Made by a program: the position numbers and the translations under genes. A stretch of DNA of 63,890 nucleotides, filler included, from Hausera hauseri (lineage: Eukaryota): NCBI GenBank assembly GCA_046269625.1. It is 11 parts of 11 records of this genome, joined end to end, with 100 filler letters (N's around TTAATTAATTAA, not from the genome) between each part and the next. Parts side by side here need not be neighbours in the genome. Positions count along the whole stretch, not along the records: positions 33,738 to 38,686 come from JBJURY010382258.1; 10 more parts are not named here. The stretch is one strand, 5' to 3'. This document shows positions 1 through 63,890 of this stretch, in pieces. Under the pieces are notes generated by a model. That model was not told the origin of the DNA. It worked only from the letters and a program-made list of their open reading frames with translations, and did not search any database. Position 1 is the stretch's first letter, and every line of letters begins with the position of its first letter.

Positions 1-43
1 TGCCAGTATATGTGCCATATTGATATTATTGATTTAAAATTTA

Positions 44-510
44 TAGCGGAAAGGCTTGTGGCGGTTCGGTCCCACTTGCGAATTATTTAAACACCAATCA
101 ATCGATTTAAATTTTAATTGCACATTCACATACCGCATCATGTGTACTACCGATTTCACTCGGTGCTGAGTGCTAATCATCAATATTTCATTTATCGGAA
201 ATTCGATATTATTGATTTTTTCACACTATCACATGGGCTGCACACCTGGAAAGTGCACCAATTGATGCGCACTGTTGTGCACTATCGATTAGCACTTTGT
301 CCCGATCGATTCAAACAATACTGCACTGTGCAGCGATGGATTTGTCAAAAGTGAAAAAGTGTCCGTAGCAACGGTGCCTAGAGGCACCGTTGCCTAGCAT
401 TCTATGGATCGATAGTGCTCCTGATGCGCTATCGATTGGCACATGTGCAATATTGATTCGTGCCTCCCCCCCCCGGGTGGTGGGACCGAACCGCAATTGT
501 CCTCCTACTC
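44..510. mobile_element. Palindrome-rich non-autonomous TIR element (MITE-like), copy 1
   Basis: Subterminal inverted repeat GCGGTTCGGTCCCAC (61-75) / GTGGGACCGAACCGC (480-494). Internal perfect hairpin GCAACGGTGCC-taga-GGCACCGTTGC (368-393). Many GTGCAC/ATCGAT palindromes. Homologous to 38787-39110 and 40036-40240. Confidence 0.65.
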
Positions 511-998
511 TTGTTTCATGTCAGGATCGACTGTACACTAAATTTTTGCGAAAAATTGGTAATGATGTTTAATTGATTTTTCTTCAACTTCTGAAACGTA
601 ACTATTGTGGTTACAGAAGTCTAATTCAGTAGTTTGTACTTCTCTATTTATCTGATTATTGGACATAGCAGAATTAGAACAAAACAACTGCAGTGGTGGT
701 ACATTAATCCGATCTAATTCGTTTTTATTCGAAATTGGACTTTTACTCTCAGGACTCTGACGCTTACTTGAACTAATTGTATGCTGTAGAAAACTAACGT
801 TATGGGTTCAAATTGGTATTTTATAATCACTCATCGAAGGACAATGTTGAGTACGATCATTTATAGAACATGTGTTTTTCTTGACAGTCGATATAGAGGC
901 GGAAGATCGGGCCCGACTATGGGCCCGAAGCGGCGGCAATGGACGCCCGGCCGCGAGAAACCAAATAGGCCAAAGGGCACCGGCCGCTGTGAGCCCCA

Positions 999-1016
999 TA
1001 TCACCCCCCCCCCAGT
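999..1016 (-). promoter_or_regulatory. Probable polypurine tract of the decayed Gypsy copy; 3' LTR remnant begins about 998
   Basis: Minus strand reads ACTGGGGGGGGGGTGATA followed by TGGGGCTC, just downstream of the end of pol. Confidence 0.45.
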
Positions 1017-1038
1017 GGCAAAGTGAAAATTATAAAGA

Positions 1039-4000
1039 TCAAAATAGACAGAACGAAACAATCGCTAAACGAAAAGTGCCTGTGTCAGTTGGTTTTAGTG
1101 TAAAGAAGACGTTGGTACCTTCTACTGATTTTTCCCTGCTATACTTGCTAAATGTGACTTTGCGTGTGCTGTCTTTATGCGATGTGTTTGCTTGCAGAGG
1201 TTGAAGTTGGGAAAAAATGTCAGATTTTGTAGTGAATGTTGTGTCGTGCATAGACGAGTCAGAATGAAGGGAAGAAGAAGGAGAAGGAGGGGGAGAGATT
1301 ATTGGAGACGGATGGTTAAAGGTATTCAAGAAAGTATTAGGAGACGAAGGAGTGACAAAAGATGAAGTAGCGGATGAAGGAGGAAAGACGAAAGTTGGCA
1401 TGGAAATTGAAATTGTATTAGGCGAAAGAGTAGAAGTAGAAGATGAAACAGAGGTAATGGTAGAGATAGAAATGCAGACAGGAACAGAAGGAGAAGGCGT
1501 GGAAGATGATGAAACAGAACTTGGAGCAGAAGGAGGAGGTGGAACAGGTGTAGCGATAGAAATAGGAATAGGAGGAAGTGTAGGAGTGAGCAAAGAGGAT
1601 GACGTGTCGATTGGTGCAGTGTCGTCGACGAAGAAGGCGGGCTTTAGGTTGGTAATATGTACCGTAAGTTCTTTGCCGTCTTTAGAGATAATAGCATTAT
1701 GTGAATGCAGCTGTACCAGTTTATCGGGCTCCAGATACCGCGGCTGAAAACCGCACGGCGTTTGATTTCTTAGCCATACGAATTTTGCCAAATACAAGTC
1801 TTCGGGTAAATATGTTTTGTCTTTGTGAAGTATCCCACAGAACGAATCTTGCTGATCGTAACGAAGTGATTTTGCGCCGCCCGTATTGTTTCATCTGTAG
1901 GAGTGTCGTCCAGAACAGTTAGTTCGAACAATGATCGTACGGGAGCTCCGAATAAGGCTTCAGTAGGTAAGCATCCCGTAGAAGTAGACGGAATGTTCCG
2001 CCAGCTAAGCAGAACAAACGGAACAAGGTTTGTCCAACTAGTGTTTACTCTGCAAGGATTTTTAGTGACATTTTCAATGTTCGGTGGAAGCGTTCTAGGA
2101 GGCCATTCGATTGGGGATGGTAAGTCGTAGTATGTATGTGATGGATCCCCAATCGTTTAACAAGGGATTTGAACAGGTTGGATTCAAATTGTTGACCCTG
2201 GTCCGTGATGATGAAACGAGGTGATCCAAACCTGCTAATCCATGTACGAATGAAAATGTCATCTATAGTGTCGGTATTTGTGCTCCGCAGAGGGATGGCT
2301 TCTGGCCATCGCGAGGAGCGGTCCATCATGGTGAGGATGAATTGGTGACCGTTGTCTGGAGGAAGAGGGCCGACGATGTCGATGTGCACGGATTCAAAAC
2401 GCGATGTGCAACGGAAGTGGAATAGTGTTAGCTTTAAATGCTTAGTTGTTTTGTATTTTTGGCAAGCCACACACTCCTTAACCAATGCCTTCACATCGGA
2501 ACGCATTGACGGCCAAATTACTTATCGGTGGAGTAAACGAAAAGTGGCTTTAGCATCAGGGTGGTGTAGCGAATATACGCTGTTGAATGCTTGCCTTTGG
2601 AAGGGTAGTGAGAGAATTATTGCGGAATGACCTGGTTTAGAAGTGTCTAGAGTCACGCCGTCAATAATTGTGCAAAACTTGAAAGAATTAAGTATGTTCT
2701 GAGGTGGCTGGTTCTGTTTAAGTTGATCTTGCGTAAAAATCGGAGAAAAATTAGTCGAACTGACTGACCTAGATAAAAAGTCGGCAACCAAATTATTAAC
2801 CCCGTTAATATGTTTTATGTCAAAGTTAAATGTCGACAAGTATGACATTTGTCATTCTTAGCGTGTGGAAAGATGCTTCATAGCCACGATGTTAAGTAAG
2901 GGTTTGTCATCGATTTGTATGGTAAAATTAAGAGTGACAAGTAAATGGGAGAATGCTTTAAAGCGAGAACGATGGCCAATAATTCTCCATCGAACGTTGA
3001 ATACCTAGTTTTAGGGGATGTTAGATTACGAAAGAAAAATTCTAGCGGCTGATTTTCTCTTTTGTGGATTTGGTGTAGTACAGCACCTACTGCAGTGGTT
3101 GAAGCGTCTGTAGTAAGGATGAGTTCCGGGCAGGCTTGGAAAAAGCGAGAATGTTGACGTTCTTAATTCTTTCGCGTAGCTTATCAAACTTATCAACTAA
3201 TTCAGGTGTCCACAGGATTGGCTGATGTTTTTTGCCGCCGCTTAAGTGTGCAAATGGTGATGTCAGTTCAGAGCAATTTGGTACATATTTATGTACAAAG
3301 TGTAGTGTACCAGGGAAGCTGCACATTTCAGTGGTCGTACTTGATATCTGGATATTTTTAAGGGCTTCAACTTGGTCTAATTTAGGAGAGTGGCCATCCG
3401 GTGAAATAACGTGACCCAAAACGTTGATGTGTTTTTTAAAGAAATGGCATTTGTCAAAATGGACTTGAAAATTATGGTGGTTAAGACGTTGGAAAATTGC
3501 ACGATGGTGTTCCTCGTGTTGTTTGGCTGAAGACGAAACGAGCATAATATCATCAAAGTAAAGCTGTTCGAACGGAAAATCTGAGAGAATTAAGTCGATA
3601 TGTCGCTGAAAAGTCTGTGCGGCATTTCGCAAACCAAATGGCATTAACAGGTACTCATAGAGGCCAAAAGGATTGGTTACAGCAGTCTTTTCTCTGTCTC
3701 CGAGTGCAACTGGTATTTGGTAGTATGCTTTGGCAAAATCAATGGTCGAATAAATTGTGGTTGAATTAAGCGATGCAAGATATCCTTGACGAGTGGCAGG
3801 GGGTACGCATCCATAATTGTCACGTTTTTCAATTGACGGTAATCACCGCATGGTCTAAAAGTTCCGTCCTTTTTTGTACAACATGTAAAAGTGACGACCA
3901 AGGAGATTTGGAACGGCGTACAATGCGGAGCGTTCTAGTTCAAGAAATTTGGCTTCTACGGCCTGCTTCCGACGAGGTGACAGTGATCGTATCTTTTGGC

Positions 4001-4309
4001 ATATTGGCCGTTGATGCTGTGTAATTATGTGATGTACAGTACTGTTTGCAGGGGTAAACGTACGATCTTTTTTAAGTACGCGTGGACATGATGTGTTGAC
4101 GAATTTCTGTAAAGTTGTAGGCAACTGTGAAAGATTTGGTGATGATGGTGAAACAGCTTGGGTAGTAGCAGATGCAATTTCTGAATTGTTTGGTCATGTG
4201 CAGTCAAGTGGCATTTGGTGTAAGATGGTCGAATTAAAAATATTGTTGGATGAAGTGATTTTGTCAAGTGAATTAATCTTGGTGACAGTACCACAATTAA
4301 CGACATCAA
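1039..4309 (-). pseudogene. pol: Frameshifted Ty3/Gypsy pol (RT, RNase H, integrase, S/P/T-rich tail)
   Basis: Motifs spread over several frames with stops: [70 protein letters not shown]. Confidence 0.92.
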
Positions 4310-5175
4310 ACCTCAACTGAATGTCAATACTATAATTTAAAAATTAACGCAATGAATTATTGTTAAACTTTTAAATACACAACTTGGTGTTATGTATTGG
4401 CCATCAGCTGCCCTGATCTCTAAAGATGACACCTGTACACGTTGTGTGTTGGTGTAACAGCTTTCCTCGCATGTCAAACATCATCAACCTGGTTCTGTGT
4501 CACCGCTTCTTGCTACAAGGCAGTGGATCATCTTTGATTCCTGTCCTTCCTCGTGATGAAAAGAGAGGAAACTGACTCTGACCTGACTTCCCCTCTGTCA
4601 GTATTGATCAATCAGCTGATCGTTCCATCTGGATATTTTCAACAACAAGGGTTAAAAAGCAGTTAATAGAACTAAATCATGTCATGAGCCTTATTCCCTA
4701 AATGATACAAAACAACCAGTCAACTTCCTGCGTGAAAGCATTCTGACTTTTAGACTTTTAAAGGAGGCTGTCGTCACTGTAAGCATCCAGACACCTTCAG
4801 GGTCGACGATGTGAACTTGTTCCACTCCTCCAACAGCTTTTTAAAGAGACTCCTGGCTGCATTTCATCATGTCTCAAAATGCGTTTAACACGTTTGTCAA
4901 GCAGAAAACTCCGGGCTGTTAGTCATCAAAAAGGAAGTCTACAGCTAAGCCTAGTTTCTGTTATTTTGTTCTATGCTCCTGTCACCTAAAGTCTGGTTGT
5001 CTGGACATTGAATAGCGATATTTTTTTAAAAACTGTTCTTCTGAAACCAGTTTTGTCATTACAATTGTAACTAAATTACGCATGCATCTTTTGAAACCGC
5101 TGCAGTCGCGCAGTACAATCCGTTACTGTATGGTTTGTAAATGCATAATATTAAGATTCATACCCAGCAGACTGA

Positions 5176-5275
5176 NNNNNNNNNNNNNNNNNNNNNNNNN
5201 NNNNNNNNNNNNNNNNNNNTTAATTAATTAANNNNNNNNNNNNNNNNNNNNNNNNNNNNNNNNNNNNNNNNNNNN
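5176..5275. other. Artificial contig-joining spacer. Identical spacers at 10280-10379, 17767-17866, 28080-28179, 33638-33737, 38687-38786, 42780-42879, 48555-48654, 54423-54522, 59257-59356
   Basis: N44-TTAATTAATTAA-N44, 100 nt each, with stops in all six frames, repeated 10 times. Confidence 0.99.
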
Positions 5276-5832
5276 AACCAAATTATAAATATAACAAGAC
5301 CTAGAACTGAACTCTTTCGCAGCTGCCTCAGTTACTCTGGCGCTGTATCCTGGAATAACTTACAAAAACAGGTTAAATCCACAAACTACAATGCATTTAA
5401 ACAAAAGCTATACTCACACATTAAATCGTCTTAATCAAATTTATTCGATACACATGACATTAGATGACAAACGGTTAGTACCAAATTCAGATGACAAATG
5501 AAATGTACCATTCCATTCCACTGACCATAAGTAATTGGAATTCAGTAGTGTTGTTAGATATGTCATTTTGTGTGCGAGTGCGTGCGTGCGCACGAGAAAG
5601 GCGGATATACATATATATGTATGAATGTGTGTGTATTTTTGCTTACTTTGCAGTTATGTGTGAAAACATTGCTTATTTTGATGCATTATATTTTGTACGT
5701 TTGTAATTGAAATTATTTTGTTAGCTAGGGCAGAAATGTAAAAAGGCGAAATGCCTATTTCTTTAACCTGGTTAAATAAAGATTTCATTCATTCATTCAT
5801 TCACTCATTCATTCATTCATTCATTCATTCAT
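5276..5832 (+). mobile_element. 3' end of a CR1/L2/Crack-type LINE (ORF2 C-terminus, 3' UTR, (CATT)n tail)
   Basis: Translates as RPRTELFRSCLSYSGAVSWNNLQKQVKSTNYNAFKQKL, a typical ORF2 terminus. Short hairpin AGGCgaaatGCCT, then AATAAA and about 12 CATT units (5784-5832). Confidence 0.7.
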
Positions 5833-6264
5833 GGATTCTTTTGTGTCTGATGGAATAACTCCTGCATCAACTGTTGCCCTACAAGCTGACTCATGTATTT
5901 AAACATGGATAACATCTTTGTAATGGTTCCAGTGCAACTGATTTTAGCAATGTTGGCAGGAGTCTCTTATCTACTGGACAGAGGATATTTGTGCGCATTG
6001 TTTGTTTTCTTAGTTCTATGTTGGGAGAAAGATTAGGTACGGGTATTTTTGGCATTCTTGTCTCTGGTAAGTAGTGCTTTTCTGATAGCGCTTTACATCT
6101 TTCCATCTTTCCTTGTTACGTAATTGGTTATAATCTTCTTGCAAGGATCGTCTTTTGTCTCAGAAATCTTTATGCTGTTGTTATAACTGTCATTTCTCTC
6201 CTCAGTTCTAGGAGTTCAACATTGGCAGAAATATCACACGCATTTCTTGGAATATATCGCAGGC

Positions 6265-7359
6265 TGTGGCAGCAAGCCGAAAAGGAAGAAACACAGACAG
6301 AAAATGGTGAAAGGAATAAAATACTTAAAAGAGGGGAGAGAAGCCAAAAACATTCCCAGTCTAGGTCCTCGAAAAATTGGCTTGACAAGTCGTTCAAGCG
6401 AAGGCACGCCTTGCACGAAATTTGTGCCAAAAATCACGTGAGTGAACAGAAGTTCAGTAGCCATGTTGAAAAAGGTATATGGAGTAATGTTGAGTTAAGA
6501 GAAGGGTATTGTAAAATTTTCGTGATTGTAAAATTTTTTCTGCATGTATAAAATCATATGTGAAAAACACGAGGATTTGTGAATTAACACAGGATAGAAA
6601 ATTTGAGTTTTTATAGAAATTTTGTTATGTGAATGCAGTTTGTGAGAATAAGTCGAAGATTGCGAGAGAAAGCTGAGTCGAAGTGGAAATTGATCAAGAA
6701 AATAAAATTTCCTAGTGTGAGAAAAATTCTGGGGATTAGGGAGAAAATTTTTTTTTTGAACGTTCGGACCAATGATCTCAATTGTATGTCATGTAATGTT
6801 TTTTTTCGTAACAAGAATTTGGAGTTTGTATGAAAATTGTATGTTTTTCATTTAAGTTGTAACGTTTTGTTTTTGCTTGACAAACTCGCATGTTGTTGAT
6901 TAGTTAGAATAACGTTATGCATTGCTGAAATGTTGATGATGATGAGCTGTTCTTGGAACACATGTGTATATGTATATATATTTAAATAAAGGGGAAATAA
7001 GTAACGTAGAAAGGGATATAATAGGATAAAGGGAGAGATAAAAGTAGAAAAGGGAGAGAGTAATATAAGTTAAAGAAGTTCGTCATCTACCTTGAGTAGA
7101 TATCTCCCATCTTTTTTGTGAAGGAGGAGGCATATGTGGCAGCAAGTCGAAAAGGAGGAAGAAAGACAGACAGAAAACGGTGAAAGGAATAAAATACTTA
7201 AAAGAGGGGGGAGAAGCCAAAAAATTTCCCAGTCTAGAAAATTCTCGCAGGTCCTCGAAAAATTGGCTTGACAAGTCGTTCAAGGGAAGGCACGTATTGC
7301 ACGAGATTTGTGCCAAAATCACCTAAGCGAACAAAGGTTCAGTAGCCATGTTGAAAAAG
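6265..7359 (+). repeat. Diverged ~210-225-bp direct repeat (6265-6473 and 7135-7359)
   Basis: Both copies read TGTGGCAGCAAG...GGTGAAAGGAATAAAATACTTAAAAGAGGGG...GTTCAGTAGCCATGTTGAAAAAG. Confidence 0.85.
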
Positions 7360-8277
7360 AAACTTCGAAAGCTAAAGTCATTTGACTTTTCGCTGAGGCT
7401 TCGACCAGATCGGTCAGAGTTGGGGTTGAATTGAGAATTCTACCCGAAGCAACAGTGTATTTCGCAGGGCTCCAGACAACTATGTCTAGAGTTAGGTAAA
7501 CTCAACGTTTTCAAGACTGAACGGGAGTTCTAGCGTTAATGTTTATCAAGAAGTCTGCAGTTGTTCGATTTCTGATTTACAAGAAGAATTTATTCAACGT
7601 TTGTTAGGAGATTCGGTAATTACTTGAGTAGACATAATACTAGAATCGTTATTGTGTAGAGATGAGATGTGTACAGTCAAGTCAGATGTATTTACCCAGC
7701 GTGTGAAAGGCCAGTCTCAGGTCCACATTGACAGAAATAAATATAGCTTCATGAGTTGGAGAGTTATATTTAATTAAAGGTAGGTGTCCAGTCTTGTCTG
7801 ATAAAAGTGACAGTAGAGCTGTTGTGCTGATACAAAAGTCAGTCAAGCGTATCAGATTGGTAGCTGTAGTAAACAGTGAGGTAAAGTGGGTTAAAGTACG
7901 TTAGCCTGGGGCAGCCGGTTGTGCAGAGTTCCTGTGTTGAATTGTTGTAAACAAACAGTTGTGTTAGCTTGTTAAACAGTTTTGTTTGAAATGAAGAATC
8001 TAAAGTCATAAAACGAGGATCAATTGAGGTGAATTATTTGAATCTTCAAGTGACAAGATTTATACATGTAATCAATTCATGCTAGTAGATGTCAGAAAAC
8101 TAGTAATGAAACTGTTAATGAAATGTTAGTCAGCAGAATTTACATGAGTTTGCGCTAATGAAATTTATTATATCCTGTGGAAGCTTTGACACTATATTTT
8201 GTCGTCAATGAGGTTGTTGTTTGCAGCTGAATCGCGTCCGGTACTGTCAACCTAAAAGTTATAATAACTCGAAATCA

Positions 8278-8440
8278 TTGCTGTCAACCTCAGTCTTTGT
8301 AACCGTTCCAGTTTCTCTTGTCAACAATTGATGTATTTGAGTATGGTTATCCCAGACCATGTCTGATCCAGTGTCACTTGTCAACGTTGCTGTCTATAGT
8401 ATGGTTATTTTAGACCATGCCCGTTCCAGTATTACTTTAT
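8278..8440. repeat. Degenerate ~57-bp tandem repeat (about 3 copies)
   Basis: Recurring CCAGT..CTTGTCAAC..TTG and AGTATGGTTAT..AGACCATG. Confidence 0.6.
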
Positions 8441-9427
8441 CGTCGGTCGCAGTTTTGAGAGGTCAGCCCAGAGTGGTGCTGATTCCAGGGTTCTTTAGAT
8501 TCTACAGTCCTCTTTGAGTGTGATCGAAACTGAAAATCAACGAGCTCCAGATGTTTTGTCAGATACCTTTTCTGATCTTAAGGTGTGCGTCAAGAGAGCC
8601 TTTTTGGAAAGAAAGACAGTCGCTGAGTAATGAACTGTCATATGAATTTGAATCTAAGTATGAAATTATTTGACTTTAAAGTATCAATTTTGGAAGTGAA
8701 GAATTTGTGAGTGACAGAAGGACTTGAGTTCTTGAAGTTGAAGATTCGCAGAGGATCTGCAGTGTGTTGTAATGGGTAATTTAATCGTTGTGTTCTATGT
8801 TTGGTTGATGTCAGTCTGTCTATTCTGTAATAATTGTTGTCTTGATTTTTCATTTGAGTCTTCTGTCTAAAACCTATTGAGTTATATTGTTTCACATATT
8901 TGGTTGAATATACTGGAAAGAATTTAAATTAGTTATCTCCAAGTGAGGTGATGTTGACGTTCCTGTGCGTTGAGTGGTCAAATTAGATATACTGTTGACT
9001 TGTGATATAGAGTAGTAATTCAGTTACTCTATTCAGTCCACTTGGTGTTGCTCGTGAACGTCGAATACTCCCGCAAAGGATCAACCAAGGCCATGAGTGT
9101 GCGTCATTGAATTAGCCATTCATTGACAGAATGAACCTATACTGAAGAGTTCATCCACACTAATAAACTAACACAGAGTCGTTCGCTTAAGCAGCGAGGA
9201 GAGAGTTGATGTGACGAGAGAAAACATAAAAGCTTTCCTGTCAAAAGTCCTCACAAATTAATCTGAATGCTTGTAGTTTAACCAGTTCCTCTGGGTCTGA
9301 CTGTCAGTGGCTCACAGTGGAATGGAGTAGTCTCTGACAGAGCGCACATATACCAGGATAGTTGTCGCCGTGTGTGCTGATTGGCAGTAGTATTATATGC
9401 GAGTAACGACGCGTATTTCAGGTGGTG

Positions 9428-9620
9428 CAGCGAGTACTAATCTAGTGGATATAAGGAAAATCTAGGGTGCAAGTGTTGCACCCGTGATGCGAACTTGCTT
9501 AGCGAGTGCTAATATTGCAAATATAAGGAAAAACCTATGCTGCAGGGGTGCACCCGTGATGTGGGCTCGCTGAGCGGGTATAATGAAAAAACCGGGCGAC
9601 ACGAGCTGGCTGAGCGGGCA
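9428..9620. repeat. ~72-bp tandem repeat (2-3 copies)
   Basis: AGCGAGT(A/G)CTAAT...ATATAAGGAAAA...TGCACCCGTGATG is repeated. Confidence 0.65.
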
Positions 9621-10034
9621 GGGTCGCGAGGTTGGTACCAGGAAATTAGGTTAAGGGGCAGGTGTTCTAGAGGTAAAGGGGCCATTATATATTTTTAGGT
9701 GTTGTTCTTCTTAATTATCATCATTCTTTTGCTAATTAGTTAGTTAGGGGTGATGGGGCTCTGGTGTAGTGGCGCGTTATGTCTTTGCGGTAGTAGATGC
9801 TGTATACACCAGCATTCTTTTTGATGACTTAACAATCTTGATGACTTAATTTCTTTAGTTACGTGCAGTAAGGTGTGTAGGGGCTGTGTTGGTACCGTGT
9901 CTCTGGGGATGGTAGTATGTCGTATACAGGTAGTGGGTCATAAAAGGGGATATTTGCTGTTACGGGCGTGTTTCTCAAGGATGCGGGCGGTGGTTTAGGG
10001 CGTCTTTTTCACGTGTATGGACATGGAAGGGAGA

Positions 10035-10279
10035 TATTTTGGGTGATGGAAAGAGGCAAATTTTATGGTAAAGTCGCTTTTCTTAAGGGTGTTGACGGTG
10101 GTTTAGTTAGTCTTCATCAGACTTAAGTATGATTTTGGGGACATGTTGGTCATGAAAGAGGCAACATTTCTGTTAAAGTCGTATTTCTTAAGGATGTTGG
10201 AGGTGGTTTAGTTCGTCTACAACGCGTTTGACGATGACTTTGGGGACATGTTGGGTGATGGAAAGAGGCAACATTTATG
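10035..10279. repeat. ~106-bp tandem repeat running into the contig end
   Basis: GAAAGAGGCAA...TAAAGTCG..TTTCTTAAGG.TGTTG..GGTGGTTTAGTT...TTTGGGGACATGTTGG repeated about 2.3 times. Confidence 0.75.
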
Positions 10280-10379
10280 NNNNNNNNNNNNNNNNNNNNN
10301 NNNNNNNNNNNNNNNNNNNNNNNTTAATTAATTAANNNNNNNNNNNNNNNNNNNNNNNNNNNNNNNNNNNNNNNNNNNN

Positions 10380-10895
10380 TTACACAGTCTTCGACGAATT
10401 GTGCGCTTGCCAGCTACAACATCATGTTCAGGCAATTTGTTTTGGAGTTGTGTATACATTAGCCTTCTACTGTTCATCTCTGCCTTTCTTAATATCCGAT
10501 CATCAAGAAGATTTTTCAACCTTTTTCTTCAACAAGATCCACTTCTTCTGCTTTTGATGTCATACTCTTCATCCATGCTTTCCTTAACTTTGCACGCTAA
10601 ATACTGTGACACATTAACAATTAATGCCATTTCACGCTGTGTTTTGTTGGTGGGTTGAAGCAAACTTGAATTTCAGATTCCGGTAAATCATGAGATTTGC
10701 CCATTATTCTACAAGAAACAAAACAAAACTGTGAGATTCTAACGTTTTATCTGCAATAAATATTTAAATAACGTTTCTCTAGAAATCAAAACGAAACTAA
10801 ATTTGCACGGTAACTAAATTGTTAGTAATCAGTTACTAACTATCTTCAATAATTGCCATTTTTATACCTTAATTGTATTAATTTGGCAACCTCTG
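10380..10895 (-). mobile_element. Tc1 (DD34E) transposon fossil: 5' half and TIR
   Basis: Minus strand TA-CAGAGGTTGCCAAATTAATACAA TIR ends at 10895. N-terminal transposase remnant ...DDRILRK...RTIRRRL. Confidence 0.75.
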
Positions 10896-13800
10896 TACTC
10901 ACCTTATATATTTTTGCATAAATTTTGTAAAGTTTCTATTTTTGGACAAATTTGAATTATTCTTTTTAAATTCTATACATCAATTTATCGTTATAACAAT
11001 TTTACGTTTTCGGATTTTTGCCCCCATTTTCAGAAAAAACTCTGATATATGGTCATTAAGCAATAAATTAATAAGAAAATTCTTCTGGTTCATCCATGTG
11101 TAATTTATGATTGCATTTTCGGATCTTAGTAGTTGAAAAATGGTTTAGGAAACTTAAAAACATTCGATTTTGTAGTAGAAATATTTTCAATTTCAAACCA
11201 ATTAATCAAAAATAATTCTTTTATTTTTATTTTTCATCCTTCGATAAATTATTTGTTAGTATTTCAATAAAATGAGGAAAGATGTTTCTAACATTCATCA
11301 TTGACTAATTAAACTTGATTAAATCGTTTAAATTTTTATTAAAATATATAATCTAATATTAAAATGTGAACATTACATTTTTGTCTATTCCTTGTATAAG
11401 GGTTTGTTAATTAGCATATATCCAAAACACCGAAACACCAAAATCCCATTTTTCGTTTAATTCCAATCGAAATTCAAACCCGAAAACAAACCATCAGTCT
11501 AACCGGAAAACCAGATTTTAACTTCCAATCAATCCAATTCCAAAATATGATCCGAATAATAACAAACAATTGGTGGTCCAAATAATAACAATAAACAGAA
11601 TCCATCTAGGTGATTTTATGTTTGAACAATTCAATATTAAAAGACTATGACAATGTGAATATTATTGTAATAATAAATAAATCTTGTGTATATATAATTG
11701 TCATACCCTCCCTTATTGTTAAATCCCTGATTGGTATCTCAACCATGTCTGTTTACGTATATGATTGTTTACCAAGGCGGCTAAATTAATAACTAATTAA
11801 TTCAACTTTTACGTACGAAATTTAATTAATTACCCGTACAAGAATATGAAGATATGAAATGAAATTTGATGTTTGAATCTGACTGCTCCAAATGCTTACA
11901 TTGATTTAATGTTAAGCCATTTCATACGTGAACACGAATTTGGAAGTAGGAAAAATGGAAAACAAACAAGAGAAGCGGAAAATTAATATTTTACAAATGG
12001 ATAGAAAGATTAAATTTTTAAAAGGAAAATATTGATTCAAGGCATTTTGTCGAGATGTCGAGGAGGCGATAACTCATTGTCTTGAATAAATGTTATAGTA
12101 CCAAAAGAAAGAAGAGAAAAAGAATAAAAATCAGTTATAAAATTAAAAGAATTAGCAAAATTACCACAATTACAAAATTCCCTACAAATTACATAATCCA
12201 TAGAAATTTAAACTAAATATTCGTATTTACCAAATCCGGAAATGCATTTCCAATATTCTCAGGTTATAACAACAGACCCAAGCACATAATGGACGGAGTA
12301 AATATTGAAAATCTATTAGTGAATGACGTTGTTGATTTTATAAATTCAACAACAAACAATTTCACACAGGTGACCCGAAGTTAATGGATTTTAAAAATTG
12401 ATTTTTAAAATTCTCGAAAGAAAACACATGCATTCACAGTAGTATATAAACTACTGTCATAGTCAGTCAGAAACATTTTATTTCTAAACCATAAATTCTA
12501 ACCAGTAATTGGGACCACTTCGGTTTACTTCGAAACTCGTAATACGTTGCAGATTTCCATTGAAATCTAATTTTGACGTAAGTTATCAACGTACCGAATT
12601 ATTATTACTTTGCTTAGCATCAATAATCTGTAAATGTTCCATTCCCACTAACGATAATTCAAATTCAGTATCAACTATTCACAAATCATTGATATTATTT
12701 TCGGTGATTGACAATCGGATTAGGACAGAATTTCATTCATCTAATACAACTGTGTGGACGAAATATTTTCCAAAAGTTTGAAAGACATTAAACTGAAAAA
12801 TGAATGCTGATAAGTATAATGTTGCTGGAATAGAAAAAGGAACAGATGCAAGATATAATATGGCCAATTTAATTTAATTTAATAATATAAAATTCTATCC
12901 ATACAGCTCTTTAATTGTAGAAATTTTGTAATAAGAATAAATATTTGCAATAATAATTGAAACCATTTGGTTTGTTACAATAAGTTATTGCTATTGGTTT
13001 TAAGATGAGATTGTTATTGTGAATTAGAATAAATGTTGGAGAAAATAACTGAAATTCCTTTGATTTGATAATGTCATTGGATTGTAGATCATTATATCAA
13101 TTAAAAAATGTTGGATGCATATTCTATTAATGATTTCGAATTAGGCCAAGATGGTTTTTATAGATTACAGTAATTTCTGATGCAAGGTCATCTAAGTTAT
13201 GAATTTAGCGACGGTAACTGATGCTCATGGGATTAGCTGTATTAAACCATTTGAAATAATGAATCGAGATTTATTCGGAATTACTGAGTACCATCAGTAC
13301 AAGATATCGAGTTATGTAAAAGAAAGAAAAATGATCGGCTTCGAAGTGTTGATGAATGATATTCATGAGTCGATTCAGTTTTGCAGATAGTGCTGGCAAC
13401 CCCGATATAATCACTGAAATATTTAACAATAGAAAAGCTGACCAGTTACAGTGAAATTCATATTTTTCTATTTTCGTAAAATTAATTGTATTAACGAAAT
13501 TTCATTATATTGTTATACCATCAGCAATGGATTACAGTATAGAATCTATGATTATTTATAAATATCATTGTTTAACTTATCTAAATAATGAAACATCCCC
13601 AAACGTTTGGATCATTTGATATGTGAATAAAATCTCATGTAAATAATTGTTATTCTAGTCGAGTTGTTGAAATTAATGTAAGATATTCGTGGATTATAAG
13701 TAACCCTTTAACTATAGAAAAGAAGAATTATTATTAGTGAATGTAAATCACTTTTTAATCACAAGTTGATTCCTATTGTATAATGATATGTACGAAAGAA

Positions 13801-14364
13801 AGTTTATCCGTCCGAACGCAGGTTAATCGTATCGGCATTGAGTACTTGAAATTATAATAATAATTTAGTTTTAATTCGATTTGGTTATTGTATTAGAATA
13901 CTATCATAAATCTTTTATCAAATTCTATTTGATTATAAATAATATGCCGATGTACAAACGTCGATCCAAAGTTGATTTATTAGTTGAATTTTAAAAATTT
14001 CAATCAAGTTAAATCAAACAAATTTAGATTTTTGGAAACCCAGTTGTCTAATTAGTTTGCCCATCCAGCTTATCTCCAATGAAGCAGGCGCAGGCTAACC
14101 TCGGTTACCGAATCGCCATTCGAACTCATCACCTTCAGCTCTTTCTTATTTGGCCCATTTCTTATTAATCATATTTTATATGTTGGTTTGCAAAACCCAT
14201 CACACAGCCAACACTTGTAATTTTATATAAAATAAAAGTCATATTAATATAAAGAAAAACATTTATTATTTTACAAACAAAACAAATTATGAAATTCTCT
14301 TTTCCATTAAACACTTTTTCACATTGATTTGTGTCGCAGAATTTTCTTTATCTATAACGTTTCT

Positions 14365-15201
14365 CTACGAACTCCACATTGGTTCGTAGAATTTTTGGAA
14401 ACAATTATTTATATATTGCAACCAAGTGCTTTTAATTTCTTCATTCGGATTCATGTTTGTCGAACTATTTTTGTATTTGTATTTTATTTGATTAAGTTTT
14501 ATCTCAAGTTTTGGAATCATGGTCATTAAACAATTGTCATTGTCTATTCGATTATTAATTCGATTTGTTAATTCTGCAGCGTGTTCTGAACCATTTTTGG
14601 AGAAATCTATTTTCTTCAACCAATTTCTAATTAAACTCAACGATTCAAATGGTTTGATGTTACAAACATAATTGTTGTATTCCCAAACACTTGATCGATT
14701 GTCAAGTGCAAAGACTGGATTAAAGCAGTCATTGAAAAAATGACATTTTGCTTTGTGCTTTGTTCCAAATTCTTTGAGATATTCTCCGGATACAATTCGA
14801 TTTTCAAAATACTTTCCTTTTGGATCTATAACTCGTAAAATACGAGATATTTCAGATAAACTGATTTCACTGAATATCCACAAATCAAATATTTGGCTGG
14901 CTTCTTCTAGGAAATTTTGAAGTCCAGGTCTTGACTGAATCAGAATGTGATACTCCCATGGTAAATAGGCATATCTCGCATTGAGACCGTTAGAAAAATT
15001 GATGTTATTTAATGACACGGAACGAGGCACTGAAGCACACGAAACAAGTGTGTTATCAAGATCACAAAGAAGGAATGGTTTGCTTCGTTTCCATTGCTGA
15101 TCTAAGCAAAAATGATGTTTGCAAGATTTATTCTGTAACAATTTTGCTTTCTTCAAATTAATTTCTGCTGAAATAATATTCGAAATATTTGAACATTTCA
15201 T
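14365..15201 (-). CDS. Intronless FCP1/CTD-phosphatase-like HAD (NIF/FCPH) protein, 278 aa, no BRCT
   Basis: LLCDLDNTLV (DxDxT motif), RPGLQNFLEE, IDPKGKYFENRIVS and ALDNRSSVW are collinear with the FCP1 catalytic domain. Confidence 0.8.
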   Translation of the reverse strand: MKCSNISNIISAEINLKKAKLLQNKSCKHHFCLDQQWKRSKPFLLCDLDNTLVSCASVPRSVSLNNINFSNGLNARYAYLPWEYHILIQSRPGLQNFLEEASQIFDLWIFSEISLSEISRILRVIDPKGKYFENRIVSGEYLKEFGTKHKAKCHFFNDCFNPVFALDNRSSVWEYNNYVCNIKPFESLSLIRNWLKKIDFSKNGSEHAAELTNRINNRIDNDNCLMTMIPKLEIKLNQIKYKYKNSSTNMNPNEEIKSTWLQYINNCFQKFYEPMWSS

Positions 15202-15760
15202 AATTAATGACTGATTTGATGTGAACGATTCTTTCTTAAATGGGACTAAATTTTTGTATAATTATATTTTCCAGTATTTATGTTGGTTAGATTTATTGGA
15301 ACGTATACCATATGGAGTTTGATGGTTACAAAAGTTCTAGAAATTTGCATTTTAAAATATCTTTCACTTAAACGTTAACTCTAATTTTGTAATTAGTATT
15401 TAAAATTTAAAATTTAAAATTTGTTAATTTTTAATTCATTCCCTATATGTGTGTGTTTGCATGTTTATCCACGGTCATTTTGCTTATGACGTTTACCCTG
15501 GACCCTGTGTCCAATAAGCAATATTCCCATGTGTCTTCTATCTTTAATTTGATTCCTGGTCGTCAATAAAAACATTCAATTTAATAAAACCGAACTGAAC
15601 ACGAAATTATATTTTAATTTTATATTAAAATTAGTTTTAATGAATTAAGATGCGGTTGAGAAAGTTTCAAAACATGAAACCCGGTTAATGATTTCCAGAT
15701 TAGACATTTCAGAAATTTATAAAAATTTATTAGAAGTTGAAGTTCTAATAAATTTTCATA

Positions 15761-16943
15761 TAGAGGTGGCCAAACTATTACAAACAACCAGGAAAATCAG
15801 ACAAAGGACACAAAAGTCATTCCAAAGTGTATATGTTTAATTTTTAAATTGAAATTGTTACCATTTAGTAAGTCCACCTTTGACTTTCATTCAAGCTTTG
15901 GTTCGATAGAGTAACTCTCTGATCATGGAAAAGCATTTCTGAGAAATTGTTTCATCGCGATGCCACGACTGAATGATAGATTCAACAAGTAATTGCTTGA
16001 TAGTAATTTTGTGCTGATGGACTTTATTCTTCAGAATTCTCCATAAATTTTCAATGGAGTTCATGCGTGGACTGTTTCCAGGCCAGTCCAGAATATAAAT
16101 CCCAATGTGTTGTAGAAAGAGGTAACAGTCTTTGCTCTATGGGTGTTGGCAGCATGCGCATACACGCCGTCCGCGTCCTCGTCCTGCTTGGATAGGGTTG
16201 GAAAGTACCCGCCCTCTGGTATGTCTGCTGAATCAGAATCGGATCGTTTGAAATTATTCATTGGAAAGTAAACAACAGTTGTAGAAAATTTTTTATTATT
16301 ATCCAAAATATTAATTTGGAAACAAATTTTCCAAATTTAAATCAGACATTTAATATTACTTTTAAATCAAACTTTTAATTTAAATATAAAAATCTGTCTA
16401 AATTAAATTTAGAAATTCTGTTCTCAATTATATCCTCACAATGGGCTTGTTCCCCATCGTGTTTTAAAATATATTCACCAACACTACCAAACTATTCAGT
16501 CAGTTGTGGTATCAAACTGTCTATTAAAACGTCTTTGTAAGAAGCACAATTCATGTTACATTGAAGAATTTTGATCCGCCCAGTACGAAAAACGCTGCAG
16601 CAGCTCCATATCATACATTTCTCAGGATGCTTGACCGTTTGACTAACACAGTTTTCTTTGAATTCCTCTGTTGGAAACCTTCTTACATGACGGCTTTGCC
16701 TATACTTTACTTCAATATGACACCAATCCGTGAAGAAAACTTTAGACCAATCATCAGAATTCCAGTGGAAAATTGCTGGAAGAAATTGCCCGCTGATATC
16801 ATTTTTTTCATAATTCCAACTGTTAATTTCGCTTTCTTTCTTGGTCTGCGAGCAAATAAGCCAAATTTACACAGTCTTCGACGAATTGTGCGCTTGCCAG
16901 CTACAACATCATGTTCAGGCAATTTGTTTTGGAGTTGTGTATA
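15761..16943 (-). mobile_element. Tc1 (DD34E) transposon fossil: 3' half and TIR
   Basis: TA-TAGAGGTGGCCAAACTATTACAA matches the TIR at 10895. Remnants across frames: ARRPRKKAKLT, DWSKVFFTD, TVKHPEKCMIWSC, KHDG, GNSPRMNSIENLW. An unrelated insert lies at about 16120-16420. Confidence 0.8.
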
Positions 16944-16981
16944 GTAGTATAAAAATGCGGGTTCTGGATCAGCCCCCCCCA
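16942..16981 (+). repeat. TIR-like end TAGTAGTATAAAAATGCGGGTTCTGGATCA, inserted at a TA inside Tc1; second copy at 17623-17766
   Basis: ~30-bp identical motif at both sites. It resembles the MITE terminus AGTAGTGGAAAAATGGCGGTTC (reverse complement near 40218-40239). Confidence 0.55.
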
Positions 16982-16989
16982 ACCAACAC

Positions 16990-17610
16990 AACAGCAAGTT
17001 TAAAATATGTTTCTCAACATCTAGATGCATCTGGAATGATCCAAGTAAAACCATCTGAGTGCCACATAAATCAAGAAACCAAAACATGGTAAATCGTTAG
17101 CATTTTGTGAAACGTTATTGCAAAGGCAAGAAAGGTATGGATGTTTACACTGAATTGTTGCTGATGATGAAAAATGGATTAACTATAATAATCCAAAATG
17201 ACAAATGAATGGGTGAAGCCAGATGAACCAGGTACATCAAAACCAAAGTACAATATTTATGGTTCAAAGTGTATGTTTTGTGTCTGGTGAAACTACAAGG
17301 GTCCGGTAGACAATAATGAAGCAAGAACGTTCAGAATATGCCCAAGTTTAACTGTCACTATGAAAGTAAATGAAAGTACTTAACTGGAATAATGAAGTGT
17401 TGTATTTTTCAGATATAGCTCTATCGGATTATCGTTTATCTTGGTCAAAATACCATGGACTTAATAAAAAAAGTTTAGTTTTTATTCAAAATAAAAAATT
17501 TCTTGATAATGAAGTCAATTCAAGAATAGATTTCTTAACCCACCAAAATTATACCTCATGTAAAAAGTTGGATAAGGTTGTAGAATTCGCATGGAAGTGC
17601 TTCAAATGAA
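16990..17610 (+). pseudogene. Mariner (DD34D) transposase fossil
   Basis: IVADDEKWINYNNPK (cf. IVTGDEKW), WVKPDEPGTSKPKYNIYGSKCMFCVW, and FSDIALSDYRL (cf. YSPDIAPSDYHL). Confidence 0.75.
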
Positions 17611-17866
17611 ATATATTCTATATTAGTAGTATAAAAATGCGGGTTCTGGATCACCCCCTCTCCCCCCATGCAGTTAATCCGATGCGTGCTTGATGCGCAC
17701 ACCCGCACGGACGGATAGATTCGAAGACGTAGGTTCCAAAAAACACACCGTGCACGGTGCACGGTGNNNNNNNNNNNNNNNNNNNNNNNNNNNNNNNNNN
17801 NNNNNNNNNNTTAATTAATTAANNNNNNNNNNNNNNNNNNNNNNNNNNNNNNNNNNNNNNNNNNNN

Positions 17867-18780
17867 CCCATGGTGTACTCGTGGTTTCTACGAGCATTTT
17901 CCACATAGAACCTTACCGGCGTTGGGATACTAGCCAGGAACCTCTGGCGCACAAGTGGAAGGTTCTCCACATCACATCCAGGGAGGGCTCGTTGAGCTAA
18001 ACCCAAGAGGCGGATGGCGAACACTGATATTGGTTCGTTTCGCTCCCTGGTAGCCTCCAAAAATCGGACGGAGTGGGCTTCTTCCTCTCGGTCGAGTTCG
18101 TCCTTGGCCCAGCGTAAGAGCTGCTCCTTCATCTCGTAATAACTGGCTGTTGAACGGACAGCGACCTGATAAACTTGAAGGACTGGTCCTTCCAGGTGCT
18201 GCTTCAAAAGATGGAGCATCCCAACTTCATCAATACCAGTATACATCTGTTGACAGAATGCTTCGTAGCGTTCCAAAAACCCATATAAAGGTTCGCCACT
18301 TTCAGGCGCGTATGTACCTAGCGAACTAGGTCTACCCTTTTTAGACATGGTGAGGTTCTGCATCATACTATTCATATTATTAATCAGCATTTGATTTTGC
18401 TGAAGCAAGTCCCTCACCATTGTGGAAAGTTCAAACTGCCCAAGCTCAGGTTGAGCAGCCCCCTGAAACATCGGGGTATTACCAATTGGTACGTTTTGTG
18501 CGCCCATTGACGGACCAGACGTTGCATGGATCTCCGCTGGCTGCGTTACGTTGATAAAATTTTGAAAATTTGGCCGAGGCCATGCAATGGAACTTATTGA
18601 AGGGGGAGTTGTTAAAAATGCGGAGGAGGTTACACCCACCCCAGTGGACAAATACTCCATTCCACCCTGGGCAGACAACTCACGCACTCGCCCCCCCATG
18701 GCGCCCACTGACTCATTCACAGTCCCACTGACCTCAGTCACCTTCAATTCATCATTAATTTTCTCTTCCTTTTGCTCCAT
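17867..18780 (-). CDS. gag: Gag, N-terminal part. It joins 28002-27150 across the circular junction; total 588 aa
   Basis: ATG at 18780 lies about 110 nt downstream of the PBS. Capsid-like region (FLERYEAFC...LEGPVLQVY...RERNEPISVFAIRL...RFLASIP). ENARRNHEYTM overlaps the start of the 27150-28040 ORF. Confidence 0.9.
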
Positions 18781-18888
18781 TGTGAAATTTATTAATCTAC
18801 TGTTACTTGATTAATTTGTTTTAGTAATAATTAGTAAACTAGTAGATCAAAAAGGAAAGGCTAAAGGGTGTTTGGTAACAGAACGCGC

Positions 18889-18906
18889 AACTACGCTCTG
18901 CTACCA
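18889..18906 (-). promoter_or_regulatory. Primer-binding site complementary to the initiator tRNA-Met 3' end
   Basis: Minus strand TGGTAGCAGAGCGTAGTT. Eukaryotic tRNA-iMet ends ...CTCTGCTACCA. Lies 7 nt from the LTR end ...CAACA. Confidence 0.85.
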
Positions 18907-18913
18907 ATTATTA

Positions 18914-20050
18914 TGTTGAGGGACACTCGGTGGTCGGGGTGGTGTCTTTTGTTGACTTTTGGGCGAAACGCTCCCGACACCGTAGCTAAACTAAGAAGGA
19001 AGTTCACTAATTTGCCCCTATATAAAAATAATTCGCGCGTTCCGTTCCAGATGCGAATGCTCAGCTTGGTGCAATCTTGAAACACTCAAACACACACTCA
19101 CAACCCTTTATCTCTTAGCAACCTTCACTTTCACTCCTCACACTTTATACCCAAACAAGGCTGACTAACCAAAGCTACTCGAAGGGCGAAAAAAATAAGA
19201 GAGCAATGGAACTAGGGTAGGCGTGTAAGGAATAGGAACAGATCTTCCGAGAAAGGAGAGATGAGCTATTGCAATTTACAAGAATGCAGCGTGGCACGTT
19301 TTTATTAATTTTATTTATAGATTTATTCAATAATTTATAATTACTTCGTACTACGTTTATGATTATAATTTTATTATATAATTAAGTATAGTTTTTGGTA
19401 CAAAATGAATCCCCTAACCTCAAGATCTCTTGTGGTAGAACTTCTGGAACTCAGGATCCTAATGTTGAAAGACCGATGACATCCACAGAGAAGGCGCCTT
19501 CTCTTGATACCACGTCCAGGCTGAGTTCTCAGATCCTTGGGGACTTCCAGTTGTATGATTATTTGCCTTTCGCAGGTATATGAAAAAAAAAGAAGAGAAA
19601 TACAATATATTAGTCATCGAGCTTTGACAGAAAAGTTACACATAAAAATAAATTTATTCTGCAAACTCGACGAGCTAAGGGGAAAAGAAAATTAAACAAC
19701 AACAATACAATTATATCATAAAAATTGTGCTTTTATATTTATATCATTTATATTGATTTTATATCCCAATGTTTAAACATTTGATAAATGTATCAATACT
19801 CACAGACGAAGGCTGCACACTTATTAGTGTTCTTAACTAGGTGATTTTTAATTTATATTTTTTCTATTTGTTAACCTTGAATCACCAAGTCATATATTTG
19901 TCATGATTTATTATCATTTATAATTAATTCAAATAGTTAAATTTTAATTTATTCAAATAATTATATTTTATTAACAAATATGAAATAAAAAGAGAGGAAA
20001 AAGAAGTTAGTATTTAATTCAACTACAAGAATTAGTTGTACAATATCACA
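18914..20050 (-). repeat. Single long terminal repeat (~1137 bp, TGT...ACA)
   Basis: On the minus strand it begins TGTGATATTG directly after the PPT and ends CCCTCAACA just before the PBS. AATAAA candidates lie near 19300. Confidence 0.7.
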
Positions 20051-20071
20051 TTCTTCCTCACCTCTTCTCTT
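20051..20071 (-). promoter_or_regulatory. Polypurine tract
   Basis: Minus strand AAGAGAAGAGGTGAGGAAGAA immediately before the TG of the LTR. Confidence 0.75.
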
Positions 20072-20422
20072 ACACTGCCTTGGCACTCCCATCCATTCTA
20101 TATCAATTATAATTCTAAAAATATATATATTTATAATAAATAATACACATTTTGCGATGGGTCGTACCAATTAAGGACCTCACCCAGGGCATATGCCGTG
20201 TATACGGAAAATCATACCATCGACCCATCACACTCCTCCCCACCCGCCGATACAAGATGGAACGGCGGAAACTCGGTATGTGACGGTCTGGCAAGTGACC
20301 GAGGCAAAAGGTAAAGTATCATGTATTAACATATAATTATATGTTGTTAATATTAAATTATTAAAGTCTTTACTAAAATTTTACTTACAATTTATTTACA
20401 TTACAATTTACATAACACCCCC

Positions 20423-21883
20423 CTATTGCCTCCATATGTCCCAGAGGTACTGTTCCGCCTCCCCCGGAGCAGGGACATAGCCAAAGGAAGCCATGTAACC
20501 CTGGATTCGCGCCGCCGCCAAATCCATCTCGCGGCGCGAAAGGGCCTGTATTAGTACAGGAGCCATAGCTGGAGGTGGAAGGCGGGGTCGAGGGATCCAG
20601 TAAGGGCGAGGTTGGCCTCTCCCAGATCTTCTGGTCCTGCAACGGCCTTGATGAATGGGGCCGCGTCGCATGCCTCGGGAGAAATTCCCCGGTAAAACCG
20701 GAGGAATAAAAAATTGGCCCCTCCCTCGAAGAGGAAATGACTGATGTGGACCTTGCACAGGCCCTGCCCGAGGGTGATGAGACGAACGGGGACCTGTTGA
20801 AGTAGCCCGCCTACCGGACTGTCCCCGTCCCCCTCGGGCACTTACCGTCCCACGCCTCACCGGTGCAGTGGTTAATATGGGGTCGTTAGTTGTGCTGGCG
20901 GCTGGCCCAGGAACTCTTCCGGAACGGGCTCTGGTGGCTCTTCTACTGGAGGCTCTTCTAGCCGGTCGGCCTCCAGTTCCACGGAAAGTGTCCCTAACTC
21001 CAGACGTTCCGGGTCTAGCATCGACCGAACCCGATGTTGAGGGCTCTGCTGTCATGTCTGCCTCTCCGCCAGGGAAGAAGAGCCGGTTCCTCACAGACGT
21101 GCGAGCTCTTCGTTTGGCTCCTCCTCGAGATGTACTGGCCTGGCGAGATGATGCTGAAGGTGGCAGCTTTAGACAGCGCCTCAACCTGGCCCAAAAACTT
21201 TTACAGTAATCTGGCGAGGGGTGAATGCCATCAACCAGATAACCTTCTTCTCCTAGCGTCTGGCATTCACCGGCCAGGAGACGTTCTAATTTGAGGCGTC
21301 GTGCTACTTTCGCGCCAGCAACATAACGCCCACATACCCGTTCTTTAACGGTGATAGCCCCGGCTAAATCTGATTCGGGGTCTACCAGTTCCAAATACCG
21401 TGCGATCGCAGCTTGAGAAATTCGAGAGGGCTGTAGCTGAGGATCCTCATCGAATTTCGTCTTGACCGCAGACGGTGCATCTTTCAAAGTCAAGTCATTC
21501 CGATAGATTAGATCTAATGGTGGCGGAAAAAATATGAAGGGTTTAGCATTAGGTGCTATTACCTTCACCCTTGACTTGAAAGTTCGGTACTTGGTGATTA
21601 TATGGTTTATAGAAAAGTTGGGATCCGGGATAACCACTTCGAACTTGCGGTCATCCCCTTGGATCCCCAGATCGAGTTTGGTAAATGATTCTGTTAAAAG
21701 GACAAACAGTACCACGTGCGTGGTATCTCGTGTCAGGTGGCCAGGAAGTTTTTTAATAATTTTCGTGAACCTGGCACCTGGGTACGAGGCAAACTCGACC
21801 TGGCCCGGGAAATTCCCGGGGTCCTTTCTGTATTGGTCCTGGAGATAATTCACCCAGGAATGGCCAATCAGCAACAGTTTCAT
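20423..21883 (-). CDS. ORF3: SGNH/GDSL hydrolase-like domain plus Arg/Gly-rich disordered tail (486 aa from ATG 21883)
   Basis: Block I LLIGHS (Ser codon 21857-21859), block II SYPGAR, block V DGIHP (His codon 21221-21223). Block III is atypical (VVLFVLLTES). Preceded by acceptor-like TTTCATTTTTTGCAG|ATG. Confidence 0.8.
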   Translation of the reverse strand: MKLLLIGHSWVNYLQDQYRKDPGNFPGQVEFASYPGARFTKIIKKLPGHLTRDTTHVVLFVLLTESFTKLDLGIQGDDRKFEVVIPDPNFSINHIITKYRTFKSRVKVIAPNAKPFIFFPPPLDLIYRNDLTLKDAPSAVKTKFDEDPQLQPSRISQAAIARYLELVDPESDLAGAITVKERVCGRYVAGAKVARRLKLERLLAGECQTLGEEGYLVDGIHPSPDYCKSFWARLRRCLKLPPSASSRQASTSRGGAKRRARTSVRNRLFFPGGEADMTAEPSTSGSVDARPGTSGVRDTFRGTGGRPARRASSRRATRARSGRVPGPAASTTNDPILTTAPVRRGTVSARGGRGQSGRRATSTGPRSSHHPRAGPVQGPHQSFPLRGRGQFFIPPVLPGNFSRGMRRGPIHQGRCRTRRSGRGQPRPYWIPRPRLPPPAMAPVLIQALSRREMDLAAARIQGYMASFGYVPAPGEAEQYLWDIWRQ

Positions 21884-22011
21884 CTGCAAAAAATGAAATC
21901 AATTGAAACGGTACTCAAAATGTATTATGATTACTATTATTTTTAATATTTTAAGAATATTTTATTTTATTTTATTTATTATTATTTAGTTTTATTACTT
22001 TATTTTCATTA

Positions 22012-25000
22012 TTACGAACGAGGTTTCCGCTCGAGAACACGAGGTTGTACGTTTGGAATATCCTCACAACGACCTCGAGAGCGGGTAAAAGGGCGGAGAT
22101 CCATGACAACATCGCAATCGATGTCGGTAACATTTTGTTCCAGTCTTGGATTACCGCTCGTAATTATGGGACTAACCGCGATCGGAGAATTTCCACTGGT
22201 TCTTGGTATATTACCTGGAAAATTTTCTAAACCTTCAATCAGGTCTGGGAAGCCTTCGAAGTCCCCTTCTTCTTCTGTCACAGCTGGGAAACCTTCGAAG
22301 TCCCATTCTAAGGATTGAGTGGAGTCAATGGATTCCTCGTCAGAGTCTATAGAAAAGGTCTCCAAATCCACTATTTCCAGGAAACTAACCCTCCTGCGAG
22401 AGTCAGTGGGCTCCATCGGACTTTTTCTCGATGACAATATCGATGGAAACTTGATATTGTAATTACGCAGGAAAGTTGAAAGATCAGGTGAACCAGTGTG
22501 AGCCGAATCAACGGAAATCCTACTTCTATTGTTAATATAATTACTATTAACATCGCTAAATATAGTACTAGTCTTTGCAGGGCTTGTCACATCTATCGCC
22601 ACCGCCGTAAGTTGGCTGATGATGCGCAAGACATTTTGTATTTTTACCAAGGACGCCCGCGTTTCTTCGTCCAGAGAAAACCCCTCAAAATCCTCTTCAT
22701 CTGCCTCGATCGACAGGTTATTCGCGTGACTAGTACGGTTTTCCGTATCATAACCACGAGTTTCGATTTGTTCGATCACTGGTGGTGCTGTAGGTTCAGG
22801 ATCCACTCGGATATCCCGCATAGCCTTGGCATTGAATTCCTCATGATTCTTCAAATACTCAGGAGGAATCTGCCATCTTTTCAATTGGCTATGGTGTACA
22901 CGGTACACTCGATTATCCTGACGGGACTCAATCTCGTACGTGACCTTATTTGGGTTGACTTCTATTACTTCCAAAGGACCCAAATATCGTGGAAGTATCT
23001 TATTTGACACGAGGTCACCTGAAAATTGTTTCTTCATACCCACTAGGTCACCAACCTTGAAAGCGTTGTAAAGAGGATGCCCGGGTTTCCAGAAAGACTC
23101 GATATTCTGTACGGGAAGTTCGTGAGATAACTTATGGGCCTTCTCCATTATGCTCTCACACGGTGTTAATAGCGTTTGAGCATGCTGGGTATGGTTATAC
23201 GTAACCAAGATATGAGGTAATTCAATATCCCAGTTAGTACTTTTGCTTAATGAAACGCGCAAATATTGGAGCAGTGTTCGATTGACACGCTCAACCATCC
23301 CATTGGACGAAGGTTTATATGGCGTCGTTGCGACATGTTTAATATTATATTTATCTAGAACATTTTGGAATTCACTGCCCAGAAACTCCTTTCCGTTGTC
23401 AGACAATAAACGTTCGGGAAGTTTCGGCAACATGGGCAGGATAATACGTTGTAGAGCGGACGCGACGGTAACGGACTGCTTATTCCTTAACGGAACCGCG
23501 GATACCCATTTTGAAAAATGATCAACGAAGACCAATATATATTTATTGCCTAAACGGGATATCGGCATTTGCATTAAATCCACCGCGGTAAGCTCAAATG
23601 GACCAAAAGTTACTATTTTAAACATAGGTGGAACAACTAACAAATTAGATAATTTCGAAGTTTGACACAGGTAGCACGTCGTCGGCACGTCATGGCAAAT
23701 CTTGTATAACGACGGATGCCAAATGTGTCTATCCAATAACGCAGTTAATTTATTCCTACCTAAGTGCGCATACTCTAAATGACATTTAATTACCACGTCT
23801 ACGGCCAGTGAAAACGGTACTACATAAGGTACATGTCCTTTCGCTGTAGTTTTATTTAAAATATCATTATAAATTCTATAATCCCGCTTAAATCGTAGGA
23901 AGGACTTCAATTCCCGCGAGAGATAACCAGTTATCCTAGTGGGGCTTTTTACACATTTAAATAACTTCCTGATCGTTTTATCAGCAGACTGCGCATATCG
24001 GATTGTCTCTTCCGATAGTAAGGACCCCTCAAAAGGGATTTCCTCCTCCGCTAATTCCTCTAGGCGGATGCACAACGCTTCGATCGTTTCGGATACCGAT
24101 TTTGATATTAACTCCTCCCCACCAGACCCGTCTAACTCCTTATTTAGAAGGTTAGCCTCAGTCCCTTGGGAGCACTCACGTTCCTCAAGAGATTCATCCA
24201 GAAGATTAAAGGAGACAAAGTTTCCTTCAATTTCTAGATGAGGATATGGGTCCTGTGGTTCAATCACCACCGAATCTGGTGTGGTTCCCAGGAGTAAATC
24301 GTAATGAACCCCCCCTAGGCATAAAAGTCTACACAGTTTTTCACTCGTGGTTGGGCCGAATCTAAGCGGTTCTCCACTGCCGTAATATACCCATACCTGA
24401 GTGTGGTAAAGAGTTGCGAATGCTTGAATAGCTTCGGTAATAGGCATTTGTCCTTCCTGTTTCATTAATTTTAACAGTTTAGTAATGCCTATGTGATTTT
24501 TACCACTCAATATACCATACTTCTGTTTATGATCCAGCAATTCCTGGATTACCTCTTCCCGCAATTGTAAATGTTTGTCGGTGGTGCCGAATCTCCACAA
24601 TGCTAGGCACATGAACAGTGAGTCACCCCCTCCTGGAACTTTATGAACGAAGGAACCTGGGGGCAATCCTTCCTCCACAGGTGAAGGGAGCGTCTCGTGC
24701 GCTGCCACTGGGGATCGCGACAAAGCATCTGCGATGATATTCTGTCGACCCGGAATGTATCGTAGTTCGTAATCGATATCATTAATCTCTTCTAATGTCC
24801 GGGCGACTCTCTGATTAACTAGAGACATGCTATTCAGGAAGATAAGCGGCTTATGGTCAGTATGAATAATGACCTTAATGCCGTATAAGAATGGCTTGAG
24901 TGATTTTATAGCCCATCGGATAGCGGCAACTTCTTTTTCCGTGGTGCTATATTTTACCTCAGCTTTTGACCAGGTGGTGGAAATATAAGCAATTGGTTTG

Positions 25001-27159
25001 AGGTCCCCTTCTTGTTCTTGGGCCAAGCAAGCTCCCGCTCCTACATTGGAGGCATCGACGAACAACATGAGCGGTGGTGCTTCAGGCTGTCGATTGGGAT
25101 ACACTAGCAAGGTGGGATTTACCAGTTCTTCCTTGAGTTGTTCAAAAGCTGTCTGACAGTCCTGAGTCCAACTCAAAGTTTTCTTACCCAAAATCTCAAA
25201 TAATGGCTTAGCTATTTCCGAACACCGTGGTATATGTCTACGATAAAAGTTTACCATGCCAAGGAATTGTCGTACTTTTCTAACCGTAGTAGGTATCGGG
25301 AATTCTTTAATTCCTTCGATACTCTTTTGTAGTGGGATCATTCCCCGTTCCGAAACCATGTGACCAAGGTATTGAACCTCTTTTCGTAGCAAGAAGGTTT
25401 TACTTGGTTTGATTTTAAAACCTGTATTTGAGAAAGCAATCAACACCTTTTCTAGGCTCCCCAGATGCTCCTCAAAAGTCTTGCTAATTATGAGGACGTC
25501 GTCAAGGTATACCATGACTTCCGTCCATGGGATGTGAGACAAAGCGTATCTCATACCCCGTTGAAAAGTGGCTGGTCCATTTTTCACCCCAAAGGGCATT
25601 CTTAGAAACTCCCAATGAGATATAGGAGTGGTGAAGGCAGTCAGTTCAATGCTGTCTTCCTCCATTTCAACCTGATAATATCCTTTGACAAGATCAAGGG
25701 TGGAAAAATATTTCACTCCTTGCAGGCTGAAAAGCATATCTATGAGATTTGGGATAGGGAAACTATCTCCCTTTGTAATTTTATTCAACTCCCTGTAATC
25801 TATACATAACCTCATAGACCCATCCTTTTTCTTTATTGGAACTACAGGAGCGGAGTATGGGGATTTACTCCGTCTGATGATCCCTTCGGCTTCTAACTTT
25901 TTACAATTCTCTTCAACCTCCTTTAATATGGGGCCTTGCAGTCTACGGACGGGTAGCTGCACTGGATCGGTGTGAGTGACCTCGATCCGATGTTTGATGA
26001 CTGACGTGCATCCTACGTCGCCATCGTGCAAACTTAGAGCGTCCGGATACTTCATCAGGAGAGAGCGAAGCTGATCTTTTTGCTCCCCCGTGATGTCCGA
26101 ATCGTCTAACCTGAAGTCAAAGTTAAGTTTGGCTTCAGTCCATCCGGATTGTTCAACATCATCGGGAGTCTCGGCCAACTCCACGACATTGGCCTGGGCA
26201 TCGACTGGATCTGCCCATTCGAGTGTCCCGATCTGCTGACCCTTTTTGACTTTCAAATACCTTGACCCCTCATTATAGGCCAAGATAAATGCTCTATCTC
26301 CCCTAATTTTTACTAGTCCGCTTGGGGAGATGAACTTGCAATTCTCATTGCTAACAAATAATGGTAAGGTTGAAGAATTTTCACCCGCAAACTTAGGAAT
26401 TTCTATTTCTACTATTTTCCCTGAATACGGGCCTAGCGAAATAGCTTCGCCTAAATAGCAATCAATATTATTTTCATTTACCTCGCGCCGCGTATCAAAT
26501 GCTACCGTTTGAACGACATTACCGATACGCTTTACTAATTCGCGTTCTCGGGAGTCGGGTAACAAATGCTCATTGCTAAGAATATCGAATCCCATAATTA
26601 CATCGTGATGAGTGAGCTCATCGGGAATAACGATAAACGTATGAGAGTTTAAGGTAAATGTTTTGGAAAAACCTAAGTTCAAATCAAGTGCCCCTATAAT
26701 CGGGTACTTTACCTTTCCAATACCGCTGATGCTACGATACATCGTCGGTTTAAGGGGAAAGATATCGCAATTCAATTGCTCATAGCAACGGCGGGTAATT
26801 AAGCTAACTGTAGCCCCCGTATCAACAAAAGCGACGTATGACGTTTGTGGCTGTTCCACTACATGCACTTTAATTAATAGTGCTTCTGGCGAGAGTGTCG
26901 ATAATCCCAACTCGATGTTAGGTTGGTCATCTAGCTCGTCGTCCAGAGCGTTCACTACGTCTTCTGTTTCTTTTTCTTCTTGCGGCTTGTCTTGAAACGG
27001 ATCAAGATCAGCTGCCGTCAAGAAGGGATCGACTCTTAAGAGGTCTTGGATTATGGGAATCCTCTCTTCAATGGAAGATGATGGAGAGCCATCCAGTACC
27101 TCTTTTTGGATCGCTTCCCCTGAGCCGAGGTCTTCTGACTCAGAAGCAGCTAGTTTCCC
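22012..27159 (-). CDS. pol: Pol (via -1 frameshift): protease, dUTPase-like spacer, RT, RNase H, OTU-like domain, integrase, acidic tail
   Basis: Uninterrupted 1732-codon frame containing FVDTGA, LCIDYRELN, MPFGVKNGPATFQR, YLDD (25498-25509), FVDAS, TDHKPL, DALSR, VPGGGDSLF...HYD, HHCC zinc motif, VDL/SDNG/MVER DDE triad and YLGPLEV. Confidence 0.97.
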   Translation of the reverse strand, partial: GKLAASESEDLGSGEAIQKEVLDGSPSSSIEERIPIIQDLLRVDPFLTAADLDPFQDKPQEEKETEDVVNALDDELDDQPNIELGLSTLSPEALLIKVHVVEQPQTSYVAFVDTGATVSLITRRCYEQLNCDIFPLKPTMYRSISGIGKVKYPIIGALDLNLGFSKTFTLNSHTFIVIPDELTHHDVIMGFDILSNEHLLPDSRERELVKRIGNVVQTVAFDTRREVNENNIDCYLGEAISLGPYSGKIVEIEIPKFAGENSSTLPLFVSNENCKFISPSGLVKIRGDRAFILAYNEGSRYLKVKKGQQIGTLEWADPVDAQANVVELAETPDDVEQSGWTEAKLNFDFRLDDSDITGEQKDQLRSLLMKYPDALSLHDGDVGCTSVIKHRIEVTHTDPVQLPVRRLQGPILKEVEENCKKLEAEGIIRRSKSPYSAPVVPIKKKDGSMRLCIDYRELNKITKGDSFPIPNLIDMLFSLQGVKYFSTLDLVKGYYQVEMEEDSIELTAFTTPISHWEFLRMPFGVKNGPATFQRGMRYALSHIPWTEVMVYLDDVLIISKTFEEHLGSLEKVLIAFSNTGFKIKPSKTFLLRKEVQYLGHMVSERGMIPLQKSIEGIKEFPIPTTVRKVRQFLGMVNFYRRHIPRCSEIAKPLFEILGKKTLSWTQDCQTAFEQLKEELVNPTLLVYPNRQPEAPPLMLFVDASNVGAGACLAQEQEGDLKPIAYISTTWSKAEVKYSTTEKEVAAIRWAIKSLKPFLYGIKVIIHTDHKPLIFLNSMSLVNQRVARTLEEINDIDYELRYIPGRQNIIADALSRSPVAAHETLPSPVEEGLPPGSFVHKVPGGGDSLFMCLALWRFGTTDKHLQLREEVIQELLDHKQKYGILSGKNHIGITKLLKLMKQEGQMPITEAIQAFATLYHTQVWVYYGSGEPLRFGPTTSEKLCRLLCLGGVHYDLLLGTTPDSVVIEPQDPYPHLEIEGNFVSFNLLDESLEERECSQGTEANLLNKELDGSGGEELISKSVSETIEALCIRLEELAEEEIPFEGSLLSEETIRYAQSADKTIRKLFKCVKSPTRITGYLSRELKSFLRFKRDYRIYNDILNKTTAKGHVPYVVPFSLAVDVVIKCHLEYAHLGRNKLTALLDRHIWHPSLYKICHDVPTTCYLCQTSKLSNLLVVPPMFKIVTFGPFELTAVDLMQMPISRLGNKYILVFVDHFSKWVSAVPLRNKQSVTVASALQRIILPMLPKLPERLLSDNGKEFLGSEFQNVLDKYNIKHVATTPYKPSSNGMVERVNRTLLQYLRVSLSKSTNWDIELPHILVTYNHTQHAQTLLTPCESIMEKAHKLSHELPVQNIESFWKPGHPLYNAFKVGDLVGMKKQFSGDLVSNKILPRYLGPLEVIEVNPNKVTYEIESRQDNRVYRVHHSQLKRWQIPPEYLKNHEEFNAKAMRDIRVDPEPTAPPVIEQIETRGYDTENRTSHANNLSIEADEEDFEGFSLDEETRASLVKIQNVLRIISQLTAVAIDVTSPAKTSTIFSDVNSNYINNRSRISVDSAHTGSPDLSTFLRNYNIKFPSILSSRKSPMEPTDSRRRVSFLEIVDLETFSIDSDEESIDSTQSLEWDFEGFPAVTEEEGDFEGFPDLIEGLENFPGNIPRTSGNSPIAVSPIITSGNPRLEQNVTDIDCDVVMDLRPFTRSRGRCEDIPNVQPRVLERKPRS
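27110..27159 (-). promoter_or_regulatory. -1 programmed ribosomal frameshift signal (G GGA AAC plus downstream stem-loop)
   Basis: Heptamer GGGAAAC (27153-27159) sits immediately before the gag TAG, and pol is in the -1 frame. About 5 nt later GCTTCTGAGT...GCTCAGggGAAGC can pair. Confidence 0.85.
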
Positions 27160-28002
27160 GATTTCTGGGTGCAATCCACCCCCAAATGTGCTCCTTTGCA
27201 AATGGGGCACTGGGGCACTTCGTCACGTCCCTTATTAGGACATTCAGGAGCTATGTGTCCTTTCTCCTCACAGATTATACACTTCCGCTGGGCCACATAG
27301 CAATCCTGATGGACGTGCCCACGCTTTCCGCAGAAATGACAAAGGGGGCGCTTGCGACACTGCCCCATGTGATGGCCACGCTGTTTGCAGTGGCCACACT
27401 TCTGCGGAGATTGGGCCTGCCTCCTAGGCGGTGTCCTAGGAGGCGAAGCCGGCGGCGCTCTAACCGCTTGTCGCTGAATCTCCCGCTGAGGTTTGGGACT
27501 CGGCGGGGGAGTTCGCTTCGGGCTCTGAGTCGGTTTGTATTGAACTCTTTGGTTCATATTTGTATTATTCTTATTATTGTTATTTTTACTATTATTATTA
27601 TTATATCTATTATTATTTCTTTTTGGGGACTTAGGAGGAGAAGGTGGAGCCGTTGACCTCCTATAATTAGTATTGTAGTAAACGCTTTCCTTGGGTCGAG
27701 CCCCACGCACGGCATCCGCATATGATCGGGACTCTCCCTCTCCAATATAAGCAGGCATCGGTGGTCGTTCCCACCTTTGCGGCTCAATTGGAGTAGGTAA
27801 CGCTTGATATGCCTCCGGGTGATAATTTACCGTTGGGTTGGGCTGACCCCAACGGTTTTGACAATGACAATGGTGCTGTGTGTTACCCCTTGTGGGTGCC
27901 ACCATTGTCAAGTCAATGATCTCAGGTACGGCCTGAGAACCATTGACGGAGGGCATATTAGCGTCGACCAGGGATACGAACTGTTCCCAGGTCATACGGG
28001 AC
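27150..28002 (-). CDS. gag: Gag, C-terminal part with Pro/Asn-rich linker and four zinc knuckles
   Basis: CGHCKQRGHHMGQC, CHFCGKRGHVHQDC, CIICEEKGHIAPEC and CPICKGAHLGVDC. Ends KSGN-TAG. Confidence 0.92.
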
Positions 28003-28198
28003 CCCATGGTGTACTCGTGGTTTCTACGAGCATTTTCCACATAGAACCTTACCGGCGTTGGGATACTAGCCAGGAACCTNNNNNNNNNNNNNNNNNNNNN
28101 NNNNNNNNNNNNNNNNNNNNNNNTTAATTAATTAANNNNNNNNNNNNNNNNNNNNNNNNNNNNNNNNNNNNNNNNNNNNCATTGTGAACATACGTATT

Positions 28199-28600
28199 TA
28201 CATGGTGTTGCCGAGAAACAGTTGTCCGACGACTCGTCCGAACAATTCCGCTAGTGAATACACTATAGATTGGAACAATCCTTTGGATTTATTTGCTGGA
28301 CAATAGAGGTTGCACTGACGGAATTTAACTTTCTCTACGCACCGGTGACATTGAAAGGCAGTATGAAAATAACGTACAACAAGACTTTTACTGAAACCAA
28401 AACACATTTTTGTCCTCTGACACTTACTAACAATAAAATAACAGTTGGAGAATCGGGCTTTTCCACGACCAAAGCTAATTACAGTATATTCGGCAAGATT
28501 GATGTTTTCATTTTAGATCAAAACTTACATTTTATGGCAGATTTTGAATTTACTGTCACTGTAGTACCTGAAATGTGGTTGCACTGGAGGGATTAGCAAA
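28199..28600 (+). pseudogene. Polinton/Maverick (adintovirus-like) minor capsid/penton N-terminal remnant
   Basis: YMVLPRNSCPTTRPNNSASEYTIDWNNPLDLFAGQ*, then after a frameshift EVALTEFNF. This matches the LPSN...N..S.Y...L.L.G.WEVAL.E signature. Confidence 0.7.
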
Positions 28601-29999
28601 CTGGTGAGAAGGTTTTTTCCTGGCGATTTCTCACTGATAATGGTCAAAAAATACAGATTATAGCACAGATAAAAATAAACGTTCTGTGAAATTTTACCGC
28701 ACTACCATAGCTTAAGAAGAGACAACCTAAGATAGACAGGATAATTGTTTCATCAAAATAAATCTCAATTATTCACACAATCCCAATCCATTTAACATTA
28801 ACAATTGATTGCAGATAATTTTTGAAGTTTAAAGAATAAAATTATTTTTGCAATGCGTTTGCTTTTACTCTACCCAATGTCGGTGTTATCGCTGGAACGA
28901 CATTGTTGTCACAAGTACCAGCGTCATTGTTGGCTTTAAGTCTCAGATTTTTATCATTTCAAAAATAGCTGTTATATCATTGACATAGTTCGGATGGTCT
29001 TGTTGACGCTGATGTGAACGGCATTATTCATGTTGGTTGAGATTTTCAGCAGATTTAGTTTTGACGATAATTTAACCCGTAAGAGGAATCAAAATTTAGA
29101 AAGTAATGTCAATACTGTTGACAATAATCCCCGAGAATGTCGAAATCAGTGTGGATATTACTGCGATAAAATTAGGCGTCAGCAGGCTTAGTGGATCCTA
29201 ATTGAACTTGTAACTTGGACCTTTCAAAAACAATATTGTTCATATTGAAAATTATAGTATCAATACTATAAAGTATTCGAATGAATTTTCATATGAAAGT
29301 ATTGCATTGTACCCTACAGAAATAAAAGACGTCAAAACGTTATCCGTGCATTCGGAGTTCATTCTGTATCTTGTCTTACTTCGTAGTCTGGGCAAAGATA
29401 CACATCAATTAGAAAATCATTTGAAAAGACAAAAGTTTATAATATGTAATTTTCTTGATAGAAAGCTGCAAATTAAATAGTACAATATTTGATTGTGTGC
29501 AAATCCCGACACACCTAAATGTAACCTCACCGACCGACTATCAGATGCACTCGCTGCTGTCGTCAATAAAGCCGAAACAACCGATTTTTCGGACTCGATC
29601 ATGTCTATTATTCTCCTGACACCGTGGGAGTATTTGAACCTCAGCGAATTCTAGGAAATCGTCAATAAGGATAATCCAATCGAGAGAACATGTCACATTT
29701 GGCAAAATCCGGCAGACGACTTGCCATCAGAGACATTCAGACATACGTTGGTGAGATTCATTTTGCTGATTTGAGCCCACCAGTGCGATCATTTTATCAC
29801 TACTCCCGGGGCGGCACGCTCAACCCTCTTCCTAGCCCAAGCGAATACCGCCCAATCCCCCGCGAACACAATCCTTTTCCTCATATTATCTCAAAGCAAT
29901 TTTTTTCTTAATAACTTTTTTCAATAGCCAGCATATAAAACCATAGTATCTACACTCAACGACACAGCACAGCTTTTATACAACTCTATCCTCCTTATT

Positions 30000-32900
30000 T
30001 AATACCTTAGATTTCTATCTCATATATCAAGGTCTTATTATACATCCTTCCGATTCCCTTTTACTGTTCATATGTCACCAATATTCGATCATCCATTTCA
30101 CGCTCCACTTCCGCCTTTGCTGTTGATGGGACGCAAATCCATCTTTCTCGGATTATAAATCTACAAATACATGCAATATCTATCGTTTACCAAACTCTCA
30201 ACAATCACGAGCTTTGATAAATCTACCTTGTGTGGAATTTTGCCTTGATAAAAACAATTCCATTAAACCATGGCTCCAATTCTACCAACAGTGATTAAAA
30301 TCTAACAACTTTACTGACTCTTTTGTGTGAGCCAACAATATTTTAATTCTTCTGCCTGCTAACGTTAAGCACCAGATCAGCAACATTTCCAAATTGCTTC
30401 AATACTCGACACCTGTACTCCATATCACGGATCCTTCTATAGACAATATTATATAAAAATATTTTAACGACCAGGCGATAGGAAACCAAAAGCCATCCGA
30501 TTTTCTCCAAACGGCTGTTTTGCACCTTAGCGCCTTAGGCGTAACACCTACAAATAACGCGGATTTAATTCGCGTTATTTCTTGTCATCTTTGCCCATCT
30601 CAATTAGAGCCTTGCTTACCACCGTCGACGAGACTACGGCTATTGAAAAACTGGCCATAATGGCTGATAAGTCCTTTGGAATCTTCCATACAACTAAATC
30701 TCCCCCAACTGCGGCTGCAACCACACATGCGCTAGCTACAGACGTAGCATTCCTCACTTAACAATGGCAAATGATTCAACACCAATTTGACACAATACAT
30801 CAGTCAATTTCGGCCATTACTACCCAACTGAACAATCTTAATGGGCCGCGGCGAAGCGAAGCCAGACCTTCAAGGGAGCGAAACACTTCAAGACACTCTA
30901 CGCGATCAATTTCATCTGGCGGACGCATGGCCTGCTTCTATCCTACGAGGTTTCGGAAGGATGCAAGGAAATGTTTTATGGGCAGCCGGTTCTACAGCGA
31001 ACCATACGCTGTGGACAACCCTATTTACATTTACCACAATAAGTTTCAGTCACAGGCCAGATCATGCGTGCTTGGTTGCAAATATTACCAAAATAAATCT
31101 CTTCCTTTGTCCTCCCCTTCTTTTTTTCCAAATCCTTCAAAAAACTAATAACGCTGCCAGATTACACGGCATATTCTGGTATAGGCACTACATCGCATTC
31201 CTCTGGCCGTCTTAATATGACCTCTGCTCTCTTTTTGTTAAAATCTGCAATCTTCTCTGACAATTCATCAAATATAGACTTTCTCATTGACTCTGGAGCA
31301 ACCTTTTCCCTTTCCTCCATCTTTCGCTCCAACGTCCAACAATTTTTCTTCGCCTCAACTCTTCACAGCCAGTGGGCAGCCTTTACGCATTGTTGGCACC
31401 ACAGAGCTAACTTGTACCTTCAATCACTTACCAGACATGTTTGTTTAGAAGTTCTTCATTGCTAACATAAATTCACCAATAATCGGCTCGAATTTCTTGA
31501 CGGCACACGATCTATTGGTAGATTGTAAATACGGCTGTCTGCTGCGCAAGAACTCAATTGCAAATCCAATTAAATGACTCACAGACAATCTAGCGAGCAA
31601 TGCATTGCACCCCTCTGTAAATATGTTGAACGGCTCGTCAACTATTGACAAAACTTTCGATAAAGTCCGTATTCCTTCAATTATGAATAACAATTACAAA
31701 CCTATTTTAAAACAAAAATCTAAATTGGGCATTGACAGTGGTAATGTCAGTTGCTTTACGTCAATTACTGCAACTGTTTCTTCCTATAACATGCCTCAAC
31801 TATTCTTATCTCTGGACTCCATTCTTAAATCATACATCACAACGTCTTGCTTTTGCATATTTAAAAGGGACATCAACTTCAAGCCTCCATCCTGAACTTA
31901 TCATCACATAGTAATAGAGCATCAGAGGCCTATCAAACAAAAAGTCAGACCCTTGTCTCCACACAGACGTAAAGCTATGGAACAGGAATTTAATGAACTT
32001 GAAAAGTCTGGCATCATTCGGAGATCAAATTTACCTTAGGTTTACCCTCTTCATGTTGTAGCAAAGAAAGATGGTACTTATAGGCCATGTGGAGACAATC
32101 GCCAATTAAACAACTTGACTATTACAGATGCTTATCCACTGCCACTAATTAGGGATATCCTTCATAGCCTCAATAACACCAATACCTATTCTACCATTGA
32201 CTTGCACAAGGCCTATCATCAAATTCCTGATGTACCTGATGACATTCCAAAAACTGCTGTCATCACACCATTTGGCCTTTATGAATACATCTTTATGCCT
32301 TTCGGCCTATGTAGTGCATCTCAGACCTTTCAATGCCACATTGACACCGTTCTCCCGGGTCTTGATTTTGCTCACCCATATTAGTCGCTTCCTGATCCAT
32401 CAAACAACATCATGAGAACCTTAGAATTATTTTCCACAGATTGCATAAAAAGAATCTGAAAATAAATTTCGCCAAATGCAATTTCTTCCAGAAACGCGTC
32501 AATTTCCTAGGCCATATAACTACTCCCGAAGGTCATTCGCCCCAGTGTGATCGCTTACAACAATTGAAAAATGTGACATTACAAAATACTACCACCAATA
32601 TGAGGAGTTTTCTAGAAACACTGCACTTCGTATACAAATACGTGCCACACTGCTCCGAACTAATGTCACCTTTTGCACACCTCTCATCGGGTAAAAAGCC
32701 AATTAGTCCACTAAACTCCCGATCTAGTAAACTATTTTGGTCGTTTTTGTGAAGGTCTGAAAACCGTTGAAATCTTGATTTTTCCAAAGCCAAACGCGGA
32801 ACTGATATTAACTACCGATGCCTCAACCACAGCCAATGGTGCAATATTACACCAAATATACAATGGTGTAGACGAGCCATTGGACTTCTATGCCTAAAAG

Positions 32901-33637
32901 CTCACGCAACCGGAAAGCCGATACTCAACGTTCGATTGGAACTCCTGGCCGTAGTTCTAGCGGTAAAGTATTTCAAGCATTTTCTTCTATTACGTCAATT
33001 TACCATCCAAACCGACCACAAGCCTCTACTTCATATAATGACGTTAAAATAGACATCACACAGACAAGAACGACAGATATCATACATGTCGACATTCAGT
33101 TTTTTCATAAAATATATTTAAGGCACTGAAAATTTAGTAACAGATTTTCTGTCGTGGTCTGTCAACTCAATTACAGTTCGGCCAATTTTCTCCTCTGAAG
33201 TCCTGAGAAGTAATCAGCCATCTTCTGATATTCTCCAAACTTTAAAATCGGTTGAGATCATCGATGGCATCGCCTACGACACATCCAACTAGACTAATAA
33301 AAAATCATTCTTGCTCCATCGCTACAAAAGACAGCTTTAACGTATTTTCACTCTTTATCACCCGGATTAAAAAGCCATATTTCGTCTACTGAAACGCCAC
33401 ATTATATGGCCAACTATGTGTACAGATGTACAAATCTGGGTTAAGAGATGTGCAGCACGCCAGCAATACAAGGTCCTCAAACACCTTATACCACCACTTT
33501 ACCACGTCCCTCGCACATTTTGTTTTGACACTGTTCATTTGGATCTTGTCGGTCCTTTACTATCCGATAACGGCTATCAATATATCTTATCCATGACGGA
33601 TCGCACTTCTTGCTGGCCTGAAGCCGTTCCGCTTCGA
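30000..33637 (+). pseudogene. Decayed Ty3/Gypsy gag-pol, same family as 1039-4309 and 54523-56063
   Basis: Gag remnant ending SKN* with slippery A AAA AAC (31139-31145). Pol motifs FLIDSGA, KKDGTYRPCGD, TPFGLYEYIFMPFGL, TDASTTA and VHLDLVGPL, with many stops and frameshifts. Confidence 0.9.
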
Positions 33638-33737
33638 NNNNNNNNNNNNNNNNNNNNNNNNNNNNNNNNNNNNNNNNNNNNTTAATTAATTAANNNNNNN
33701 NNNNNNNNNNNNNNNNNNNNNNNNNNNNNNNNNNNNN

Positions 33738-35420
33738 TATCCAGATATGACTAAGCCATTCATATTGGCAACGGATGCAAGTGATTATGGAGTAGGAGCG
33801 GTATTATCACAAAAAGATGAAGATGGTAGGGAACATCCAGTTGCTTATGCCTCGAGAAAATTAAATGAACATCAAATGAAATATGCAATTATTAAAAAAG
33901 AATTATTGTCGGTAATATTTGCATTAGAAGTATTCTCATCGTATATTAGTGAAAATAAACCGTTGGTAGTTAATACAGATCACCGACCACTGCAATGGTT
34001 AAAGAAACATGAAAACCCGAATAGTATATTACTACGATAGGCACTAAAACTCCAGCCATATACATTAGATTTCTAATATAACCAGGTACGCGAAATGCGA
34101 ACGCGGGTTATTTATCAAGATTACTACAGGAAAAAGGAAAAGGGGAAGTTGTAGCGGCAATGTGGCGCATGGATGGATCCATAAAAACACAAAGGAGAAC
34201 CAAAGGAAAGATGAAGAGATAAAAGCAATAAGGAGTTTTATTCAAAATAAAATAGTACCTAAGGATAGAGAATTAGCTCGTCACTTAACCAGATTTGGAG
34301 ATGCTTATGAAGAAAAGGACGGATTTTTGTATTATATTCACCAAATGGACCAACATTAATAATTCCAAAAAATAGAGTTGTATTATTAACTCAATACCAC
34401 GATGGATTACTAGGCGGTCACCAGTCGGAAAGAAAAACAATAAATAAGTTGAAAAGGAAATATTTCTGGCCAACTATAACTCAAGATATTCCAAACTGGT
34501 GTGATAGTTGTAAATTATGCGCTACTCGAAAGAATACCGGATCCAAATTTAAAGCTCCGCTAAAAGTTTGGGACAATCCCTTTGGTCCATTTGAATTTAC
34601 CGCAATGGACATAACCGGACCTTTACAACTAACAAGAAATGAAAACCGGTACATTCTCGTGTTTATAGATTACTTTATCCGATGGGTCGTTGCAGTGCCC
34701 ATGCCAGATATGAAAGCAGAAACGATAGCTGAAAAATTTGTAGAAAATATAATATTTAATTATGGAGCTCCTCAAATCCTGTTAACAGACCAAGCATCTA
34801 ACTTAACCGGTAATGTAATGCAAGCAATATACGATATTATGAAGATTTTAAAATTGCGGTCTACTCCGGGACATCCAAAGAACAATGGAATGGTGGAAAA
34901 ATACATAGGAGATCTGAAAGAAAAACTACAAACGGTAGTTAATGTATGACAGGACAACTGGGATAAGTATATTAATGCGTGTGTATTTGTAAATCGAACG
35001 TCTGTACATGAAGCTACCAAAGAAACACCTTTTTATATGATGTATTTAAGAGATGCTCGGTTACCAATTGATTTGGATTTCCACGTACGACCTATATCTC
35101 AGTTGATGGAAGTAGAAGAATAAAAACAATTAATGCAAGAACGCTTACAGCTAGCGTACAAGATAGTGAAGGACAATCAGAAAGAGTACAAATCGACGTA
35201 CAAGAAATATTATGATGAGAAAACTAAACAACCCAAGATTAAAGTTGGAGACAAAATGATGTTGTATATACCAATAAATAAGAAAGGTAAGACATCCAAG
35301 TTGGATAGACCGTATAAAGGACTGTATGAAGTAGAAAAAGTGGATTTACCTCATACATGTTGAAAGACGAATAATGGTAGAATTAAGGTACATGTCAAGA
35401 GGTGCAAAGCTGTGCCTAAG
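33738..35420 (+). pseudogene. pol: Decayed Gypsy RNase H-integrase (element F)
   Basis: PFILATDASDYGVGAVLSQ, TDHRPL, MDITGPL, LTDQASN, NNGMVEK and RPYKGLYEV. Confidence 0.92.
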
Positions 35421-36969
35421 GAAGACGAATTAAGAAATGACAAACAGAAGTTTGTACGGGCCATCAATTATAAAAGAAGTAATAAAACTCCAAAATATGA
35501 GGTATTTAAAGGTCTCCGTCTATTGATGGTTATAGTGATACCATGTTTACTAGCTTATACAACAAAACCACCTGATCCATGGATGAGAACATTTCCTTCA
35601 AATGAAACGCTGGAAAATAGTCTGATGAAAAGTATTTATCTTGAGATAACTTATACAAGAAAATGTCAAACTTTTATAAGATTCACGATATTTGACAGGC
35701 TACCCAACCAGTATATGATAGGAATTCAAGCAATTCATTAGCACGATTACAAACGAAGTCCGAAACAACGAAAATATGACTGCGGTCTCACTTATTGGAG
35801 AAATACTACGAATTGTATAGTAGATGAATCTGGCAATTATCTCATGTACTATACATTGATCAAGAGACAGAAGAATAGTTATCAATGGCAGTATACAAAG
35901 TGCCGAGGTATCATACAAGTTCCTAATAGACGGACGAAGAATGCAACCAAATTAGACAAAATGATAATAACCCAACTCACCGTTAAGTCCATGGGACTTA
36001 AAAGCGGATGAAGTTGTATTGAAATTAGAACAATTATAAAGTTGGAAGAAAACAGAGTAATAAGCGTAAAACTTACGGACGTACAAAAGAAACAAAGAAC
36101 GTCAACAAAATGCCAGTTGACCCACAGGCACTCTCGAGTCTGCTGTAAGGCCTTACAAGGAGGAAACTGATTTACAATTTATATTAGCATGAAAAGATCC
36201 AGAGAGCGTTAAGACTCTAATTCACCAAGGGCCCAGAGTACATGTTCCTATCAAAAATGCTATTAAATATGACGACGACCAGCAATCAAGTGTCGCGACA
36301 CCTTGCAGATCCTCCACTAGTTAATAAAATAAAGACAAATGTTGGAAAAATGACCACGTCGTACCTTATCGTCACAAACGTTCTGTCTTGGAAAAGGTCA
36401 CAGTATCTTCCACACTTACTTCCTTAGTCGTAGCTATTCAACCCGATTTAAACTTCTATAAAATTAAACTTATCTGTAAGTTAGGTCAAAAGATAATAGT
36501 GAAAGGCATAATCACGCCAGATGATACAATAGTGCCGTGCGCCGGCCTAAGTCCAAATACAAAATATACCGTTACACTGCAACTATACGGCGACAATAAC
36601 ACAATGATTGTTACTAAGTCGCTGACAGCCTCGACGAAAAGTAGAACGCACCAAAAAGTAGAAAATAAAAAAATGAGTACAAGCTTAAATATAAAACCAC
36701 TACCGAAAGCAAGTTATACTTATTCCCGAGTAGAATTAATAATAATATTGACTGTATGCCCCATAATATTAGTGATTGTGTTAGTAATCATAAGAATAAT
36801 TATTTACCTACGAAAACGTCCCAGATCAAATTTGATTTGGATCGATATGCAACCCATATCGAACATACTAGACAGACAACCCCAGTTGACGGTTATTTGT
36901 AGGGATTGCTGTATATGCAACCCCAGACGCAGAGATAACCCACTGTTATCTGGTTACCTCCCTATATAA
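35412..36969 (+). pseudogene. Env-position type I membrane protein remnant (signal-like segment, FN3-like domain, TM); starts in frame with integrase
   Basis: GLRLLMVIVIPCLLAY hydrophobic segment. FN3-like VTVSSTLTSLVVAI...FYKIKL...GLSPNTKYTVTLQLY (about 36390-36640). TM LIIILTVCPIILVIVLVIIRIIIYL followed by RKRPR. Confidence 0.65.
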
Positions 36970-37076
36970 ACTTTATCAGAATAGAACCACAACGATTACC
37001 AAAGTGAGGTGTATGATAACCGTTGTGTTGTGTTTAAGTACCATTTTTACAAATACATTGACTATTTCATTTCTAG

Positions 37077-38323
37077 TATCCGCATCGACGCTACATCAAA
37101 TTTAATCGGTCACCAGATCCAAGCATTGGTATAGCAATGCAAAGAATCATCTTATCAACGCGAATTCAAATAATCAGTATCATGTGATTCATAACGAATA
37201 TACCATCAGCCTGAATTACCCACAGACACAACAGATTCAAAATAACCTTAAATGTTACAGTATGGCAAACAGATCACTAGCCCTACTACAAATAACTAAA
37301 CCAAACCCATTTTATATTACTGACATTATCTTCCTCCCAGATCACTTTCATTCAATAAATGTCTATTGTATATCTGGGCAATTCCATATTAAAACTACCG
37401 ATACAAAAACATTGATAAAAGGAGACTTAATCAATATGGACCCAGAACACGGTCTAGCATTTGATTTCACTTTTATCAAAAGCATCACGTTAAAAAATCG
37501 ATCTCTCACGAGTCGAATAATGTTTGCCTTTAAGGTAATAAAGAAATAAAAATTTCTACCCAGCTTACCAGAAGGAAAGTGCTTCAATCTTTCAGAACCG
37601 GAATACATCAAATATAAAATGATCCCATACAGAAGAATTGAAAAAGTTTCTAATGAAGATTTGATCACAGCCGCCGTGAACTTAGCGTATGACCAGTGGG
37701 ACCAATTGCAACCAATTGAAGTCTCAATAATAACTCTCAACGTAAATACCCTTTTTATGGTACCATTACCCCGAGGCAAAGAATTAACAACTTTGATACA
37801 CATTTAACGGGCCTCGCTGAAATAAACATTAACAACCAAATCGATTCTATGGATTTCCACCGGAAAGTAACTAAAGTAATTACAGATAAGATAGTCATTG
37901 GAGTCGACGTAATGGAAATGATAATCAATCATTTCAAATGCCCTATCAGGCGGATCGCCGGAGTTCACGATATATTATATCACGAAGAGGTGATCCGCAA
38001 ATACCAATTAACTACGAGTACACATAAAGAACTTGCTCGGAAATTCTGATACCAAAGGATTTCTCCTTGGTAGTACTGCTCTGATGCAGTGTTATCAATC
38101 GATCTGCCACAAGTTAAAATGGAATGACGAATTCATCACACAAAGCACGGCCTCTGACAGTGTGCGAACAGCACCAACAGCATCATTGTGCGGCAGAAAA
38201 CGCAAGTTCCACGTAGATGAAACGGTGGTCATAGATGACAAAATTTACGAACCAGAATCCATACTGTATAAATCAAGATCCTCCGATAAATTGATTCTCA
38301 TGCGCCTGTCGCTCGATCAATAA
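37077..38323 (+). pseudogene. ORF4 remnant: unknown domain plus REX4/ISG20-like DEDDh exonuclease fold
   Basis: IHNE...IQNNLKC...NRSL is shared with 46573-47319. Across one frameshift: AAVNLAYDQ...IEVSIITLNVNTLFYGTITPRQRINNFDTHLTGL...VITDKIVIGVDV. Acceptor-like TTGACTATTTCATTTCTAG ends at 37076. Confidence 0.6.
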
Positions 38324-38786
38324 ATTCGGAACAATTTCTCTAAACCCCCGGCGAGTTTGGTAGTCGGTTTGTTAGTCCATTTGAGACTATTCAATATAAC
38401 AATATACGTCGCCAGCAATATATGTCTCCTACAATATAACAATATGTCGCCAGTGTCATTATGATTTTTTGACTATTGCGATTCCTCATTACGATCTTTG
38501 TAGCCATCATGATTTTTTAATGACTATTTTAATGTCGCCCATGCATGTCGTTTATTTTATTCATGATAGGTGGGATATTTCATTGTCTATGTTAATATTT
38601 TATGCTTAGGTGGCTATTAGTTGATTGCATGACGAGAACTTAAACTACTATATAAAGTAGTAGTATTTTGAAAATGGTTAGTTTTCNNNNNNNNNNNNNN
38701 NNNNNNNNNNNNNNNNNNNNNNNNNNNNNNTTAATTAATTAANNNNNNNNNNNNNNNNNNNNNNNNNNNNNNNNNNNNNNNNNNNN

Positions 38787-39110
38787 TTTGAAAACTCGAA
38801 AATCCAATATTATTGATTTTTGCACACTTGCACATGTGCTGCACACTTGCACTGTGCACCAATTGATGCGCCTTGATGTGCTATATCGATTAGCACTTTG
38901 TCCCGATCGATTCGATCAATAGTGCACTGTGCAGCGATCGATAAGTGAAAAGTTTAAAAGTGTCCTTAGCAACGGTGCCTAGCGGCACCGTTGTTAGGCA
39001 CTTTATGGATCGCTAGTGCACATTGTGCACTATCGATCGTCACATGTTCAACGTCGAGTCATCGATTACCCCCCCCCCCGGTGGGACCAAAAGCACATTT
39101 CCTCCCTACT
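38787..39110. mobile_element. MITE-like family, copy 2
   Basis: Collinear with about 195-510, with the same CAACGGTGCC/GGCACCGTTG hairpin (38970-38993). Confidence 0.7.
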
Positions 39111-40035
39111 TCTATGCCTCATACAGTTTCACATCCTGGAAAAATATAACATTGGATCCGGTTGAATGTGGGTCCGTAGTAGCGCTGCATTGTAGCATGG
39201 TAGTTCTGCGGATTGTGTGCTGTGCCTGTGCAATGCACATAGGAACTGCAGTTTTAAATTTGTTGTGGAGCGTTTCGTGTCATCAGCATATTCTTATTGA
39301 ATAACTCTTTATTCGACTTGGCAAAGGAAGTCAGATGTTCTTTATGAACACTGTATAATTCCTCATAACTGGTTCTGCACACTACCTTACATGAAAGACA
39401 TACGTAGTATTTAGGCCTGTTGTAGTGGTAATTAAAATACTTTTGCATCATTTTGTGGCAATTCTGCGTGTCCTGAATCTGTGCTACACAGACTGTATAA
39501 TTTGCAATTCTAGAAATAGCACAATTTTTTGTTGAGCACAATTAAAAACCTCACCATTCTTGGAAGTAATTTCTGAAATAATGAAAAATATAACCATGTC
39601 AAACCGCACTATCTATGTTTATGGATTTTTTTTATTGAATTTTAATTTTTTGATTTTTAAATTGAATTTTATTGATTTTCGAATATTCCAGAACAAATTG
39701 CTTTAATGCATCAAATACATGAACTTGCCATCAAATTTAAAATTTTATGAAGGTTTTCATATATGGGGAATCTGAAGAACTGGTCAAATTCTTCGAATAA
39801 TTTACTATTGACCGAGTTTTCGAGTTCGAATATCTAAGTATTTTATTCCGAAACTTGTTTTCGAATATCTGACATCATAGTCTGATTCTTCATATATTGT
39901 TTCCTATTTGTCTACGCTTAAAGATTTTTCGAATTCTGCATCATTTGGCATAAAATATGCATTTTGCTTAATTCGTTTTATTGATTTTATAACTATATAG
40001 TTTATTTTCATGGAATAATTTTAATGGTTATAGAG

Positions 40036-40240
40036 ATTTTCGATCAATTGTGCACTGTGCAGCGATCGATAAGTGAAAAGTGCAAAAGTGCCCTTAGCAA
40101 CGGTGCCTAGCGGCACCGTTGCCAGGCACGTCATGGATCCATAGAGCACAGTGTGCACTATCGATCGGCACATGTGCGAAATCGATTTATCGATTACCGC
40201 CCCTCCGGGATGGGCTGGAACCGCCATTTTTCCACTACTT
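40036..40240. mobile_element. MITE-like family, copy 3 (partial)
   Basis: Same hairpin (40097-40122) and terminus GGAACCGCCATTTTTCCACTACT. Confidence 0.7.
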
Positions 40241-40719
40241 ATATACAATTGATTTTCTTGCTCTCTAATAATGAATTGCATGCATAATTTTTTATATATA
40301 CTACATTGAATTGTTATATTGATGTTTTTTTAGATTCATATATTTGGATTTGTGATACAAACTCTTATTTCTCTTGTCATTGGCTTCACTAACTACCATA
40401 ATTTCATGTAGGCATTCTATCGTCGGTCATGCTATGGACTTTTGCAAAGATATTCCTTTTTGTTCAGATATTTTCAAAGCTTACCTTTACCATCAAAGAA
40501 ATGACAATACGCTAGTAGTATATTACGCACGGCTCAGGTTACTAAGTAAACAAACGAATAGACTGGTGCAGCGTCACAAGCGCACATAGTTCGTAACACG
40601 TTACGCCTCACCCCAGCATATTACTGGCTCCATTTTGTAAGCAAAGTGGAGAAACATGATTCACACACGCATGTAGCGTGTAACGCGTCACGTTTCACCC
40701 ATATATCTGTTTGAGGTAA

Positions 40720-41995
40720 TAGTACTGTCACATTTAAAGGATCCAAATGAGTTATTTTGACTTTCATTTTCAAAATGTTTGTACATTGTGGGCAGATTTG
40801 AACAAATGCGAAATACTGTTACATTTAAAGGCTCCAAATGCGTTCTTTTGACTTTCTTGTCTAAAATTTGTTCTCATTAGAAGGTAGAAGTGTCATCTCC
40901 ACCGCGCGTCCCTGATTGATCCGTCGATCGGTTTTCCCCACCTGATTGGCTATTCTGAACATTTCATTAAAAATTTCGGATAACCTCCCCTCTCTGGCCA
41001 AGAAAGAGGTCGAGAAATGGACTTTGGACCAAGAGATATCGATAGCGCGTGTCGAGCTGAGCAAAAGTTAATAGCGGTGTGGTTTTGATAAATGTAAGGG
41101 ATAGGCACTAGAAACGGAAGAAGCAAAATGGAAAATGGGCCACGCGTAATGAGAAACGTGCTGCTAGCACTGAAAAAATGTATACAAAGGATAAATCGAT
41201 GTTGGCGAATCCAATGAATACGGTTGCAACCCAACCAGACCATGGGAACATCAGGAAAAATCGATGGGTAAAAATTTCCCATTATTCAAGTCTGCTGGCT
41301 GTGGAAATGGATTGAGCACGTAGCCCATCAGTAATCGAGCATTTCATATTATAGCCGCCTCACGATCAGACGAAAGGATTCAGGTGAAAATGGCAACCGA
41401 ACGAACAAACGAACTGAAAAAACGCATTGCTAAAAGTCTAAGTCAAAATCATATTTGTAAAAGTCTAAGTCAAAATCATGTAGTAGGTTGAAGTGAGCTT
41501 TCAACCCCATTTCCCAAAAGTGCTCAGATCGACCTCGGACCAAGTTTTCCCCCACCTATCTCACAATACTGAGCATTTCATGTTTTGTGGCCGGAGACCC
41601 CCACCCCGCAGGAAGCACATGTCACATCTGGAACATATCGCCGATGGAAATCGGTTGAGTTCGATGAGTGGAGCAAAATTTTCTGGCGCAGCGAGAGTCG
41701 AAAATTTTACTGGGCGGTGCTAGAAGCAAAATAATCAAAGCAGGAAATGTTTTATGAGAAACGAGACACGAGTTACGAATTGCGCAATGTTTGGTGCAAA
41801 TGTTAAAACGATGTAGGGGAAAACTTGATAGAAAAATTTCAAACGGTAAAAATTTCCCATTGTTCAAGTCTGCTGGCTGTGGAAATGGGTTGAGCACGTA
41901 GCCCATCGGTAATTAAGCATTTCGTACTATAGCCGCCTCACGATCAGACCAATGGATCGGGGTGAAAAATGCAACGAAAACGAACAAAGAGAAGC
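40720..41995. repeat. Diverged ~580-bp tandem duplication within a repeat also seen at 48655-49804
   Basis: 41267-41410 matches 41845-41990 (GGTAAAAATTTCCCATT.TTCAAGTCTGCTGGCTGTGGAAATGG.TTGAGCACGTAGCCCATC...). The motif GTCACATTTAAA...TTATTTT.ACTT is shared with contig 48655-54422. Confidence 0.75.
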
Positions 41996-42221
41996 ATCGT
42001 TAAAAAGTCAACATCTCGTTGTAAATGCGTTCGCTCTTTTGTTCGCTTTTTGTAAGAGTCGTTTGTGAATTTTATTTTGTACGACGACGACGAGCTCATA
42101 ATTGTGTACTACAATTATTACTACTCACAAGGAGAATGATTTTCACATATCATATTATTATTTCTCAAGATCTGTTCGCTCTTTGGTACACAAAACAACA
42201 GCAATAAAATAACACACTATT

Positions 42222-42590
42222 TCACAAAAGTGACTGTAATGTAAGCCACAATAAGTAGTAATGTCCACACAGTATAGTCATTGAATGTTGATAATGAACT
42301 CGATTATATTCAACACGGTATGATGATGATGATTACCGTTCAATTTGAGAAACTAAGGATGACGGATAGTAAAATCCGCGCTTATCGAATAGTATGACGA
42401 CTTTGGTCGGATGGTGGACGTACACAGCAATACCATGTTCGCCCGTCAACGATGAAGTATGTGTATTGACAATAAAGCCGCCGGTTTGTCGTAAATCACA
42501 CGGCGCATGGTCCAGTGGAAACACGCCACAAAATTTCATGCCCAAGAGCCGTTTTCCGTAGTGACTGAGCTCAGTGGAGCTAAATGTGAA
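42222..42590 (-). pseudogene. Polinton/Maverick adenain-like cysteine protease remnant
   Basis: FCGVFPLD...FIVNTH...GEH.IAV...LFDKRG...YNRVHYQHSMTILCGHY shows the His, Asp and Gln-x5-Cys pattern of adenovirus-type proteases. One internal stop. Confidence 0.8.
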
Positions 42591-42669
42591 TTAAGTATAA
42601 TAGTAATATTAGTAATAAATTAATGCATAGTACGATGAAGAAGAAAAGGTGAGACACACCGGATTTTAT

Positions 42670-42779
42670 TTATACAATGACAGTTCCGTTTTTCGTTATT
42701 TTAACCTCGGCATCAAATACACCGTAAATGTACATCACGGTAGATTGCTCCAACGCTTTAGCAAAGTGAACCTCCAGTC
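42670..42779 (-). pseudogene. Polinton/Maverick major capsid protein C-terminus (cut by the contig end)
   Basis: LEVHFAKALEQSTVMYIYGVFDAEVKITKNGTVIV* matches the MCP terminal pattern and lies directly upstream of the protease. Confidence 0.7.
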
Positions 42780-42879
42780 NNNNNNNNNNNNNNNNNNNNN
42801 NNNNNNNNNNNNNNNNNNNNNNNTTAATTAATTAANNNNNNNNNNNNNNNNNNNNNNNNNNNNNNNNNNNNNNNNNNNN

Positions 42880-44970
42880 AAGCAGAATTGAAATTAAATC
42901 CGAAGAAATGTAAATGGGGTCAAAACGCCGTATTCTACCTTGGCCATGTAATAGGAAAAGGTGGATCAAAACCAGATAAATCACTACAGAACAAGATATC
43001 AAATTGCACGGAGCCGAAAAATCAGAAAGAGTTAAGACACTGGCTAGGGTTATGTAGATAATACGCCACATATGTGCCAGATAATTCGGAGATAAATTCA
43101 CCCTTATATCGCTTTCTTAAGAAAGGAATTAAATGGGGATGGGCAGACGTCGAATAGAAAGCTTTCGACGAAATGAAGAAGATATTAACAAGTGAACCAA
43201 TTTTACAATACCCGAACTTCCACTTATCCTTTATAATCAAGATAGATGCCAGTAATGAAGGTATTGGATATGAATTAGCGCAGAAAAGAGAAGATGAAGA
43301 ATTAGAACACCCAATTGCTTATGAAGGACGTTCCTTTAAGAAGGCCGAGAAAAATTATTCCGTTGCTGAATTAGAAACTGTATCAGTAAAAGAAGAGCTT
43401 CGAGACTTCAACGTTTACGTGTACGGGCAGAAAATTATATTTGTCACTATCATGAAATCGTCCCGATTTAAGAAAACGAGCAAACAATCCGACATGCAGA
43501 CTTAACAAATGGATCGAAGAAATCACAATATCGAATTCCAGTATAAGCCAGGAAATAAACATGTAGATGCCTACGCACTATGAAGACTAAAGACCAGAAC
43601 AAGTGCAATCACTGTAATGATGAAAAATCAGCTTGAAGAAATAATAGATCGCCAAAGCACCTTAACGTTGGATAAAGCCATTAAATCCTCAATCGAACAA
43701 AGAAAGGATAGAATCATCTAGCAGATTATAGAATTTGCCGAGAAAAACCTAATACAAAAAGGACGACAATTAAAAAAACATTTACTCAGACACGGATATA
43801 AATACTGTGTCTTTAATGACCACAACAGTGGAGACATTTTGTATTACGAACGAAAAGAAAGAAAATTAATAGTCATCTCAAATAACTTACACTCCGAGGT
43901 TTTAATGGCGGAACACGACTCATATTTAGCAGGGCACATGTCGTAGAAAAAGGCGCTGGAAAGAATATTAAATAAATACTTTTGACCCAGTATCTATATT
44001 AATGTGAAGAATTGGGTAAATGCTTGTGAAGTATGTGCGACCAAACAAAAGAAGACAAAGAACTACATGGCTGAATTAAAACCAGTCAATGTACCTGATA
44101 GACCGATGCAAACTTTGTCGGTGGATATTGTAGGACCTCTTCCTATGACCAACAAAAACAATAAATATATCTTAACTTGTATTGATCGACTAACTCATTT
44201 TGTCGAGTCAATAGCGCTAGCTGATCAGAAGGCAGAAACTTTGGCCAAAGCTGCAGTAAGAAGAATCATTTGCCGATATGAATCCCAGACCAAATATTAA
44301 CAGATCGAGAAAGAAATTTTACAAGTGAACTATTCGAGTAGATTACCAAAATATTCGAAATCGAACGGTTTGCTACTACCGCGTATCACCCTCAGTGCAA
44401 TGGAATGGTTGAACGAATAAATGCAACTGTCATACGCATTCTACAAACAGTAGTAGGTAAGCGCCAAAACGATTGGGACGAATTTTTAAAAGGACCTCAA
44501 TTTGCAATTAATGCCACCCCACATCCGGCAACAGGATTTACTTCATTTTTATGATGCATGGAGGTGAAGCTGTGTTACCCAAAGACTTAGGAATGGCGCC
44601 ATACGCAGTCAATCCCGAAGATTTAAAACAAAACTTCGCGGAAGTATTACAGGCGCGGTTAGAAAAATGTTGGAAAATCTCCAGAGAGTTATCTCAAGAA
44701 TATCAAGAACAGTTCAAAAAGCAATATGGTAAGAAAGCGAAACCGCATGATCTAGAACGTGGAAATAGGTTTCATGTACATTATTTAGTAGCCGCGAAAG
44801 GCACGTCATTAAAACTGACACGTACAAGAAGAGGACCATACGAAGTTACTAGAGTTATGCCAACTACAGTGTATATCAACAAGAATGGAAAGGAAGAGGC
44901 CGTATCAGTACAAAGAGTTGTTAAGACGGAGATACGGCCCAATAAACATTATAATTTACGACAACGCGAG
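42880..44970 (+). pseudogene. pol: Decayed Gypsy RT-end/RNase H/integrase (element H)
   Basis: FIIKIDASNEGIG, VDIVGPLP, AYHPQCNGMVER, RGPYEV and HYNLRQR. Confidence 0.92.
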
Positions 44971-46383
44971 ATAAAAACTTCCTCAATAATTGTTAGACCG
45001 ATATCATACATTAAGACAGTTTTAGCACTATCATTAATTGCTTCTTCCATCCCAAGAACATAAACCCAATGGTGGGACGATAAAATTACGCTCGGAGATG
45101 TATACGGAATTCGGAAGAGCGGATTAAAACCGAAAACCGCCGTTACAGAAAGGAAGCCGACGGCCGAAGAGATCAAAGGCAAGAAGACACTGCCTTGCAG
45201 CAATCGTTGAAGGTTTATTATTTTTCACCGGATGCTGTGTGTGTGAAATTTAAAACTTGGATACCGCATCACAAATTCGGAAGATTTCAGATGGTACTAA
45301 ATGATGTAACAACAAAAGGAATGAGAATATGTGACTTTGAACACGGAGATTATACACAGTACTGCGACATAGACTGTGGACACGCCCAATCCTTACGTAT
45401 CGACTGTATTTACCAGACTCATCAGAAGTCTATCGAAACAAATCTCCAACTTTAGTTATTTATCCCTGCTTGATGCATATAATTTGAAGTACAGCTAGAC
45501 AAAATACTACAATCTACCAACCCAAACATGAGACTATTACATAAAAATATTAATAAGATCTCAGTAAATAAAGAAAAACAATGCATCCAACTGGATGCTC
45601 GAACAGGATTAACTTTAGTTCAGTAAATTAGTATTGTTTTTGAAGCAGTAGATGGAAGAACTACGAAAATAAAATACTGTTCTGTTCATGCTGGTGTGCA
45701 ACATCCGTGGTGTAGGCTGCCAATATACCAAGAATTCAAAATAAGGATTAACTTATATGAAGTACAGACGAATAAATTGAGCAAACACTTGCGAACTTAT
45801 TACCCAGAAAATAGAATATGGAAGATTTCAATAGAAACGACAACCAAAAGGGCGACCACTCAAGTTAATACCATTACGAAAACCGTTGCATCAAGCAGAA
45901 TGCCTAAAGGAGAATTAGAATGTATACCTGTTATATATTCGCACATCGATTTAGGATTCTGTTCTTTGTAGAAGAAAAACTAAACTACCACATACTAAGA
46001 ACAACGTATAATAATCAAACTGTAACACTACTTAAAAATACTTACCAGACAGAAAGCAATTTATTAAATCCACAATCCAATTACATAGTACGAATATATG
46101 CCAAACAATTACATTGAGAACACTAGATGAAATTCGTGCAGAATCGCATATACACGAAAACATAAACGATGAAATCACGACTCCAGTCACCACACAAGCA
46201 CCAATAGGATTAACCACATTTCCAATCGTATCAATTATTATACAATCAACGTTTGTTCTCATCATATTAATTGCCATTTTCCACTTAGTTGCCAAAAATT
46301 TTTATTCTAAGCGTCCTAAAATTACGGCATGGAAACTAAGGGAATTGGAAAACCCCGTTGATCCGTATAACAGAATAACTTGA
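44970..46383 (+). pseudogene. Env-position membrane protein remnant (signal-like segment, FN3-like domain, Thr-rich stalk, TM); starts in frame with integrase
   Basis: ISYIKTVLALSLIASS, then FN3-like NYHILRTTY...LLNPQSNYIVRIYAK, then TTPVTTQAP, then TM IVSIIIQSTFVLIILIAIFHLVA followed by KNFYSKRPK. Confidence 0.6.
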
Positions 46384-46572
46384 CAATTACAGAGCGGATT
46401 ATTCTGTTATTGGTTCTATTTTGGAAACCATTTATGTTGTAAACTGCCAGTAAACCGGAAATTCAAAATAAAATTTGACTTATATGAAGTGCGTTCTAAC
46501 AAACCTAGTATACAGTTACGAACTTATCCCGAGAATAGAATAAGAGTATTGTTTATTTTTCAGATATGAAAC

Positions 46573-47700
46573 ATGGCCGAACGACGTAGCATCAACGAAC
46601 CAAGTGAAGATATTGTGAATTGCCGACGTAGTATCGAAGAATTCTTTCAGGAGTATGCAACCGTCCTTTTATTGAAGTCTAACTCTATCTATCGAGAAAT
46701 CCACAATGAATTGCATGGGAAAGCGGCTGTAAAATACGATCAAGTCCATATGATTCCGAATAACCTGAAATGCGTCACAGAAGAAAACAGGATCCTCTAT
46801 CTCTATGCCATGAGGGAAGATAGAGATGCCAGAGCATACTCGATTAAACAATTAATAGTTTATGAATCTGCTCGAAGCGTGCACATACATCTAGCAGATG
46901 GCGAACAATATTATCGAATTCGAAATCAAGAATGGAATACAAACAACGGAAGACAATATAGGTTCAGCACCCTCAATTTGCGAAGTGAAGATTTACAACT
47001 GTACGAATTGGAATTCCGAGTAGCCGCTGTTCCTGTCAAAATAATGTTTGAAATGACTTGTGATGAACAATCCCATGCTCCGTTGCCGCCCTTAAAATTT
47101 CAGCCAAAGTCGTCAGAAAAAGAGTTAGAAAATTCTTTATACTCATATAGATTAGTGTCAGATGTCGGAAATGTAAGAATTATAGCTGTCAATTGCGGAG
47201 AAGGGAACGATACGGAGAAAATTCCGATGGAAGTCTCAGTCAGAGAAACAAATGGAATGGAAACGTATCATACAATTATTAGCCCGAGGAAGCGTGTCAG
47301 AGAGACGTATTACGATTAGACCGGAATTCGTAAAGAAACCGTTAGGAACGGAAAAGATGTTAGGATCGTGCGAACAGAATTAGAACATTGTCTTTACGGC
47401 TACATCCTTGTCGGATATCGCGTAGAAGAAGTTATAATCCCATTGGAACTCTCCTATTTGAACCTCGCAGGAATAAGAGAACTCGGTACGCACCCAGTTA
47501 TTGCCGAACGGATAAAGAAATTATTACGGGACAGAGACTATCCCATGACGAAAATCATGGACGCTTATTTCAAACTAGTAATAGATGCCATGAGTGATGG
47601 TCGCTCCAAGGTCAGTAAACTGCTAACAGCGAGCCAACGCACCCAATACCTCCGAGATATTTAAACAGGATTAAAGTGGGAGCACGAATGGGTTCCTAGT
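46573..47700 (+). pseudogene. ORF4: unknown domain plus REX4/ISG20-like DEDDh exonuclease fold; in-frame stops at 47317-47319 and 47662-47664
   Basis: RIIAVNCGEG...MEVSVRETNGMETYHTIISPRKRVRETYYD*TGIRKETVRNGKDVRIVRTELEHCLYGYILVGY aligns with REX4-type ALDCEM...RVSIVN..G..VYD.YVKP...V.DYRT.VSGIR...L..G.....V..EV...L.GRILVGH. Acceptor-like TTTATTTTTCAG ends at 46563. Confidence 0.68.
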
Positions 47701-48654
47701 AACCCTTCACGCAACTTATGTAGTTCTCCGAACCCAGACGGAATAAGTAAAAAGTACCGGCAACAATATCAACCATAAAACTATCGAAATTACGGAAACA
47801 GAGAGTTTTAGAATAACCGTACCCCAAACTGTCTTAAATGAACTACCCGGTACCAGCTACGAAAATTCCGGAACATCAACAAAAGAAATAGCCAAAAGCA
47901 CAATATTCAAGATTCCCCAAATTCCGAAAAAAAGCAAAAGGTTGAACTACCAAATCAGAAACCAAAAAATAAACTTTCCCTCTATGATTACATATTTAGG
48001 AAAACCCATAAAATGGCAGTTCCGCCGAAAACCCGGAAGACGCCCATATATCAAGAGAAAACCCATTAACAACAACCAGTCAGCAGTAATCAGGACCCAG
48101 AATTCTACGGACGAATCCAGACGGTTCACGGAAGGGAATGTCCTCAGAAATAGACACACACCAGGAAATCAACATTTCGCAAGAACGGAAGATCAACCTA
48201 AGATGTTAGTAACGACAGAGCACTACAGTCATGGGAAAATCAAGGAAGCAATGTTTTTTTCTTAAAACCACGCCCAAAAGGGAAGTGTATGAAAATACCT
48301 ATATATGGGAGAACCTCAAATTAGGGAAGTATGTGGCGTCGATTTTTCAATCAAAGAGGAATGGTAAGCTTTCAATACCCGTAGACAGACAAATAAAAAT
48401 CCTACTAAAAAAGGAATATCAAAAGTACCAGACGGAAAAGAAGGTTCCCGATTTAGACCGCGAAATGTTAGCAGATTGGATCTTGGTAACAGTACGTTAT
48501 GACTCAAAAAAAGCTCAATAGACCCCAGGCAAAAGAGGATTCACGGATATCTATNNNNNNNNNNNNNNNNNNNNNNNNNNNNNNNNNNNNNNNNNNNNTT
48601 AATTAATTAANNNNNNNNNNNNNNNNNNNNNNNNNNNNNNNNNNNNNNNNNNNN

Positions 48655-49804
48655 CGTTTAATATTTGAAAAATCGATAATACATAATGTAATAATCAATA
48701 AATCGAACGCCAAAAGTATAAAAATACATACCATCGATTAACATGAATCCTTATTTCGAAATTTATACATAGTAATAGGGAGATGTAAACAAGTGCGAAA
48801 AGCTGTCACATTTAAAACCTCCAACTGCGTTATTTTCACTTCATTCTCAAACATTTTTATCATATTATTAACCATCATTGTATTTTTATGTCTCTCTGAT
48901 TATTTGTTATAAAAATATCCCTGTGTGATAGTAAAATATAAGTAAATTTATAAGTTTGCTAACATCGATTTTTGGAAATGGAACATCATCATTAGTATGT
49001 TAGAATTCCATCAGGTAAAGTTACAGTGTGTTACATTCCAAGTAATTAAATAAAAAGGGCAAATATTAAAAATGGAACTCATCCTAAATAGATTAAGTTG
49101 GTGACTAATTAGGCACAGAATTTGGAAATTCCAAATTCCCATTACTACATCAGTCCCACACACGACACAGAACAATTACCCAAATTCGGAATTTGGAAAT
49201 TCCAAATTCCCATTCGCTCGACGGAGAATTTAAGAAAAATGATTGGACCAATTTAGAAATTTACATTAATGATTTTGAAAATTCCAAATAATCAGAAATT
49301 TAGCAGTATAAAAGATGTCACCAACTTGTTGAAACAACCATTATTATTACGAAATAAAATTTTGCTACCTTGTAATCTCGAGTATGAATACGAAACATGA
49401 TTTACGAGATTAAATGGATAAACGTGTCGGAAATAACAATAATAGAAATTTGATATCGATACAGCCCTCCTTTAATACAGTATCTATCTGCACCGTGTCT
49501 GTGACAACGGGTAAATCAAAAAAATAACGTTTAATATTTGAAAAATCGATAATACATAATGTAATAATCAATAAATCGAACGCCAAAAGTATAAAAATAC
49601 ATACTATCGATTAGCATGAATCCTTTTTCAAAATTTTTACATAGTAATAGGGAGATGTAAACAAGTGCAAAAAGCTGTCACATTTAAAACCTACAATTGC
49701 CTTATTTTCACTTCATTGTCAAACATTTTTATCATATTATTAAAGATCATTGTATTTTTATGTCTATCTGATTATTTGTTATAAAAATATCCCTGTGTGA
49801 TAGT
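48655..49804. repeat. ~277-bp direct repeat (48655-48932 and 49528-49804)
   Basis: Near-identical CGTTTAATATTTGAAAAATCGATAATAC...AAAAATATCCCTGTGTGATAGT. Confidence 0.9.
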
Positions 49805-49824
49805 GTTGAGGTCCACTAAACATT

Positions 49825-49899
49825 GCGATTCATGTTGATTTTCAAACATAATGACATAGACATGGCGATTCATGTTGATTTTCGAACATAATGACATAG
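49825..49899. repeat. 40-bp tandem duplication
   Basis: GCGATTCATGTTGATTTTC(A/G)AACATAATGACATAG, two copies. Confidence 0.85.
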
Positions 49900-52800
49900 T
49901 ATGATTAATATTAGTTGTAAATATATTTTAGTTCTTTCTTGATATCTCTTAATTGTTAAACCCAGTGATGGGTATATATATCATCCTGTTTTCCTGTACG
50001 TTTTTGTATCCAAAATGGTGACGACAATTGCGGGTCAAATATGCATGATAGTTTTGACGAAAATAGAGAATTACAAATTTTAGAAATCAAGAAATTAATT
50101 ACAAATTCAAGAAATTAATTACAAATCTTATCAAGAAACAAGAAATTAAATACAAATTACCAATTTTACACAATTAAGAAATACGAAAGTATTTTACACA
50201 ATTAAGAAATACGAAAGTGCAAATTTATTATATACAAATGAAAACGAAAGTGCAAATTTATTAATCACACAAATCTAGCTCAAGGATCAGCAAAATGACG
50301 TCAATTTAAAAAATTGAATTTAGAATATTGACATTGAATTGACGTCATTTCATTAACTGGGTTTAGCCGAAGTTCAACAGAATAAGGTCAATTTAAGAAT
50401 TAGATTTAGAATATTGACGCCTCCGCAAAAAACCGAAAGTATAAATAGACGATGTAATGGCAGTCAAAAAAAAACTAACTAACAAATTTTTCATACTCAT
50501 ACACAGATACTACTACGAATTCGTACTTGTAAACGAAACCTCCGAAGAACCGACTCGTGAAGAGTAAGGAGTTCTTGCATTTATAAACCATAATATTTTA
50601 ATATTAGAATAACTGCTAAACAGTCATAGAAGATATTGTTCTCTGTCCTCTTGGTAATAAATTTCAATTGAAGAATCTCACCTCGATTTCTGACACTTCG
50701 TAACAATCCAAATGGAAGGCACTAACCCTTTACGAAACCATGATAATGCTGCTGAGTTGGGTAAGTAGATTTGAACTTGTATTGTCGTCACCATTAAACC
50801 AATAAATTGTATTTTATTTTGTTGAATAAAAGTTTTTTAAATAATAAATGATGAAATGCCGTTTAATGAAAATGAATGATAGTATGCTGTGCAGACCAAG
50901 AAAAGGGGTTAAAAATGATTCTACGAATGGATATTCGGCGTAAACTAAAGGATTATGTGACAGGAGCATGGTTCTATGAAAACGAAAGCCGTTGTATGAA
51001 ATTACCCCAGCCAAGATCTCAGATAATCTCGAAAGACGGGTGAATCGGCCTAGGAGATACAACATGAATCAAAGAAACCCACACGTATAAATTCCCTTAT
51101 GTTTGCAGACGATCAAGTGATTATATGTTGCGTTGTATTACGTGTATAACATGAACTCTTTGTGCGAAATAACTCGAAAATTATATGTAATAATTATTTG
51201 TATAAATATAAGTAAACCAGTGTAACAGCGCAGATTATATTATGATAGCTTTACATTAGAAGTTGCGGAACTTGTAAAACCAATGGATTACACTAGTGGC
51301 CATGAAACAGGTCTCAATGGAAAGGAGAAAAACGTGGGGACGAACCTCTTCCCAATAACAGTATTTGTCAATGTCGATAGATTAGTATTATAAATTCGTA
51401 TTACCTTGTCGCCCCAATTATACCTTTGAGTATATGAATATTCGATTGTGTTGACTGTTTTTCTCATCCCGAATTGACATTAATGTATAAATTATGAATT
51501 ATTTTCTAATGTAACATTATTTATATGTGTATAATAGCTGTTCATGTAAAGACGAAGTATATGATTAATCAGAAAGGAAAGTTGAACTCCCGCATGACAC
51601 AAGAAGAATATAGTATATATTCCCTTTTAGTAATTTTGGTTAACAACCCTCTTATGATAATAAGATTTTGATAATGACATATATTTATATAGGAACTCAA
51701 AAAATTTCTGGAAAATTTATTTGTTCGTAAGTTGAAGTGATATGCAACATACAATACACTTCATGAATAGTTAAGTATAGGTACGCTCTATGGTCTTATG
51801 TGTTTATGGGTTGAATTATCAGAAATTAGCGTAAGGATCGATGGAGAGGTAAATCTATAAATATAAATTATACATTAAAATATAGACTGATGAACTAACA
51901 TCAGATTGAGCTATATAGTGCACCTAGATAAGTTAAAAGGAGTTAGAACAGGAACCAATAATTGAATTTCACGTTTTATTAAAGCGTATTGATGTTTTAT
52001 GCCTGATGAAATTGTCCACTAAGAGGTTTACTAACAGAATGAGATACCATATAAAAAGGGGAATAATTGAATAAGGGTATAAATATACAAATAAAAGAAC
52101 CAACGAATAAACAGGAAAATATTGTACTCAATACCATACAAACTGAGATTAATACTATATGAATAAACCCTGGTCTAGGGTATAGATATTGATAGGATTA
52201 CCCAATTAATGTGTGAGGATAAGAAGATAGAATTGAGAGGCAAGGAAAAAGTGAAGAATAACAAGGAAGAAAAAAGAAAGATGAACATCAACGCTAAATG
52301 GAAGTATGTATGTGAACAGATAATAAAGAAGTCAAAGAATAATTTTAACATTGGATGATTAGAAGCATATAATTCCAGTTGGAGATGACTTTATAATAAA
52401 TTGAAATATTGATGTTAAAAGACAAAAAACCTTTCTCATAATTGACAGAAGAATTAGATCACTCGTTATATTGTTTTTAAATCCTAGGAGGAGATAAAAA
52501 TAATTTACGAACAGCTAATTATTATTATACGATTCATTATATTATTATTTGATTTTATTGCATTTCGTATAAATAAATTATAGTATGACGATTATTCAAC
52601 ATGACTACAGTCTCATTTCTCACACCATCATGGATCAATGATTATAAAAATGTACAAGTTATTCGTAGTAACCATGAAAGTTACGATATTTCGACCATTG
52701 TAATAATATCCGTAAAATCACAATATTTAGAGCATCATATTAGCAAAAGTTATTGCAAGTTGCCATGGATTCGATGAGGTTATCATACATGTTTATGGAC

Positions 52801-54358
52801 ACCTAAAAAACCCTAGTTTGACATAGTTATGACACAGATATGCGAATGCATACGAACTCCACAATTTGTTATAGTTGAAATTAAGATTAACATTACGACT
52901 TACATACTTCAAATCATGAGAACAAATTATTAAACAAACGGTTTAATTGTCGAAACCAATTGAACAAGAGCAGGATCAGACTGAGAGTAATTACGTGGAA
53001 GAATAAATTTTTATAAGAAATAATTTATATCTCGATACATGCTAAAGGTATATGAACGACCCCTGTACTTGTCAATAATTACACCTTGTTTACACACCTT
53101 TTCCCATTACTTTGACGTATAGCCGTAACACTTAAATATAGTAATTTTAACGAGCTATTATCTTTAACATTGGAGGTTTGTACGGATTGGCAATCTTTGG
53201 TTGAGAAGAGATGACGCGGTCGAGGATGTTTGTAAATGGGGTCCATTTGGAATGGCGTTATAGCATTCATAATAAAGTTTCGAATTTATTATTATTAACA
53301 AATAAATCAAATAAAATTCGAAACGTATCATTGTCTTTGTTTGTTTTATATTTTGTCGTGACATTCACATTGTTTCTTGCATTTTTAATCGGTGTTGATA
53401 AAGTTATTTTGTAGCTTGTAGGGTTTATACTGCTTTTACAGGACTGTTGATATTCTGGTTTAGACCGGATTCATTGTAGGTTATGTCGAATGAACTTATT
53501 GGGATTAATTTTACGAATTGAATAATTGTATGAATATCTGACGTATACGACGATCGATTGAACAAAAATGAATTGTAGTGGTTAGGTGAGATTATAGGCC
53601 TAAATGCTGATGGGTGGATATGATCTGGCGAGTTTTGGATGTGTAGCTATGGGGTTGAGACATGGAAGCTTGAGACCTCAGAGGGCATCCAATGGGACTT
53701 GTTTTGAATTAAAATTGCGTGCTATATCGAGTGAATAAAATTGGACAATCATCACTATCTGGAGATAAATATGTTGAACCGCAGATTGGAATGTAAAGTT
53801 TGTTTTCAGCATGACGCACGAGGAAAAAACGATGAATACCTTATTGGATAACATACGCGATGATGGAATGGTGAACGCATTCACCGGATCGTGGATACAA
53901 TACTGTCATATGATTGCGAGAAGAGAGAATGGAAGGAATAGATTTTCCGAGTACTATTTGGTATACGAACGCGTGATCTCGATTGGAACCGAATTAATTA
54001 CTACGTATTACAAACTCAGATCTTTGGTTAGAGTCGGATTGAATAATATACTTCATTTTGAAATTGTCGGTCTCTCTTGGAGGTGTACATATTCCTGGTT
54101 GAAATCGAAGGGTATATCATACATTATTTTGGAATAATCTGGAAATGAGAAGATAGCATACACATATATAATGGGTAAGCATAATAATATAATCCCAAGA
54201 ATTATAGGCGCAGGTACCTTGCGTACCGAACCGCCATCGGACTTCCCCTTCAGGTTCAATAAAAATTTATTTATATGTTACTATGAAATCCTATGAAGCC
54301 CCACAATATTCCAATATTTCGTCTACCTTGAATTCGACATAAATTGTAACATATAAAC

Positions 54359-54375
54359 TGGTGCCCCGAGTGAGG
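54359..54375 (+). promoter_or_regulatory. Probable primer-binding site (elongator tRNA-Met) after an LTR end
   Basis: TGGTGCCCCGAGTGAGG resembles the complement of the metazoan tRNA-Met 3' end (...CCTCACACGGGGCACCA). Preceded by ...TGTAACA plus 7 nt, with AATAAA near 54258. Confidence 0.55.
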
Positions 54376-54522
54376 ACACCTTCGGACTATAAGAAAGGAA
54401 TGCGATTAAAATAATCGATAATNNNNNNNNNNNNNNNNNNNNNNNNNNNNNNNNNNNNNNNNNNNNTTAATTAATTAANNNNNNNNNNNNNNNNNNNNNN
54501 NNNNNNNNNNNNNNNNNNNNNN

Positions 54523-54930
54523 ACGTTGTCTACAATCTACAAGAAGGTTGTAGAAAGATAGGAAATCAGATCCAAGTATTGGCGATTGTGTGTCGGCAAC
54601 AATGAATGTCCAATTGAAAATATCGGGGAATTGTGGTAACGTGAATGAAACTTTGGATGTGACAAAAATGCGTAAGGCTTGGCCGTTTGTTGTGTAAAGT
54701 TTGATGTTAGACTGTGAGATAGACAGTGTTTTGATGGATGGCGGTAATAAGGAAACGGCAGCCACTGAGACAATGAGGAAATTGATTGGTTGATTTGGAT
54801 TGGTTGTTAGGGAGGCTTTTAATGTGAAGACAGCGTTTGTGCGGATGTAGCAATGACGAGGGTAGCCTTTGCCAGCATGCGCCGGAACATCTGGCGGCTT
54901 TATCAATTTTTTTGAATAGAAGGATTTGGT
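54523..54930 (-). pseudogene. pol: Gypsy protease remnant
   Basis: FLIVSVAAVSLLP (degenerate DSGA) and WTFIVADTQSPILGSDFL. Confidence 0.8.
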
Positions 54931-54962
54931 GAATCAGGAAAATTACGATGGGATTGGTTAAG

Positions 54963-56063
54963 TCAACTGGAAAACGTGCAACCGTCGACGCAGTTTTGGG
55001 CTTTGTTACCGAACCTATTACGATAAATGCAAACGATGTCGGGTTTTTGAGAAGCTGATGTATAGAGTTTGCATTCCAAGCAACATTTTCTGAATTGGTT
55101 TTTGAATTTATTGTGATAATAGCATACCATAGGTCGAGTAGGGGACCTAGCGGATCTAAAATTTTGCGATGAGGCATGGCTGTGATTAAATGTGAATCGA
55201 TTTCGTCGCGGCATGGATAAATTGTCCAGTTTGGAAGTTAGAGCAGAAATGGCTTGTTGGATTGCCTTGTTTTCAGATCGGAGAGTGTTTATTTGATTAC
55301 TCAGCGCTAAGATTTCAGCATTGGGTGGTGTTATAGGCGGTTGCAATGTGGCTGCGACGATAAGGGCATGATGTGTATTTAGTATATCGTAACTTTTATC
55401 AGCCAGTTGAGCTAACTTTTCTAACGTAGCGGTATCTTCAACTACTGTTAGTAAAGCGCGTATTTCCTTCGGTAGTGATTGCAGAAAATATCTGCGCAAT
55501 AAGTCGGCGTTGTTGGTTTGATTTACTCCCAACTTGCTTAATTGAGTCAAGGACGTTTGTAAAAATTCAGAGGGTTTTAGTGTGCCTATTGTGTTTTCAT
55601 TGAAATATTTCTGGATAATGTTATCCAGAGAAGGCTCGGTAAGTTTAAGTACGGCGTTGAATAGTAATTCGTATGGGTCTACTGTCTGAAAAATATCGGA
55701 AAGATTAGGTAGTAGTGACTTAAGGTTGGCTGGTAAAAGTATTAATAGGCTATTGGCTTTGAAGAAAGGGTCAGTGATCTTATTCGATTTTAACCACTGC
55801 GCGTGGAATTCTAGCCATGTACGACTGGAGTGTTGTTTATCTGTAAAATGGTTGACACAAGGGAAATTGACCAAAGAGGGTGCAGCAGGTGGGACTAAAG
55901 GAGACTGCTTTAGCGGAACATGTATGGTTGGAATGTCAATAAAATCTTGTTGGTCCTGAGAAGATACTTTTGGGTCAGATCCGCCTAGCAAACAGTAATG
56001 TGCAGTTAGTATTGGCGTCAAAGATGAGCGTGTATAGTTGGTGATAATATCGAATTGCTGCAA
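54963..56063 (-). CDS. gag: Gypsy Gag (DUF7041-type N-terminus; two C-x2-H-type Cys/His boxes, the second degenerate)
   Basis: TWLEFH...ITDPFFK...DPYELL...IGTLKPSEFL...LLRRYFLQSLP...LEKLAQLADK, then CYYHNKFKNQFRKCCLEC and CIYRNRFGNKAQNCVDGC. Confidence 0.85.
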   Translation of the reverse strand: MQQFDIITNYTRSSLTPILTAHYCLLGGSDPKVSSQDQQDFIDIPTIHVPLKQSPLVPPAAPSLVNFPCVNHFTDKQHSSRTWLEFHAQWLKSNKITDPFFKANSLLILLPANLKSLLPNLSDIFQTVDPYELLFNAVLKLTEPSLDNIIQKYFNENTIGTLKPSEFLQTSLTQLSKLGVNQTNNADLLRRYFLQSLPKEIRALLTVVEDTATLEKLAQLADKSYDILNTHHALIVAATLQPPITPPNAEILALSNQINTLRSENKAIQQAISALTSKLDNLSMPRRNRFTFNHSHASSQNFRSARSPTRPMVCYYHNKFKNQFRKCCLECKLYTSASQKPDIVCIYRNRFGNKAQNCVDGCTFSS

Positions 56064-56459
56064 AAAGAATCCATTAAAGCTGAGACGGAAATTAGTTGGT
56101 AATGCTTCTCGTTGTACAGCCCCGAACCAATGTGCGATGGTTGCTGTTTGATGTATATAGTATGTGCATGTGAGTTTACTTCCAAGTGAAAGTTAAAAAA
56201 AATGAAGTTTGCAGATATGTCGGGTGTGCAGACATGTTTATTTTGTAAGAGAAGAGAAATAGATATGAAAGTGTGTTATTTCAGGGGTACAGTGCGTCAC
56301 CGGGGACACGGTCGCACCCAAAGTCCCTATATTGTAATGGCTTATCTTTTTGATCGTGAAGATCATTAATTTGTGTTGCGATAGTTCATTATTGGCATTG
56401 CAGCAAAACTAGGAAAATTTCAGACTATTGTCAAAATATGGGATAACCAATTCTTCGGG

Positions 56460-59210
56460 TACTTTTTTATGTTAATGATTTAATACATTCATTAATATAT
56501 GTATAACGGAAATATGACAGATTCACTGACCTTTCTTTGATGATATTCCTCAAATCTTTACTGGTTTCTTCAGTTTCGATGATTGCTGTCTTCGATGATT
56601 CACAAAGTAATATTTGGCGTGATAACGCATGATAAATGGTGGACAATTTTGGGGAATCATGCCATAGTAGAAATGTTAGATTGGATTTTTCGAAAATGTG
56701 ACAAAAAATTCGGAGATTTCTACTCGAATTTGTATCATTCTTTTTTGAACGGCAAATTCGATTTGCCAAATCTGTGAGACAACAGAGAGTATATCCAATT
56801 TACGGGAAACGGAATAAAAATGCAAATTCTGCAAACGCGTTCGAATATCATTCGACGATGTGGTGTGTTGAGAAATCCGCTGAGAAATTTTGTTGAAATT
56901 ACTATAAATTTGTTGAGACAATAAAATGAGCTGGAGACAACCACGGATATCATCAGATGAATTGGTCAAATCAATGTTAACAAATAATGATTTACCGAGC
57001 TTTTGAAGGATATTCTTCATTTTAACGGAATCAGTACGCGTCAATACAATCGGTCTTTTGTTTTTTAATTAGACTTGAATTTGAATTAGGAAACCCTTGA
57101 CCCTGTTCAAAAACAATATCCGCCTTATCAAATACGATCAATTGATTCTTTTTTACTTTTAAACGAGATTGTTGTTTTCGAGTCTTATCCAATTGATATG
57201 CTTTAGATTGCATATTCAATTTCCGACGTTTCCTACGCGGAGAACAGAAATCTTCCGTGGGTTTTCGTTTTTTGCTCAGCATATGTCTCTTTACCAGTTC
57301 AGACGCTGCTACAATCACTTTCCATGGTAAGGTAAGGAATATGGGCAGTTTAACGTATAGGATCATAGGAAATGACATGTTCAATTTGAGATGGAATCTT
57401 AAGTCGATACGGACCCAAAACAGGAATAATACGTTTATGAAACCATGATGCAAACATTGATTTGACATGTGGATCAACAATAAGTGCCTAGTGATCACGG
57501 AGTTCATCATTCGTAGCATTGAAACATTCTGGTCCACATTTCAATGCCAAATACAGCAAAAACAAATCATCAGCAGTTTCCTTATTTGTCAAATAAAATG
57601 ACAATTGCAAATCAATATTCGTCGCCATTTGTAATTCATTAATCGATTTCGTACACGATTGAAAAAAATCGGTTGGTGATAATTTCAATTTATGAGAATA
57701 TTTCCCTACAAAACAGAAATTCGTCAATCGTTTGTCATTCTTATTTAACGTAACGTGAGTCTGTACGGTAAAATTCAAAAGTTCGGCATCAGTTTGAATT
57801 CGAGTTTTGTATTGCGTTAAAATCAAATTCGGCAAATCAGTGAGGCAATTGTAAACTAATGAATACTGATTGAGGAGTTCTTTAACTTTTATTAATTCCT
57901 CGGGAAATAATTTCTCGTAGAGTCTGTCGATGTTGTCACTTTTCATAACATCTTTGATGACGGCTGTTGCCATTTTGTCACATTTCCTTTGTCAATTGAC
58001 ATGTTGGTAAATTTTCATGGCAATGTTTGCAATTGTTTCCCCTCACGGAATTCATCTCCAATTTCACGCGGCAAATTTCATTGCAAATCGCCGACAATTC
58101 CACTATATTCTCCTCTGAAATCGGTCGACATTTACCATTCAAAATCCGCCAACAATTTCGCGCCATTCTCCCGTGTTAATTTATTCACGAGCCTCCGCAC
58201 AATCCGCACAGAAAGTGTATCCGTCAGACTAAGCAAATCGACAAGAAATGGCCGCACAACGGCAAAAGACTCGTTACTCGGACTCGACCTGACAATGTTC
58301 GTTAACTGAGTCTCATTCAATTGTCTGGAACACTGACTGTCTTCACTATACGCGGACCAATTTTCGTTGAGTATCAAATCAGTATTTACTTCTTTCCATC
58401 TTTCAAACCACATTTTAAATTTCCATACCTGCGGCACACTGGTGAAATAATGATCGGATACTTTTGGTGTATAAATCCAACCAAGATTTTCCGGTCTGCG
58501 GAACAATTTTCTGGAGCAAATTCATATAAATTTTGTAACAGTTTAGAAATTGAGTATGTTGAGAAACTGTCAAGATTCTTTGGTTCATTTCGTCATCTGC
58601 TTCTGGTGATTTTTCTTTATTTTCAACCACTTGCAAAAATTCCGCAAACGACATTTCTACATTGTCGCAATGTTTACTAGAATCAGACAAATTTTCATTT
58701 TCATCAGAAATATAGTCAAATGTTTGGACGTCTGTTGTATTTGGAATGGTATTCTGAACTTCTGACATCATTGTTAAAGATACATATGAAAGATAAATAA
58801 ATCCAAATGGTAATAGAAGTGAGAGTAATAAATCTAAACTATCATAAACTGTATTTCAAATTCAAAAAATTTTTATCCATAATTTCTCATCAATATTTTC
58901 ATGTTAATATACAAAAATATTTACATATATATATATATATATATACCTTTAGTCTGAAGGTTTCGTCACAGTCGTTAGTGATATGATCTTTATTCACGTG
59001 AAATAATATCACATTTATCATAACGCAATTCATTATACTCACGACCAGCTGCAATGAACACACGAAAATATTCGAAATCTTCGGAACAAGTTTCTCTTTC
59101 TTCTGACTGACCTTTCGAATGAGTTTCGACACATTTAAATTGAAGTAGTTATTCCGTTCCTCGAAAAATGCCCAATTTTTGTATCTGTCCATTTTGTCAT
59201 GATCATCCAT
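56460..59210 (-). pseudogene. Frame-disrupted gene of unknown function
   Basis: Chain of abutting or overlapping minus-strand ORFs (58899-59210, 58415-58771, 58132-58506, 57978-58166, 57488-57973, 57031-57537, 56676-57044). Contains a CxxC...CxxC pair and an NLS-like RRKRRK. No family recognised. Confidence 0.45.
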
Positions 59211-59491
59211 GATTCATATCAATTCACTTGGCAGTTCTCCGACGGATCCAAAGTTTNNNNNNNNNNNNNNNNNNNNNNNNNNNNNNNNNNNNNNNNNNNN
59301 TTAATTAATTAANNNNNNNNNNNNNNNNNNNNNNNNNNNNNNNNNNNNNNNNNNNNTGATTATTTCAGGGATTTTGCGTAAATCTATAAATAAACTGATT
59401 GCAACAATAATCACAATTTAAAAGATAAGAACGACAATTATAATGTGTATTTTTAAACTATCAAACATCATTTATGTATTGAACTGTAATA

Positions 59492-59650
59492 TTGTCCTTC
59501 AATGCAGAAACAACTTCTTTCATTGATATTTCTGTTTCTGCAAATTCCATACCTTGCTGTGCTCGTAAGAGTTCTAATAATGATAGTCGAGTAACATCGG
59601 GAAGTATTGTTCCATTAAATGGTAGGGTAACAACTTCATGTTCAACAACT
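59492..59650 (-). pseudogene. Orphan exon of branched-chain amino-acid aminotransferase (BCAT-like)
   Basis: EHEVVTLPFNGTILPDVTRLSLLELLRAQQGMEFAETEISMKEVVSALKDN resembles BCAT ELxTPPLDGxILPGVTRxSxLEL. Preceded by TTTCCAG. The conserved Gly is replaced by Asp. Confidence 0.6.
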
Positions 59651-60350
59651 CTGGAAACTCTGGTATTAGATACCGACAGTGTTTAGTTCACCAGTATTTC
59701 AAAAGTAAGAGAGTCAGTTTTAGACACCAAATTAAATAGATAACACAACCATATTCTGGCACGATGAGATAAAACGACAAAAGTGCATCAAATCGTCGGC
59801 AATTACAAAGACAAATAAAACAAAGACAAAAATAAAAACAACAACAGTATATTAACAGGTCAATAAAATTGTTCAAAGGAGCAAGGCTTTGTTGGGCACA
59901 ACATTTACACAGAAATGGTAAAAGTTTATTGGAAAAATTTTGCTTCGATCTCAAGTCATAGCCAAAAAACTGAGTTACATAATCGATAGATAATCTCTAT
60001 ATATTAAACTTAGAAATATTTTAAAAATTATTTTAGTTTTTACCGAGAAAATTATTTTCCTGAAATAAATAAAAATATTTTAAAATTCTATTTGGTGCAG
60101 AATTTAATTCTGCATTGAATAGTGCACAAATCAACTAATTTGAACTTTTTAAAGTTGTGCCGCAGTGCAAAATTGTGCTATTTTTGCACTTTGCGCACTT
60201 TTCAATCAAGAAGCTACCATATTTTTATTGAAGATTCTTGTAAAGAATAAAAGTTTACATCTTTTATATCATAATAATTTTATTTAAATTTTGTTAATTT
60301 TGTTGATACAGGGGTCTTGTCTCGACCTTTAGTACGTATCAACATATAAG

Positions 60351-60860
60351 TGTCGGGGCACTTATACCTATTAAGTAATGATTGGATATAAGCTTATGTC
60401 AATAATGTACTGACCTATATAAAATGTCGGGGCACGTATATCTATTAAGTAATGACCGGATATAAGTTTATCTCAATTATATATTGATCTATATAAATCT
60501 CCTTCACCAGTTGGTATTTTGATTTATACTCATAATTCAGACCAGTAACGATTGTAACCCTATTAATATTTATATTTGCCTGTGGTTCGATCCTATTTCT
60601 CCTTAATAAAAATCTTTCTTTTCGCCTAGGTTGTATACAAATTTAATCAAATATACGCATATATAAACCAATAATTGTGAACAGTTCAAGACAATAATGC
60701 TTGCTAAAATTAAATACGAATTCAATAAAATATACGCATACTCAATCAATAATTATAAACAATTCAAAGCATCAATATGCGAAATTTAAATACGAATTCA
60801 ATTAAATATACTTAGTTCAAATCAATAATTGTAAATGATTCAGAGCAACCATGCAACCTA
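60351..60860. repeat. Two short tandem repeats: 74-bp x2 (60351-60498) and ~77-bp x3 (about 60640-60860)
   Basis: TGTCGGGGCAC.TATA.CTATTAAGTAATGA..GGATATAAG occurs twice. AAATATAC...CAATAATT...TTCA recurs. Confidence 0.7.
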
Positions 60861-61968
60861 TTAACAATCATAAGCATTCCCAAATTCTTTATTCTCCCGT
60901 TGGTGTTAATACATCAAGACATAATCGTATTACTTCCGCTCTTCCATCAGTTGTCAATACAATCGTCTGAGCCTCTTTCTTCCGCTGTAAATTATTATTC
61001 ACGCACAATCATCCGAAGATAATACCATCCAGGCTTTTTGAAATCGTCTATTGATTTCAAATAATCGCCGAGAGAAGCCTATTTATTATCAAAAGATTTA
61101 TTTATATAACATAGTACAATATAATATGGCGGTCAGATTCATTATTGGTCATACATTCATCGCGTTTTTCATTAAATTTTATCCTGTACAAACTACCATA
61201 ACTAGCATCAGAGTAATAACTGTCTTTATCTCAACATCATTTTGCTAGTTCCATTAGATATATGTCGGGTATTCTTATTAACTCCCTGTATTTAAAAACG
61301 TAACCATCGCCATTAACTGCAATCTGAGCCAGATCAAACGAAAAGTTTTCATTTCATTAACTTGTATTTAAGGGACTCTAAAAATTCATATTTCTTTATT
61401 GACATCCATTTACATTTAGCTTCTTTCTCTACATACATTCTCATTTCATACTTCCTATTCCTTATATAGACTGTAACCTCCTTTCCATGATACAATTCAA
61501 CCGGTTCTGTATCTCCTACTTCCTTGATTTCATGCATGAGTCTCATCTCTAATTTTCCTTCTGCCATAATATCATGTAGCACAGGTTATTTCTTGAGAAA
61601 CTACTTGTCCATTTCCATGTTAATTNNNNNNNNNNAATTAACTAATTCGTCTATTCATTTTAACTTGTACTGTCGCCAAAGGATATTCATTTCGATTAAC
61701 CAACTATTATTTTGAGTCTAGTGCGCTCCTAATGATTAAAAGGAAATTAAATGATTATAACTAAAATACATCAACAACATGTCATTATTTATTCTCTCTG
61801 ATTCTTCACAATATCATATACAATTCAAAATTATTACCAGCATTGCTATCTTGATTTCCTATTGCTTCTGTCTGTCGGTTTGCCATAGACTTTTCTATCC
61901 CAAACGAATGATTAAAAGGAATATTCTGACAATTTCCTGTTTCTGGCCAAGAATCGATGTAATACTAG

Positions 61969-62141
61969 GGTTCGTAAAAATGTTTCAAAAATGTTTCAAA
62001 TCGGTTCAATGTCAAGGTTCGTAGGAATGTTTCAAATCTATTCAATATCAAGGTTCGTAGAAATGTTTCAAATCTATTCAATAACAAGGTTCGTAAAAAT
62101 GTTTCAAATCTATTCAGTACCAAGGATTGTAGAAATGTTTC
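61969..62141. repeat. 36-bp minisatellite (about 5 copies)
   Basis: AAGGTTCGTAGAAATGTTTCAAATCTATTCAATATC head-to-tail with no spacers. Confidence 0.9.
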
Positions 62142-62824
62142 GCTTTACTCGTCATAATAAATCTATTCACAGGTAAGTTAATATTATCAAAGCCTAATCT
62201 ACCGTTAATCGTATAATTCAGATTTGGTAGACTCTTCTCCCGAAAATGATAAACCAAGTTATGTTGAGTTAAGTTTAGTTTTAGTTGTGTTGTGTATGTT
62301 CATTTCATTTCGCTTATATAGCAATTTTTGACGTTCCATTTTTGATTTCCATTTTAACAATTCATTTTCAAAACTACTTATTTACATAATTGGTTTTTTG
62401 AATTGACGTGATTAATTTTAGAAAATACCGTATAACTATGGCGGCTCATTTCGACTGCACGTATGACTAATCTAATTATTAAAAGTGACTGTTAAAAATC
62501 TTTAATTATCTTCATATGATTAATCCGATTGTTAAAAATATCGTTAACTTTACTATATTATTCACCAATAGTAATTTATATAATCTTACCTTAATAGGTT
62601 ATCTGACCGCCTGGTTAACAATTTTTTACAGGCTACAGGAAAACTTATGACACCCATCACTTGGGTTTACAATATATACAAGATAATAAAAATAGGAAAA
62701 TAGTATGTTTACAATATTGAATCAGATGTCAAAAAGCAAATAATGTCAAAATGTCAGATGTCATTATGTTTATCAAATGTCACAATGTTTAAAGAATCAA
62801 ATGTCACAATGTATGTTTAAAGAA

Positions 62825-63589
62825 TCAAATGTCACAATGTTTAAAGAACATGTTTAAGGAACTCCAACATTTCTCCCTCCCCCCTTTGAAAAGGATTCGG
62901 TCCTCCGGATCACTCTGGGTACTGGAATCGATAAAACTGAGATTTCTTGGTCTGATTGTTAACGTCGCATCATTCACTGGATTCATCCAATGGCATAATC
63001 GCTGGGTACGGTTGTCGTAGGTATATGTGAAATGGTAGTAGACTGATGGTTGACGGCAATATGGGCATGAAATACCGTTCTGGAACGTCATTTGAAGTGC
63101 ATCGTTTGGGTCAGTGGTTTGCAGGAATTGAGAACGAAGTTTGTTGAAACATGTTGCACACAAAGTGTGGTTACACTGGAATTGGACCACTGTTATTCGT
63201 TCAGTAAGACAAATTGTACATTCGTATGTTGGAAGTTGGTCGTAGAAAAGAATGTGTAGTGTTGCCCAAAGATCAGGTGGGGCTAGGTCAAAAATAAGGT
63301 CGATTGGACATTTACTGAGTACGGAAAACCAATCTTGTTGCAATAATATTGGTAATGGAGGACTATGAGATATAGTTGGTTGGGGAGTTATTGAAGGTGC
63401 AGGTATGGGTAATTCAGATAATGGTCTAATGACCCTTTCAGGGTGGTAGCGTAGATGTGGTATTGAAGATGGTTGGCGTAAAAGAGATATAACATTTATG
63501 TGAGGTAAAGGAACTTGATATACAGTTTCTGGTGGTCTAATTATTGTGGATTGACTAAAGCGATGAATGGGGAATTCGATTCTAACCAA
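62825..63589 (-). CDS. Intronless C3HC4 RING-finger protein with Pro-rich N-terminus (start uncertain)
   Basis: CTIC...CNHTLCATC...CPYCR has complete RING-HC ligand spacing. Confidence 0.7.
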   Translation of the reverse strand: MVRIEFPIHRFSQSTIIRPPETVYQVPLPHINVISLLRQPSSIPHLRYHPERVIRPLSELPIPAPSITPQPTISHSPPLPILLQQDWFSVLSKCPIDLIFDLAPPDLWATLHILFYDQLPTYECTICLTERITVVQFQCNHTLCATCFNKLRSQFLQTTDPNDALQMTFQNGISCPYCRQPSVYYHFTYTYDNRTQRLCHWMNPVNDATLTIRPRNLSFIDSSTQSDPEDRILFKGGREKCWSSLNMFFKHCDI

Positions 63590-63890
63590 CGATTGTTGTT
63601 CCAGTCGGAAATATCTTGTTGGTAATAATTGAGGGATTGGGGTGTTAGTAATAGTAGGTAAGGCTCGTCTAGGGTGATGAAAGTAAGAGAATATGTATTT
63701 AGGACAAAAATAGCATATACTACAGATTAGATATCGATGATAGGATTCTAATTGATAACAATGAGAGCAATATTCAGCATTACAGCAACTGAATTGGTAG
63801 GATGTTTTATTAGGTTTTTGGCATAGGCAACAAGTATGGAGTTGAACATGTGGAATTAAAAAAGATGTTGATACATCCCAGGTATAGTAA

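Follow-up and report, generated by a model that had tools for sequence, protein, structure and literature searches.

The locus described here raises the question of what a retroelement carries at the position of env when the gene found there does not resemble an env, how such a gene is expressed, and what its product might do. The window that we analyzed is a 63,890-nt stretch of DNA from Hausera hauseri (assembly GCA_046269625.1), consisting of 11 parts separated by filler, and the gene (ORF3) lies in the part that comes from contig JBJURY010223298.1 (positions 17867–28079). A preliminary description had read ORF3 as a spliced gene joining an SGNH hydrolase to an RG-rich tail. The window as a whole resembles repeat-rich animal DNA, and its neighboring contigs hold pieces of other LTR-type reverse transcriptase (RT), RNase H, and integrase genes (2057–3924, 31902–35030, and 42888–44542). 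Another contig holds a 298-aa frame (14365–15261, minus strand) with a NIF-like phosphatase domain (PF03031, E 1e-15). Rfam and ARAGORN each returned zero matches.

ORF3 Occupies the env Position of an Intact Ty3/gypsy Element

The contig is a circularly permuted, intact Ty3/gypsy element that reads LTR, PBS, gag, pol, ORF3, and PPT on the minus strand, to which all element coordinates below refer, and its three ORFs are all intact. The two contig ends share a 77-nt overlap, giving a 10,136-nt circle: either the assembly merged the two LTRs of an element, or the circle has only one. For this reason we see a single LTR (18914–20417) of 1504 nt, delimited by TG...CA with 4-bp inverted ends, and with the PPT (20418–20433) and the PBS (18895–18906) at its borders. 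The PBS, which we take to be of the initiator-Met tRNA type, follows the LTR after 7 nt, and no ATG occurs in the element between the LTR end and gag. The gag frame runs from an ATG at 18780, across the contig ends, to 27150; its 5' part occupies 17867–18780, and its 3' part (27150–28079), which contains the zinc knuckles (a Pfam zf-CCHC match), reaches the contig end and the 77-nt overlap with the other end. We rejected a DIRS/Ngaro reading of this end repeat, which lies within gag and results from overlap in the assembly.

A slippery-type heptamer (27153–27159), whose sequence suggests use in frameshifting, immediately precedes the gag stop, and pol, which is in the -1 frame, overlaps with gag. 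Near this heptamer, the gag of the element has the terminal residues SGN, which are also those of the gag of a relative, L004. Pol itself (22012–27222) has Pfam domains at residues 128–217, 463–622, 685–813, and 1135–1304, in the gypsy order protease, RT, RNase H, then integrase, with an OTU-like insert between the last two; a Pfam search at E up to 1 found no dUTPase family in pol. At the pol C terminus (22015–22100), we also observed a short motif of the RPxTRSxG..LPxVQ..LE type, a kind of ending shared by many pols of the OTU clade. After an A/T-rich spacer of 128 nt comes ORF3 (20423–21883), which encodes 486 aa, has 19 homologues, and ends within the PPT. The env position given in the preliminary description is borne out, and we regard the anatomy of the element and the linkage of ORF3 to pol as practically certain.

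Pol Contains an OTU-Like Insert

The preliminary description had overlooked two features, namely a conserved helix pair at the C terminus of ORF3, which is described below, and the insert in pol. The latter, an OTU-like domain that separates RNase H from integrase (24292–24639, pol residues 862–977), has a Ser at the catalytic Cys position and has kept the His. It matches OTUD3 (4bou) with a phmmer E value of 0.011, and OTU clusters of the Atlas with a score of 0.94 and 191 shared features. The insert occurs in 96 of the 120 pol relatives listed, which are the best 120 of 3864 matches. Among these 96, the catalytic Cys position is taken by Ser (73), Thr (12), Ala (9), or Met (1), is unaligned in one, and is never Cys, and the His is kept in 82. 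In a FastTree phylogeny of the 120 pol rows, the 96 insert rows, including that of the element, group with one insert-less row at support 1.0. The domain may act as a pseudo-deubiquitinase, or else as a deubiquitinase of a serine type.

OTU domains are reported in Ginger1 and Helitron (accessible text of PMC2836005), and the literature that we searched (Repbase, subscription journals, figures, and supplements aside) yielded no description of a gypsy pol with an OTU domain between RNase H and integrase. With OTU patterns, the yield was 0 of 58 for viral contigs and 3 of at least 600 for metagenomes; L003 and L004, two of the three, stop inside pol. The pol of L004 (4711–7944) is a more distant OTU-bearing one with what looks like another protease-like stretch, placed after the OTU-like domain and before integrase, an arrangement that would fit the Pfam lists of many relatives. 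The insert is also found in P0079, a pol annotated as coming from the bdelloid Rotaria socialis, which is either a rotifer element or contamination.

ORF3 Is Probably Translated from a Spliced RNA

ORF3 is open for 486 codons up to a TAG stop (20425–20423), which has a chance of ~2e-9 given the base composition. Errantivirus env is made from spliced RNA, and the preliminary description had pointed to a strong 3' splice site abutting the ORF3 ATG. This putative site (21884–21902) is indeed there, with a branch-like pentamer, a pyrimidine tract, and CAG, and the AG of the acceptor (21898–21884), at 21885/21884, directly abuts the ATG at 21883. Scored with a textbook-style matrix, the acceptor ranks second among the 655 AG sites of the element.

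These features can be read in two ways. We consider it probable that ORF3 is translated from a spliced RNA, a view to which the acceptor sequence and the gene models of relatives lend support. The other reading, which concerns expression only, is that ORF3 is translated from unspliced RNA, by reinitiation or internal entry over the A-rich spacer, the acceptor being a by-product of an AT-rich spacer. ORF3 does have its own ATG, and acceptor-like sites of this strength arise without an ORF3, since in L002, a relative that lacks the gene, three sites outscore the ORF3 acceptor, one of these lying 3' of pol, where there is no ORF, and since the one higher-scoring site of the element itself lies in the LTR (19674) with no long frame behind it. 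Against this, pyrimidines increase immediately 5' of the ATG, and none of 100,000 shuffles of the 128-nt spacer had an equally good site beside the ATG (62 had one anywhere). Moreover, a Gln directly precedes strand 1 of the encoded domain in the relatives P0004 and P0020, as in the element's own frame, and there is no Met between this point and the catalytic Ser in P0017, P0018, P0020, and P0025. In P0017, P0018, and P0025, gene-model junctions, which are those of predicted models and not of transcripts, fall just before strand 1, and in the P0016 family of Armadillidium vulgare the annotated start Met lies downstream of the catalytic Ser. Provided that the gene models are right, some relatives thus seem to need an upstream exon for their start codon, and we view translation from unspliced RNA as unlikely.

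For the spliced RNA, the 5' part of gag offers five candidate donors, with predicted last exon bases at 18742, 18733, 18640, 18418, and 17917. These are the five best donors there, and all are in phase 0 with ORF3 (5 observed versus 0.9 expected, P 0.0005 by synonymous resampling), at a cut-off chosen after looking and under an imperfect null, as ORF3 itself gives 3 versus 0.3 expected. In-frame joining of such a donor to the acceptor would produce a Gag(N)–SGNH fusion, in the particle or docked on it, whose esterase would enable this crustacean gypsy clade to spread from cell to cell with neither Env nor fusogen. Because the donor threshold was post hoc and ORF3 shows a similar excess, the fusion is only a lead, and we rate this scenario as highly improbable. 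Separately, the tail of ORF3 holds two strong donors (20846/20861) and the third-best acceptor of the element (20568), which lies 2 nt ahead of Met440, the first residue of the C-terminal module; these may allow a truncated or module-only isoform or be due to chance.

As for membrane targeting, neither a signal peptide nor a transmembrane (TM) segment was detected in ORF3 by hydropathy and the structure model, which were used in place of a dedicated predictor. This agrees with the preliminary description. Strand 1 of the domain makes up the N terminus, and among 19-residue windows the highest hydropathy, 1.32, falls on a core strand. Hydropathy maxima range from 0.76 to 1.55 in 15 members of the ORF3 family, and ORF3 has no myristoylation Gly.

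The First Module of ORF3 Has a Predicted SGNH Hydrolase Fold

Pfam and NCBIfam hold no SGNH or other family for ORF3 or its relatives, and a PDB sequence search with alignment A1 found no match at E up to 10. Structure prediction was more informative. AF2 with an 18-row alignment modeled residues 1–240 (21164–21883) with a pLDDT of ~95; a model made from the single sequence had a mean pLDDT of 40 and was not used. The top 50 VIA matches listed span the domain and are all SGNH/GDSL-type chains, as are those of Foldseek. The best VIA match is yeast Iah1 (3mil; Z 15.7, rmsd 6.1, 198 aligned), and a sialate esterase (7pzg; Z 14.5, rmsd 2.8, 173 aligned) and PAF acetylhydrolase (1bwp; Z 14.2) also score highly, the top structural matches being short-chain and carbohydrate acetyl-esterases. 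In the Atlas, unnamed clusters lead (0.95), and clusters with 21–30% GDSL members stand at 0.92. The α/β SGNH fold that had been expected over approximately residues 1–235 was thus found by AF2, Foldseek, and VIA, and on these models there is hardly any doubt that residues 1–240 correspond to an SGNH hydrolase. A shared fold, of course, demonstrates no function.

The active site is partly canonical. The motifs GHS (residues 7–9) and DGIHP (218–222) are present, as had been noted, and provide Ser9, Asp218, and His221, so that by sequence the triad residues appear intact; Gly36 is the block II Gly. In alignment A2, counting only rows with coverage at each position, the Ser is conserved in 12/13, the block II Gly in 12/14, and the Asp and the His each in 16/17, the His, the Asp, and the Ser being absent from the single relatives P0012, P0006, and P0007, respectively. 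For block III, the preliminary description was right that GxND is missing, since ORF3 reads L-L-T-E, with Thr64 and Glu65 at the Asn and Asp positions, but the block appears to be degenerate rather than absent and the oxyanion hole to be remodeled. In a register set from the position after strand 3 and from two Asn rows, rather than by superposition, the Asn position of 17 rows is occupied by Thr (10), Ser (2), Asn (2), Arg (2), and Pro (1), and the Gly position is Gly in none of the 17. In block I, a His is found where Asp, Asn, Gln, or Thr is usual. The changes in blocks I and III may make activity low or altered, and yet loss of the Asn does not imply a dead enzyme, since NanS, SsfX3, and AlgX have no Asn at this position either (PMC10792757, as far as its Table 2 goes). 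The domain is basic, with a pI of 8.4–9.7 in eight of the nine proteins examined. From these residues, it is reasonably likely that ORF3 is catalytically active.

What the domain would act on, or bind, can be construed in several ways. One is that ORF3 is a counter-defense or host-modifying enzyme, a deacetylase or de-acylase directed at a host protein, a lipid signal, or a glycan, perhaps alongside the OTU-like domain of pol. A cytosolic location, the acetyl-esterases and PAF acetylhydrolase among its closest folds, and the ubiquitin-protease-like domain of the same clade would all suit such a role, and a separate subgenomic RNA would permit timing apart from Gag. It is nevertheless unlikely, considering that the esterase of ZfL2-1 ORF1p showed no peptide deacetylase activity (PMC3905857, accessible text), that the OTU-like domain is present without ORF3 in L002, and that there is no known substrate.

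Somewhat less likely again is that the domain is an Oskar-like, weakly catalytic or noncatalytic binder of RNA or protein that serves germline localization. Its degenerate block III, its basic character, and the triad losses in single relatives would fit, and Oskar OSK (5a4a), which shares the SGNH fold, is among the VIA matches (Z 11.8, rmsd 3.2, 163 aligned). However, OSK ranks only 36th, below true esterases, and lacks the whole catalytic triad (PMC10792757, in the portion available), which the ORF3 family keeps in most rows.

The Linker Evolves Freely, and the C-Terminal Helix Pair Is Conserved

Downstream of the SGNH domain, residues 241–439 (20567–21163) form a linker that is predicted to be disordered (pLDDT <50 for residues 251–435) and is not conserved in the family. 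The preliminary description had reported ~200 aa rich in Arg, Gly, Ser, and Pro, with RGG and RGRG motifs. This composition is there (39 R, 28 G, 26 P, and 22 S in residues 241–440) and so are the motifs, but these amount to only two RGG and one RGRG. It had also made the RG tail the main point of the protein, supposing that this tail, by RNA binding or condensate formation, delivers the esterase to the RNP and so, perhaps, allows particles through membranes in the absence of Env. In favor of this, the tail is disordered, has 18% Arg, a net charge of +33, and 10 RG, Arg reaches at least 10% in the tails of 8 of 16 relatives, the gene lies at the env position, and ZfL2-1 ORF1p is thought to bind RNA via an arginine-rich motif (Schneider et al. 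2013; PMC3905857, available portion). The comparison with relatives speaks against it. It covered the 16 that have full motif V and a tail (P0015, P0017, P0018, and P0020, with no motif V, were excluded), and in these RGG is found in 0/16, RG numbers 0–3 each versus 10 in ORF3, and the net charge is -12 to +12 versus +33, several tails being net acidic. An RG tail as a conserved family trait was therefore rejected. The two RGG of ORF3 are far apart, and the repeated, conserved RGG/RG motifs that define an RGG/RG box for RNA binding were not seen. In addition, unlike sORF2 (PMC11952523, accessible text), ORF3 is devoid of a TM segment, a signal peptide, and a myristoylation Gly, the hydropathy maxima of the family are those given above, and the linker is the fastest-changing part of the protein. 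We thus find a role centered on the RG tail improbable, more so than an Oskar-like one.

As for the short helical end of the preliminary description, it is indeed predicted, as a pair of helices (residues 440–466 and 475–485, pLDDT 74–88) within a conserved module comprising residues 440–486 (20426–20566). A leave-one-out HMM recovered the last 40–45 residues, with scores exceeding those of all 300 shuffles per protein, in 11 of 14 relatives, and missed them in P0008, P0009, and P0013; for ORF3 itself the match is weak (2.9 bits versus a shuffle maximum of 1.2). The helix pair probably has a role in self-association or docking. Between P0008 and P0021, there are 8/236 differences in the domain, 19/186 in the linker, and 3/50 in the C-terminal part, and the sums for the P0016 cluster, over 11 of its 14 other listed members (three partial ones excluded) and with non-independent pairs, are 34/1562, 64/1364, and 10/418, respectively. 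The linker thus appears to change fastest, and the domain and C terminus more slowly, which is a protein-level proxy for purifying selection and not a dN/dS estimate.

ORF3 Belongs to a Family That Travels with One pol Lineage

A phmmer search with residues 1–240 against 1.84 billion representatives found 19 proteins with 25–33% identity (E 3e-28 to 3e-4). Eight of these are named, none from a rotifer, and all eight are hypothetical or fused gene models of Armadillidium vulgare or A. nasatum; one relative belongs to a 24-member cluster spread across many scaffolds. In five Armadillidium gene models, pol pieces are fused to the SGNH domain, with P0040 (three models) or P0038 (two models) as best pol match. 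Since both of these pols fall with that of the element in one five-member clade (support 0.91), ORF3 travels with this pol lineage. The closest named pol, from A. vulgare, is 72% identical over RT–RNase H.

L002 has a pol with an end like that of P0051, which belongs to the same 16-member clade as the pol of the element; over the ~2 kb that follow, the ORF3 profile found no match. ORF3 was therefore either lost there or gained within the clade, and it is dispensable in at least one relative. L002 also has a long 3' region repeated at both ends (1–620 and 8800–9556) and a seemingly very short TG...CA unit before the PBS. Wider searches for relatives gave little: word-index searches returned 0/7999 candidates for P0001 and 1/7999 for alignment A1, pattern matches in metagenomes (199) and in viral sequences (43) included no confirmed DNA of an ORF3 relative, and an RT scan gave only one weak, unrelated locus.

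We conclude that ORF3 is a genuine accessory gene under selection in an isopod-linked Ty3/gypsy subclade of invertebrates. That it is carried along neutrally, or is a frame open by chance, as the lack of a Pfam or NCBIfam family and its absence from L002 might suggest, is a notion that we dismiss, the chance ORF being already largely refuted by the homologues with their conserved motifs, the confident fold, and the multicopy intact relatives.

A Possible Mode of Action and Its Precedents

We propose that ORF3 is an accessory gene whose product would work as follows. Splicing to the acceptor at 21884 from a 5' exon would generate a subgenomic RNA, and from it a soluble, cytosolic three-part protein would be translated, consisting of the SGNH domain, the linker, and the helix pair. 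The first would be a basic serine hydrolase with intact triad and remodeled oxyanion hole, the second a freely evolving disordered tether, and the third would mediate self-association or docking. The protein would thus resemble ZfL2-1 ORF1p with its parts in reverse order, combining slow acyl esterase activity with lipid binding, and its esterase module would tie the particle or RNP of the element to intracellular membranes. We offer this proposal as a whole tentatively, its prospects being somewhat short of even; the membrane or lipid role, taken by itself, is argued by analogy and is rather doubtful.

The analogy with ZfL2-1 concerns an ORF1p that has a dimerizing coiled coil, an Arg-rich motif, and a weakly active esterase, which is basic and slow and binds liposomes (PMC3905857, available portion). 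As far as the accessible sources go, ORF3 and the ORF1p of ZfL2-1/CR1/RTEX each combine, within a single protein, a basic SGNH domain whose block II includes PGAR, an Arg-rich linker, and a helical module, and the block II of ORF3 (YPGARF) is close to that of the ZfL2-1 esterase (FPGARV; PMC10792757, available part of Table 2), a resemblance that hints at kinship with transposon esterases. In contrast, the ZfL2-1 protein is a non-LTR ORF1 with the order coiled coil–ARM–esterase and a canonical block III (HVGTND), and its transposon-specific His191 is not kept in ORF3, where block position gives Phe60. The ZfL2-1 structure (4C1B) is absent from the Foldseek and VIA matches listed (top 50), which its domain swap may explain.

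An SGNH ORF3 at the env position is already known from the bdelloid Vesta LTR elements, whose GDSL/SGNH ORF3s have no TM or coiled-coil, and for which membrane penetration has been suggested but is unproven (Rodriguez et al. 2017; PMC5408684). As in Vesta, the hydrolase is a separate ORF3 after pol, without TM and of similar size (1.3-kb clones in Vesta, activity unproven). However, Vesta has a dUTPase between protease and RT that is missing here, and it keeps all four of S, G, N, and H, whereas the element has Thr at the Asn position; by description, the OTU-like pol insert and the C-terminal helix pair also set the element apart. Ngaro-like tyrosine-recombinase (YR) elements, too, carry an SGNH ORF of unproven function at their 3' end, but these have split direct repeats, in contrast to the DDE integrase, LTR, PBS, and PPT found here (PMC9210276, accessible text). 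With errantivirus env and sORF2, ORF3 shares its place as a third gene, and with env an acceptor before the ORF; these, however, are membrane proteins or fusogens, as ORF3, lacking signal peptide and TM, is not, and Env-free spread in Drosophila depends on sORF2, a TM protein of the MDG1 group (PMC11952523, in the portion available). No SGNH ORF3 in crustacean gypsy elements was described in the literature searched (again with Repbase, subscription journals, figures, and supplements aside), and the accessible portions of PMC6431247, PMC7998251, and PMC2836005 describe no such gypsy element.

What is new here is therefore a separate gypsy clade with a Ser-type OTU-like pol domain, an apparently remodeled oxyanion hole, and a C-terminal module. 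The Ser-type insert, which 96 pol relatives share, is perhaps the bigger of the features so far unreported. Esterases of the SGNH type have turned up repeatedly, in LINE ORF1s, Penelope, Ngaro, and bdelloid LTR elements, with a role in retrotransposition undemonstrated in the literature surveyed, and to these our analysis adds a gypsy clade in which the SGNH domain is a free-standing third gene missed by Pfam and NCBIfam. The multicopy intact members in woodlice, together with a close relative lacking ORF3, provide a natural with/without comparison, and the kept triad and seemingly rebuilt oxyanion hole make the question of enzyme versus binder directly testable on a soluble 240-residue domain.

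Follow-up and report, generated by a model that had tools for sequence, protein, structure and literature searches.

Env-carrying Ty3/gypsy elements ('errantiviruses') have been surveyed by Chary and Hayashi, who describe them with only two kinds of envelope protein, the F-type and the gB-type fusogens (PMC13524379). The terms 'fibronectin', 'FN3' and 'immunoglobulin' have 0 occurrences in the main text of that survey, and, because the search used F and gB baits, it would miss a gene encoding an FN3 protein. In Atlas virus and the nematode belpaoviruses the glycoprotein is co-framed with Pol, in a single Gag-Pol-Env polyprotein, and Atlas virus itself is a BEL/Pao element with a phlebovirus-like class II fusogen (PMC9094657). 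The sORF2 proteins of the Drosophila MDG1 group are non-Env membrane proteins of LTR retrotransposons, with a basic patch behind the transmembrane helix (TM), and set a precedent for envelope-independent spread via a membrane protein; FAST proteins are about 100-200 residues long, and a myristoylation motif is present in most sORF2s (PMC11952523). Bdelloid LTR retrotransposons carry non-canonical captured genes behind pol, namely ORF3s of the F-like Env, GDSL, DEDDy, coiled-coil and small TM types, and 'fibronectin' occurs 0 times in the accessible portion of that report (PMC5408684). Among host-encoded proteins, FN3 domains are combined with a membrane anchor in FNDC9 and FNDC5, cytokine receptors, CD45-type phosphatase ectodomains and taeniid EG95, the last of which is FN3-like, anchored and probably adhesive (PMC4836691). 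In the paper on OVEX1, as far as its available text goes, 'fibronectin' appears only as a tissue marker (PMC2717909), and in that on Cer1 it appears only within a reference (PMC3315495).

Here we describe two elements, S6 and S8, from Hausera hauseri (GenBank assembly GCA_046269625.1). The window, that is, the whole stretch of DNA analysed, is 63,890 nucleotides long and comprises 11 short contigs joined by N-linkers; S6 is the contig at 33738-38686 (JBJURY010382258.1), S8 is the contig at 42880-48554, both begin within pol, and all features given below lie on the plus strand. Judged by gene content, the host would be an animal whose genome is rich in repeats. Like errantiviruses, S6 and S8 have a Ty3/gypsy pol followed by a gene for a signal-ectodomain-TM glycoprotein, and are repeated in the genome; unlike the errantiviruses described, they have an FN3-based ectodomain and a further shared ORF behind it (PMC13524379). 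They resemble Atlas virus in the glycoprotein frame shared with Pol and differ from it in being Ty3/gypsy (PMC9094657). They share with sORF2 the general character of a membrane protein with a basic patch, and differ in its size (about 470-490 residues), its signal-like segment and its folded FN3 domains (PMC11952523). A non-canonical gene behind pol recalls the bdelloid ORF3s, and its type is none of those named there (PMC5408684). The likeness to cellular FN3 membrane proteins is at the level of the fold only, at 10-21% identity. An FN3 gene in the env position together with a second shared gene is a layout absent from the literature searched, which likewise yielded no FN3 gene in any retrotransposon (subscription papers, Repbase and supplements lay outside its scope).

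The best explanation of S6 and S8 is that both are decayed copies of Ty3/gypsy elements that are old and repeated and that carry a cassette of two genes behind pol. On this explanation, gene 1 encodes a type I membrane glycoprotein of ~470-490 residues with two or three FN3/Ig-like sandwiches, a stalk, a TM and a short tail, and gene 2 (ORF4) encodes a soluble protein without a family match.

Pol and the membrane gene of S6

The S6 contig starts at the RNase H of a Ty3/gypsy pol (33741-34079; Pfam RT_RNaseH, E 1e-33), with gag and RT absent from the contig. The integrase follows at 34311-35411 and comprises an H2C2 zinc finger (Pfam Integrase_H2C2, E 3e-18), a core (rve, E 5e-11) and a C-terminal part that we take to be GPY/F-like; it also matches the PFV and Ty3 integrases. 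The Ty3/gypsy order RT - RNase H - integrase with H2C2 finger is recovered by Pfam from S6 and S8, the RT end being present in S8 only. Positions 35133 and 35412 of S6 share one frame, that of RNase H and integrase. The frame has decay stops at 34947, 35121 and 35361, and is then open at 35364-35738, from within the GPY/F-like region across a hydrophobic segment, up to a stop at 35739. The first-pass annotation had proposed that the integrase frame runs on into a hydrophobic signal-like segment, and the open frame bears this out. The segment (35502-35558) has basic residues ahead of it, and its core at 35520-35555 has a Kyte-Doolittle mean of 3.1 over 12 residues.

From signal to stop, the membrane gene spans about 490 codons. 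Of the 268 codons in the block at 35364-36167, 2 are stops where 20.5 would be expected, and of the 266 codons in the block at 36169-36966, 3 are stops where 17.7 would be expected (0/2000 shuffles for each). Because both blocks are depleted of stops, the region after the integrase is decayed coding sequence, in agreement with the earlier description of the ectodomain as decayed. After 35739, further stops in the first frame lie at 36009 and 36168; a frameshift lies near 36168, and the next frame, with stops at 36190, 36322 and 36325, extends to 36969. The FN3-TM part noted at first pass lies in another frame, behind a frameshift that had gone unstated.

The ectodomain of S6 has three parts, D1, D2 and D3. 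D1 (35607-35930) is beta-rich by eye, contains a C-x10-C motif, the stop at 35739 and an N-glycosylation sequon at 35802, and is preceded by another sequon at 35601. Assignment of D1 to FN3 is unsupported: hhalign of the S6 domain does not rise above shuffles (7/40; the other D1 value is 35/40), and neither modelling, done for D1 of S8 (pLDDT about 22), nor a PDB profile search favours it. D2 (35955-36260, with stops at 36009 and 36190 and the frameshift near 36168) is probably an FN3/Ig-like sandwich, with a weak hhalign match to FN3 (E 0.2, 0/40 shuffles). In place of the single decayed ectodomain plus FN3 domain first described, there are probably two or three beta-sandwich domains.

D3, the membrane-proximal domain (36382-36642), is in the predicted structure an FN3-type beta-sandwich of about 90 residues. 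Specifically, the single-sequence model (mean pLDDT 54) contains a beta-sandwich, with six strands assigned in D3, and a TM helix. A VIA comparison aligns D3 with fibronectin at Z 9.4 (rmsd 2.4, 85 residues aligned); 29 of 48161 chains reach at least Z 8, and among the matches listed nearly all bear FN3. Fibronectin tops this list, all of whose members are 10-21% identical to D3. In Foldseek the leading hits are FN3 domains and monobodies (best E 0.003), hhalign matches FN3 at 76% (E 2.2e-5), and phmmer against the PDB places fibronectin first (E 0.013). ESM Atlas places the ORF at 36328-36969 with FNDC9/FNDC5-like FN3-plus-TM proteins (0.95, 179/256 features), and its top clusters are FNDC9/FNDC5 (0.95-0.93). 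An FN3 profile built from 53 repeats scores 19.0 bits at 36505-36618, the next best of 2550 six-frame windows scoring 5.5, but this profile is not independent because its three source proteins were found with the S6 query. The ORF stays below the gathering cut-off of Pfam fn3 (PF00041; 13 bits versus 25, E 0.13), and the strand-B tryptophan that is a feature of the FN3 family is not present in D3.

Directly ahead of D3 lies a furin-type site, RHKR (36370-36381), found in S6 only; we estimate that one such motif per 400 residues arises by chance in about 1 in 5 cases, which is not rare. The TM helix, stop-transfer and tail occupy 36727-36969, with the TM at 36727-36813 (pLDDT 94-96 in the helix core, hydropathy 3.6), a basic stop-transfer RKRPR at 36811-36825, a tail of about 50 residues with a Cys cluster, and a stop at 36967. 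The FN3 signature noted at first pass, GLSPNTKYTVTL at 36544-36579 within D3, is thus present together with the TM helix and basic stop-transfer described behind it.

S8, ORF4 and the repeat family

S8 has a frameshifted pol at 42882-44985, comprising the RT end, RNase H and an integrase with a GPY motif (Pfam RT_RNaseH_2, E 5e-28; Integrase_H2C2, E 1e-13; rve, E 3e-7). Its integrase frame stays open at 44512-45063, where the end of the integrase passes without a stop into a signal-like segment, and there is no ATG in 44900-45070. The membrane gene (44986-46383; 466 codons, with several stops and frameshifts) comprises the signal-like segment, D1, D2, a Thr-rich linker, D3, a stalk, a TM (46225-46281) and a basic tail of about 35 residues. 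A fold was modelled for 45183-45830 with stops as X (mean pLDDT 40): D1 gave no fold (pLDDT about 22), and D2 (45549-45800) forms a seven-strand sandwich with pLDDT 42-70. The best matches of D2 are a DUF3244 Ig-like domain at Z 7.4, in the range the tool calls common, followed by IL20R2 and fibronectin at Z 6.6; in Foldseek, monobodies come first and C2 domains close behind. For D3, an FN3-like motif at 46058-46108 aligns by hhalign (E 0.013, 0/40 shuffles) and scores only 2.9 bits, rank 5, with the 53-repeat profile. S8 likely holds an FN3/Ig-like domain by these models, less firmly than S6, since no match reaches Z 8 and C2 domains follow closely.

Both elements have the order pol - signal - beta domains - TM - ORF4, and in both no stop interrupts the frame between integrase and signal. 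Their integrases are 37% identical over 124 residues and are mutual best matches in the window (score 245 versus 149 and 118), and a five-row integrase tree does not resolve S6 and S8 as a clade. The ectodomains do not align significantly (229/300 shuffles for the main pair; 59/1000 in another test). Smaller similarities are found: C-x10-C occurs twice in each ectodomain (p 0.028 and 0.034); within D2, three cysteines fall on one S6-S8 diagonal (85/2000 shuffles) and are also found by MAFFT; and the stalk-TM-tail regions align at z 4.4, partly through composition. The membrane genes are A-rich like pol (36-39% A versus 39%), a match in composition that fits long residence in the element, and have no visible introns.

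Behind the membrane gene, each element carries ORF4, a gene that the first-pass annotation does not mention. In S6, ORF4 (37106-38323) is stop-depleted, lies in three frame pieces, looks soluble and has a GRKRK basic patch near its end; in S8 it occupies one frame of about 400 codons (46573-47780; 3 stops in 402 codons versus 26.2 expected), again with a basic patch near the end. The two are 22% identical over 214 aa (E 1.8e-5), with z 12.6 and 5.6 in shuffle tests (each 0/300 shuffles), and only 3 of 48 S6-S8 segment pairs lie beyond all shuffles: two ORF4 pairs and the stalk-TM pair. No other observation argues as strongly as this homology for a single inherited cassette behind pol. ORF4 contains no segment of TM strength (best 19-residue hydropathy 1.2-1.4), has no family in Pfam, PHROGs or a PDB profile search, and returned nothing usable in ESM Atlas. 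A resemblance to a chromodomain at 38235-38310 did not hold up. ORF4 may be a putative nuclear regulator or matrix-like adaptor.

Repetition was assessed in one public run, X1, which holds 53% of S6 words and belongs to a single study, maybe the source sample. Among the public runs listed as containing S6 words, none was an RNA run. There, 6027 contigs lie on S6, 3242 of them less than 90% alike, and together they cover 30 of 30 S6 bins. Summed depth, which is not copy number, is 188-18558 over pol, membrane gene and ORF4 against 15-26 beyond 38358; by part, it comes to 188 where integrase and signal meet, lies at 322-7898 along the membrane gene and at 291-2440 over most of ORF4, and falls to 87 at the end of ORF4. 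Pol, membrane gene and ORF4 are all covered by related contigs, which places the cassette in a repeat family. At three breaks in S6 (34947, 35739 and near 36167) the majority of these contigs read differently, so the breaks look like private decay. No X1 contig bridges pol and the FN3 part, the longest among the contigs listed being 308-429 nt. At its 3' end, S6 has a T-rich stretch, LTR or flank (38358-38686; 41% T, TATA-like motif at 38649), over which related contigs give little cover. On neither contig is a pair of LTRs visible, and no purine run of at least 9 occurs in 38300-38686.

Two claims of recurrence made at first pass hold: the layout is found again in a diverged second element (signal-like segment, beta domains and TM within 44986-46383), and related contigs across S6 make the FN3-membrane gene part of a repeat family, not a one-off insertion. 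The broader claim, of a lineage trait rather than a chance insertion, stands as far as two diverged elements and a repeat family carry it, but not as to a single clade.

Envelope classes and searches for relatives

Hydropathy and model yield the gross layout of an F-type Env: signal, ectodomain and C-terminal TM after pol. The details differ. RHKR at 36370 is followed by FN3 strands, not a hydrophobic fusion peptide, and S8 lacks the site, no R-x-x-R having been found in its scanned ectodomain frames. Because the residues behind RHKR align as FN3 strands, S6 has no F-type fusion peptide. A class I head-and-stalk F-type fold does not fit either, since the membrane-proximal domain of S6 is modelled as a beta-sandwich with a coil stalk; no long helix lies ahead of the TM in this model. 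The five-domain hairpin with fusion loops of the HSV/gB type does not fit an ectodomain in which two of three parts are modelled as separate small sandwiches with FN3/Ig matches. The membrane gene, at about 466-490 codons, is too long for sORF2/FAST proteins, which have about 100-200 residues and a small ectodomain bearing an amphipathic motif. Class I cytokine receptors have a WSXWS motif and a long signalling tail; the translations contain no WSXWS, and the tails have about 50 (S6) and 35 (S8) residues.

Pfam and PHROGs list no F, gB or retroviral Env family, and a viral structure library gives no Env family at E 0.001 or better, both being weak tests on decayed pieces. The first-pass annotation saw no baculovirus-F or errantivirus Env features, and we likewise find no fusion peptide, no F or gB fold and no Env family match. 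Its central reading, a type I membrane protein with FN3 in the env position and not an F-type fusogen, agrees with the fold, TM and layout of S6.

HMMER with the S6 FN3-TM ORF against 1.84 billion representatives gave 4 matches (best E 1.7e-7), of which 3 carry Pfam fn3 and the fourth is an unrelated repeat protein; no close cellular donor of the FN3 gene is present among these representatives. Word-indexed protein searches returned 0 of 463 candidates for the S6 FN3-TM ORF among longer proteins, 0 of 293 for S8 ORF4 and 0 of 588 for the integrase at E 1e-20, and of the pattern matches that locus scans gave in viral and metagenome contigs, 0/3, 0/61, 0/136, 0/207 and 0/13 were confirmed; these blanks are weak, because the collections are poor in animal genomes.

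Function and place of the membrane protein

Our leading reading of function, held tentatively and at slightly less than even confidence, is that the FN3 product of gene 1 is linked to Pol, sits at the surface and mediates attachment or adhesion without being fusogenic; that it acts as an envelope substitute is purely inferential. The internal signal sequence would sit in the Pol frame, and signal peptidase would free the membrane protein from a precursor that includes Pol; alternatively, a spliced RNA would encode it. By analogy with what is described for Atlas virus, such a Pol-linked release may apply here (PMC9094657). The FN3 protein would then reach the cell surface or the budding membrane and could hold particles, or the element-expressing cell, against a target cell, for example of the germ line. 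Lacking fusion machinery, such a protein would depend for transfer on uptake, on contacts between cells or on a different fusogen.

The FN3 fold fits adhesion and ligand binding equally. A different, rather unlikely function is that of a receptor mimic or decoy: a captured, tail-truncated FN3 protein, cytokine-receptor-like or phosphatase-receptor-like, that plays no part in particle entry and either engages a ligand or receptor of the host or loses D1-D2 to furin cleavage, dampening defence or changing the host cell. Tandem disulfide-bearing sandwiches (C-x10-C twice per element, p about 0.03 each), a short tail and cytokine receptors among the fold matches (IL20R2, the TSLP receptor complex, gp130) agree with this proposal, but WSXWS is not in the translations, and fibronectin, no receptor, heads the D3 list, in which all matches are 10-21% identical. 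The furin-type site lies at a domain boundary in S6, yet is missing from S8. Decoy receptors are an established viral strategy (PMC5998005), whereas the env position and Pol linkage of the gene fit a particle-related role.

It is improbable that only ORF4 is ancestral and that the membrane genes are independent captures of host FN3 proteins, or passengers that contribute nothing to spread. In favour of this view, the two ectodomains resist alignment, the integrase tree does not group S6 with S8, animals have many FN3 membrane proteins, and retroelements often swap third ORFs (PMC5408684). Against this, the genes share position, length (about 490 versus 466 codons) and domain order, D2 has three cysteines in register, and stalk, TM and tail align (z 4.4, partly compositional). 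Their composition is element-like and they have no visible introns; nor did the 1.84 billion representatives, with 4 matches (best E 1.7e-7), include a close cellular donor.

Less probable again is a new kind of entry protein, in which D1-D2 would bind a receptor and a furin-released D3-TM part, alone or with ORF4, would drive fusion. The env position, Pol linkage and signal-ectodomain-TM layout would suit such a protein, the S6 furin-type site would give an SU/TM-like split, the tail has a Cys cluster, and D1, without a fold in the model, leaves room for an unusual domain. However, the alignment puts the initial FN3 strands right behind the furin site, the TM has no long helix ahead of it, ORF4 has no segment of TM strength (best 19-residue hydropathy 1.2-1.4), and a fusogen with an FN3 fold is not known to us. 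An artefact or chance neighbourhood, through collapsed assembly or a host gene beside a pol fragment, is suggested by short contigs and the missing X1 bridge between pol and FN3 part, but is very improbable given the same order in two separate contigs of diverged sequence, an open-framed integrase-signal junction in both, and related contigs over every S6 bin.

The attachment or adhesion reading can be carried further, with less confidence than the reading itself: S6 and S8 might represent a third class of env-position glycoprotein, Pol-linked, multi-FN3 and adhesion- or receptor-like, of cellular origin and accompanied by ORF4, that would allow cell-to-cell passage without a viral fusogen. 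The env-position genes described so far in animal Ty3/gypsy elements are F- or gB-type viral fusogens or small FAST-like proteins. If the arrangement in S6 and S8 is conserved, the slot need not hold a fusogen and can be built from a cellular adhesion or receptor fold. With the FN3-TM ORF and ORF4 as two baits, animal assemblies can be screened for the group, and the question of how retroelements gain access to the germ line or alter host cells can be addressed.

Sequence flanking ORF4 in the two membrane-gene elements

In S8, the diverged decayed Ty3/gypsy element, the later half of ectodomain part D2 (45708-45818) recurs with 73% identity at 46435-46542, in the interval that separates the stop of the membrane gene from ORF4. 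Downstream of S8 ORF4, 47747-48554 contains two more basic low-complexity frames, of 172 and 102 codons, neither of which has a Pfam match at E 0.01; they may extend ORF4 at its end or represent a fifth gene. In S6, the other decayed element with this gene order, a moderately hydrophobic run within 36980-37105 lies in the ORF4 frame directly ahead of a stop at 37103, and S8 lacks a counterpart of this run. Loose ends before 36985 are present in 30 related contigs (contigs placed on S6).

Other gypsy elements in the window

Further decayed gypsy elements are located at 1-5175, 28180-33637, and 54523-56192, in which no ORF4 and no membrane gene like that of S6 and S8 were found; the integrase tree joins the first two of these (support 96/97). 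The contig at 17867-28079 carries an apparently intact gypsy element, and the 77-nt ends of this contig are identical. Its pol (22015-27222, minus strand, 1736 aa) is followed on the same strand by a 491-codon ORF (20423-21898), which has no match in a Pfam search and the N-terminal half of which appears GDSL/SGNH-like from its motifs.

Transposase pieces and other coding sequences

The contig at 10380-17766 carries a 77-nt terminal repeat, transposase pieces of Tc1/mariner-like type (16492-17096), and an intronless NIF/FCP1-type phosphatase ORF (14365-15261, minus strand; Pfam NIF, E 1e-15). Elsewhere in the window are a protein-only RNase P (PRORP) fragment (57488-57991, minus strand; Pfam E 3e-11) and an intronless RING-finger ORF (62828-63889, minus strand), with the RING finger at its C-terminus and a Cys cluster at its N-terminus.

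Follow-up and report, generated by a model that had tools for sequence, protein, structure and literature searches.

Chromodomain and DnaQ-like domains are known accessories of LTR retrotransposons, as a short statement in one source has it (PMC6338049). The closest described accessory nuclease is the ORF3 product of the bdelloid Juno and Vesta elements, which is of the DEDDy, RNase D-like type (PMC5408684), and DEDDy domains are also present in Terminons (PMC6431247), whereas the REXO, ISG20 and PAN2 enzymes are grouped together (PMC3985635). An earlier reading of the DNA analysed here, made from the sequence alone (the sequence-only reading), had named nematode as well as bdelloid LTR elements as carriers of DEDDy exonucleases. 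The bdelloid part of this statement stands; for nematodes we found no precedent, the word "nematode" being absent from the portion of the bdelloid paper available and the literature otherwise giving only general RNase H papers. A nuclease or an AlkB domain is known as retrotransposon cargo separately and in active form. In a survey of mostly open literature, at the level of main texts, we found no LTR element with an ISG20-type DEDDh domain, with AlkB fused to DEDDh, or with a pseudo-nuclease. Here we describe the third gene of a Gypsy-type lineage, which would encode a protein joining a predicted AlkB-like fold to a predicted ISG20-like exonuclease fold, the latter being, in the branch found here, very probably a constrained pseudo-nuclease of the ISG20 type.

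The window, a stretch of 63,890 nucleotides from Hausera hauseri, consists of 11 draft contigs with N-TTAATTAATTAA-N spacers between them, and a gap of 10 N splits the last contig. Two contigs are relevant, G (42880-48554) and F (33738-38686). On each, the 3' half of one Gypsy-type element is preserved in decayed form; RNase H precedes integrase, and both elements agree with the Gypsy/Ty3 pol order of RT-RNase H-integrase (Table 1). Both contigs are incomplete, and no LTR pair was seen in either. In both elements pol is followed by a membrane-protein ORF and then by ORF3, the last ORF. The protein with an FN3 domain and a transmembrane helix that the sequence-only reading had placed beside the nuclease is borne out upstream in F by its Atlas leads, with no fn3 call by Pfam and weak monobody matches (E 0.7-1.2). 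The membrane-protein ORF of G has no Pfam match, and its likeness to FN3 was judged by eye only, just the helix being established. G also contains an internal duplication of 93 bp (45708-45800 and 46435-46527, 73% identical) that encodes a strand pair similar to the one that closes an FN3 domain; of the two copies, the second is located between the transmembrane helix and ORF3, close to the latter.

Table 1. Features of the Gypsy-type elements G and F, in positions of the whole window.
Feature	Position	Strand	Evidence or remark
G: end of RT and RNase H of Gypsy-type pol, with stops	42882-43460	+	Pfam RT_RNaseH_2, 4e-28
G: integrase (zinc finger and core), decayed, changing frame at ~44285	43782-44450	+	37% identity to F integrase; end placed by eye
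G: broken membrane-protein ORF in env position	45150-46383	+	hydropathy 2.82, hydrophobic helix 46225-46281
G: putative splice acceptor, T-rich tract and CAG	46549-46563	+	9 nt 5' of ORF3 ATG
G: ORF3, broken, reaching contig end	46573-48554	+	homologous to P0002 residues 58-719
G: ORF3 N-terminal domain, predicted 2OG-Fe(II) dioxygenase (AlkB/prolyl-hydroxylase-like) fold	46618-47064	+	model, motif scan
G: ORF3 ISG20/REX4-like DEDDh domain without all five catalytic residues	47170-47694	+	
G: ORF3 tail, low-complexity linker and conserved block (48255-48553), frame-shifted	47695-48554	+	
F: RNase H and integrase of second Gypsy-type pol	33738-34946	+	RT_RNaseH 1e-33, Integrase_H2C2 3e-18, rve 5e-11
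F: FN3-like domain and transmembrane helix (36736-36792)	36328-36966	+	Atlas 0.92 to FNDC9/FNDC5 clusters, hydropathy 3.59
F: ORF3 in pieces	37106-38323	+	N-terminal domain from ~37166

Elsewhere in the window, an intact-looking Gypsy gag/pol with a 1735-aa PR-RT-RH-IN frame occupies 20426-28079 on the minus strand. A long insert between its RNase H and integrase looks OTU-type-like by eye, and a 491-aa ORF downstream begins like an SGNH/GDSL esterase, again by eye; neither has a Pfam match. The minus strand also carries an uninterrupted ORF for a NIF/FCP-like phosphatase (14368-15261; PF03031, 1e-15), whose DLDNT motif looks intact, and a piece of a gene for a protein-only, PRORP-like RNase P (57491-57991; PF16953, 3e-11). 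Judging by this gene piece and by the types of element present, the host is probably an animal. Identical 77-bp repeats at contig ends (10380-10456/16867-16943 and 17867-17943/28003-28079) are probably k-mer-sized overlaps left by the assembly of tandem or circular units.

The exonuclease-like motifs that had been noticed in G (AVNCG...EVSV...YHTIISP...TGIR...GYILVG) are present in a single frame from 47170 when stops are read as X, the two in-frame stops of the domain being at 47317-47319 and 47662-47664. In F, AVNLA...EVSI (from 37673, with the Exo I A-V-N at 37673-37681) is followed by TGL...KIVIG...IAGVHD in a second frame (37777-38046) and by KLKW in a third piece. The frameshift that had been proposed near 37755 in F exists and lies at about 37780-37800, with a second frame change at about 38040 and an in-frame stop at 37547-37549; the ORF closes with a short tail containing RKRKF and a terminal stop at 38321-38323. 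The homology of the two regions was also upheld, over about 210 codons, the upstream domain among them, with 24% identity and an E of 7e-4 for a search within the window. Its signal resides mostly in the N-terminal domain, for which the local score between G and F was 81 against a shuffle mean of 32.5, with none of 1000 shuffles scoring as high. Alone, the exonuclease pieces of F are weak, since 133 of 1000 shuffles scored as high for the Exo I piece and 14 of 1000 for piece 3; for piece 2 only 9 of 1000 did so, but the local alignment that scored best had placed it on the wrong domain. Neither G nor F has a nuclease or dioxygenase match in Pfam, and the RNase_T family (PF00929), which the sequence-only reading had chosen as a check, matched neither at E<=1. 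The matches of G to the PDB by phmmer were weak and no more than suggestive, with three of the four being DEDDh enzymes (E 0.04-0.8). The G and F copies in the window are themselves dead. We conclude that the exonuclease-like observation is confirmed, and that the fold assignment rests on relatives and modelling.

An exhaustive phmmer search returned nine matches, namely two close relatives, five distant ones, a REXO4 from a fish and a repeat protein that is spurious. The close relatives of G, both free of stops, are P0002 (870 aa, 46% identical) and P0003 (333 aa, 44%), the latter ending within the nuclease domain; the distant relatives (P0004-7 and P0009) have both domains. A profile search gave eight proteins, seven of them new, and a metagenome scan gave 14 loci, 13 of which, from two assemblies, are family members and one of which is bacterial. 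Word-indexed homologue searches with G alone as the query found no match, and neither did pattern scans with G over metagenome and viral contigs or a scan of the viral contigs with the intact-family alignment. P0008 (a spurious ERAP1-like repeat protein), P0019 (a C-terminal fragment), the near or exact duplicates P0011/P0012/P0021 and L004/L007/L008/L012, L011 (internal stop) and L014 (bacterial contig, DnaQ-like) were left out of the counts. The host REXO4 proteins P0010 and P0013 served as an outgroup only; over the domain, G is 24% identical to fish REXO4.

The assignment to the ISG20/REX4 type of DEDDh fold, as originally proposed, was borne out by the family profile, by Foldseek and by structural alignment of a model, and this predicted fold is well supported. 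The profile matched ISG20L2 (4e-16), the PolC exonuclease (4e-8), SDN1 (1e-7) and ISG20 (2e-7). With the AlphaFold model of the G exonuclease domain (14 sequences, pLDDT 74.7), which has the DnaQ-like fold of the DEDDh enzymes of the ISG20/REX4 group, ISG20 was the top match by Foldseek (1.7e-7), and structural alignment to ISG20 (VIA) gave a Z of 19.4 and an rmsd of 2.2 Å over 156 aligned residues, the runner-up having a Z of 14.8. Two distant relatives, P0009 (33.4) and P0006 (26.4), pass the Pfam RNase_T gathering score of 24 bits, and G, F, P0002 and P0003 have no RNase_T match. Homology of the DEDDy/RNase D type was not found: DEDDh enzymes occupied the top ranks and the intact relatives have the Exo III His. 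In Atlas, P0002 had leads under 0.9 only; a lead at 0.88 was to an arenavirus nucleoprotein cluster.

Catalysis by DEDDh enzymes requires D, E, D, D and H (PMC7756014). We read the catalytic columns from the family alignment (MAFFT), where 16 rows have DEEHD and the incomplete L005 has DEE. The same columns read ANVLR in G (A206 at 47185, N208 at 47191, V288 at 47431, L352 at 47623 and R357 at 47638), ANMLC in P0002, AN in P0003 and F, ARKEE in P0005 and NDTNR in P0020. G, P0002, P0003 and F thus all have A-x-N at Exo I, in the form A-I-N in P0002 and A-V-N in P0003. The acidic residue of Exo II, E in intact relatives, is replaced by V288 in G and by M in P0002, and the H-x4-D of Exo III by L352/R357 and by L/C, respectively. 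The global MAFFT alignment put fragments of F in the wrong place, among them the third piece, whose Exo III is L/L by eye only.

The sequence-only reading had described the change at Exo I as Asp to Asn. A better register is Asp to Ala206 and Glu to Asn208, because D-x-E-C and A-V-N-C align without a gap when anchored on a conserved Pro, the closest intact Exo I of the family being D-[IVA]-E-[CF]. The structural alignments begin at residue 201 of the model, opposite residue 6 of ISG20, 7 of epsilon and 1 of ExoX. From this common start, if the alignments are ungapped, epsilon D12 and ExoX D6, which we take to be the Exo I aspartates, both fall on Ala206. The same holds for D11, the Exo I aspartate of ISG20 (PMC7756014). 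The models were built on family alignments that include intact members, so a bias in register is possible. The register first proposed arises only when G is aligned directly to REXO4, and since MAFFT aligned the REXO4 row in this way, Ala206 is likely, not certain, to mark the Asp position. Exo I is lost in either register, with D-x-E absent from G in both.

The catalytic loss is older than the decay of the G and F copies, as had been claimed, because two stop-free proteins with 44-46% identity to G share A-x-N. The sequence-only reading had also stated that D-x-E retained in intact relatives would speak against it, and here the outcome is divided: 16 more distant relatives keep D-x-E and P0002 and P0003 do not, so the loss is the mark of one branch and not of the family. 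Its "conserved pseudo-nuclease" accordingly holds as a constrained domain of the G/P0002/P0003 branch, but not family-wide, as most members are intact. In the tree, the four A-x-N rows lie on one side of a branch (89/80, unstarred), the branch to F being very long (4.29). P0020 groups with the intact P0006 (95/92), which suggests repeated loss, P0005 and P0020 showing differing substitutions; the AU test (p 0.10) did not reject a single origin for all six dead rows. When REXO4 is included in the tree, its side takes in G and P0002 (88/90), on long branches.

To assess constraint on the dead domain, we compared G with P0002 and with related copies from run X1. The dead nuclease of G shares 45% identity with that of P0002 and the N-terminal domain 46%, against about 21% for the linker, a rough value because the linker is frame-shifted. 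Run X1 gave 30 contigs on 47160-47440, 24 of them less than 90% alike; third codon positions account for 26 of the 40 differences listed, out of 71 (p 4e-5), and these 40 are confined to 47205-47403, outside the Exo I codons. Six of the contigs do not have the stop at 47317. Given an identity equal to that of the N-terminal domain together with the excess of third-position differences, these sequence comparisons indicate that the dead domain was maintained as a protein during the divergence of subfamilies. Its charge is not unusually basic (28 K+R versus 25 D+E in G), and intact members are similar.

ORF3 starts about 200 codons 5' of its nuclease part, and the N-terminal domain encoded there had been overlooked. 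Modelled alone (pLDDT 80.8), it matched Ofd2 (Z 10.2, rmsd 3.0, 134 aligned), ALKBH6 (Z 10.1), OsALKBH1 (9.3), vCPH (9.2), P4H (9.1) and ALKBH5 (9.0). 2OG oxygenases fill every one of the top 12 rows, and the predicted structure has the double-stranded beta-helix core with flanking elements; AlkB members come first (10.2, 10.1 and 9.3), with prolyl hydroxylases within about 1 Z (9.2 and 9.1). In a viral fold library, the top matches were poxvirus proteins, in the lead (E 2e-4 to 5e-4), and viral AlkBs. Of the iron triad HxD/E...H, the HxD/E is missing from this domain in all of G, P0002, P0003 and F. Probably no member of the family has a working dioxygenase here, since HxD/E is found in only 4 of 21 rows, at two unshared sites, and RxxxxxR is found in the last 35 residues of none of the 21. 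One column is H in 14 of 21 rows, with D in 13 three columns on. Of the 21 rows, 18 retain a His, and an N and an R are invariant; these three may mark a binding site. The whole family has this N-terminal domain, with a predicted AlkB-like fold and without the canonical motifs.

P0002 has a RING finger at residues 747-790 (PF00097, E 3e-7), observed in this protein alone. By tblastn, G ORF3 is 45% identical to P0002 over residues 58-444 and 37% over 622-710, with pieces up to 719, and its equivalent of the RING would start about 28 codons beyond the contig end, outside the window; no RING was seen in the short tail of F ORF3. At the other end of the gene, a T-rich tract with a YAG, within 12 nt of the start ATG, is found as in G in 11 of the 12 related loci examined, which are related and hence not independent. 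This fits with the spliced ORF3 messages described for LTR elements (PMC5408684), and ORF3 would be expressed from a spliced subgenomic RNA. No RNA data set stood among the sequencing runs listed for the sequence, which speaks neither for nor against.

Two intact relatives lie in surroundings like those of an element, with further genes upstream of ORF3, a retropepsin and a membrane ORF in L008, and a repeat-bearing membrane ORF with two coiled-coil ORFs in L012. The retropepsin of L008 (3-1679) runs in one frame directly into hydrophobic and membrane-anchored segments with no RT or integrase before ORF3, and L008 is a deleted or unusually ordered element. Small duplicated coiled-coil ORFs lie between the membrane ORF and ORF3 in L012 (1773-2204 and 2669-3058) and L013 (588-1166), each with an acceptor-like site 5' of its ATG. 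In 6 of 14 loci, a hairpin with a CCCC..GAGA..TGT motif, which we read as the LTR start, lies 3' of ORF3; in L005 (1071-1138), an internally deleted copy, ORF3 ends early and the terminal hairpin motif follows immediately. No RT or integrase was seen in the short relative loci, and pol and env gave no match between the window and L001-L013. The L012 membrane ORF had no Pfam or PDB match and no significant alignment to the FN3-TM ORF of F (E 0.7). We assume that P0002 and P0003 sit in LTR elements.

On balance, and with some reservation, we favor a role for the ORF3 protein in counter-defense, in which it would bind RNA without cutting it and serve as a decoy or adaptor against host RNA surveillance. 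By analogy with arenavirus ExoN and SDN1, the intact relatives would be 3'-5' exonucleases aimed by the AlkB-like domain, and might remove or trim RNA able to trigger silencing; arenavirus ExoN is described as suppressing innate signaling (bioRxiv 10.1101/2021.02.01.429129). In the A-x-N branch, cutting would have been lost and the groove could still bind RNA ends or the host partners of REX/ISG20 nucleases. Such binding is likely to have been kept by analogy with Exuperantia and PXL, DEDD pseudo-nucleases that bind RNA (PMC13659232), and RNA binding is likewise described for the DEDD pseudo-nucleases Maelstrom and EXD1 (PMC5408684); the exonuclease-dead D154G mutant of ISG20 retains anti-HBV activity (PMC7756014). 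The branch protein would then shield element RNA from host RNA surveillance or disable that surveillance, and in the G/P0002 sub-branch the C-terminal RING could ubiquitinate whatever the two pseudo-enzyme domains capture. It is tempting, if doubtful, to see in the protein a dead AlkB-like reader of modified RNA joined to an ISG20-like 3'-end module. The intact form would read a mark and degrade the RNA, like a one-chain version of the pairing in which YTHDF2 aims ISG20 at m6A RNA (PMC7756014), and the branch in the window would be an RNA-guided E3 ligase destroying host silencing factors.

Poxviruses reuse inactivated enzymes in non-enzymatic roles, among them five derivatives of 2OG-Fe dioxygenases (bioRxiv 10.1101/2022.11.22.517515), and the disarmed folds of ORF3 could similarly serve the particle or RNP of the element, as an RNA chaperone, in packaging or in protecting genome ends during reverse transcription. 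The poxvirus proteins and viral AlkBs heading the viral fold matches of the N-terminal domain, as well as the Atlas lead to the arenavirus nucleoprotein cluster, fit with this role, which we nevertheless consider unlikely: the RING of P0002 points to protein targeting, and ORF3 is accessory and catalytically variable among relatives, unlike a core structural gene. It is less probable again that the nuclease died once and was kept as a folded spacer binding nothing, with selection acting on the N-terminal domain or the RING tail. Apparently repeated catalytic loss, in P0005 and P0020, is what one would expect if the activity were dispensable, and the AU test leaves room for one origin of the six dead rows; however, the dead domain equals the N-terminal domain and exceeds the linker in its identity to P0002, and the excess of third-position differences lies within it.

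The remaining alternatives keep an enzymatic activity, either now or until insertion. Some Maelstrom proteins have been proposed to use a non-canonical active site, and ORF3 might by the same token still cut or modify nucleic acid through the Glu of PxEVS or the conserved His of the N-terminal domain. All four A-x-N rows have this Glu, on strand 2, where most intact members have Ser, and the His recurs in most rows of the family. We think such rewiring very improbable, because at none of the five canonical positions is an acidic or His residue shared, and because DnaQ-type "IEIG" strands have this Glu too, beside a normal site, so that it may be structural. Most improbable of all is that the changes in G and F are mutations acquired by an active nuclease after insertion. 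Both copies are indeed full of stops and frameshifts and most family members are intact, but A-x-N is common to G, F and the two stop-free relatives, and P0002, which also lacks Exo II and III, contradicts this reading together with P0003.

A RING-linked adaptor, should the dead form prove to be one, would antagonize RNA silencing from within a transposon by a new architecture, and would clearly exemplify the conversion of an enzyme into a pseudoenzyme inside a mobile element. Whatever its role, a nuclease that is intact in most members and lost in others offers a natural active/inactive pair for probing the accessory nucleases of LTR elements, the purpose of which is a question left by the bdelloid study (PMC5408684).

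Altogether, the ORF3 protein has DEDDh and AlkB folds but stands outside the active families by its catalytic motifs, and it shares individual traits with several known systems. Like ORF3 of Juno and Vesta (PMC5408684), it is an accessory gene with a 3'-5' exonuclease fold in the ORF3 position of Gypsy-like elements, and its intact relatives, like the bdelloid proteins, read DEED rather than DEDD. It differs in being of the DEDDh, ISG20/REX4 type, in its fusion to an AlkB-like domain and in the membrane-protein ORF alongside; moreover, the bdelloid ORF3s are reported intact, whereas the G branch is without catalytic residues. The cellular enzymes ISG20, ISG20L2, REXO4 and SDN1 are the best profile and fold matches of the nuclease domain. 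Unlike them, G is element-borne and without catalytic residues, and a dioxygenase-like N-terminal domain here replaces the cellular extensions. Exuperantia, PXL of PML, Maelstrom and EXD1 also have a DEDD fold without the acidic tetrad, with RNA binding as their reported role (PMC13659232, PMC5408684), but they are host genes, with a SAM-like subdomain in Exuperantia and PXL, whereas the domain described here is ISG20-type transposon cargo whose binding is putative. Like C10, C4, A37, F11 and A51 of poxviruses (bioRxiv 10.1101/2022.11.22.517515), the protein has a dioxygenase fold with a disrupted catalytic site and belongs to a mobile element; this likeness is a fold match only, at 10-14% identity, with no evidence of common descent. 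An AlkB-type 2-ODD ORF of orchid Ty3/Gypsy elements (PMC9289625) likewise places a 2OG-Fe(II) dioxygenase fold on a Gypsy element. The orchid protein keeps HxD/E..H and RxxxxxR, which no member here has in a conserved column, and the domain here, whose AlkB and prolyl hydroxylase matches lie within about 1 Z, is fused to a nuclease fold. What is new in comparison with these systems is the family-wide fusion of an AlkB-like N-terminal domain to an ISG20-like fold, and the RING end of P0002.
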